NCBI RefSeq assembly: GCF_964213995.1
Contig: NC_135830.1
Span: 18,414,001 to 18,478,000, forward strand
Direction: 5' to 3'
From: Mustelus asterias
Lineage: Eukaryota
DNA: 64,000 nucleotides
The translations under genes were made by a program, and so were the position numbers. The notes below the pieces were generated by a model that saw only the letters and a program-made list of their open reading frames with translations, was not told where the DNA came from and did no database searches. Position 1 is the stretch's first letter. Each line of letters begins with the position of its first letter. Positions 1 through 64,000 of the stretch are shown piece by piece.

Positions 1-220
1 ATAGTCCATTTTGCTGTTATTCTTACCAAAATGGATGACCTCACATTTACCAACATTGTACTCCATCTGCCAGACCCTCGCCACTCACTTAGACAAGTAT
101 AGGGCTGTCATGAGTAATCCAGAAAAGATAACAGAATTGGAATTCTTGGCTGCATCATCATTTATTGAGAATCAGTTAAATGCTGATAATGGCGGCACTT
201 TGGGACCCAGCAGGGTTCAG

Positions 221-248
221 AGTTCTTGTACAGCGAGAAGTTACTGTG
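221..248 (+). other. Recombination signal sequence (nonamer-12bp-heptamer) of J segment 1
   Basis: AGTTCTTGT (221-229), a 12-nt spacer and TACTGTG (242-248) lie directly 5' of an FGxGT-coding segment. A 12-bp spacer is the type expected for J-alpha. Confidence 0.85.
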
Positions 249-311
249 TGGATGCTTCGGGGTACAGGAAAATGGTATTCGGCGATGGTACAAAGCTCAC
301 AGTTAATCCCG
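249..311 (+). CDS. TRAJ: T-cell receptor J segment (DASGYRKMVFGDGTKLTVNP)
   Basis: FGxGT motif with KLTV, an upstream 12-RSS, and a phase-1 donor G|GTAAG at 312 that is compatible with the C exon 1 acceptor. Confidence 0.93.
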
Positions 312-349
312 GTAAGAACTCATTTCCAGCTCCTGAGAATCATTCACAC

Positions 350-1385
350 CGACAAGTTTACAGGCGATTTGGTGGTAGCAGACAGTGAAGATGGTTATCT
401 AGGATTGCAACGGGATCTTGATCAATTGGGCCAGTGGGCTGATGAATGGCAGATAGAGTTTAATTTAGATAAATGAGAGATGATACATTTTGGTAGATCC
501 AACCAAGGCAGGACTTACTCAGTTAATGTTAGGGTGTTGGGGAGAGTTACAGAACAAGGAGATATAGGGGTACAGGTTCATAGCTCATTGAAAGTGGAGT
601 CACAGGTGGACAGAGTGGTGAAGAAGGCATTTGGTATGCTTGGTTCATTGGTCAGAACATTGAATACAGGAGTTGGGACGTCTTGTTGATGTTGTACAAG
701 ACATTGGCAAGGCCACACTTGGAATACTGTGTACAGTTCTGGTCACCCTATTATAGAAAGGATATTATTAAACTTGAGAGAGTGCAGAAAAGATTTACCA
801 GGATGATACCGGGACTTGATGGTTTGAGTTATAAGGAGAGGCTGGATAGACTGGGACTTTTTTCTCTGGAGCATAGGAGGCTGAGGGGTGATCTTATAGA
901 GGTCTATAAAATAATGAGGGGCACGGATCAGTTAGATAGTCAATATATTTTCCCAAAGGTAGGGGAGTCTAAAACTAGAGGGCATAGGTTTAAGGTGAGA
1001 GGGGAGAGATACAATCGTGTCCAGAGGGGCAGTTTTTTCACAGTAAGAGTTTTAACAACACCAGGTTAAAGTCCAACAGGTTTATTTGGTAGCAAATACC
1101 ATTAGCTTTCGGAGCGCTGCTCCTTCATCAGATGGAGTGGAAATGTGCTCTCAAACAGGGCACAGAGACACAAAATCAAGTTACAGAATACTGATTAGAA
1201 TGCGAATTCCTGCAGCCAACCAATTTTTTCACACAGAGGGTGGTGAGTGTCTGGAACAAGCTGCCAGAGGTAGTAGTAGAGGGGGGTACAATTTTGTCTT
1301 TTAAAAAGGCATTTAGACAGTTACATGGGTACAATGGGTATAGAGGGATATAGGCCAAATGCGGGCAATTGGGACTAGCTTAGTG
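350..1385 (+). mobile_element. CR1-type LINE 3' fragment, degenerate, interrupted by a Penelope-derived piece at ~1040-1220; 3' tail resumes ~2530-2595
   Basis: Frameshifted ORFs with [30 protein letters not shown] and TRGHRFKVRG motifs. Confidence 0.85.
1040..1220 (-). mobile_element. Penelope-like element terminal fragment with hammerhead-like core
   Basis: Shares the CACAGTAAGA..ACCAGGTTAAAGTCCAACAGG end with the PLE at 52-54 kb. The minus strand reads CTGATGA-AGGAGC-AGC-GCTCC-GAAA at ~1107-1131. Confidence 0.7.
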
Positions 1386-2523
1386 TTTAGGGCACACGGA
1401 GTTGGGGGTAGTGTGTTAAAGTGGATTGGGGACTGGCTATCCGACAGGAAGCAAAGAGTCGGAATAAATGGGTGTTTTTCCGGTTGGAGGAAGGTAACTA
1501 GTGGCGTGCCGCAGGGATCGGTACTCGGGCCGCAACTACTTACCATTTATATAGATGATCTGGAGGAGGGGACGGAGTGTAGGGTAACGAAGTTTGCAGA
1601 CGACACAAAGATAAGTGGAAAAGTGAATCGTGTGGAGGACGGAGAAGATCTGCAGAGAGATTTGGACAGGCTGAGTGAGTGGGCGAGGATATGGCAAATG
1701 GAGTATAACGTTGATAAATGCGAGGTTATACACTTTGGAGGAAATAATAACAAGTGGGATTACTATCTCAATGGAAACAAATTAAAACATGCTACCGTGC
1801 AAAGGGACCTGGGGGTCCTTGTGCATGAGACGCAAAAGCCCAGTCTGCAGGTACAACAGGTGATCAAGAAGGCAAATGGGATGTTGGCCTATATCGCGAG
1901 GGGGATAGAATATAAAAGCAGGGATGTCTTGATGCATCTGTACAGGGCATTGGTGAGGCCGCAGCTGGAATACTGTGTGCAGTATTGGTCCCCTTATATG
2001 AGGAAGGATATATTGGCATTGGAGGGAGTGCAGAGAAGGTTCACCAGGTTGATACCGGAGATGAGGGGTTTGGATTATGAGGAGAGGCTGAGGAGATTGG
2101 GTTTGTACTCGTTGGAGTTTAGAAGGATGAGGGGGGATCTTATGGAGACTTATAAGATAATGCGGGGGCTGGATAGGGTGGAGGCGGAGAGATTCTTTCC
2201 ACTTAGTAAGGAAGTTAAAACTAGAGGACACAGCCTCAAAATAAAGGGGGGTCGGTTTAAGACAGAGTTGAGGAGGAACTTCTTCTCCCAGAGGGTGGTG
2301 AATCTCTGGAATTCTCTGCCCACTGAGGTGGTGGAGGCTACCTCGCTGAATATGTTTAAAGCGCGGATGGATGGATTCCTGATCGGTAAGGGTATTAAGG
2401 GTTATGGGGATCAGGCGGGTAAGTGGTACTGATCCACGTCAGATCAGCCATGATCTTATTGAATGGCGGGGCAGGCTCGAGGGGCTAGATGGCCTACTCC
2501 TGCTCCTATTTCTTATGTTCTTA
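1385..2523 (+). mobile_element. CR1 LINE, 5'-truncated, uninterrupted RT C-terminal ORF (1359-2432)
   Basis: GVPQGSVLGP, KFADDTK and RPQLEYCVQYWSP motifs, ending in a TTCTTATG 3' tail. Near-identical to the copy at 59550-60310. Confidence 0.92.
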
Positions 2524-2937
2524 TAAAAGAAAAGGGGTAGCATGGACAAGTTGGGCCAAAGGGCCTGTTTCCATGCTGTAAACCTCTATGACTCTGATTT
2601 AGGGGCAACTGTCTCGACATAATGTTGCCAAGCGCATATTAAGCTTTTGGGGATGAAATCTCATACAATAAGTCTCATTTTGATCATTAAGGATGATAAT
2701 GGACTCGAGGATACTTTATTAGTAAGTACCATCAGGGCCTCGATGAGATGGGCAGAATGGCCTATTTCTTGCGCCGCAGAGTCGAACCCCGTTGGACATC
2801 ACGGCTAACCGAGACAGTTTCTGAGTCTGAAATAGACGGCGGGGGGGGGGTGAAAACAGAATTCTAAATATGTAATGGGGGGGTAATTCCCTCTGAAACT
2901 AAGCCCATCAGTGATGCCAGCTCTGGGAAGTGGCAGA

Positions 2938-2965
2938 GGTTTTAGTATCAGTGCATCGGGCTGTG
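2938..2965 (+). other. Recombination signal sequence (nonamer-12bp-heptamer) of J segment 2
   Basis: GGTTTTAGT (2938-2946), a 12-nt spacer and GGCTGTG (2959-2965). Confidence 0.85.
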
Positions 2966-3023
2966 CCAACCCTCGGCGACAAGCTGGTTTTTGGATCGGG
3001 GACCCGGTTCCACGTCCTCCCAA
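2966..3023 (+). CDS. TRAJ: T-cell receptor J segment, most C-proximal (PTLGDKLVFGSGTRFHVLP)
   Basis: KLVFGSGT motif, an upstream 12-RSS and a phase-1 donor A|GTAAG at 3024. Confidence 0.93.
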
Positions 3024-3408
3024 GTAAGGAAACCAGCTTCCCAAACGAGGTGCGTAAGGGAATTCTCCGCCCCGGAGTGGGGAAGCACGGATCGGATTCT
3101 CTGCGGTGTGGGTCCGATTGAAGGAGGGGGGGCGGTTTTCCCGACCCGTCCGCTACGGGAATCGGAGCAGGGAGAGGGGTGCGCACGGAGCAGGCAAAGG
3201 TCTTTTGACCTCGGGTGGGATTTTCTGGTCTTAGCGGGTTGGAAAATGCCGCCCAAAAGTTCCGCGTAATTCCGAGACTGTCACTGTGAAGTGGTTATCC
3301 GCAAGTGAGTCGCTTCGGGGGAAAATGTGAGCGTGCATTCTCAGTCGGGGAGGTGAATCATCACTGAGTAAATATTCTTAGTTGAAGGCGATGTTATTAT
3401 AGAACAAA

Positions 3409-4020
3409 TGGTGTGCTGGCCTTTATCAATCGAGGGATTGAGTTTAGGAGTCCGGGGATAATGATGCAGCTATATAAGACCCTCGTCAGACCCCACTTGG
3501 AGTACTGTGCTCAGTTCTGGTCGCCTCATTACAGGAAGGATGTGGAAAAGATTGAAAGGGTGCAGAGGAGATTTACAAGGATGTTGCCTGGATTGAGTGG
3601 CATGCCTTATGAGGATAGGCTGAGGGAGCTCGGTCTTTTCTCCTTGGAGAGACGAAGGATGAGAGGCGACCTAATGGAGGTGTATAAGATGTTGAGAGGC
3701 ATAGATCGGGTGGACTCTCAGAGGCTTTTTCCCAGGGTGGAAATGGCTGCTACGAGAGGACACAGGTTTAAGGTGCTGGGGGGTAGGTACAGGGGAGATG
3801 TTAGGGGTAAGTTTTTCACACAGAGGGTGGTGGGCGAGTGGAATCGGCTGCCGTCAGTGGTGGTGGAGGCGAACTCAATAGGGTCTTTTAAGAGACTCCT
3901 GGATAAGCACATGGAGCATAAAAGGATGGAGGGTTATAGGTAGGTCTCGAAAGTAGGGATATGTTCGGCACAACTTGTGGGGCCGAAGGGCCTGTTTGTG
4001 CTGTAGTTTTTCTATGTTCT
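3409..4020 (+). mobile_element. CR1 LINE 3' fragment
   Basis: ORF 3413-3943 contains [19 protein letters not shown]. Near-identical to 31155-31800 on the opposite strand. Confidence 0.9.
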
Positions 4021-4024
4021 AAAG

Positions 4025-4535
4025 AAAATTACAGCACAGGAACAGGCCCTTCGGCCCTCCAAGCCTGCACCGACCATCCTGCCCCCATCTGAACTAAAAA
4101 CCCCTACCCTTCCGGGGACCATATCCCTCTATTCCCATCCTATTCATGTATTTGTCCAGACGCCCCTTAGCAGTCACTATCGTATCCACTTCCACCACCT
4201 CCCCCGGCAGAGAGTTCCAGGCACCCACCACCCTCTGTGTAAAACAACTTGCCTCGTACATCTCCTTTAAACCTTGCCCCTCGCCTTAAACCTGTGCCCC
4301 CGAGTAATTGACTCTTCCACCCTGGGAAAAAGCTTCTGACTATCCACTCAGTCCATGCCTCTCATAATCTTGTAGAATTCTATCAGGTCGCCCCTCAACC
4401 TCCGTCGCTCCAGTGAGAACAAACCAAGTTTCTCCAACCTCTCCTCATAGCTAATGCCCTCCATACCAGGCAATGTCCTGGTAAATCTTTTCTGTACCCT
4501 CTCCAAAGCCTCCTCCTGGTAGTGTGGTGACCATG
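4025..4535 (-). mobile_element. CR1 LINE 3' fragment
   Basis: Minus-strand ORF reading WSPHYQEEALERVQKRFTR...LGLFSLERRRLRGDLIE. Confidence 0.85.
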
Positions 4536-4796
4536 GCAAGATGTTAACTCAGCTAATGTTCTGCGGGACCCGTGTTCGAATCCCGCAGATGGTGCAATTT
4601 GAATTCAATAAAAATAACCGTAGAAACCCTACAGTGCAGAAGGAGGCCATTCGGCCCATCGAGTCTGCACCGACCACAGCCCCACCCAGGCTCCATCCCC
4701 GTAAACCCACACATTTACCCTGCTAATCCCCCTGACACTAGGGTCAATTTATATACAGCCGGGTCCCTCACAGCGCCAGGGATGGTTCGATTCCCG

Positions 4797-5140
4797 GGCG
4801 GCACGGTAGCACAGTGGTTAGCACTGCTGCTTCACAGCTCCAGGGTCCCGGGTTCGATTCCCGGCTCGGGTCACTGTCTGCGTGGAGTCTGCACGTTCTC
4901 CTCGTGTCTGCGTGGGTTTCCCTCCGGGTGCTCCGGTTTCCTCCCACAGTCCAAAGATGTGCGGGTTAGGTTGATTGGCCAGGTTAAAAAATTGCCCCTT
5001 AGAGTCCTGGGATGCGTAGGTTAGAGGGATTAGCGGGTAAAATATGTGGGGGTAGGGCCTGGGTGGGATTGTGGTCGGTGCAGACTCGATGGGCCGAATG
5101 GCCTCCTTCTGCACTGTAGGGTTTCTATGATGATTTCTAT
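4797..5140 (+). mobile_element. tRNA-derived SINE (HE1-like, elasmobranch), flanked by further SINE fragments ~4620-5340
   Basis: A-box-like GGTAGCACAGTGG and B-box GGTTCGATTCCC, with a CR1-like 3' tail. Many copies occur in this window. Confidence 0.85.
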
Positions 5141-5395
5141 GATTCCTGGCTTGGGTCACAGTCTGTGTGGAGTTTGCACATTCTCTCCGTGTCTGAGTGG
5201 GTTTCCTCCGGGTGCTCCCACAGTCTGAAAGATGTGCATTGATCTAAACAGACGCCGGAGTGTGGCGACTCGGGGAATTTTACAGTAACCGCATTGCAGT
5301 GTTAATGTCAGCCTTACCTGTGATTAATAAGTGAACTTACTTACTCCCGGAGTTATTAAACCGTCCTTTATCTCTGCTTCTTTGTCTCCCCGCAG

Positions 5396-5674
5396 AGCGA
5401 AATTCTTTGGAGCCATCCATATATGTCATCGCGCCGAGGGAGAGTGATTCCAAAGCATCGCCCGTGTGTCTGGCGACCGATTACTTCCCCAACAATGTCA
5501 GTATGTCCGTGTCGGCCGGCGGGCCGGCCTACAATCGGTCCCATGAGGACGCCTTACTGTCCCTCGCTGACAGGGCTTACAGCCTGGTGGGCTTCCTCAG
5601 CTCCTCGCAATCCACGCAGGACGGACTGTTTAGCTGCACGGCTGGGCACCATTCCAAGACACTGTCCCGAGCTG
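5396..5674 (+). CDS. TRAC: TCR alpha constant exon 1, Ig-like domain ((E/K)RNSLEPSIYVIAPRESDSKASPVCLATDYFPNNVSMSV...LLSLADRAYSLVGFL...LFSCTAGHHSKTLSRA)
   Basis: Pyrimidine-tract acceptor ...CCCGCAG| at 5395. EPSIY, VCLATDYFP and FSC are C1-set motifs; there is no C-strand Trp, as in C-alpha. Phase-1 donor G|GTAGGT at 5675. Confidence 0.92.
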
Positions 5675-5766
5675 GTAGGTTCCTCCGCTTTCGTACACTC
5701 GGCACATTCCAATCACACATCATTGATCTGGGATTGCTGCAATTCCCCATATCTGTCTCATTCCAG

Positions 5767-5814
5767 GTCAAATCGAGCCACCTTGCATTCCGGTCAAGGA
5801 AGACGAGGAGGGAG
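5767..5814 (+). CDS. TRAC: TCR alpha constant exon 2, hinge/connecting peptide (GQIEPPCIPVKEDEEG)
   Basis: Acceptor TTCCAG| at 5766. The exon is 48 bp, phase 1-1, with a single Cys at the interchain-disulfide position. Donor GAG|GTGAGT at 5815. Confidence 0.9.
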
Positions 5815-8800
5815 GTGAGTACCTTGTGTGTGAGTACCTTGTGTGTACCTTGTGCGTGAGTACCTTGTGCGTGAGTACCTTGTGTGTGTGTGTGTGTGAG
5901 TACCTTATGTGTGAGTACCTTGTGCGTGAGTACCTTGTGCGTGAGTACCTTGTGCGTGAGTACCTTGTGCGTGAGTACCTTGTGTGTGAGTACCTTGTGT
6001 GTGTGTGTGAGTACCTTGTGTGTGTGTGTGAGTACCTTGTGTGTGAGTACCTTGTGTGTGAGTACCTTGTGTGTGTGTGTGAGTACCTTATGTGTGAGTA
6101 CCTTGTGTGTGAGTACCTTGTGCGTGAGTACCTTGTGTGTGAGTACCTTGTGCGTGAGTACCTTGTGTGTGTGTGTGAGTACCTTATGTGTGAGTACCTT
6201 GTGTGTGAGTACCTTATGTGTGAGTACCTTATGTGTGAGTACCTTGTGTGTGAGTACCTTGTGCGTGAGTACCTTGTGTGTGAGTACCTTGTGCGTGAGT
6301 ACCTTGTGTGTGTGTGTGAGTACCTTATGTGTGAGTACCTTGTGTGTGAGTACCTTGTGTGTGAGTACCTTGTGTGTGTGTGAGTACCTTATGTGTGAGT
6401 ACCTTGTGTGTGAGTACCTTGTGCGTGAGTACCTTGTGCGTGAGTACCTTGTGTGTGAGTACCTTGTGTGTGAGTACCTTGTGTGTGTGTGTGAGTACCT
6501 TATGTGTGAGTACCTTGTGTGTGAGTACCTTGTGCGTGAGTACCTTGTGTGTGAGTACCTTGTGCGTGAGTACCTTGTGTGTGTGTGTGAGTACCTTATG
6601 TGTGAGTACCTTGTGTGTGAGTACCTTGTGTGTGAGTACCTTGTGTGTGTGTGTGAGTACCTTATGTGTGAGTACCTTGTGTGTGAGTACCTTGTGCGTG
6701 AGTACCTTGTGCGTGAGTACCTTGTGTGTGAGTACCTTGTGTGTGAGTACCTTGTGTGTGTGTGTGAGTACCTTATGTGTGAGTACCTTGTGTGTGAGTA
6801 CCTTGTGCGTGAGTACCTTGTGCGTGAGTACCTTGTCCGTGAGTACCTTGTCCGTGAGTACCTTGTCCGTGAGTACCTTGTGCGTGAGTACCTTGCGCGT
6901 GAGTACCTTGCGCGTGAGTACCTTGTGCGTGAGTACCTTGTGCGTGAGTACCTTGTGCGTGAGTACCTTGTGCGTGAGTACCTTGTGCGTGAGTACCTTG
7001 CGCGTGAGTACCTTGCGCGTGAGTACCTTGCGCGTGAGTACCTTGCGCGTGAGTACCTTGTCTGTGAGTACCTTGTCCGTGAGTACCTTGTGCGTGAGTA
7101 CCTTGCGCGTGAGTACCTTGCGCGTGAGTACCTTGCGCGTGAGTACCTTGCGCGTGAGTACCTTGCGCGTGAGTACCTTGCGCGTGAGTACCTTGCGCGT
7201 GAGTACCTTGCGCGTGAGTACCTTGCGCGTGAGTACCTTGCGTGTGAGTACCTTGCGTGTGAGTACCTTGTGTGTGAGTACCTTGTGAGTACCTTGTGTG
7301 TGAGTACCTTGTGTGTGAGTACCTTGTGTGTGAGTACCTTGTGCGTGAGTACCTTGTGCGTGAGTACCTTGTGCGTGAGTACCTTGTGTGTGAGTACCTT
7401 GTGCGTGAGTACCTTGTGTGTGAGAACCTTGTGTGTGAGAACCTTGTGTGTGAGTACCTTGTGTGTGAGTACCTTGTGTGTGAGTACCTTGTGTGTGAGT
7501 ACCTTGTGTGTGAGTACCTTGTGCGTGAGTACCTTGTGCGTGAGTACCTTGCGCGTGAGTACCTTGTGTGTGTGTGTGAGTACCTTATGTGTGAGTACCT
7601 TGTGTGTACCTTGTGCGTGAGTACCTTGTGCGTGAGTACCCTGTGCGTGAGTACTTTGTGTGTGTGTGTGTGAGTACCTTATGTGTGAGTACCTTATGCG
7701 TGAGTACCTTGTGCGTGAGTACCTTGTGCGTGAGTACCTTGTGTGTGAGTACCTTGTGTGTGTGTGTGAGTACCTTGTGCGTGAGTACCTTGTGCGTGAG
7801 TACCTTGTGTGTGAGTACCTTGTGTGTGAGTACCTTGTGTGTGAGTACCTTGTGTGTGAGTACCTTGTGTGTGAGTACCTTGTGTGTGAGTACCTTGTGT
7901 GTGTGTGTGAGTACCTTATGTGTGAGTACCTTGTGTGTGAGTACCTTGTGCGTGAGTACCTTGTGTGTGAGTACCTTGTGCGTGAGTACCTTGTGTGTGT
8001 GTGTGAGTACCTTATGTGTGAGTACCTTATGTGTGAGTACCTTATGTGTGAGTACCTTGTGTGTGAGTACCTTGTGCGTGAGTACCTTGTGTGTGTGTGT
8101 GAGTACCTTATGTGTGAGTACCTTATGTGTGAGTACCTTGTGTGTGAGTACCTTGTGCGTGAGTACCTTGTGCGTGAGTACCTTGTGCGTGAGTACCTTG
8201 TGCGTGAGTACCTTGTGCGTGAGTACCTTGTGCGTGAGTACCTTGTCCGTGAGCACCTTGTGCGTGAGTACCTTGTGCGTGAGTACCTTGTGCGTGAGTA
8301 CCTTGCGCGTGAGTACCTTGCGCGTGAGTACCTTGCGCGTGAGTACCTTGCGCGTGAGTACCTTGCGCGTGAGTACCTTGTCTGAGTACCTTGTCCGTGA
8401 GTACCTTGTCCGTGAGTACCTTGCGCGTGAGTACCTTGCGCGTGAGTACCTTGCGCGTGAGTACCTTGCGCGTGAGTACCTTGTCTGTGAGTACCTTGTC
8501 CGTGAGTACCTTGTGCGTGAGTACCTTGTGCGTGAGTACCTTGCGCGTGAGTACCTTGCGCGTGAGTACCTTGCACGTGAGTACCTTGCGCGTGAGTACC
8601 TTGCGCGTGAGTACCTTGTCCGTGAGTACCTTGTCCGTGAGTACCTTGTGCGTGAGTACCTTGTGCGTGAGTACCTTGTCCGTGAGAACCTTGTGCGTGA
8701 GTACCTTGCGCGTGAGTACCTTGCGCGTGAGTACCTTGTGCGTGAGTACCTTGTGCATGAGTACCTTGTGCGTGAGTACCTTGCGCGTGAGTACCTTGCG

Positions 8801-11800
8801 CGTGAGTACCTTGTCCGTGAGTACCTTGTCCGTGAGTACCTTGCGCGTGAGTACCTTGCGCGTGAGTACCTTGCGCGTGAGTACCTTGCGCGTGAGTACC
8901 TTGCGCGTGAGTACCTTGCGCGTGAGTACCTTGCGTGTGAGTACCTTGCGTGTGAGTACCTTGTGTGTGAGTACCTTGTGCGTGAGTACCTTGTGAGTAC
9001 CTTGTGTGTGAGTACCTTGTGTGTGAGTACCTTGTGCGTGAGTACCTTGTGCGTGAGTACCTTGTGTGTGAGTACCTTGTGCGTGAGTACCTTGTGTGTG
9101 AGTACCTTGTGTGTGAGTACCTTGTGTGTGAGTACCTTGTGTGTGAGTACCTTGTGTGTGAGTACCTTGTGCGTGAGTACCTTGTGCGTGAGTACCTTGT
9201 GAGTACCTTGTGTGTGAGTACCTTGTGTGTGAGTACCTTGTGCGTGAGTACCTTGTGCGTGAGTACCTTGTGCGTGAGTACCCTGTGTGTGAGTACCTTG
9301 TGCGTGAGTACCTTGTGTGTGAGTACCTTGTGCGTGAGTACCTTGTGCGTGAGTACCTTGTGCGTGAGTACCTTGTGCGTGAGTACCTTGCGCGTGAGTA
9401 CCTTGCGCGTGAGTACCTTGCGCGTGAGTACCTTGCGCGTGAGTACCTTGCGCGTGAGTACCTTGTCTGTGAGTACCTTGTCCGTGAGTACCTTGTGCGT
9501 GAGTACCTTGCGCGTGAGTACCTTGCGCGTGAGTACCTTGCGCGTGAGTACCTTGCGCGTGAGTACCTTGCGCGTGAGTACCTTGTCTGTGAGTACCTTG
9601 TCCGTGAGTACCTTGTGCGTGAGTACCTTGCGCGTGAGTACCTTGCGCGTGAGTACCTTGCGCGTGAGTACCTTGCGCGTGAGTACCTTGCGTGTGAGTA
9701 CCTTGCGTGTGAGTACCTTGTGTGTGAGTACCTTGTGTGTGAGTACCTTGTGTGTGAGTACCTTGTGCGTGAGTACCTTGTGAGTACCTTGTGCGTGAGT
9801 ACCTTGTGCGTGAGTACCTTGTGCGTGAGTACCTTGTGCGTGAGTACCTTGTGCGTGAGTACCTTGTGCGTGAGTACCTTGTGCGTGAGTACCTTGCGCG
9901 TGAGTACCTTGTGTGTGTGTGTGAGTACCTTATGTGTGAGTACCTTGTGTGTACCTTGTGCGTGAGTACATTGTGCGTGAGTACCCTGTGCATGAGTACT
10001 TTGTGTGTGTGTGTGTGAGTACCTTATGTGTGAGTACCTTATGTGTGAGTACCTTATGTGTGAGTACCTTGTGCGTGAGTACCTTGTGCGTGAGTACCTT
10101 GTGTGTGAGTACCTTGTGTGTGTGTGTGAGTACCTTGTGTGTGAGTACCTTATGTGTGAGTACCTTGTGTGTGAGTACCTTGTGTGTGTGTGTGAGTACC
10201 TTATGTGTGAGTACCTTGTGTGTGAGTACCTTGTGCGTGAGTACCTTGTGCGTGAGTACCTTGTGTGTGAGTACCTTGTGTGTGAGTACCTTGTGTGTGT
10301 GTGTGAGTACCTTATGTGTGAGTACCTTGTGTGTGAGTACCTTGTGCGTGAGTACCTTGTGTGTGAGTACCTTGTGCGTGAGTACCTTGTGTGTGTGTGT
10401 GAGTACCTTATGTGTGAGTACCTTGTGTGTGAGTACCTTGTGTGTGAGTACCTTGTGTGTGTGTGTGAGTACCTTATGTGTGAGTACCTTGTGTGTGAGT
10501 ACCTTGTGCGTGAGTACCTTGTGCGTGAGTACCTTGTGTGTGAGTACCTTGTGTGTGAGTACCTTGTGTGTGTGTGTGAGTACCTTATGTGTGAGTACCT
10601 TGTGTGTGAGTACCTTGTGCGTGAGTACCTTGTGCGTGAGTACCTTGTCCGTGAGTACCTTGTCCGTGAGTACCTTGTGCGTGAGTACCTTGTGCGTGAG
10701 TACCTTGCGCGTGAGTACCTTGCGCGTGAGTACCTTGTGCGTGAGTACCTTGTGCGTGAGTACCTTGTGCGTGAGTACCTTGTGCGTGAGTACCTTGCGC
10801 GTGAGTACCTTGCGCGTGAGTACCTTGCGCGTGAGTACCTTGCGCGTGAGTACCTTGTCTGTGAGTACCTTGTCCGTGAGTACCTTGTGCGTGAGTACCT
10901 TGCGCGTGAGTACCTTGCGCGTGAGTACCTTGCGCGTGAGTACCTTGCGCGTGAGTACCTTGCGCGTGAGTACCTTGCGCGTGAGTACCTTGCGCGTGAG
11001 TACCTTGCGTGTGAGTACCTTGCGTGTGAGTACCTTGCGTGTGAGTACCTTGTGTGTGAGTACCTTGTGAGTACCTTGTGTGTGAGTACCTTGTGTGTGA
11101 GTACCTTGTGTGTGAGTACCTTGTGCGTGAGTACCTTGTGCGTGAGTACCTTGTGCGTGAGTACCTTGTGTGTGAGTACCTTGTGCGTGAGTACCTTGTG
11201 TGTGAGAACCTTGTGTGTGAGTACCTTGTGTGTGAGTACCTTGTGTGTGAGTACCTTGTGTGTGAGTACCTTGTGTGTGAGTACCTTGTGCGTGAGTACC
11301 TTGTGCGTGAGTACCTTGCGCGTGAGTACCTTGTGTGTGTGTGTGAGTACCTTATGTGTGAGTACCTTGTGTGTACCTTGTGCGTGAGTACCTTGTGCGT
11401 GAGTACCCTGTGCGTGAGTACTTTGTGTGTGTGTGTGTGAGTACCTTATGTGTGAGTACCTTATGTGTGAGTACCTTGTGCGTGAGTACCTTGTGCGTGA
11501 GTACCTTGTGTGTGAGTACCTTGTGTGTGTGTGTGAGTACCTTGTGCGTGAGTACCTTGTGCGTGAGTACCTTGTGTGTGAGTACCTTGTGTGTGAGTAC
11601 CTTGTGTGTGAGTACCTTGTGTGTGAGTACCTTGTGTGTGTGTGTGAGTACCTTATGTGTGAGTACCTTGTGTGTGAGTACCTTGTGCGTGAGTACCTTG
11701 TGTGTGAGTACCTTGTGCGTGAGTACCTTGTGTGTGTGTGTGAGTACCTTATGTGTGAGTACCTTATGTGTGAGTACCTTGTGTGTGAGTACCTTGTGCG

Positions 11801-14800
11801 TGAGTACCTTGTGTGTGTGTGTGAGTACCTTATGTGTGAGTACCTTATGTGTGAGTACCTTGTGTGTGAGTACCTTGTGCGTGAGTACCTTGTGCGTGAG
11901 TACCTTGTGCGTGAGTACCTTGTGCGTGAGTACCTTGTGCGTGAGTACCTTGTCCGTGAGCACCTTGTGCGTAAGTACCTTGTGCGTGAGTACCTTGTGC
12001 GTGAGTACCTTGCGCGTGAGTACCTTGCGCGTGAGTACCTTGCGCGTGAGTACCTTGCGCGTGAGTACCTTGTCTGAGTACCTTGTCCGTGAGTACCTTG
12101 TCCGTGAGTACCTTGCGCGTGAGTACCTTGCGCGTGAGTACCTTGCGCGTGAGTACCTTGCGCGTGAGTACCTTGCGCGTGAGTACCTTGCGCGTGAGTA
12201 CCTTGTCTGTGAGTACCTTGTCCGTGAGTACCTTGTGCGTGAGTACCTTGTGCGTGAGTACCTTGCGCGTGAGTACCTTGCGCGTGAGTACCTTGCGCGT
12301 GAGTACCTTGCGCGTGAGTACCTTGTCCGTGAGTACCTTGTCCGTGAGTACCTTGTGCGTGAGTACCTTGTGCGTGAGTACCTTGTCCGTGAGAACCTTG
12401 TGCGTGAGTACCTTGCGCGTGAGTACCTTGCGCGTGAGTACCTTGTGCGTGAGTACCTTGTGCGTGAGTACCTTGTGCGTGAGTACCTTGCGCGTGAGTA
12501 CCTTGCGCGTGAGTACCTTGCGCGTGAGTACCTTGTCCGTGAGTACCTTGTCCGTGAGTACCTTGCGCGTGAGTACCTTGCGCGTGAGTACCTTGCGCGT
12601 GAGTACCTTGCGCGTGAGTACCTTGCGCGTGAGTACCTTGCGCGTGAGTACCTTGCGTGTGAGTACCTTGCGTGTGAGTACCTTGTGTGTGAGTACCTTG
12701 TGCGTGAGTACCTTGTGAGTACCTTGTGTGTGAGTACCTTGTGTGTGAGTACCTTGTGCGTGAGTACCTTGTGCGTGAGTACCTTTTGTGTGAGTACCTT
12801 GTGCGTGAGTACCTTGTGTGTGAGTACCTTGTGTGTGAGTACCTTGTGTGTGAGTACCTTGTGTGTGAGTACCTTGTGTGTGAGTACCTTGTGCGTGAGT
12901 ACCTTGTGCGTGAGTACCTTGTGAGTACCTTGTGTGTGAGTACCTTGTGTGTGAGTACCTTGTGCGTGAGTACCTTGTGCGTGAGTACCTTGTGCGTGAG
13001 TACCTTGTGTGTGAGTACCTTGTGCGTGAGTACCTTGTGCGTGAGTACCTTGTGCGTGAGTACCTTGCGCGTGAGTACCTTGCGCGTGAGTACCTTGCGC
13101 GTGAGTACCTTGCGCGTGAGTACCTTGCGCGTGAGTACCTTGCACGTGAGTACCTTGTCCGTGAGTACCTTGTCCGTGAGTACCTTGCGCGTGAGTACCT
13201 TGCGCGTGAGTACCTTGCGCGTGAGTACCTTGCGCGTGAGTACCTTGCGCGTGAGTACCTTGTCTGTGAGTACCTTGTCCGTGAGTACCTTGTGCGTGAG
13301 TACCTTGCGCGTGAGTACCTTGCGCGTGAGTACCTTGCGCGTGAGTACCTTGCGTGTGAGTACCTTGCGTGTGAGTACCTTGTGTGTGAGTACCTTGTGT
13401 GTGAGTACCTTGTGTGTGAGTACCTTGTGCGTGAGTACCTTGTGAGTACCTTGTGTGTGAGTACCTTGTGCGTGAGTACCTTGTGCGTGAGTACCTTGTG
13501 CGTGAGTACCTTGTGCGTGAGTACCTTGTGCGTGAGTACCTTGTGCGTGAGTACCTTGTGCGTGAGTACCTTGCGCGTGAGTACCTTGTGTGTGTGTGTG
13601 AGTACCTTATGTGTGAGTACCTTGTGTGTACCTTGTGCGTGAGTACATTGTGCGTGAGTACCCTGTGCATGAGTACTTTGTGTGTGTGTGTGTGAGTACC
13701 TTATGTGTGAGTACCTTATGTGTGAGTACCTTATGTGTGAGTACCTTGTGCGTGAGTACCTTGTGCGTGAGTACCTTGTGTGTGAGTACCTTGTGTGTGT
13801 GTGTGAGTACCTTGTGTGTGAGTACCTTGTGCGTGAGTACCTTGTGCGTGAGTACCTTGTGTGTGAGTACCTTGTGTGTGAGTACCTTGTGTGTGAGTAC
13901 CTTGTGTGTGTGTGTGAGTACCTTGTGTGTGAGTACCTTGTGTGTGAGTACCTTGTGCGTGAGTACCTTGTGTGTGAGTACCTTGTGCGTGAGTACCTTG
14001 TGTGTGTGTGTGAGTACCTTGTGTGTGAGTACCTTGTGTGTGAGTACCTTGTGTGTGAGTACCTTGTGTGTGAGTACCTTGTGTGTGAGTACCTTGTGTG
14101 TGTGTGTGAGTACCTTATGTGTGAGTACCTTGTGTGTGAGTACCTTGTGCGTGAGTACCTTGTGCGTGAGTACCTTGTGCGTGAGTACCTTGTGTGTGAG
14201 TACCTTGTGTGTGAGTACCTTGTGTGTGTGTGTGAGTACCTTATGTGTGAGTACCTTGTGTGTGAGTACCTTGTGCGTGAGTACCTTGTGCGTGAGTACC
14301 TTGTGCGTGAGTACCTTGTCCGTGAGTACCTTGTGCGTGAGTACCTTGTGCGTGAGTACCTTGCGGGTGAGTACCTTGCGCGTGAGTACCTTGCGCGTGA
14401 GTACCTTGCGCGTGAGTACCTTGCGCGTGAGTACCTTGCGCGTGAGTACCTTGTCTGTGAGTACCTTGTCCGTGAGTACCTTGCGCGTGAGTACCTTGCG
14501 CGTGAGTACCTTGCGCGTGAGTACCTTGCGCGTGAGTACCTTGCGCGTGAGTACCTTGCGCGTGAGTACCTTGCGCGTGCGTACCTTGCGCGTGAGTATC
14601 TTGTCCGTGAGTACCTTGTCCGTGAGTACCTTGTGCGTGAGTACCTTGCGCGTGAGTACCTTGCGCGTGAGTACCTTGCGCGTGAGTACCTTGCGCGTGA
14701 GTACCTTGCGCGTGAGTACCTTGCGCGTGAGTACCTTGTGCGTGAGTACCTTGTGCGTGAGTACCTTGTGCGTGAGTACCTTGTGCGTGAGTACCTTGTG

Positions 14801-17612
14801 TGTGAGTACCTTGTGTGTGAGTACCTTGTGTGTGTGTGTGAGTACCTTATGTGTGAGTACCTTGTGTGTGAGTACCTTGTGTGTGAGTACCTTGTGTGTG
14901 AGTACCTTGTGTGTGTGTGTGAGTACCTTATGTGTGAGTACCTTATGTGTGAGTACCTTGTGTGTGAGTACCTTGTGCGTGAGTACCTTGTGTGTGAGTA
15001 CCTTGTGTGTGTGTGTGAGTACCTTATGTGTGAGTACCTTGTGTGTGAGTACCTTGTGTGTGAGTACCTTGTGCGTGAGTACCTTGTGTGTGAGTACCTT
15101 ATGTGTGAGTACCTTGTGTATGTGTGTGAGTACCTTATGTGTGAGTACCTTGTGTGTGAGTACCTTGTGTGTGAGTACCTTGTGCGTGAGTACCTTGTGC
15201 GTGAGTACCTTGCGCGTGAGTACCTTGCGCGTGAGTACCTTGTGCGTGAGTACCTTGTGCGTGAGTACCTTGCGCGTGAGTACCTTGCGCGTGAGTACCT
15301 TGCGCGTGAGTACCTTGTCTGTGAGTACCTTGTCCGTGAGTACCTTGTGCGTGAGTACCTTGCGCGTGAGTACCTTGCGCGTGAGTACCTTGCGCGTGAG
15401 TACCTTGCGCGTGAGTACCTTGCGCGTGAGTACCTTGCGCGTGAGTACCTTGCGTGTGAGTACCTTGCGCGTGAGTACCTTGCGCGTGAGTACCTTGCGC
15501 GTGAGTACCTTGCGTGTGAGTACCTTGCGTGTGAGTACCTTGCGTGTGAGTACCTTGTGTGTGAGTACCTTGTGCGTGAGTACCTTGTGAGTACCTTGTG
15601 TGTGAGTACCTTGTGCGTGAGTACCTTGTGCGTGAGTACCTTGTGCGTGAGTACCTTGTGTGTGAGTACCTTGTGCGTGAGTACCTTGTGCGTGAGTACC
15701 TTGTGCGTGAGTACCTTGTGCGTGAGTACCTTGTGCGTGAGTACCTTGTGCGTGAGTACCTTGTGCGTGAGTACCTTGTGTGTGTGTGTGAGTACCTTAT
15801 GTGTGAGTACCTTGTGTGAACCTTGTGCGTGAGTACCTTGTGCGTGAGTACCCTGTGCGTGAGTACTTTGTGTGTGTGTGTGTGAGTACCTTATGTGTGA
15901 GTACCTTGTGCGTGAGTACCTTGTGCGTGAGTACCTTGTGTGTGAGTACCTTGTGTGTGTGTGTGAGTACCTTGTGTGTGAGTACCTTGTGTGTGAGTAC
16001 CTTGTGCGTGAGTACCTTGTGCGTGAGTACCTTGTGCGTGAGTACCTTGTGTGTGAGTACCTTGTGTGTGAGTACCTTGTGTGTGTGTGTGAGTACCTTA
16101 TGTGTGAGTACCTTATGTGTGAGTACCTTGTGTGTGAGTACCTTGTGCGTGAGTACCTTGTGTGTGAGTACCTTGTACGTGAGTACCTTGTGTGTGTGTG
16201 TGAGTACCTTGTGTGTGAGTACCTTGTGTGTGAGTACCTTGTGTGTGAGTACCTTGTGTGTGAGTACCTTGTGTGTGTGTGTGAGTACCTTATGTGTGAG
16301 TACCTTGTGTGTGAGTACCTTGTGTGTGAGTACCTTGTGCGTGAGTACCTTGTGTGTGAGTACCTTGTGTGTGAGTACCTTGCGTGTGTGTGTGAGTACC
16401 TTATGTGTGAGTACCTTGTGCGTGAGTACCTTGTGCGTGAGTACCTTGTGCGTGAGTACCTTGTGCGTGAGTACCTTGCGCGTGAGTACCTTGCGCGTGA
16501 GTACCTTGCGCGTGAGTACCTTGTCTGTGAGTACCTTGTCTGTGAGTACCTTGTCCGTGAGTACCTTGTGCGTGAGTACCTTGCGCGTGAGTACCTTGCG
16601 CGTGAGTACCTTGCTCGTGAGTACCTTGCGCGTGCGTACCTTGCGCGTGAGTACCTTGTGCGTGAGTACCTTGCGCGTGAGTACCTTGCGCGAGAGTACC
16701 TTGCGCGTGAGTACCTTGCGCGTGAGTACCTTGCGCGTGAGTACCTTGCGTGTGAGTACCTTGCGTGTGAGTACCTTGTGTGTGAGTACCTTGCGTGTGA
16801 GTACCTTGTGTGTGAGTACCTTGCGCGTGAGTACCTTGCGCGTGAGTACCTTGCGCGTGAGTACCTTGCGTGTGAGTACCTTGTGTGTGAGTACCTTGTG
16901 TGTGAGTACCTTGTGTGTGAGTACCTTGTGTGTGAGTACCTTGTGCGTGAGTACCTTGTGCGTGAGTACCTTGCGTGTGAGTACCTTGCGTGTGAGTACC
17001 TTGCGTGTGAGTACCTTGCGTGTGAGTACCTTGCGTGTGAGTACCTTGCGTGTGAGTACCTTGTGCGTGAGTACCTTGTGCGTGAGTACCTTGTGCGTGA
17101 GTACCTTGTGCGTGAGTACCTTGTGTGTGAGTACCTTGTGTGTGAGTACCTTGTGAGTACCTTGTGCCTGAGTACCTTGTGCGTGAGTACCTTGTGCGTG
17201 AGTACCTTGTGCGTGAGTACCTTGTGTGTGAGTACCTTGTGTGTGAGTACCTTGTGAGTACCTTGTGCGTGAGTACCTTGTGCGTGAGTACCTTGTGCGT
17301 GAGTACCTTGTGCGTGAGTACCTTGTGTGTGAGTACCTTGCACGTGAGTACCTTGCGCGTGAGTACCTTGTGTGTGAGTACCTTGTGCGTGAGTACCTTG
17401 TGCGTGAGTACCTTGTGCGTGAGTACCTTGCGTGTGAGTACCTTGCGCGTGAGTACCTTGCGCGTGAGTACCTTGTGTGTGAGTACCTTGTGCGTGAGTA
17501 CCTTGTGCGTGAGTACCTTGTGCGTGAGTTCCTTGTGCGTGAGTTCCTTGTGCGTGAGTTCCTTGTGCGTGAGTACCGTGTGCGTGAGTTCCTTGTGCGT
17601 GAGTACCTTGTG
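5815..17612 (+). repeat. ~11.8 kb intronic minisatellite, 15-bp unit GTGAGTACCTTGYGY (11/13/21/23-bp length variants)
   Basis: Directly visible. It starts exactly at the exon 2 donor, and rare variants recur at ~3.7 kb spacing. Confidence 0.98.
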
Positions 17613-17803
17613 TATGCGCGCGCGCGACGCACATTGCGAATGTGAAGAGTTATTGAATATCTCAGCTTCAGTGTCTCGGAGGCACGGTTGTTCACGGTGA
17701 TCCTCACATCACTCTGGACTGAGTCTAAGTGCAGCGAGGAAACATTTACTCAGGGGGAAAGACAGCTTGCTCACTTTCTGCTATCGCTTCCCTCTTCCCG
17801 CAG

Positions 17804-17910
17804 ATGAACACGCGAATCTCATTTCCCTGACGATCTTCTGCTTGAGAATTCTCTTCCTGAAGAGCATTGTCTTCAATGTGCTGATGACCATCCGTGTCTG
17901 GGTCTCCTAA
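17804..17910 (+). CDS. TRAC: TCR alpha constant exon 3, transmembrane/cytoplasmic (DEHANLISLTIFCLRILFLKSIVFNVLMTIRVWVS*)
   Basis: Acceptor CTTCCCGCAG| at 17803. The TM has the R and K residues (LRILFLK) for CD3 pairing and an FNVLMT-R-W-S C-alpha-type end. Stop TAA at 17908-17910; donor AG|GTGAGG at 17913. Confidence 0.93.
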
Positions 17911-18414
17911 AGGTGAGGAACGACGGGCGAAATTTTTCCGGGGTAGGATTCTCCGGTCTCGCTGCCGTGAGCGGAGATGTGGCTGAGCGCCAAATTCTCT
18001 GTCCTCGCCAGGATCGGAGGCAGCATGGGGTGAACGCGGCGGGAAAATTTCGGCAAACATTTGGCGCACTCGCCATCACGGATTTAGACCTCTCCTCTCT
18101 CCCTGCTGGACAGAGTTTAGCGGCTCAGTTCACAGACAGCAAGACCCCCAGCCTGCCCAGTATCCCACCCATCCCCACTGAAAGGCGCACCAAATATCCA
18201 TCGCCTATCCAAGGGTGTAACTTCCATTAAAACCGTAATAACATCGCTGGCGCAAAGCCATAACAAACAGGCGTTGACGTGGTCGGGGGAAAGGGATGAG
18301 ATTGATGGGGAACCAATACCGACACAGACCACCTGAATCTTGAAGACCTTGAATCAGTCTGCGTCCAGATGCAGCAAGATCTGGACAATATCCAGGCTCG
18401 GGGAGACACAGATC

Positions 18415-19275
18415 ATAGAACATAGAACATTACAGCGCAGTACAGGCCCTTCGGCCCTCGATGTTGTGCCGATCAGTGGTACCAATCTAAAGCCCCTCTA
18501 ATCTACACTATTCCAATATCATCCATATGTTTATCCAATAACCACTTGAACGCTTTCAACGTTGACGAGTCCACTACTGTTGCAGGCAGGGCACTCCACG
18601 CCCTTACTACTCTCTGAGTAAAGAACCTACCTCTAACATCTGTCCTATATCTATCACCCCTCAATTTAAAGCTATGTCCCCTCGTGCTAGCCAACACCAT
18701 CCGAGGAAAAAGGCTCTCACTATCCACCCTATCTAATCCTCTGATCATCTTGTCTGCCTCTATTAAGTCACCTCTTAACCTTCTTCTCTCTCACGAAAAC
18801 AACCTCAAGCCCCTCAGCCTTTCCTCATACGATTTTCCCACCATACCAGGCAACATCCTGGTAAATCTCCTCTGCACCCTTTCCAACACTTCCACATCCT
18901 TGCTATAATACGGTGACCAGAACTGTACGCAATACTCCAAATGCGGCCGCACCAGTTTTGTACAGTTGCAGCATGACCTCCTGGCTCCGAAACTCAATCC
19001 CTCTACCAATAAAAGCTAACACTCCGTACGCCTTCTTAACAACCCTATCAACCTGGGTGCCAACGTTCAGGGATCTATGCACATGGACACCCAGATCCCT
19101 CTGTTCCTCCACACTACCAAGTATCTTACCATTAGCCCAGTACTCTGTATTCCTGTTACTCCTTCCAAAGTGAATCACCTCACACTTTTCCGCATTAAAC
19201 TCCATTTGCCACCTCTCAGCCCAGCTCTGCAGCTTATCTATGTCCCTCTGTAACCTGCCACTTCCCTCCGCACTG
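18415..19275 (-). mobile_element. CR1 LINE 3' fragment
   Basis: Minus-strand ORFs MEFNAEKCEVIHFG and [13 protein letters not shown], with an AGAACAT tail repeat. Same family as 33890-34550. Confidence 0.88.
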
Positions 19276-19779
19276 TGAGGGAATCATGCCACACAAATGC
19301 CAGGCAATGATCATCACCACTAAGAGACACTCTAACCACCGTCCCTTAACATTCAATGGCGTTACCATCACTGAATCCCCCACTGTCAACATCCTTGGGG
19401 TTACCATTGACCAAAAACACACTGGACTCACCACAGTGACTACCAGTGCAGGTCAGAGGCTGGGAACACTGCGCTGAGTAACTCACCTCCTGACTCCCCC
19501 CCCAAAGCCTGTCCACCATCTACAAGGACACAAGTCAGGAGTGCGATGGAATACTCCCCACTTGCCTGGATGGGTGCGGCTCCCAACAACACTCAAGAAG
19601 CTTGACACCATCCAGGACAAAGCAGCCCCGCTTGATTGGCACCCCATCCACAAACATCCACTCCCTCCACTACCGACGCTCAGTAGCAGCAGTGTGTACT
19701 ATCTACAAGATGCACTGCAGCAATTCACCAAAGATCCTTAGACAGCACCTTCCAAACCCACGACCACTTCCATCTTAGA

Positions 19780-22045
19780 ACATAGAACATAGAACATAGA
19801 ACATTACAGCGCAGAACAGGCCCTTCGGCCCACGATGTTGCACCGACCAGTTAAAAAAAAAACTGTGACCCTCCAACCTAAACCAATTTCTTTTCGTCCA
19901 TGAACCTATCTACGGATCTCTTAAACGCCCCCAAACTAGGCGCATTTACAACTGATGCTGGCAGGGCATTCCAATCCCTCACCACCCTCTGGGTAAAGAA
20001 CCTACCCCTGACATCGGTTCTATAACTACCCCCCCTCAATTTAAAGCCATGCCCCCTCGTGCTGGATTTCTCCATCAGAGGAAAAAGGCTATCACTATCC
20101 ACCCTATCTAAACCTCTAATCATCTTATATGTTTCAATGAGATCCCCTCTTAGCCGCCGCCTTTCCAGCGAAAACAATCCCAAATCCCTCAGCCTCTCCT
20201 CATAGGATCTCCCCTCCATACCAGGCAACATCCTGGTAAACCTCCTCTGCACCCTCTCCAAAGCCTCCACATCCTTCCTGTAATGTGGGGACCAGAACTG
20301 CACACAGTACTCCAAGTGCGGCCGCACCAGAGTTGTGTACAGTTGCAACATAACGCTACGACTCCTAAATTCAATCCCCCTACCAATAAACGCCAAGACA
20401 CCATATGCCTTCTTAACAACCTTATCTACTTGATTCCCAACTTTCAGGGATCTATGCACACATACACCTAGATCCCTCTGCTCCTCCACACTATTCAAAG
20501 TCCTCCCGTTAGCCCTATACTCAACACATCTGTTATTCCTACCAAAGTGAATTACCTCACACTTCTCCGCATTAAACTCCATCCGCCACCTCTCGGCCCA
20601 ACTTTGCAACCTGTCTAAGTCTTCCTGCAAACTACGACACCCTTCCTCACTGTCTACCACACCACCGACTTTGGTGTCATCAGCAAATTTGCTAATCCAC
20701 CCAACTATACCCTCATCCAGATCATTAATAAATATTACAAACAGCAGTGGCCCCAAAACAGATCCCTGAGGTACACCACTTGTAACCGCACTCCATGATG
20801 AATATTTACTATCAACCACCACCCTCTGTTTCCTATCCGCTAGCCAATTCCTGATCCAATTTCCTAGATCACCCCCAATCCCATACATCTGCATTTTCTG
20901 CAGAAGCCTACCATGGTGAACCTTATCAAACGCCTTACTAAAATCCATATATACCACGTCCACTGCCTTGCCCCCATCCACCTCCTTGGTCACTTTCTCA
21001 AAAAACTCAATAAGGTTAGTAAGGCACGACCTACCTGCCACAAAACCATGCTGACTATCACCTATCAATTCATTACTCTCCAAATAACTATAAATCCTAT
21101 CCCTTATAATTTTTTCCAACATCTTGCCGACAACAGAAGTGAGACTCACCGGTCTATAATTCCCGGGGAAGTCTCTGTTCCCCTTCTTAAACAATGGGAC
21201 AACATTCGCTAACCTCCAATCTTCTGGTACTATACCAGAGGCCAACGACGACCTGAAGATCAGAGCCAGAGGCTCTGCAATCACTTCTCTTGCCTCCCAG
21301 AGAATCCTTGGATAAATCCCATCCGGACCAGGGGATTTATCTATTTTCAGACCCTCCAGAATATCCTGCACATCCTCCTTATCAACTGTAATGCTGTCTA
21401 TTCTACTCCCTTGCAACCCAGTGTCCTCCTCAGCTATATTCATGTCCCCTTGCGTGAACACCGAAGAGAAATATTGGTTCAATGCTTCACCAATCTCCTC
21501 CGGTTCCACACATAACTTCCCTCTGCCATCTATAACTGGCCCTAAACTTGCCCTAACCAACCTTCTGTTCTTGACATACCTATAGAACGCCTTAGGATTC
21601 TCTTTAACCCTATCCGCCAAAGTCTTCTCATGTCCCCTTTTAGCCCTTCTAAGCTCGCTCTTCAACTCCCTCTTAGCCAATCTAAAGCTTTCTAGTGCAC
21701 TACCCGAGTGCTCACGTCTCATCCGAACATAAGCCTCCTTTTTCTTTTTAACCAACAAAGAAACTTTTTTGGTGCACCACGGTTCCCTAGCCCTACCAAT
21801 TCCTCCTTGCCTGACAGGGACATACCTATCACAGACTCGCAGTAGCTGCTCCTTGAAAAAACTCCACATGTCGGACGTTCCCAGTCCCTGTAATCTCCTA
21901 GTCCAACCTATGTTTCCTAATTCTCTCCTAATAGCCTCATAATTACCCTTCCCCCAGCTAAAACCACTGGCCCGAGGTTCATGCCTATCCCTTTCCATCA
22001 CTAAGGTGAACGTAACCGAATTGTGGTCACTATCACCAAAATGCA
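19780..22045 (-). mobile_element. CR1 LINE, 5'-truncated, with an uninterrupted 722-aa ORF2 portion (complete RT domain), inserted into an older LINE remnant (~19275-19780, 22045-22320)
   Basis: KSPGPDG, NYRPVSLTS, QHGF, DFSKAFDKV, GVPQGSVLGP and KFADDTK motifs, with an (AGAACAT)n tail at ~19777-19803. Confidence 0.95.
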
Positions 22046-22534
22046 CTTGGAGGACAAAGGGGCAGCAGAGACATGGGGAACACCACCACCTGCAAGTTCC
22101 CCTTCAAGCCACTCACCATCCTGACTTGGAAATATATCGGCCGTTCCTTCGCGGTCGCTGGGGTCAAAATCCAGGAATCCCCTCCCTAACGGCGCCATGG
22201 GTGTACCTACACCACATGGACTGCAGCGATTCAAGAAAGGCAGCTCACCAATGGCAACTAGGGATGAGCAATAAATGTTGGCCAGCCAGCGATACCCATG
22301 TCCCACTAATGAATGAAAGAACAGATCGATAGGTCTGTCTCTCGTAGAGTTTTACAGCATGGAAAGAGTTCTTTGGCCCATCAAGCCCCAATCCCATTTT
22401 CCAAGCTACACGCTCGCAGTAATGTTGGATTTTCTTTTGGTTAACGTCTTACGGACACTTCTGACGAATATTTTCACACACTGGTGCGATCTGTCTCTGT
22501 GCTAACTCCATCCATTACCTCTTCCTCCTTCTAG

Positions 22535-23400
22535 ATGGAGAGCTGGACGCAAAAGACGGGAGAGCGTGGCGAAGACTGGAAGATGCTTGTGTCCCGCCGG
22601 GATGCGGAGTGACCTTCGCAGGGGATGGTGTCCGTCACGTGTCCAATACATATGTGTGTTTGTATGTGTCAGTCATGCTTTGATGGATCTCCATGAATGT
22701 ACGATGGCAAAATGTCTATCCGCCCGTCTGGAAGGATGGTGTAGTTTTCCAATCTCTTGTGTGTACCGTTTCTGGTAAAGCTCTCCTCGTAGCTTTCTGA
22801 ATAAAGATTATACGTGTATATGTATCATTGGAAAGTGTACATTTAATCGTCTGTATACATTTGAATCTTATCGTCGTTTATTTGTACAGGGTTTGACTTT
22901 TACTGCAACAGAATCCGCCAATCAATCCGCGCTTCTCTTCCCATGAAGTATAAATTGTTGTTTCCCTTTCTAGTCTGGCATGCTTGCCCATCTGTCGTGA
23001 TGAGTCCACGATGAGAAGCTTCGACTGCATTGTCTTTTTTCCGTCACCAATACGCTTTTGGAATACCTACATCCTCTCAGCAGTGCGAAACACTGAGCTG
23101 CTGTGTACCGCTATGTTTCAAGTCCTCGTTACGAAGCCCCCATTTTAATTTGAGGAACCACTTCACCCAACCCGTGGATGTAAATATTCTCCGATACTGG
23201 TGCAAAGATAGATGTACTGGCAATGTTACCATGTCTGATGGACATTGAATGAGTGGCTTCGCTTTGGACTGAGATTGCAATGAGATAGCGTTTGCTATTT
23301 TCGCAAGGACATTCCTTAATATTGTTACTTGTTGCGCGGGATTTTATAATTGGCAGAACCCTTCTCATAATGCTTGAAAATAAAATACATTTCAACACAA
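22535..23400 (+). other. TRAC: Probable non-coding TRAC exon 4 (3' UTR)
   Basis: Branch-like GCTAAC (22501), a pyrimidine tract and CTAG| at 22534 precede unique AT-rich sequence with AATAAA at 22800 and 23379. This matches the known TRAC layout with a non-coding last exon. Confidence 0.7.
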
Positions 23401-23434
23401 TTTAAGTCGATGGTTTCTCATTCTGTCTCATACA

Positions 23435-35911: not shown

Positions 35912-37063
35912 ATGGTACCACACGGTAGGTTGTTGCATAAGGTTAAATCTCATGGGATCCAGGATGGGGTAGCTAAATGGATACAAAATTGGCTTCTTGA
36001 CAGAAGCCGGAGGGTGGTTGTAGAGAGTTGTTTTTCAAACTGGAGGCCTGTGATCAGCGGTGTGCCTCGGGGATCAGTGCTGGGTCCACTATTATTGGTC
36101 ATTTATATTAATGATTTGGATGAGAATATGGGAGGCATGGTTAGTAAGTTTGCAGTTGACACCAAGATTGGTGGCATAGTGGATAGTGAAGAAAGTTATG
36201 TAGGATTGCAATGGGATCTTGATCAATTGGGCCAGTGGGCTGACGAATGGCAGATGGAGTTTAATTTCGATAAATGTGAGGTGATGCATTTTGGTAGATT
36301 GAACCAGGGCAGGACTTACTCAGTTAATGGTAGGGCATTGGGGAGAGTTACAGAACAAAGAGATCTAAGGGTACAGGTTCATAGGTCCTTGAAAGTGGAG
36401 TCACAGATGGACAGAGTGGTGAAGAAGGCATTCGGCATGCTTGGTTTCATTGGTCAGAACATTGAATACAGGAGTTGGGACGTCTTGTTGAAGTTGTACA
36501 AGACATTGGTAAGGCCACACTTGGAATACTGTGTACAGTTCTGGTCACCCTATTATAGAAAGGATATTATTAAACTAGAAAGAGTGCAGAAAAGATTTAC
36601 TAGGATGCTACTGGGATTTGATGGTTTGAGTTATAAGGAGAGGCTGGATAGACTGGGACTTTTTTCTCTGGAGCGTAGGAGACTGAGGGGTGACCTTATA
36701 GAGGTCTATAAAATAATGGGGGACATAGATCAGATAGATAGTCAATATCTTTTCCCAAAGATGGGGGAAATCTGAAACTAGAGGGCATAGGTTTAAGGTG
36801 AGAGGGGAGAGATATAGAGGGTTCAGAGGGGCAATTCTTTCACACAGAGGGTGGTGAGTGTCTGGAACAAGCTGCCAGAGGTAGTAGTAGAGGTGGGTAC
36901 AATTTTGTCTTTTAAAAAGCATTTAGATAGTTACATGGGTACGATGGGTATAGAGGGATATGGGCCAAATGCGGGCAATTGGGACTTCGGGGATTTGAAA
37001 AAAAGGGCGGCATGGACAAGATGGGCCGAAGGGCCTGTTTCCATGCTGTAAACCTCTATGAGT
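35912..37063 (+). mobile_element. CR1 LINE 3' portion
   Basis: ORF 35912-36775 has GVPRGSVLGP, KFAVDTK and [13 protein letters not shown]. Confidence 0.9.
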
Positions 37064-37775
37064 CTAATACTTTCTACAGTAGCAACAACACTTTGCAACT
37101 CTTATACTCTATTCCCTTAGCAATCAATGCCAGAATTCCTTTGCCTTCTTCATTCCCTGCTGTACCTGCATACTAACCTTCTGTGACTCATCCTGCAGTC
37201 GATGTGATCTCCCGATGTGGGATCAATTCCCCCTCATTCCCGGAATCACAAATCCAGGATTAACGGGATTTCCAAAACCGAACAGTCAGAACTGGATCGT
37301 CAGAAGTTTTTTCCCCCAGGGTGGAAGAGTCAATTGCGAGGGGGCACAGGTTTAAGGTGTGAGGGGCAAGGTTTAAAGGAGATGTACGAGGCAAGTTTTT
37401 TTGCACAGAGGGTGGTGAGTGCCTGGAACTCACAGTAAGAAGTCTCACAACACCAGGTTAAAGTCCAGCAGGTTTATTTGGTAGCAAATACCATAAGCTT
37501 TCGGATGCCTCGAACTCACTGTCAGGTAGTGGAAGCGGATACGATAGTGACTTCTAAGAGACATCTGGACAAATACATGAATAGGATGGGAATAGAGGGA
37601 TATGGTCCCCGGAAGGGTAGGGGATTTTAGTTCAGGGCAGCATGGTTGGTGCAGGCTTGGAGGGCCGAAGGGCCTGTTCCTGTGCTGTAATTCTCTTTGT
37701 TCGTTGTTCTTTGAATTTTAACAGCATGTAGCCACTCAAAGCACCCGTGAATCTTTTGCGAGTTTAGTGGTCTCT

Positions 37776-37794
37776 CAGTGCCCCCTCCAGGTCA
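37776..37794 (-). promoter_or_regulatory. CTCF-binding motif (copy 2)
   Basis: Minus strand TGACCTGGAGGGGGCACTG. Confidence 0.6.
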
Positions 37795-39117
37795 CACGGC
37801 TGCCATGCATACCTGGAGTGGGACCGCCAGCTGGCCACGCCACCTGTGCCAAGTGGAAAGTTTTCAAACATACCCACATCCTCTCCCCCGTTTCCGAGAT
37901 GGTCTCTGATGTGGGCACTTAGTTTCCACTCAGTCTCTCACAGACTGAGATCATTGGGGGAGGATCACCGGGGGACGTCACCGAACGCACAGGGAGACAT
38001 CTCACAACCTGCAAGAGTGCGGGAAAGCTCCGGTGCGATCTCCAGCGCGTCTCTCTCAGAAACCCTCCCCTATTCTATGATTCTGTCTATCTCCTCCTTG
38101 GATTTACTCAATGTCCCGGCATCCACCTCACCCTGGGGCAGTGAATTCCACAGACTCTTTGACGGAAGTAATTTCTCCTCACCTCTATCTTTTAAATCTG
38201 CCTCCCACCTCCCCTTATCCTAGAGCTATGACAGCACTGCTGCCTCACAGCGCCCAGGGACCCGGGTTCGATTTCCGGCTTGGATCACTGTCTGTGCGGA
38301 GTCTCCACATTCTCCCCCCTGTGTCTGCGTGGGTTTCCTCCGGTGTTCCGGTTTCCTTCCACAGTCCAAAAGACGTGCTGGTTAGGTGCTAAATTCTCCC
38401 TCAGTGTTACCCGAACAGGAGCCGGAATGTGGCAACTCGGGGGGATTTTCACAGTAACTTCATTGCAGTGTTAATGTAAGCTGACTTGTGAAACTAAGAA
38501 ATAAATAAACTTAAACTAATGCTTTGTACAGTACAACAACACTTCACAATTTTATACTCTATTCCTTTAGCAATCAATGCCAAAATTCCTTTGCCTTCTT
38601 CATTCCCTGCTGTACCTGCATACTAACCTTCTGTGACTCATCCTGCAGTCGATGTGATCTCCCGATGTGGGATCAATTCCCTCTCATTCCAGGAATCACA
38701 AATCCAGGATTAACGGGATTTCCAAAACCAAACAGTCAGAACTGGATCGTCAGAAGCTTTTTCCCCCAGGGTGGAAGAGTCAATTGCGAGGGGGCATAGG
38801 TTTAATGTGCAAGGGGCAAGGATTAAAGGAGGTGTACGAGGCAAGTTTTTTACACAGAGGGTGGTGCCTGGAACTTACTGCCGGGGGGAGGTAGTGGAAG
38901 CAGATATGATTGTGACTTTTAAGGGGCGTCTTGACAAATACATGAATAGGATGGGAATGGAGCAATGCGGTCCCCAGAAGGGTAGGGGGTTTTAGTTCAG
39001 TCGGGTAGTATGGTCGGTGCAGGCTGTTTCTGTGCTGTAATTTTCATTATTCTTTGAGTATAACAGCATATTGCCTCTCAAAGCACCCGTGAATCTTTTG
39101 CGAGTTTAGTGGTCTCT

Positions 39118-39136
39118 CAGTGCCCCCTCCTGGTCA
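39118..39136 (-). promoter_or_regulatory. CTCF-binding motif (copy 3)
   Basis: Minus strand TGACCAGGAGGGGGCACTG. Confidence 0.65.
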
Positions 39137-40510
39137 CACGGTTGTTGTGCAGACTGGGAATGGGACCCCCAGCTGGCCACGCCACTTGTGCCAAGTGGAA
39201 AGTTTTCAAACACCCCCACATCCTCTCCCCCGTTTCCGAGACGGTCTCTGATGTGGGCACTTAGTTTCCACTCAGTCTCGCACAGACTGAGATCATTGGG
39301 GGAGGTAATGGGGGGGAGTCACCAGGGGACGTCACCGAACCCACAGGGAGACATCTGGCGACTTGCAAGAGTGCGGGAAACCTCCGGTGCGATCTCCAGC
39401 GCGTCTCTCTCAGAAACCCTCCCCTATTCTATGATTCTGTCTATCTCCTCCTTGGATTTACTCAATGTCCCGGCATCCACCTCACCCTGGGGCAGTGAAT
39501 TCCACAGACTCTTTGAGAGAAGTCATTTCTCCTCGCCTCTATCTTTTAAATCCGCCTCTCCCCCGTTATCCTGAAGCTCTGACAGCACTGCTGCCTCACA
39601 GAGCCAGGGACCCGGGTTCGATTCCTCGCTCGGGTCACTGTCTGTGTGGAGTTTGCACGTTCTCCCCGTGTCTGCGTGGGTTTCCTCCGGGTGCTCCGGT
39701 TTCCTCCCACAGTCCGTAAAACGTGCTGGTTAAGTGCATTGGGCCGTGCTAAATTCTCCCTCAGTTTTACCTGAACAGGCGCCGGAGTGTGGCAACTGGG
39801 GGATTTTCACAGTAACTTCATTGCAGTGTAAATGTAAGCCAACATGTGACACTGATAAATTAAACTAATGCTCTGTATAGTAGACTTTCGAATGGACCTA
39901 CCTCGCATTAAGTTGATCTTTCTCGACACCCTAGCTATGACTGTAACACTACATTCTGCACTCTCTCCTTTCCTTCTCTGTGAATGGTATGTTTTGTCTG
40001 TATGTCTTTGTGTGTGTCTATATGTGTGTGTATATNNNNNNNNNNNNNNNNNNNNNNNNNNNNNNNNNNNNNNNNNNNNNNNNNNNNNNNNNNNNNNNNN
40101 NNNNNNNNNNNNNNNNNNNNNNNNNNNNNNNNNNNNNNNNNNNNNNNNNNNNNNNNNNNNNNNNNNNNNNNNNNNNNNNNNNNNNNNNNNNNNNTCTCTA
40201 TATGTTTGTGTGCGTGTGTGTGTCTATATGTGTGTCTGTCTGTGTGTATCTATATGTGTGNNNNNNNNNNNNNNNNNNNNNNNNNNNNNNNNNNNNNNNN
40301 NNNNNNNNNNNNNNNNNNNNNNNNNNNNNNNNNNNNNNNNNNNNNNNNNNNNNNNNNNNNNNNNNNNNNNNNNNNNNNNNNNNNNNNNNNNNTCTATATG
40401 TCTCTCTGTGTCTGTGTGATGGGGATTTTTGTCTGGGATTTGAGTGGATTAAAAAGGGAGAAATTCTCTCCCCGGTGCCGCCTCTCTGCCCTGGGATTGA
40501 ATGGACACAT

Positions 40511-40599
40511 TGTCTCCCTCTGCTGGCGGACGGACAACAAGAAGAGGTCCCATTGACTGTCTGCTTGTAGGAGCGCACAGCCGCCAGCAGATGGTAGCA
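40511..40599. promoter_or_regulatory. Divergent pair of CTCF-like motifs
   Basis: Minus strand CCGCCAGCAGAGGGAGACA (40511-40529) and plus strand CCGCCAGCAGATGGTAGCA (40581-40599), in a unique island between microsatellites. Confidence 0.55.
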
Positions 40600-40627
40600 T
40601 TGTATCACTGTAAGCACAAGATTCATT

Positions 40628-41428
40628 CACTCACTCACAGACACAGACACAAATGCAGGCACACTCATACATGAAAGACACACACACACACGGCACACAG
40701 TCAAACAGGCACACACACAGATACAGACACACCGACACACACAAACAGGCAAACTCAGACATACAAGGCACACACTCAAACAGGCACACACACACTGGCA
40801 CACATACACACTCCCATACATACATCCACAATCAAACAGGCACATACATGCTTAAGGGAACACACACAAACACACACACATATAGACACACACACATAAA
40901 ATACACACACACAATTAGGCATGCACACACACACACACAGTAAGAAGTCTCACAACACCAGGTTAAAGTCCAACAGGTTTATTTGGTAGCACAAGCCCTG
41001 TTGGAGACTTTAACCTGGTGTTGTGAGACTTCTTACTGTGCTTACCCCAGTCCAACACCGGCATCTCCACATCATGAACACACAAACACGGACACACAGG
41101 GAACACACTCAAACAGGCACACACAAGCTTACAGGAACACACACAGAGATACAGACATAAAAGACACACACACACACTCTAACAGGCACACACACAGGTA
41201 CAGACACACACACACACAGACATAAAAGTAGACACACACGCAGTCAGGCATACACACACTGACACACACTCAAGAAGGCACACACACACACACATAAACA
41301 TACAGACACACACACAAACACACACACACTCAGACAGACACACACACACACTCAGACAGACACACACACACACATAAACATACAGACACACACACAAACA
41401 CACACACACTCAGACAGACACACACACA
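40628..41428. repeat. CA-rich low-complexity tract (also TG-rich, N-masked at ~39990-40420)
   Basis: Directly visible. Confidence 0.85.
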
Positions 41429-41429
41429 T

Positions 41430-41903
41430 GGAATGTCTTGTTGAAGTTGTACAAGACATTGGTAAGGCCACACTTAGAATATTGTGTGCAATTCTGGTCA
41501 CCCTATTATAGAAAGGATATTATTAAACTAGAAAGAGCGCAGAAAAGATTAACTAGGATGTGACCATGACTTGATGGATTGAGTTATAAGGAGAGGCTGG
41601 ATAGACTGAGATTTTTTTCTCTGGAGCGTAGGAGGCTGAGGGGTGACCTTATAGAGGTCTATAAAATAATGAGGGGCACAGATCAGCTAGATAGTCAACA
41701 TCTTTTCCCAAAGGTAGGGGAGTCTAAAACTAGAGGGCATAGGTTTAAGGTGAGAGGGGAGAGATACAAAAGTATTCAGAGGGGCAATTTTTTCACACAG
41801 AGGGTGGTGAGTGTCTGGAACAAGCTGCCAGAGGTAGTAGTAGAGGCGGGTACAATTTTGTCTTTTAAAAAGCATTTCGATAGTTACATGGGTAAGATGG
41901 GTA
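41430..41903 (+). mobile_element. CR1 LINE 3' fragment
   Basis: SYKERLDRL...FFTQRVVSVWNKLP. Confidence 0.85.
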
Positions 41904-41904
41904 T

Positions 41905-44900
41905 GAGTGTGAGCGTGTCGGAGTGTGTGTGTCAGAGTGTGAGTGTGTCAGAGTGTGAGTGTGTCAGAGTGTGTGTCAGAGTGTGTGTGTCAGAGTGTGA
42001 GTGTGTCAGAGTGTGAGTGTGTCAGAGTGTGTGTGTGTCAGAGTGTGAGCGTGTCAGAGTGTGAGGTGTGTCAGAGTGTGAGCGTGTCAGAGTGTGAGGT
42101 GTGTCAGAGTGTGAGCGTGTCAGAGTGTGTGTGTCAGAGTGAGTGTGTCAGAGTGAGAGTGTCAGAGTGTGAGTGTGTCAAAGTGTGTGTGTCAGAGTGA
42201 GTGTGTCAAAGTGAGTGTGTCAGAGTATGAGCGTGTCAGAGTGTGAGCGTGTCAGAGTGTGAGGTGTGTCAGAGTGTGAGTGTGTCAGAGTGAGCGTGTC
42301 AGAGTGTGAGCGTGTCAGAGTGTGTGTGTCAGAGTGAGTGTGTCAGAGTGAGCGTGTCAGAGTGTGAGTGTGTCAAAGTGTGTGTGTCAGAGTGAGTGTG
42401 TCAAAGTGAGCGTGTCAGAGTATGAGCGTGTCAGAGCGTGAGCGTGTCAGAGTGTGAGCATGTCAGTGTGTGTGTGTCAGAGTGTGTGTGTGTCAGAGTG
42501 TGTGTGTGTCAGAGTGTGAGCGTGTCAGAGTGTGTGTGTCAGAGTGTGTGTGTCAGAGTGTGTGTGTCAGAGTGTGTGTGTCAGAGTGTGTGTGTGTCAG
42601 AGTGTGAGCGTGTCAGAGTGTGTGTGTCAGAGTGTGTGTGTGTCAGAGTGTGTGTGTGTCAGAGTGTGAGTGTGTCAGAGTGTGTGTGTCAGAGTGTGAG
42701 TGTGTCAGAGTGTGAGCGTGTCAGAGTGTGAGCGTGTCAGAGTGTGAGTGTGTCAGAGTGTGTGTGTCAGAGTGTTAGTGTATCAGAGTGTGAGCGTGTC
42801 AGAGTGTGAGCGTGTCAGAGTGTGAGTGTGTCAGTGTGTGTGTCAGAGTGTGTGTGTCAGAGTGTGAGCGTGTCAGAGTGTGAGTGTGTCAGTGTGTGTG
42901 TCAGAGTGTGTGTGTCAGAGTGTGAGCGTGTCAGAGTGTGAGCGTGTCAGAGTGTGTGTGTCAGAGTGTTAGTGTATCAGAGTGTGAGCGTGTCAGAGTG
43001 TGAGCGTGTCAGAGTGTGAGTGTGTCAGAGTGTGTGTCAGAGTGTGTGTGTCAGAGTGTGAGCGTGTCAGAGTGTGAGCGTGTCAGAGTGTGTGTGTGTC
43101 AGAGTGTGTGTGTGTCAGAGTGTGTGTGTGTCAGAGTGTGTATGTGTCAGAGTGTGTGTGTGTCAGAGTGTGAGGTGTCTCAGAGTGTGTGTGTCAGAGT
43201 GTGTGTCAGAGTGTGAGTGTGTCAGAGTGTGAGCGTGTCAGAGTGTGAGCGTGTCAGAGTGTTAGTGTATCAGAGTGTTAGTGCATCAGAGTGTGAGCGT
43301 GTCACAGTGTGTGTGTCAGAGTGTGTGTGTCAGAGTGTGAGCGTGTCAGAGTGTGAGCGTGTCAGAGTGTGTGTGTGTCAGAGTGTGTGTGTCAGAGTGT
43401 GAGCGTGTCAGAGTGTGTGCGTCAGAGTGAGTGTGTCAGAGTGTGAGTGTGTCAGAGTGTGAGCGTATCAGAGTGTGTGTGTCAGAGTGTGAGCGTGTCA
43501 GAGTGTGAGCGTGTCAGAGTGTGAGTGTGTCAGTGTGTGTGTGTCAGAGTGTGAGTGTGTCCGAGTGTGAGTGTGTCAGAGTGTGAGCGTGTCAGAGTGT
43601 GAGTGTGTCAGAGTGTGTGTGTCAGAGCGTGAGTGTGTCCGAGTGTGAGTGTGTCAGAGTGTGAGCGTGTCAGAGTGTGAGCGTGTCAGAGTGTGTGTGT
43701 CAGAGTGTGAGCGTGTCAGAGTGTTAGTGTATCAGAGTGTTAGTGTATCAGGGTGGGTGTGTCAGAGTGTGAGCGTGTCAGAGTGTGTGTGTCAGAGTGT
43801 GAGCATGTCAGAGTGTGTGTGTCAGAGTGTGTGTGTCAGAGTGTGAGCGTGTCAGAGTGTGAGCATGTCAGAGTGTGAACGTGTCAGAGTGTGAGCGTGT
43901 CAGAGTGTGTGTGTCAGAGTGTTAGTGTATCAGAGTGTGAGCGTGTCAGAGTGTGAGTGTGTCAGAGTGTGTGTGTCAGAGTGTTAGTGTATCAGAGTGT
44001 GAGCGTGTCAGAGTGTGAGCGTGTCAGAGTGTGTGTGTGTCAGAGTGTGAGCGTGTCAGAGTGTGAGTGTGTCAGTGTGTGTGTGTCAGAGTGTGAGTGT
44101 GCCCGAGTGTGTGTGTCAGAGTGTGAGCGTGTCAGAGTGTGTGTGTCAGAGTGTGAGCGTGTCAGAGTGTTAGTGTATCAGAGTGTTAGTGTATCAGGGT
44201 GGGTGTGTCAGAGTGTGAGCGTGTCAGAGTGTGTGTGTCAGAGTGTGTGTGTCAGAGTGTGAGTGTGTCAGTGTGAGCGTGTCAGAGTGTGAGCGTGTCA
44301 GAGTGTGAGTGTGTCAGAGTGTGAGTGTGTCAGAGTGTGTGTGTCAGAGTGTGAGTGTGTCAGAGTGAGTGTGTCAGAGTGAGCGTGTCAGAGTGTATGT
44401 GTCAGAGTGTGAGTGTGTCAGAGTGTGAGTGTGTCAGAGTGTGAGTGTGTCAGAGTGTGTGTGTCAGAGTGTGTGTGTCAGAGTGTTAGTGTATCCGAGT
44501 GTGAGTGTGTCAGAGTGTGAGCGGGTCAGAGTGTGAGCGTGTCAGAGTGTGTGTGTGTCAGAGTGTGTGTGTCAGAGTGTGAGCGTGTCAGAGTGTGAGC
44601 GTATCAGAGTGTGTGTATCAGAGTGTTAGTGTATCAGAGTGTGAGCGTGTCAGAGTGTGTGTATCAGAGTGTGTGTGTCAGAGTGAGTGTGTCAGAGTGT
44701 TAGTGTATCAGAGTGTGAGCGTGTCAGAGTGTGAGTGTCAGAGTGTGTGTGTCAGAGTGAGTGTGTCAGAGTGTGTGTGTCAGAGTGAGTGTGTCAGAGT
44801 GTGAGTGTGTCAGAGTGTGAGTGTGTCAGAGTGTGAGCGTGTCAGAGTGTGTGTATCAGAGTGTGAGCGTGTCAGAGTGTGAGCGTGTCAGAGTGTGAGT

Positions 44901-45828
44901 GTCAGAGTGTGTGTGTCAGAGTGAGTGTGTCAGAGTGTGTGTGTCAGAGTGAGTGTGTCAGAGTGTGAGTGTGTCAGAGTGAGTGTGTCAGAGTGTGTGT
45001 GTCAGAGTGAGTGTGTCAGAGTGTGAGCGTGTCAGAGTGTGAGTGTGTCAGAGTGTGAGTGTGTCAGAGTGTGAGTGTGTCAGAGTGTGTGTGTCAGAGT
45101 GAGTGTGTCAGAGTGTGAGCGTGTCAGAGTGTGAGTGTGTCAGAGTGTGAGTGTGTCAGAGTGTGTGTGTCAGAGTGAGTGTGTCAGAGTGTGAGTGTGT
45201 CAGAGTGTGAGTGTGTCAGAGTGTGAGTGTGTCAGAGTGTGTGTGTCAGAGTGAGTGTGTCAGAGTGTGAGTGTGTCAGAGTGTGAGTGTGTCAGAGTGT
45301 GAGTGTCAGAGTGTGTGTGTCAGAGTGTGAGTGTGTCAGAGTGTGAGCGTGTCAGAGTGTGTGTGTCAGAGTGTGAGTGTGTCAGAGTGTGAGTGTCAGA
45401 GTGTGTGTGTGTCAGAGTGTGAGTGTGTCAGAGTGTGAGTGTGTCAGAGTGTGTGTGTCAGAGTGAGTGTGTCAGAGTGTGAGCGTGTCAGAGTGTGAGT
45501 GTGTCAGAGTGTGAGTGTGTCAGAGTGTGTGTGTCAGAGTGAGTGTGTCAGAGTGTGAGTGTGTCAGAGTGTGAGTGTGTCAGAGTGTGAGTGTGTCAGA
45601 GTGTGTGTGTCAGAGTGAGTGTGTCAGAGTGTGAGTGTGTCAGAGTGTGAGTGTGTCAGAGTGTGAGCGTGTCAGAGTGTGTGTGTCAGAGTGTGAGTGT
45701 GTCAGAGTGTGAGTGTGTCAGAGTGTGTGTGTCAGAGTGAGTGTGTCAGAGTGTGAGTGTGTCAGAGTGTGTGTGTCAGAGTGAGTGTGTCAGAGTGTGA
45801 GTGTGTCAGAGTGTGAGTGTCAGAGTGT
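41905..45828 (+). repeat. ~3.9 kb satellite, 12-16 bp unit GTGTCAGAGTGTGA
   Basis: Directly visible. Confidence 0.95.
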
Positions 45829-45980
45829 AAATGTGATGCCGACAGGGTTTCTGTGTGAACGCACACTCCTGGGCATGGCCCCCTTTGCTGTTTGCAGGCA
45901 GCTTGTGTTTCTCCCAACGTTGGTCGAGGATGCACCCCCGGCGGTCCCCACCACATCTGTACCGACTGTTTACGGAATTA

Positions 45981-47250
45981 TACTGACCCTCCCACAGTGC
46001 GGCGCTCCCTCAGCACTGACCCTCCCACAGTGCGGCGCTCCCTCAGCACTGACCCTCCCACAGTGCGGCGCTCCCTCAGTACTGACTCTCCCACAGTGCA
46101 GCACTCCCTCAGCACTGACCCTCCCGCAGTGCGGCGCTCCCTCAGCACTGACCCTCCCACAGTGCAGCGCTCCCTCAGCACTGACCCTCCCACAGTGCAC
46201 CGCTCCCTCAGCACTGACCCTCCCACAGTGCAGCACTCCCTCAGCACTGACCCTCCCACAGTGCAGCACTCCCTCAGCACTGACCCTCCCACAGTGCAGC
46301 ACTTCCTCAGCACTGACCCTCCCACAGTGCACCGCTCCCTCAGCACTGACCCTCCCACAGTGCGGCGCTCCCTCAGCACCGACCCTCCCACAGTGCAGCA
46401 CTCCCTCAGCACCGACCCTCCCACAGTGCAGCACTCCCTCAGCACTGACCCTCCCACAGTGCACCGCTCCCTCAGTACTGACCCTCCCACAGTGCGGCGC
46501 TCCCTCAGCACCGACCCTCCCACAGTGCGGCACTCCCTCAGCACTGACCCTCCCACAGTGCGGCGCTCCCTCAGCACCGACCCTCCCACAGTGCAGCACT
46601 CCCTCAGCACCGACCCTCCCACAGTGCAGCACTCCCTCAGCACTGACCCTCCCACAGTGCACCGCTCCCTCAGTACTGACCCTCCCACAGTGCGGCGCTC
46701 CCTCAGCACCGACCCTCCCACAGTGCGGCACTCCCTCAGCACTGACCCTCCCACAGTGCGGCGCTCCCTCAGCACTACCCTCCCACAGTGCAGCGCTCCC
46801 TCAGCACTGACCCTCCCGCAGTGCGGCACTCCCTCAGCACTGACCCTCCCACAGTGCGGCGCTCCCTCAGCACCGACCCTCCCACAGTGCAGCGCTCCCT
46901 CAGCACTGACCCTCCCACAGTGCGGCGCTCCCTCAGCACTGACCCTCCCACAGTGTGGCACTCCCTCAGCACTGACCCTCCCACAGTGCGGCGCTCCCTC
47001 AGCACTGACCCTCCCACAGTGCGGCGCTCCCTCAGCACTGACCCTCCCACAGTGCGGCACTCCCTCAGCATCGACCCTCCCACAGTGCAGCGCTCCCTCT
47101 GCACTGACCCTCCCACAGTGCAGCACTCCCTCAGCACTGACCCTCCCACAGTGCACCGCTCCCTCATCACTGACCCTTCCACAGTGCGGCACTCCCTCAG
47201 CATCGACCCTCCCACAGTGCGGTGCTCCCTCAGCACTGACCCTCCCACAG
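45981..47250 (+). repeat. 33-bp minisatellite CACTGACCCTCCCACAGTGCRGCRCTCCCTCAG, ~38 copies
   Basis: Directly visible. Confidence 0.95.
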
Positions 47251-47289
47251 AAAAAAGGGGCAGTCACGGGATGATGATGATGATGACGA

Positions 47290-48275
47290 AGAAGAAGAGA
47301 GAATGTCGGGGGTGCGTGGGGGTCCTTAATTATTCTGGCTGCTTTCCCGAGGCAGCGGGAAGTGTAGACAGAGTCAATGGATGGGAGGCTGGTTTGAGTG
47401 ATGGATTGGGCTACATTCATGACCTTTTGTAGTTCCTTGTGGTCTTGGGCAGAGCAGGAGCCAAACCAAGCTGTGATACAACCAGAAAGAATGCTTTCTA
47501 TAGTGCATCCGTAAAAGTTGGTGAAAATTGTAGCGGACATGCCAAGTTTCCTCACCTCCTGAGAAAGTTGTTGGGTTTTCCTCACTATAGCATCCGCACA
47601 GAGGGACCAGGACAGGTTGTTGGTAACCTGGACACCTAGAAACCTGAAGCTCTTGGCCATTTCCACTTCACCCCTGTTTGATGCCCTCCATTACGCTTCC
47701 TGAAGTCGATGACTATCTTGTTCATTTTGTTGAAATTAAGGGAGAGATTATTGTTGCTGCACCAATTCACCAGATTCTCTATCTCTTTCCTGTACACCAG
47801 CTCATCACTGTTTGAGATCCGACCCACTACCATGGTATCATCAGCAAACTTGAAAAGGAAGTTGGAGTTGGAGGGGAATTTGGTCACACACACAGTCATC
47901 CGTGTCTAAGGCGTACAGTAAGGGGCTGAGGACACAGCTTTGTGGAACACCGGTGTTGAGGATAATCGTGAAGGAGGTTTTGTTGCCTATCCTTACTGAT
48001 TACGGTCTGTAGTTTAGGAAGATTAGGAAGCAGTCACAGAGAGTGGAGCCGAGCCCCAGTTTGAAGATGCATTTTGCAGGAATAATGGTGTTGAAGACTG
48101 AGCTGTAGTCAATAAATATGAGTCTGACATAGGTCTTTGTTATCCAGCTGTTTCAAGGTTGAGTGCAGGGCCAGGGAAATGGCTGTGGACCTGTTGCGGC
48201 GGTAGTGAGCTGTAGTGGATCCAGGCAGTCTGGGAGGCCGGAATTGACTTGTGCTATGACGAATCTTTCGAAGCA
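47290..48275 (-). mobile_element. Rex1/Babar-type LINE 3' fragment, degenerate
   Basis: KFADDTMVVGRISNSDE..YRKEIENLVNWCSNNNLSLN, FRFLGVQVTNNLSW and TIESILSGCITAWFG. Confidence 0.82.
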
Positions 48276-48592
48276 TAGAAATCATAGAATCCCTACAGTG
48301 CAGAAGGAGGCCATTCGGCCCATCGAGTCTGCACCGACCACAATCCCACCCAGGCCCTACCCCCACATATTTACCCGCTAACTACACATCTCAGGGACAA
48401 TTTGTAACCTGGCCAGTCAACCTAACCCGCACATCTTTGGACTGTGGGAGGAAACCGGAGCACCCGGAGGAAACCCACGCAGACACGGGGAGAATGTGCA
48501 AACTCCACACAGACAGTGACCCGAGCCGGGAATCGAACCCGGGACCCTGGCGCTGTGAAGCAGCAGTGCTAACCACTGTGCTACCGTGCCGC
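48275..48592 (-). mobile_element. HE1-like SINE
   Basis: Reverse copy with A/B boxes. Confidence 0.85.
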
Positions 48593-49034
48593 CCTTCATT
48601 AATACATAGAAGATGGACAGAGAAAGGAAAGATTTACAGTGCAGAGATCATTGAGAACAATCGTGTTTCACATGATCCAGAATCAAAATGTCGCTTCTGG
48701 GAGAATGAGGTGTGAGTTTCTTTGTGTCTCCCAGATTGCTCCATTTGTTCAGGGGTCAGACACACACAGATTCAGCTATTTCTCCCATTTTAATAATTTT
48801 AGAAATAGCCATGAGGATATCAATATATATTTTCCAAATAACTGCTGTGAGGTGTCTCTTCACAGATGGAAACCCATTCTTAGAGATGTGTGTGGTTGGA
48901 AGGTCATCTCGGGGTGAGACCCAGGATAATGTTCTGGGAACCAAGGTTCAAATCCTGCCAACGGCAGGTGGTGGAATTTACAATTCATAAAAGTCTGAAT
49001 TTGAAAGGCTGATAAAGAGAAATAAACCATTATT

Positions 49035-49365
49035 CATAGAAATCATAGAAACCCTACAGTACAGAAAGAGGCCATTCGGCCCATCGAGTCTGCACCGACC
49101 ACAATCCCACCCAGGCCCTATCCCTACATATTTTACCCACTAATCCCTCTAATCTACGCATCCCAGGACATTAAGGGGCAATTTTAGCATGGCCAATCAA
49201 GCTAACCCGCACATCTTTGGACTGTGGGAGGAAACCGGAGCACCCGGAGGAAACCCACGCAGACACGAGGAGAATGTGCAAACTCCACACAGACAAGCCG
49301 GGAATCGAACCCGGGTCCCTGGAGCTGTGAAGCAGCAGTGCTCACCACTGTGCTACCGTGCCGCC
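49035..49365 (-). mobile_element. HE1-like SINE
   Basis: Reverse copy with A/B boxes. Confidence 0.85.
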
Positions 49366-50544
49366 CATTATTGATTATTATTTGATTATTGTCAATTATT
49401 GATTTGTCAATAAAACCCATTGGGTTCACTAATGCTGTTCAGGAAAAAAAAAATCTGCCATCTTCACTTGGTCTGGCCTACATGTATCTCGAGATCAGCA
49501 AACTTGAAAACTGAGTTGGAGGGGAATTTGGCAACACAGCCATAGGTGTCTCAGGAGTATAGTAAGGGGGCTGGGGACACAGCCTTGTGGGGCACCGATG
49601 TTGAGGTCCTAACCATTTTCATTGGCGTCTGTTTCTGCTGATGTTAATAAACCCCGGCCCAGTTGTAAGGTTTGTATTTTGGGTGGAACTCAAATACACA
49701 AGGAACACAGTGTGATGAACGCTTTTAGTACCTCAAACATGTTCGTTCCATTTGAAGGGCTTCCCCCTCTCCTTTGTCTCCTCCAACAATTGTGAGGAGC
49801 TTCTTCATCACTAAGATTGAGACAATCTGATCAGCTACTTCTGCTGATTCCATCCCTCCCACTAGACCACCGGGCCAAACTCTCTCTAAATATCCTTCTT
49901 GTCTGAGTCCCGAACTCGTAAATAAAAACAGGAAGTGCTGTAAAAACTCAGCAGGTCTGACAGCATCTCTGGAGAGAGAAACAGAGCTAATGTTTTGACA
50001 CTGAAGAAGAGTCACATTCAACTGGAAACATTAACTGTTCCTGTCTTTACAGATTCTGTCAGACGTACTGAGATTTTGCAGCAACGATTTTAGAACAACG
50101 GTGAATGCTGGAAACATGAATCAGAGATTGGTGTAAAACTGTGATCTGCTCCTAAATGAAAGTGAAACAGCAGGTTAAAGTTTCCAGTCTGAAAAGTACT
50201 ATGGTTATTATACTATATCTACCATTTTAAGGCCGGTTTTAACTCATTTAAAATAAACCTGTTTAAAATATATTTGTTAAAGCCAGCATTAAAATACTAG
50301 TTGGATAAGTTCACAGGAGCCTGTTAACCGCTGGTACGATTGTACAACAGACATTAGATCTCCAGATAGAGAAGAAGCTGCAGTTTGTTTGCAGGAATTC
50401 CCTGTTTTATTGATGTGTGTGTGTTAGACATCAGGATAACTAAAAATACACAAACCTGGACATCAATGGTGATGATTCTGACAGTTACTCTGGGAATCAC
50501 TCCCACTGTCAAACTCCAGCACTCACCTGCTGAATTTTCTTTTA

Positions 50545-51470
50545 CAGAAACCCCACAGTGCAGAAAGAGGCCATTCGGCCCATCGAGTCTGCACCGACCA
50601 CAATCCCACCCAGGTCCCATCCCCATACCGCTACACATTTTACCCACTAATCCCTCTAACCTACACATCTCAGGACACTAAGGGGCAATTTAAGCATGGC
50701 CAATCAACCTAACCCGCACATCTTTGGACTGTGGGAGGAATGTGAGAGCATAAAAGATGGGGTCTGATGTTGCGGTTGTATAGAACGTTGGTTCGGCCGC
50801 ATTTGGAATACTGCGCCCAGTTCTGGTCGCCACACTACCAGAAGGACGTGGAGGCTTTGGAGAGAGTACAGAGGAGGTTTACCAGGATGTTGCCTGGTAT
50901 GGAAGGGCTTAGTTATGAGGAGAGATTGGGTAAACTGGGGTTGTTCTCACTGGAAAGACGGAGGATGAGGGGTGACCTAATAGAGGTGTATAAAATTATG
51001 AAAGGCATAGATAGGGTGAACGGTGGGAAGCTTTTTCCCAGGTCGGTGGTGACGTTCACGAGGGGTCATAGGTTCAAGGTGAGGGGAGGGGGGTAGGTTT
51101 AACACGGATATCAGAAGGACGTATTTTACACAGAGGGTGGTGGGGGCCTGGAATGCGCTGCCGGGCAAGGTGGTGGAGGCGGACACACTGGGAACGTTTA
51201 AGACTTATCTAGATAGCCACATGAACGGAGTGGGAATGGAGGGATACAAAAGAATGGTCCAGTTTGGACCAGGGAGTGGCGCGGGCTTGGAGGGCCGAAG
51301 GGCCTGTTCCTGTGCTGTATTGTTCTTTGAAACCGGAGCACCCGGAGGAAACCCACGCAGACACGAGGAGAATGTGCAAACTCCACACAGACAGTGACCC
51401 AAGCCGGGAATCGAACCCAGGTCCCTGGAGCTGTGAAGCAGCAGTGCTAACCACTGTGCTACCGTGCCGC
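50545..51470. mobile_element. Minus-strand HE1-like SINE split by a plus-strand CR1 3' fragment (~50745-51328)
   Basis: The SINE stops at ..GGAGGAA (50740) and resumes at GAAACCGGAGCACC (51329). The CR1 ORF 50767-51096 lies between. Confidence 0.85.
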
Positions 51471-52087
51471 TCAGGGAGGCTCAAGGAGTGGGGCCTCCAG
51501 GAGTGGACTGCAAGAAAGCTGTGTTTCAGTATCCTGAGTAATATATGGTGAGGAACCAGAAAAACCCTGACTGAGGAACTGTCTGGGGTTTTACCAGTGT
51601 AGGTTCAGGGGCGAATGATTCCTGACTCCCTGAAATGTCTGACATTGAACCCAGTTTGGAACAAGATGGATTCAGTTTCCAGGAAAATAGGAACAAATAT
51701 CACCCACAACTGAGAGAGAGAAAAACAGCCACTTTGATCAATGACTTGGATGAAGCCAAAATTGATGATACAAAGATAGGTAGAAAAGCAAGCTGTGAGG
51801 TACAAAAAATCTGTAAGGGACACAGATAAGTTACCTGAATGGACAGGAAAATGGCACATGGAGTATAGTGCGGGAAAGTGGGAGCTTTTTGGCAGGAAGA
51901 ATAGGAATGAAAATTGTTTAAATGTACAGAAACTGAAGAATACTGCCGTAGAGAGGAATCTGGATGTCCTTGTACATGGATCGTGAAAAAATAGGATGAA
52001 GGTACAGCAAGTAAAGAAGGCGGCAAATGGAGTGTTGGACTTTACTGCAAGGGGGTGGAGTTTGAAAAAAGGGAACTTGCTGCACCT

Positions 52088-54357
52088 ACACAGTAAGAAG
52101 TTTAACAACACCAGGTTAAAGTCCAACAGGTTTATTTGGTAGCAAAAGCCACACAAGCTTTCGAGGCTCTGAGCCCCTTCTTCAGGTGAGTGGGAATTCT
52201 GTTCACAAACAGAACTTATAAGACACAGACTCAATTTACATGAATAATGGTTGGAATGCGAATACTTACAACTAATCCAGTCTTTAAGAAACAAAACAAT
52301 GGGAGTGGAGAGAGCATCAAGACCGGCTAAAAAGATGTGTATTGTCTCCAGACAAGACAGCCAGTGAAACTCTGCAGGTCCACGCAACTGTGGGAGTTAC
52401 AAATAGTGTGACATAAATTCTGATTCTAGGATCGCATGATAAAGACTCAGGAGGAAAAAAGCAGAAATATTTATGTGAAATAGTGTGACATAAACCCAAT
52501 ATCCCGGTTGAGGCCGTCCTTGTGTGTGCGGAACCTGGCTATCAGTTTCTGCTCCGCGACTCTGCGCTGTCGTGTGTCGCGAAGGCCGCCTTGGAGAACG
52601 CTTACCCGAATATCAGAGGCCGAATGCCCGTGACCGCTGAAGTGCTCCCCAACAGGAAGAGAACAGTCTTGCCTGGTGATTGTCGAGCGGTGTTCATTCA
52701 TCCGTTGTCGCAGCGTCTGCATAGTTTCCCCAATGTACCATGCCTCGGGACATCCTTTCTTGCAGCGTATCAGGTAGACAACGTTGGCCGAGTTGCAAGA
52801 GTATGTACCGTGTACCTGGTGGATGGTGTTCTCACGTGAGATGATGGCATCTGTGTCGATGATCCGGCACGTCTTGCAGAGGTTGCTGTGGCAGGGTTGT
52901 GTGGTGTCTTGGTCACTGTTCTCCTGAAGGCTGGGTAGTTTGCTGCGGACAATGGTCTGTTTGAGGTTGTGCGGTTGTTTGAAGGCAAGAAGTGGGGGTG
53001 TGGGGATGGCCTTGGCGAGATGTTCGTCTTCATCAATGACATGTTGAAGGCTCCGGAGGAGATGCCGTAGCTTCTCCGCTCCGGGGAAGTACTGGACAAC
53101 GAAGGGTACTCTGTTCACTGTGTCCCGTGTTTGTCTTCTGAGGAGGTCGGTGCGGTTTTTCGCTGTGGCGCGTTGGAACTGTTGATCAATGAGTCTAGCG
53201 CCATATCCTGTTCTTATGAGGGCATCTTTCAGCGTCTGGAGGTGTCTGTTGCGATCCTCCTCATCTGAGCAGATCCTGTGTATACGGAGGGCTTGTCCGT
53301 AGGGGATGGCTTCTTTAACGTGTTTAGGGTGGAAGCTGGAGAAGTGGAGCATCGTGAGGTTATCCGTGGGCTTGCGGTACAGTGAGGTGCTGAGGTGACC
53401 GTCCTTAATGGAGATGCGCGTGTCCAAGAATGCAACCGATTCCGGAGAGTAGTCTATGGTGAGCCTGATGGTGGGATGGAACTTGTTGATGTCATCATAG
53501 AGTTGTTTCAGTGATTGTTCACCATGAGTCCAAAGGAAGAAAATGTCATCGATGTATCTAGTGTATAGCACCGGTTGAAGGTCCCGTGCGGTGAAGAAGT
53601 CTTGTTCGAACCTGTGCATGAAGATGTTGGCATATTGAGGTGCAAATTTGGTCCCCATGGCTGTTCCGTGTGTCTGGATGAAGAACTGGTTGTTGAAGGT
53701 GAAGATATTGTGGTCCAGGATGAAGCGGATGAGATGTAAAATTTCATCTGGAAACTGGCAGTTGTTGGCGCAGTTGTCACGGGCATTCGGCCTCTGATAT
53801 TCGGGTAAGCGTTCTCCAAGGCGGCCTTCGCGACACACGACAGCGCAGAGTCGCGGAGCAGAAACTGATAGCCAGGTTCCGCACACACAAGGACGGCCTC
53901 AACCGGGATATTGGGTTTATGTCACACTATTTCACATAAATATTTCTGCTTTTTTCCTCCTGAGTCTTTATCATGCGATCCTAGAATCAGAATTTATGTC
54001 ACACTATTTGTAACTCCCACAGTTGCGTGGACCTGCAGAGTTTCACTGGCTGTCTTGTCTGGAGACAATACACATCTTTTTAGCCGGTCTTGATGCTCTC
54101 TCCACTCCCATTGTTTTGTTTCTTAAAGACTGGATTAGTTGTAAGTATTCGCATTCCAACCATTATTCATGTAAATTGAGTCTGTGTCTTATAAGTTCTG
54201 TTTGTGAACAGAATTCCCACTCACCTGAAGAAGGGGCTCAGAGCCTCGAAAGCTTGTGTGGCTTTTGCTACCAAATAAACCTGTTGGACTTTAACCTGGT
54301 GTTGTTAAACTTCTTACTGTGTTTACCCCAGTCCAACGCCGGCATCTCCACATCATG
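52088..54357 (-). mobile_element. Penelope-like retroelement, 5'-truncated RT + GIY-YIG endonuclease, with ~547-bp inverted repeat
   Basis: ORF 52471-53886 has GTAMGTKFAPQYANIFM, RYIDDIF and VVYLIRCKKGCPEAWYIGET..LRQRMNEH. Arms lie at 52088-52634 and 53776-54322, with direct repeat GCACCTACACAG at 52082 and 54358. Confidence 0.93.
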
Positions 54358-56209
54358 GCACCTACACAGGACATTGCTGAGATAGCAGCTGGAATACTGT
54401 GTACGGTTCTGGTCTCCCTACTTATGGAATGATATGCTTTCATTGGAATGAGTTCAGTGAAAGTTCACTAGGCCCATTCCTAAGATAAAGGAGGAAAGGT
54501 TGTGAAGGTGTAGGGGAGAATTCTCCCGTCCCACTCGCCACAGGAATCGTAGCAGGCCGGGGGGGGGGGTGGACCACACAAAGGTCCTTTGACCCCCGGT
54601 GGGGATTCACCAGTTTTGGGGCAAGTGAGGCCGCAGAATCCAACTCGTTGTCTTTTGGGGAAAGGTTGCACCGATACTCATTAGGTTCGGAAGAATGAGC
54701 AGTGAACATTCTGAAACATATAAGATTCTCATGGGGGGGTTGACAGGCGAGAGGCCAAGAGGATGATTCATGAAGGAGTCTTGAACTTGGTGCCACAGAT
54801 CAAAAAGGAGTCAAGGGTATTGTTTTAGCCCTTAGAGACACCTATACTTTATCCTCAGTTTCAGTCAGGTTAGCTGGTGTTGTCCACCCAATGGGACAGG
54901 TCCTGTTTCATGTGAGAGTTTTGATTTGATTTATTATTGTCACATGTATTGGGATACAGTGAATATTATTGTTTCTTGCACGCTATACAGACAAAACATA
55001 CCATTCATAAAGTACAGCGGGGAGAAGGAAAGAAGAGGGTTCAGAATATAGTGTTACAGTCATAGCTAGGGTGTAGAATGAGATCAATTTAATATACGTT
55101 GGTCCATTCAAAAGTCCGATAGCAGGGAAGAAGCTGTTCTTGAGTCAGTTGGTACATTGTGTGGGTGGGTGGGTGGGAGGATGGGTCTGTGTGTGTGGGT
55201 GTCTGAGTGAGGCTGCTTCTCATCAGTTGCAGCACAAACCTTCCTCCAAGCAGACTATGCTAGGTCTCTGAGTTTCCAACTGAGTGATTTGAGTGATTCA
55301 GAGATTCTCCATCCAGACTGACTGTGTGCTGTGTAAAACCTGACATCGACACAACCAGACCTCACTTCTCCTGGAACAACATGTCTGCTGCTTTCCTGAT
55401 CCCTTCCTTTCCCCTCGCCATTATCCTCAGATAGTTCACAAATTCCATTGTACCTCCAATGGTCTCCACTTTAAATCTTTCCATCAGTCTTACCAACAGA
55501 TAGCAATGGGATTGCTGCTATCACAGTGATAAATTCTGAAATACTGCCTCTCTGATCTCGATCTCTCCACCATATCCTCACCCGAGTTTCACTTTTTAAT
55601 ATGAGGAAATTAATATAATTTAACTTTCAACAGCACCTTCCCACCTTTACCTTCCAACCCTACAAACTCTCCCACCTAGAGACAAGGGCAGCAGATAATT
55701 GGCAACATGGACAACCGCACATTATCAAAGAACAGTACAGCAGGGGAACAGACCCTTCACTGAAAAACAATGGCACCCAAAACATAAGCAATCTTGACTT
55801 GGCATCATGTTGCTGTTCTTTCACTGTCGCTGATCAAAAATCATCGAAATCCCTTCCTAACAGCACTTTGGATGTACCTACACTCCATGGACTGCGGCAA
55901 ACTTATAAACATAGGAGCAGGAGTAGATAATTCAGCCGCTTCACCCATTTAATTAGATCACGGCTGGCCTGACAGTAACTTCAAATCTGCAGCTCAAGAA
56001 GGCAGCCCCAACCACCTTCTCAAGAATAATTTGGGGTGGATAATCGATGTCCACATTGTACAAACAATTATAAAAGCCCATTAAAACTGGTTCAGCACAC
56101 CCACTCCCCACAGACTGAAAAAGATTGGCTTTAAGATCAGTTGTTCCTTTATAATCTGTGGTTCTGAACGATGACAGTATTCACCTTCTCTCTAACCTGT
56201 CTTTGTGAG

Positions 56210-56480
56210 CGACATGGTGGCACAGTGGTTATCACTGCTGCCTCACAGCGCCAGGGACCCAGATTCGATTCCTGGCTTGGGTCACTGTCTGTGCAGAGTT
56301 TGCATGTTCTCCCCCGTGTCTGTGTGGGTTTCCTCCAGGTGCTCCAGTTTCCTCCTACAGTCTGAAAGACGTGCTGGTTAGGGTGCATTGACCCGAACAG
56401 GCGCCGGAGTGTTGGCGATTAGGGAAATTTCACAGCAACTTCATTGCAGTGTTAATGTAAGCCTTACTTTGACTAATAAA
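56210..56480 (+). mobile_element. tRNA-derived SINE (HE1-related)
   Basis: GGTGGCACAGTGG..TTCGATTCC head. Confidence 0.8.
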
Positions 56481-56828
56481 AAATCTTAAACTTTTCTCAA
56501 CCCTTCTTGCAGTTCAATTATTGAAACCAGTCCTTGTTCTAATGATGAGATTCCCTGTCTGCTGTTGTAACTTTAAATCAGCCCTTGAATCGGTTGTGCT
56601 TTTTCCCTCATGTTCCCACATTTCAGTAACAAACTTTTTTTACTTATTTAACTTTTTTTTGCTCTTAGCTCTGACAAAGGGTCATCCAGACTCGAAACGT
56701 TGGCTCTATTCTCTCTGATGTGGAGACGCCGGCGTTGGACTGGGGTAAACACAGTAAGAAGTTGAACAACACCAGGTTAAAGTCCAACAGGTTTATTTGG
56801 TAGCAAAAGCCACACAAGCTTTCGGAGC

Positions 56829-57332
56829 CTTGGAGGGAGTGCAGAGAAGGTTCACCAGGTTGATACCAGAGATGAGGGGTGTTGATTATGAGGAGAGACT
56901 GAGCAGATTGGGTTTGTACTCGTTAGAGTTTAGAAGGCTGAGGGGGGATCTTATAGAGACCTATAAGATAATGAAGGGGCTGGATAGGGTAGAGGTGGAG
57001 AGATTCTTTCCACTTAGAAAGGAAACTAGAACTAGAGGGCACAGCCTCAAAATAAAGGGGGGTTGGTTTAGGACAGAGTTGAGGAGGAACTTCTTCTCTC
57101 AGAGGGTGGTGAATCTCTGGAATTCTCTGCCCACTGAAGTGGTGGAGGCTACCTCGTTGAATATGTTTAAATCACGGATAATGGATTCCTGATCGGTAAG
57201 GGAATTAGGGGTTATGGGGATCAGGCGGGTAAGTGGAACTGATCCACTTCAGACCAGCCATGATCTTATTGAATGGCGGGGCAGGCTCGAGGGGCTAGAT
57301 GGCCTACTCCTGCTCCTGTTTCTTATGTTCTT
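56829..57332 (+). mobile_element. CR1 3' fragment nested in a Penelope-derived terminal piece (~56717-57455)
   Basis: The ALEGVQRRFTRLIPEMRG.. ORF is flanked by the PLE end sequence. Confidence 0.82.
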
Positions 57333-57534
57333 AAGCCCCTTGTTCAGGTGAGTGGGAATTCTGTGAATTCCCACTCACCTGAAGAAGGGGCTTGGGGCTC
57401 CGAAAGCTTGTGTGGCTTTTGCTACCAAATAAACCTGTTGTTAAACTTCTTACTCTATTCTCTCTCCACAGATGCTGTCAGACCGGCTGAGGTTTTCCAG
57501 CATTTACTGTTTTTATCTCAGTGGTAAATGTTGA

Positions 57535-58900
57535 TGTGTTTGCCCCCACACCCACAGGGCTCCATCTGTTTGCCCCCACACCCACAGGTCTCCATCTGTT
57601 TGAAGCCACACCCACAGGGCTCCATCTGTTTGCCCCCATACCCACAGGGCTCCATCTGTTTGCCCCCACACCCACAGGGCTCCATCTGTTTGCTCTGCAC
57701 CCACAGGGCTCCATCTGTTTGCTCTGCACCCACAGGGCTCCATCTGTTTGCTCTGCACCCACAGGGCTCCATCTGTTTGCCCCCACACCCACAGGGCTCC
57801 ATCTGTTTGCTCTGCACCCACAGGGCTCCATCTGTTTGCCCCCACACCCACAGGGCTCCATCTGTTTGCTCTGCACCCACAGGGCTCCATCTGTTGGCTC
57901 CGCACCCACAGGACTCCATCTGTTTCCCCCCACACCCACAGGGCTCCATCTGTTTGCTCTGCACCCACAGGGCTCCATCTGTTTGCCCCCACACCCACAG
58001 GGCTCCATCTGTTTGCCCCCACACCCACAGGGCTCCATCTGTTTGCTCCGCACCCACAGGGCTCCATCTGTTTGCTCCCACACCCACAGGGCTCCATCTG
58101 TTTGCTCCGCACCCACAGGGCTCCATCTGTTTGCTCTGCACCCACAGGGCTCCATCTGTTTGCTCTGCACCCACAGGGCTCCATCTGTTTGCCCCCACAC
58201 CCACAGGGCTCCATCTGTTTGCTCTGCACCCACAGGGCTCCATCTGTTTGCCCCCACACCCACAGGGCTCCATCTGTTTGCTCTGCACCCACAGGGCTCC
58301 ATCTGTTTGCTCCGCACCCACAGGGCTCCATCTGTTTGCTCCACACCCACAGGGCTCCATCTGTTTGCCCCACACCCACAGGGCTCCATCTGTTTGCTCC
58401 ACACCCACAGGGCTCCATCTGTTTGCTCTGCACCCACAGGGCTCCATCTGTTTGCTCTGCACCCACAGGGCTCCATCTGTTTGCCCCCACACCCACAGGG
58501 CTCCATCTGTTTGCTCTGCACCCACAGGGCTCCATCTGTTTGCCCCCACACCCACAGGGCTCCATCTGTTTGCTCTGCACCCACAGGGCTCCATCTGTTT
58601 GCTCTGCACCCACAGGGCTCCATCTGTTTGCCCCCACACCCACAGGGCTCCATCTGTTTGCTCTGCACCCACAGGGCTCCATCTGTTTGCTCTGCACCCA
58701 CAGGGCTCCATCTGTTTGCTCCCACACCCACAGGGCTCCATCTGTTTGCCCCCACACCCACAGGGCTCCATCTGTTTGCCCCCACACCCACAGGGCTCCA
58801 TCTGTTTGCTCCACACCCACAGGGCTCCATCTGTTTGCCCCCACACCCACAGGGCTCCATCTGTTTGCTCCACACCCACAGGGCTCCATCTGTTTGAAGC
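57535..58900 (+). repeat. 29/30-bp minisatellite CCCACAGGGCTCCATCTGTTTGC[TCTG/CCCCA]CA, ~46 copies
   Basis: Directly visible. Confidence 0.95.
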
Positions 58901-58959
58901 CACAAACAGGTCCAGTTTTCTCCTGAACTTTGACACAAAGCAGCTTCACAATGATGCAG

Positions 58960-59530
58960 AGTTTCAGCCAATGAGGGAGACCTGGGCTCAGCCCCGCCCC
59001 TCCATTCACTCCCATTGGTTGGAGGACCAGCCACTCCCGCTTGGTCCTCTAGCCCCGCCCCCTCATTCACTCCGATTGGTTGGAGGACCAGCCACTCCCG
59101 CTTGGTCCTCTAGCCCCGCCCCCTCATTCACTCCGATTGGTTGGAGGACCAGCCGCTCCCGCTCGGTCCTCCAGTCCCGCCCCCTCTTCCCATTGGTCCG
59201 GAGCTGCCGTCAATCACTGCCCCCGGCCGGATTGTACGGTGGAGCATGCGCAGTCCGGATACTGGGGGAAGTGGGAGTTGGGTTGCAGTTCGGAGCGATT
59301 CAAATTTAGAAATCGCCGGGTGTGGGTTGGAAGGCTTCGTAAACATCTGATGGAGGCTCCAAACACCGAGTAAGAAGCTCCCGGTCCCGCGTTTGTAGCA
59401 AGCGGGCCGCGCCCGCGGGTCAAGGGTAACGGCCGCCATCTTGAAACGGAGCGAGGTACAACAGAGCGCATGCGCGGCAACCATCTTGGTTATGGGCAAC
59501 GGGAAGGACGCATGCGCAAAGTGAGCCTGA
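58960..59530. promoter_or_regulatory. CpG-island housekeeping-type promoter
   Basis: GC boxes (CCCGCCC) and CCAAT/ATTGG in a 61-bp triplication. NRF1 motifs GCATGCGC at ~59244, 59466 and 59509; YY1 motif GCCGCCATCTTG at 59432-59443; high CpG content. Confidence 0.75.
59350..59369 (+). CDS. Possible short first coding exon (MEAPNT-phase 2) of the downstream neighbour gene
   Basis: ATGG at 59350 is followed by GA|GTAAGA at 59370 within the CpG island. No second exon is seen in the window. Confidence 0.3.
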
Positions 59531-59549
59531 CATCCCAGGTCAGCCTCAT

Positions 59550-60310
59550 AAGAACATAAGAACATAAGAAATAGGAGCAGGAGTAGGCCATCTAGCCCCT
59601 CGAGCCTGCCCCGCCATTCAATAAGATCATGGCTGATCTGACGTGGATCAGTACCACTTACCCGCCTGATCCCCATAACCCTTAATTCCCTTACCGATCA
59701 GGAATCCATCCATCCGCGCTTTAAACATATTCAGCGAGGTAGCCTCCACCACCTCAGTGGGCAGAGAATTCCAGAGATTCACCACCCTCTGGGAGAAGAA
59801 GTTCCTCCTCAACTCTGTCTTAAACCGACCCCCCTTTATTTTGAGGCTGTGTCCTCTAGTTTTAACTTCCTTACTAAGTGGAAAGAATCTCTCCGCCTCC
59901 ACCCTATCCAGCCCCCGCATTATCTTATAAGTCTCCATAAGATCCCCCCTCATCCTTCTAAACTCCAACGAGTACAAACCCAATCTCCTCAGCCTCTCCT
60001 CATAATCCAAACCCCTCATCTCCGGTATCAACCTGGTGAACCTTCTCTGCACTCCCTCCAATGCCAATATATCCTTCCTCATATAAGGGGACCAATACTG
60101 CACACAGTATTCCAGCTGCGGCCTCACCAATGCCCTGTACAGGTGCATCAAGACATCCCTGCTTTTATATTCTATCCCCTTCGCAATATAGGCCAACATC
60201 CCATTTGCCTTCTTGATCACCTGTTGTACCTGCAGACTGGGCTTTTGCGTCTCATGCACAAGGACCCCCAGGTCCCTTTGCACGGTAGCATGTTTTAATT
60301 TGTTTCCATC
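59550..60310 (-). mobile_element. CR1 LINE 3' fragment (young; near-identical to 1385-2523)
   Basis: ORF 59648-60283. Confidence 0.92.
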
Positions 60311-60679
60311 TGAGAGCAGATTTCCACTCCATCTGACGAAGGAGCAGCACTCCGAAAGCTAATAGCATTTGCTACCAAATAAACCTGTTGGACTTTAACC
60401 TGGTGTTGTTAAAACTCTTACTGTATGTACCCTCCCTGCCGCCAGTGATTACTGAAAGATCACCACCAATGCCTCCACAATTTCCTCAGTGATCTCTTTT
60501 AGAACCCTGGGGTGTAGTCCATTCGGTCCAGGTGATATATCCACCTTTAGACCTTTCAGTTTCCCCAGAACCTTCTCCTTAGTGATGGCCATTACACTCA
60601 CTGTGCCCCCTGACTCTTCTGGAGCTTTGGCATCCCACTGGTGTCTTCCACCGTGAAGACTGCCCTGTATAGTTGCAAC

Positions 60680-61170
60680 AATGATGTGGAGATGCCGGCG
60701 TTGGACTGGGGTAAGCACAGTAAGAAGTCTCACAACACCAGGTTAAAGTCCAACAGGTTTATTTGGTAGCAAATACCATAAGCTTTCGGAGCGCTGCCCC
60801 TTCGTCAGATGGAGTGAAAATCTGTTCTCCAACAGTGCACAGAGACACAACATCAAGTTACAGAATACTAATTAGAATGCAAATCTCTACAGCCAGCCAG
60901 GTCTTAAAGGTACAGATAATACAGACAATACACATCTCTTTAACCTGTGTTGAATGCTCCCTCCACCCACATTATCTGTACCTTTAAGACCTGGCTGGCT
61001 GTAGAGATTTGCATTCTAATTAGTATTCTGTAACTTGATGTTGTGTCTCTGTGCACTGTTGGAGAACAGATTTTCACTCCATCTGACGAAGGGGCAGCGC
61101 TCCGAAAGCTTATGGTATTTGCTACCAAATAAACCTGTTGGACTTTAACCTGGTGTTGTGAGACTTCTTA
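60680..61170. mobile_element. Palindromic Penelope-derived terminal element
   Basis: 60720-60920 is the reverse complement of ~60970-61170. Each arm has CTGACGA-AGGGGC-AGC-GCTCC-GAAA. Confidence 0.8.
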
Positions 61171-62235
61171 TAGTTGCAACAACACATCCCTGCTCTTGTC
61201 CTCGAAACCTCTTGCAATGAAGTCCAACAGGCCATTTGCCTTCTTTACCGCCTGCTGCACCTGCATGCTTACCTTTAGTGACTGGTGCATAAGGACACCC
61301 AGGTCCCGCTGCACACTCCCCTCTCCCAATTTACACCACTCAATAATCTGCCACCTTGTTTTTTGCTTCCAAAGTGAATAACCTCACACTTATCCAAATT
61401 ATACTGCATCTGCCATGGATTAGCTCACACACCCAACCTGTCCAGATCATTCTGAAGGATCTCTCCATCCTCGTAACAGTTCACCCTCCCACCCAACTTG
61501 GTATCATCTGCAAACTTTGAGATGTTACATTTTGTTCCCTCATCCGAATCATTAATATATATTGTGAAAAGCTGGGGTCCCAGCACCGATTCCTGTGGCA
61601 CCCACTAGTTACTGCCTGCCAATTTGAAAAGCACCCATTAATTCCTACTCTCTGTTTCCTCTCTGCCAACCAGTTTTCTATCCATCTGAATACACTTCCC
61701 CCAATTCCAAGCGCTTTAATCTTGCACGATCATCTCTTGTGCGGGACTTTGTCAAACACTTTCTGAAAGTCCAAATATACTACATCGACTGGTTCCCCCT
61801 TGTCAACTCTACTGGTTACATCTTCAAAGAATTCCAAGAGATTTGTCAAGCATGATTTCCCCTTCATAAATCCACGCTGACTCTGTCTGATCCTGCCACT
61901 GCTTTCTAAATGCTTTATAAAGTCCTTGATAATGGGTTTGAGAATTTTCCCCACTACCGATGTTAAGCTTACTGGTCTATAATTCCCTGTTTTCTCTCTA
62001 TCTCCCTTTTTGAATATTGGAGTGATATTCGCTACCCTCCAATCTGCAGGGACCATTTCAGAGTCTATAGAATCCTGGAAGATGACCACCAATGCATCCA
62101 CTATTTCTAGAGCCACTTCCTTAAGTACTCTGGGATGTAGATTATCAGACCCTGGGTATTTACCCGCCTTCAATCCCATCAACTTTCCCAGCACCATTTC
62201 TCTACTAATATTGATGTCCCTCAGTTCTTCCACCT
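61170..62235 (-). mobile_element. Degenerate CR1 RT region (also ~60445-60660)
   Basis: NYRPVSLTSVVGK and VDVVYLDFQKVFDKVPH. Confidence 0.85.
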
Positions 62236-63275
62236 CACTAAATCTTGCAGTGCTGGCTGAGCGCGCGGGGGCGTCCGTCCGGCACGCGGCCAAAGCCATC
62301 CTAGACCTTAGGACGGTCGTGCTCGGCCCCGAAAGTGCATGCGGTCTCGAGGCGGCGCAGGCGTGCGGTGGGATCCCGCCCGAACGTTCCCCTGTTCGGA
62401 CGGAATTCCACATTGGCCCAAAACCTCAACCCCCCTCCCTGGGTGAGGTGCCCCACAGCCTGAGCCGCCTCGCGGAAATGTCCTCCGTGCCTTTTTCTAC
62501 CGCGCGGAGGCGTTTCCTGTGCGGGCTGCTGCTGCACACCCTCCACTACCGCCTCCTCGCCTATCGCCCGGATACACCTTGGCGGGCCTTGTTGCCGCCG
62601 GGCGGCGGAGGTCCCCGCTGGAGGTCCCTCTACGGAGGGATCTCCCCCAATTATGTCGGGGACCTGGGGTGGAGGGTGATGCATGCAGCAGTTCCGCACA
62701 ACCGTAGGATTCACTGGTTCACGGGCTCCAAAGACTGCCCTTTCTGCGGCCTTGTGGAGTCCGTGGACCATGTCTATGTTGTGTGTCTTAGGCTGCACTC
62801 CCTTTATGTTTTCCTAAAGAACCTTTTATTGATGTTTTGTCTGCACTTCAGTCCCACGCTCCTGATCTACGGACACCCGGTGCGGAGAGGGGAAGGTCGG
62901 GATGGCGACCTCCTCGTGAACCTGCTCCTGGGCCTGGCGAAACGCGCCATTTACAGGTCCAGGCAGCGGGCGATCGAGGGGGCCGTCCATCCTGACTGTC
63001 TGCCCCTCTACCGCGGCTACGTTCGCGGCCGGGTGTCCCTGGAGAAGGAGCATGCGGTGTCCACGGGCGAGGTTGACGCCTTCCGCACCCGCTGGGCACC
63101 GCAGGGGTTGGGGTGCGTTATTGACCCGAATAATCACATTTTAATTTGATGCTTTTAAGTTTCCTTTGTACTTTGATTTCTGTTCGGGCTGTTCCCCCTC
63201 CTTTTGGGGAGCTGCCCCTTTTACTTTGTCCTGACTTAATTTGAGTTTGTTTATTTGGTTTGACCTTAAAAGAGG
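62235..63275 (+). mobile_element. Tx1/L1-clade LINE 3' end (zf-RVT CCHC region)
   Basis: WRSLY..GDLGWRVMH..CPFCGLVESVDHVYVVC..NLLLGLAKRAIYRSR, followed by a T-rich 3' UTR. Confidence 0.85.
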
Positions 63276-63787
63276 GCAATTGCAGGAATTTGTTATTTAT
63301 TTATTATTTCACAGTGGCGTTTATTGCATGTAAGGGAATATTCTCAAGTTGTTGAACTTAATATTGAATCCAGAAGGCTGCAATGTGCCTAATCGGAAGA
63401 TACGGTGTTGTTCCTCCAGTTTGCATTGGGCAACATGGGGGCAACATCGCAACAGGCCAAGGACAGATGTGGGCATGAGAGCAAGATGTTGAGTTGAAAT
63501 GGCAAGAGACTGGAATGTGAAGGTCATTCTTGCAGACTGAGCAAAGGTGTTCTGCAAAGCAGTCACCCAGTCTGCGTTTGGTCTCCCCAACATAGAGGAG
63601 ACTGCATTGGATCGCAGTGGACTAAATTGAAGGAGGTACAAGTGAAACGCTGCTCCACCTGAAGGGAGTGTTCGGAGCGTTGGACAGGATGTAATGGGAC
63701 AGGTAATGCACCTTCTGCGAATGTGTGGGCAGGTAATGTGGGATGAAGGGTTGAGGGTGACGGAGGAGTGGATCAGGGTGTGATGGA

Positions 63788-64000
63788 ACATAAGAACAAA
63801 AGAAATAGGAGCAGGAGTAGGCCATCTAGCCCCTCGAGCCTGCCCCGCCATTCAATAAGATCATGGTTGATCTGAAGTGGATCAGTTCCACTTACCTGCC
63901 TGATCCCCATAACCCCTAATTCCCTTACTGATCAGGAATCCATCTATCCGTGATTTAAACATATTCAGCGAGGTAGCCTCCACCACTTCAGTGGGCAGAG
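63788..64000 (-). mobile_element. CR1 3' end
   Basis: Same tail as 59550-59760. Confidence 0.8.

What the first reader, a model, noticed from the sequence alone, without database searches (positions are those of the whole stretch)
5815..17612. The TCR-alpha hinge exon's splice donor is amplified into an ~11.8 kb array of several hundred decoy 5' splice sites
Seen: the first unit of the minisatellite is the authentic donor (GAG|GTGAGTACCTT), and almost every one of roughly 750-800 units (length/15 estimate) repeats GTGAGTA next to a UG-rich tract. Known: GTGAGTA pairs with U1 snRNA at +1..+7, and UG repeats bind TDP-43/CELF proteins that silence cryptic sites. The decoys lack the exonic AG at -2/-1, which only the true donor has. 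Inference: the intron is a huge U1-binding platform inside an immune-receptor gene. It could affect splicing rate, protect against premature polyadenylation, permit stepwise removal, or titrate U1/TDP-43 in T cells. It may equally be a neutral slippage expansion that is tolerated because the decoys are weak.
Basis: partly seen in the sequence, partly recalled or inferred. Interest (0 to 1): 0.85.

Follow-up and report, generated by a model that had tools for sequence, protein, structure and literature searches.

The report
Splice-donor minisatellite in shark TCR-alpha intron
An 11.8-kb tandem repeat fills one intron of a shark T-cell-receptor alpha gene with about 750 copies of that intron's own start signal; it is likely a harmless runaway repeat of a kind already described in several human genes, where splicing normally uses the first copy.

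Summary
The array is real: window 5815-17612, about 770 units of mostly 15 bp, 744 with GTGAGTA, starting exactly at the exon-2 donor of a TCR-alpha constant gene. It is locus-specific (322 of 322 genome matches lie here), and DNA runs of two other samples show an array of the same order.

The kind is known: human F7, IFI6, CBS, LMNB2, PDGF and ABCA7 carry donor-reiterating minisatellites; ABCA7 reaches 10.7 kb. The scan also noted one before, in another shark genome (GIPC1, e1-7788747, unchecked).

New here: a second TCR-alpha locus in this genome has an array at the same donor, only ~1.2 kb, with different units. The U1-pairing bases mutate as freely as their neighbours. The array has no CAG/TAG acceptor and no poly(A) hexamer, which argues against stepwise removal. 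GTGAGT-rich arrays are common background in this genome.

The decoys are not weak by local standards: their predicted U1 pairing equals that of the locus's J-segment donors, so position likely silences them. No RNA junction data could be obtained.

Verdict: most likely a neutral expansion, a new and extreme member of a known class.

The parts
5396..5674 (+). TCR-alpha constant exon 1 (Ig C1 domain)
   Evidence: Open frame 5398-5673; Pfam C1-set E 5.8e-5; 100% identical to RefSeq XP_078056680.1, 'T cell receptor alpha chain-like'
5767..5814 (+). Exon 2, hinge/connecting peptide, 48 nt (QIEPPCIPVKEDEEG)
   Evidence: present in P0001
5812..5822 (+). Authentic donor GAG|GTGAGTAC; its intronic part is the first array unit
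   Evidence: predicted U1 duplex -12.2 kcal/mol with this genome's own U1 5' end
5815..17612 (+). Minisatellite, about 770 units, mostly 15 bp (GTGAGTACCTT plus a variable 4-nt TG/CG tail; 11-, 21- and 26-nt variants)
6201..13638 (+). Higher-order duplication inside the array: two ~3.7-kb blocks (6201-9961, 10011-13638), 51 mismatches in 3,624 aligned bases, 9 gaps; a third, more diverged partial copy follows
14364..14374 (+). The only decoy with G at -1 (CGG|GTGAGTAC), 8.5 kb inside the intron
17613..17803 (+). Unique 3' end of intron 2 with pyrimidine tract and acceptor; conserved with the sister gene
17804..17912 (+). Exon 3, transmembrane segment and stop codon, followed by donor AAG|GTGAGG
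   Evidence: matches TCR alpha and delta TM chains in the PDB
22535..23384 (+). Predicted exon 4 (3' UTR) with AATAAA at 22800 and 23379
   Evidence: 88% identity to the sister gene's downstream region; acceptor seen; not confirmed by RNA

Best explanation
The array is a locus-specific minisatellite that begins at the hinge-exon donor and likely arose by neutral slippage between that donor and a TG-rich tract beside it; splicing is predicted to use the first donor almost always, because only it follows an exon. Shown: the unit is the donor plus a few bases; the sister TCR-alpha gene has an array at the same donor with other units and a tenth of the length; the array contains duplicated 3.7-kb blocks. 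Inferred: GTGAGT is one base from GTGTGT, so misalignment with the TG tract copied the donor. A short repeat existed before the two loci split, and each copy then homogenised and changed length on its own, this one growing by unit slippage and then block duplication. Inferred from human F7: the most upstream donor wins even against equal or stronger downstream copies. With no CAG/TAG acceptor in the array, the decoys cannot be paired into cryptic exons. A leak of a few percent to the first one or two decoys is expected by analogy with ABCA7, IFI6 and CBS.
For: Sister gene at G000:C546 (84% nt): array at L031:1311 to ~2560, units 17-25 bp, 54 GTGAGT. No selection seen on the U1-pairing core: 28 variant copies over 7 positions (4.0 each; 9 types) against 15 over 4 non-pairing positions (3.75 each; 5 types). 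Unit length is not frame-constrained across the two genes (15 versus 17 at the first decoy). 0 CAG, 0 TAG, 0 poly(A) hexamers in 11.8 kb. All 7 RefSeq proteins retrieved for the two genes join exon 2 to exon 3 at the first donor. Length looks labile between organisms: summed array/flank depth about 900-1,200 in two samples of organism A against about 1,700 simulated for the assembled array; about 10 in organism B; no pile-up in organism E, where one contig continues into plain TG repeat after the donor. 5,400 matches to a triple-donor pattern genome-wide (control 2,930); 8 of 20 sampled places hold 20 or more GTRAGT. Precedent: PMC1557585, PMC5954066. Short shark chromosomes are rich in simple tandem repeats (PMC10620051).
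Against: No RNA junction was seen: the runs laid were DNA, and RefSeq models would not show minor isoforms. Some donor-led array persists in both TCR-alpha genes and in organism B, which could reflect constraint as well as inheritance. Decoys equal the loci's J donors in predicted U1 pairing (median -7.2 each), so they are competent in principle. Donor-led arrays are not automatic: 0 of 117 J donors have one, 1 has a two-copy duplication. In ABCA7 the expansion is not neutral: it raises skipping of the next exon. The core-versus-flank test rests on few events that are not independent. The depth comparison uses low-coverage contigs.
Confidence: 0.78

Rival explanations
1. The array arose neutrally but now has a side effect, as in ABCA7. 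Its length lowers output of this TCR-alpha locus, or the nearest decoys are used at a real rate. The first decoy (+15 nt) is in frame and would add five residues to the hinge; length alleles would then tune the balance between the two TCR-alpha loci.
For: 31 in-frame decoys lie before the first read-through stop at +566 nt, the first at +15. Decoys match J donors in predicted U1 pairing. Human IFI6 and CBS use two proximal pseudo-sites (as summarised in PMC1557585); ABCA7 uses the first at a low level and expansion raises exon skipping 3-4 fold. RefSeq lists 1 protein for this gene and 6 for the sister gene, a weak hint of less transcript support.
Against: No RefSeq protein of either gene has a longer hinge. 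The true donor is about 5 kcal/mol stronger than all but one decoy. In F7 even stronger downstream sites do not compete. The sister gene's first decoy is out of frame with an early stop, so a hinge isoform is not shared. The sister locus also has more J segments, which could explain the isoform count.
Confidence: 0.15
2. The array is a selected U1/TDP-43 platform: it guards against premature polyadenylation, allows stepwise intron removal, or soaks up U1 or TDP-43 in T cells.
For: 743 decoys can pair with U1 at +1..+7. A donor-led array is present in both TCR-alpha genes. Intron 3 carries seven poly(A) hexamers before exon 4, the first about 600 nt after the array.
Against: No CAG/TAG acceptor and no AG|GT in the array, so no recursive site. 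No poly(A) hexamer inside intron 2. The core is not conserved above its neighbours. Tenfold shorter array in the sister gene, and apparently far shorter in organism B. Only 47 tracts of 6 or more UG. Similar arrays are common. A few nascent transcripts times 750 sites is small against the cell's U1 pool (pool size recalled, about a million per cell in mammals; inference).
Confidence: 0.04
3. The length is an assembly artefact: a shorter array was expanded by duplicated read tiling.
For: The array contains ~3.7-kb internal duplications.
Against: The blocks differ by 51 substitutions and 9 gaps; the longest exact shared stretch is 496 nt. Independent DNA runs give top array contigs about 94-120 times flank depth against 110 simulated.
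Confidence: 0.03

Closest known systems
Human ABCA7 intron 18 VNTR (PMC5954066; passages and section 21 read)
   Same: The first two bases of the VNTR are the canonical donor; every unit reiterates it; alleles reach 10,678 bp (about 427 units); the first internal donor is used at a low level.
   Different: 25-bp C-rich unit; proven length polymorphism and an effect on skipping of the next exon. Here 15-bp TG-rich units, about 770 copies, effect untested.
Human F7 IVS7 37-bp VNTR (PMC1557585; abstract and passages read)
   Same: Authentic donor followed by tandem pseudo-donors; only the most upstream is used, even against stronger downstream sites.
   Different: 5-9 units that include exonic bases, so the pseudo-sites are identical to the real one. 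Here the unit starts at +1, decoys lack the exonic AG, and the copy number is about 100-fold higher.
IFI6 (6-16) intron 2, CBS intron 13, LMNB2 and PDGF minisatellites (known here only from the introduction of PMC1557585; the original papers were not read)
   Same: Donor reiterated by a minisatellite at an exon-intron boundary; only the first one to three sites are used.
   Different: 10-26 units; human genes, not antigen receptors.
Sister TCR-alpha gene in the same genome, G000:C546 (L031:1311-2560)
   Same: Array starts at the same donor (GAG|GTGAGT), same CTTGTG motif, no CAG/TAG.
   Different: About 1.2 kb, 17-25-bp units, 54 GTGAGT, 7 with G at -1.

Membership tests
Donor-reiterating intronic minisatellite (F7/ABCA7/IFI6 kind) | Tandem array whose first unit contains the authentic 5' splice site | tested here: met
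   Array starts at 5815, the first intron base; the RefSeq model uses this junction
Donor-reiterating intronic minisatellite (F7/ABCA7/IFI6 kind) | Donor sequence repeated in the following units | tested here: met
   743 further GTGAGTA; intronic part only, as in ABCA7
Donor-reiterating intronic minisatellite (F7/ABCA7/IFI6 kind) | Single locus, not a dispersed satellite | tested here: met
   322 of 322 matches in the window
Donor-reiterating intronic minisatellite (F7/ABCA7/IFI6 kind) | Length varies between alleles (VNTR) | tested here: inconclusive
   Differs between the two genes and apparently between organisms; depth ratios of 880-1,240 against 1,700 simulated are too rough to call alleles
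Donor-reiterating intronic minisatellite (F7/ABCA7/IFI6 kind) | First donor used mainly, at most the nearest pseudo-sites besides | tested here: inconclusive
   7 of 7 RefSeq proteins use the first donor; no RNA run was laid
Recursive (stepwise) splicing intron | Internal YAG acceptor directly followed by a donor (definition recalled) | tested here: not met
   0 CAG, 0 TAG, 0 AGGT in the array
U1 telescripting element | U1 sites upstream of intronic poly(A) signals that are used when U1 is blocked (definition recalled) | tested here: inconclusive
   No hexamer in intron 2; seven in intron 3, first at 18226; U1 blocking cannot be tested here
TDP-43-repressed cryptic site | Long UG runs beside a cryptic site, bound by TDP-43 (definition recalled) | tested here: inconclusive
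   47 runs of 6 or more UG for about 770 units; binding not testable
TCR alpha constant gene | C1 exon, short hinge exon with Cys, TM exon with Arg and Lys and the stop, then a 3' UTR exon | tested here: met
   (the PDB matches of the TM exon alone do not separate alpha from delta)
TCR alpha constant gene | Long row of J segments directly upstream | tested here: met
   37 J-like segments in the 55 kb upstream; a separate delta-like C family lies elsewhere; source name 'alpha chain-like'
TCR alpha constant gene | DAD1 next to the C gene (synteny recalled from bony vertebrates) | tested here: not met
   8 DAD matches, none on C71 or C546; not a defining feature of the protein

The most novel reading that the evidence does not exclude
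This shark has two TCR-alpha loci whose hinge introns carry donor arrays of 1.2 and 11.8 kb. The long one acts as a heritable dial: it sets the relative output of the two alpha chains, or yields in-frame hinge-extended alpha chains from the nearest decoys, a source of receptor variation not described for T-cell receptors in the papers searched.
Probability: 0.12. Interest if true: 0.6.

Novelty: new member of a known kind. Interest (0 to 1): 0.22.

Why it matters
As a neutral repeat it matters little, but it is a natural stress test of 5' splice-site choice: one donor against about 750 competent copies over 12 kb, with a short-array sister gene in the same cells as control. Deep lymphoid RNA from this shark would test the 'first donor wins' rule far beyond the 5-26 units of most human cases. 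If length affected expression or hinge length, it would be a splicing VNTR in an antigen receptor. The surrounding genome may matter more to immunologists than the array: two diverged TCR-alpha loci and 19 TCR-delta-like constant genes.

Tried and rejected
RNA junction test: the run search listed no RNA holder; this blank says nothing about expression. I guessed from their word share that X1 and X2 were RNA; laid on 5345-5870 they proved to be DNA (contigs run through intron 1, no joints, library-adaptor ends). 4 of 13 listed runs were laid. Junction use at 17804 stays open.

MaxEntScan is not available. U1 duplex energies were used instead; they ignore U5/U6 contacts and are a rough proxy. 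Three donor positions were off by one and were redone. My first notebook entry called the single GGTGAG the true donor; it is the decoy at 14367.

RNA structure hiding the decoys: predicted unpaired probability is similar for the true donor (0.38) and the next nine decoys (0.19-0.38), so rejected.

Are other exon donors seeded with arrays? 20 places taken from the first 100 of 5,400 matches (contigs C1, C2) showed by eye no evident exon before the array; one is preceded by N and could not be judged; no protein search was run on them. Orthologous introns of other sharks could not be fetched. The only hints are organism B and E contigs and a catshark gene model that reads through the donor as GEYSVCLCVY (P0004), compatible with a TG-rich tract.

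X1's contig with 23 differences equals the sister gene over 5345-5480 and is likely an assembly chimera of the two genes, not a third locus.

Papers not held: Turri 1995, a PNAS paper on introns from tandem arrays. The TDP-43 search gave listings only and was not used. PMC12227049 passages did not mention this genus or TCR copy number. No supplements were read. A report of this array in print was not found in searches, which cover open-access text only.
Full report
Observation. The window holds one tandem array at 5815-17612 (period 15, 777.9 copies). It starts at the first base of intron 2 of a gene with a C1-set exon (5396-5674), a 48-nt hinge exon (5767-5814) and a transmembrane exon (17804-17912). 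Exon 1 is identical to RefSeq XP_078056680.1, named T cell receptor alpha chain-like of Mustelus asterias by its source. 37 J-like segments lie upstream. The array has 744 GTGAGTA and no internal AG|GT. The unit is a fixed 11-nt core plus a variable TG/CG tail. All 322 genome matches to a two-unit pattern are in the window.

Is the length real? The array contains ~3.7-kb blocks, but they differ by 51 substitutions and 9 gaps in 3,624 bases. In two DNA runs of organism A, one with a contig identical to the window over 269 nt across the donor, the deepest array contigs are about 94-120 times the flank depth. The summed ratio is about 880-1,240. A simulation of the assembled array gives 110 and about 1,700. 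So arrays of the same order exist in other samples. These are low-coverage contigs and give order of magnitude only.

History. The genome has a second TCR-alpha locus with its own J row (G000:C546), 84% identical in DNA, dN/dS 0.52 over the three coding exons. Its intron 2 also opens with a donor-led array, but about 1.2 kb long with 17-25-bp units. Organism B, about 99% identical over exon 2, has the window's unit at a summed depth only about 10 times its flank. Organism E (about 90%) shows no pile-up, and one of its two exon-2 contigs runs into plain TG repeat just after the donor. A catshark gene model reads through this donor into residues compatible with a TG-rich tract. The simplest history (inferred): a donor one base away from GTGTGT sat beside a TG tract, slippage copied it, a short repeat predated the duplication, and one copy then ran away by unit and block duplication. 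Donors without such a neighbour do not do this: 0 of 117 J donors have an array.

Function tests. Using the genome's own U1 5' end, the true donor pairs at -12.2 kcal/mol and the 743 decoys at a median of -7.2. The 110 J donors of the two alpha loci also have a median of -7.2, and only 2 of 110 have AG at -2/-1. So lacking AG does not make a decoy dead; position must do most of the work. The array has no CAG or TAG, so no cryptic exon or recursive site can form in the usual way, and it has no poly(A) hexamer. Intron 3 does have seven. Mutations hit the U1-pairing positions as often as the non-pairing ones (4.0 against 3.75 variant copies per position), on few and non-independent events. Donor-like arrays are common background: 5,400 matches to a triple-donor pattern (control 2,930), and 8 of 20 sampled places have 20 or more GTRAGT, one with at least 203. 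The 7 RefSeq proteins retrieved for the two genes all use the first donor, but such models miss minor forms. No RNA run was listed or laid, so real junction use is untested.

What use of a decoy would do. The first decoy (+15) is in frame and would add five hinge residues; 31 in-frame decoys precede the first stop at +566. The sister gene's first decoy is out of frame, so this is not a shared design.

Comparison with what is known. PMC1557585 (abstract and passages read) describes the class: minisatellites whose first unit spans an exon-intron boundary reiterate the donor in F7, IFI6, CBS, LMNB2 and PDGF. Only the first site or the nearest few are used, and in F7 minigenes the most upstream functional site wins even against stronger ones. 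PMC5954066 (passages and section 21) gives the closest size match: the ABCA7 VNTR starts at the donor GT, reaches 10,678 bp, shows minor use of the first internal donor, and raises skipping of the next exon when long. PMC10620051 (passages) reports that short shark chromosomes are rich in simple tandem repeats; C71 is 20 Mb. PMC10078293 (passages) catalogues thousands of human repeats linked to splicing. An unchecked note of this scan reports a 63-unit donor array in another shark genome. I found no report of this array in searches.

Verdict. Real, locus-specific, and larger in copy number than the cases in the papers read, but a new member of a described class and most likely neutral (0.78). 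A side effect on splicing or output remains possible (0.15). A selected U1 platform is unlikely (0.04). Interest 0.22.

Noticed in passing
G000:C71:7.14, 11.04 and 12.27 Mb and 16 other contigs (e.g. L039-L048, L106-L117): 19 stop-free copies of a TCR-delta-like constant exon on 17 contigs, 82-100% identical in protein. The two copies examined have J segments with 12-spacer signals, 23-spacer signals and a V upstream; one has an IgH/NAR-like V with a WGPG-type J. This looks like repeated V-(D)-J-C clusters rather than one locus. Some unplaced copies are 99% alike and may be haplotype duplicates. Searches listed no paper that evidently reports this; possibly more interesting than the array.
   Followed up: partly
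window 5396-23384 and G000:C546:139000-249259 (L031, L032): Two diverged TCR-alpha loci, each with its own J row; constant regions 84% identical in DNA, dN/dS 0.52, both frames intact. Run X1 carries letters of both.
   Followed up: partly
G000:C71:18370000-18417100 and C546 J rows: J-segment donors almost all lack exonic AG (2 of 110 have it; 8 of 110 have G at -1); the commonest is CAA|GTAGGTAT, 51 of 110.
   Followed up: partly
G000:C7:74231286-74233588: The DAD1-like exons lie on C7, with other matches on C7, C12, C14, C17 and C20; none is near either TCR-alpha gene.
   Followed up: no
window 41905-45835: A second GTGAGT-containing array (3.9 kb, 8/16/30/46-bp periods) downstream of the gene, starting inside what reads like a retroelement remnant (my reading, not tested), not at an exon.
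   Followed up: no
window 45982-47250, 57537-58896, 26576-27768, 23549-24275: Four more minisatellites (33, 29, 44 and 52 bp). The 33-mer contains an acceptor-like CCCTCCCACAG in each unit; the 52- and 44-mer arrays recur behind the sister gene.
   Followed up: no
L092 (G000:C1:52572001-52580000) and L089 (G000:C1:38481001-38489000): Arrays with stronger donor mimics than the TCR one: at least 203 GTRAGT in a 25-mer array, and 74 sites of which 37 have AG before them. Whether they are transcribed is unknown.
   Followed up: no
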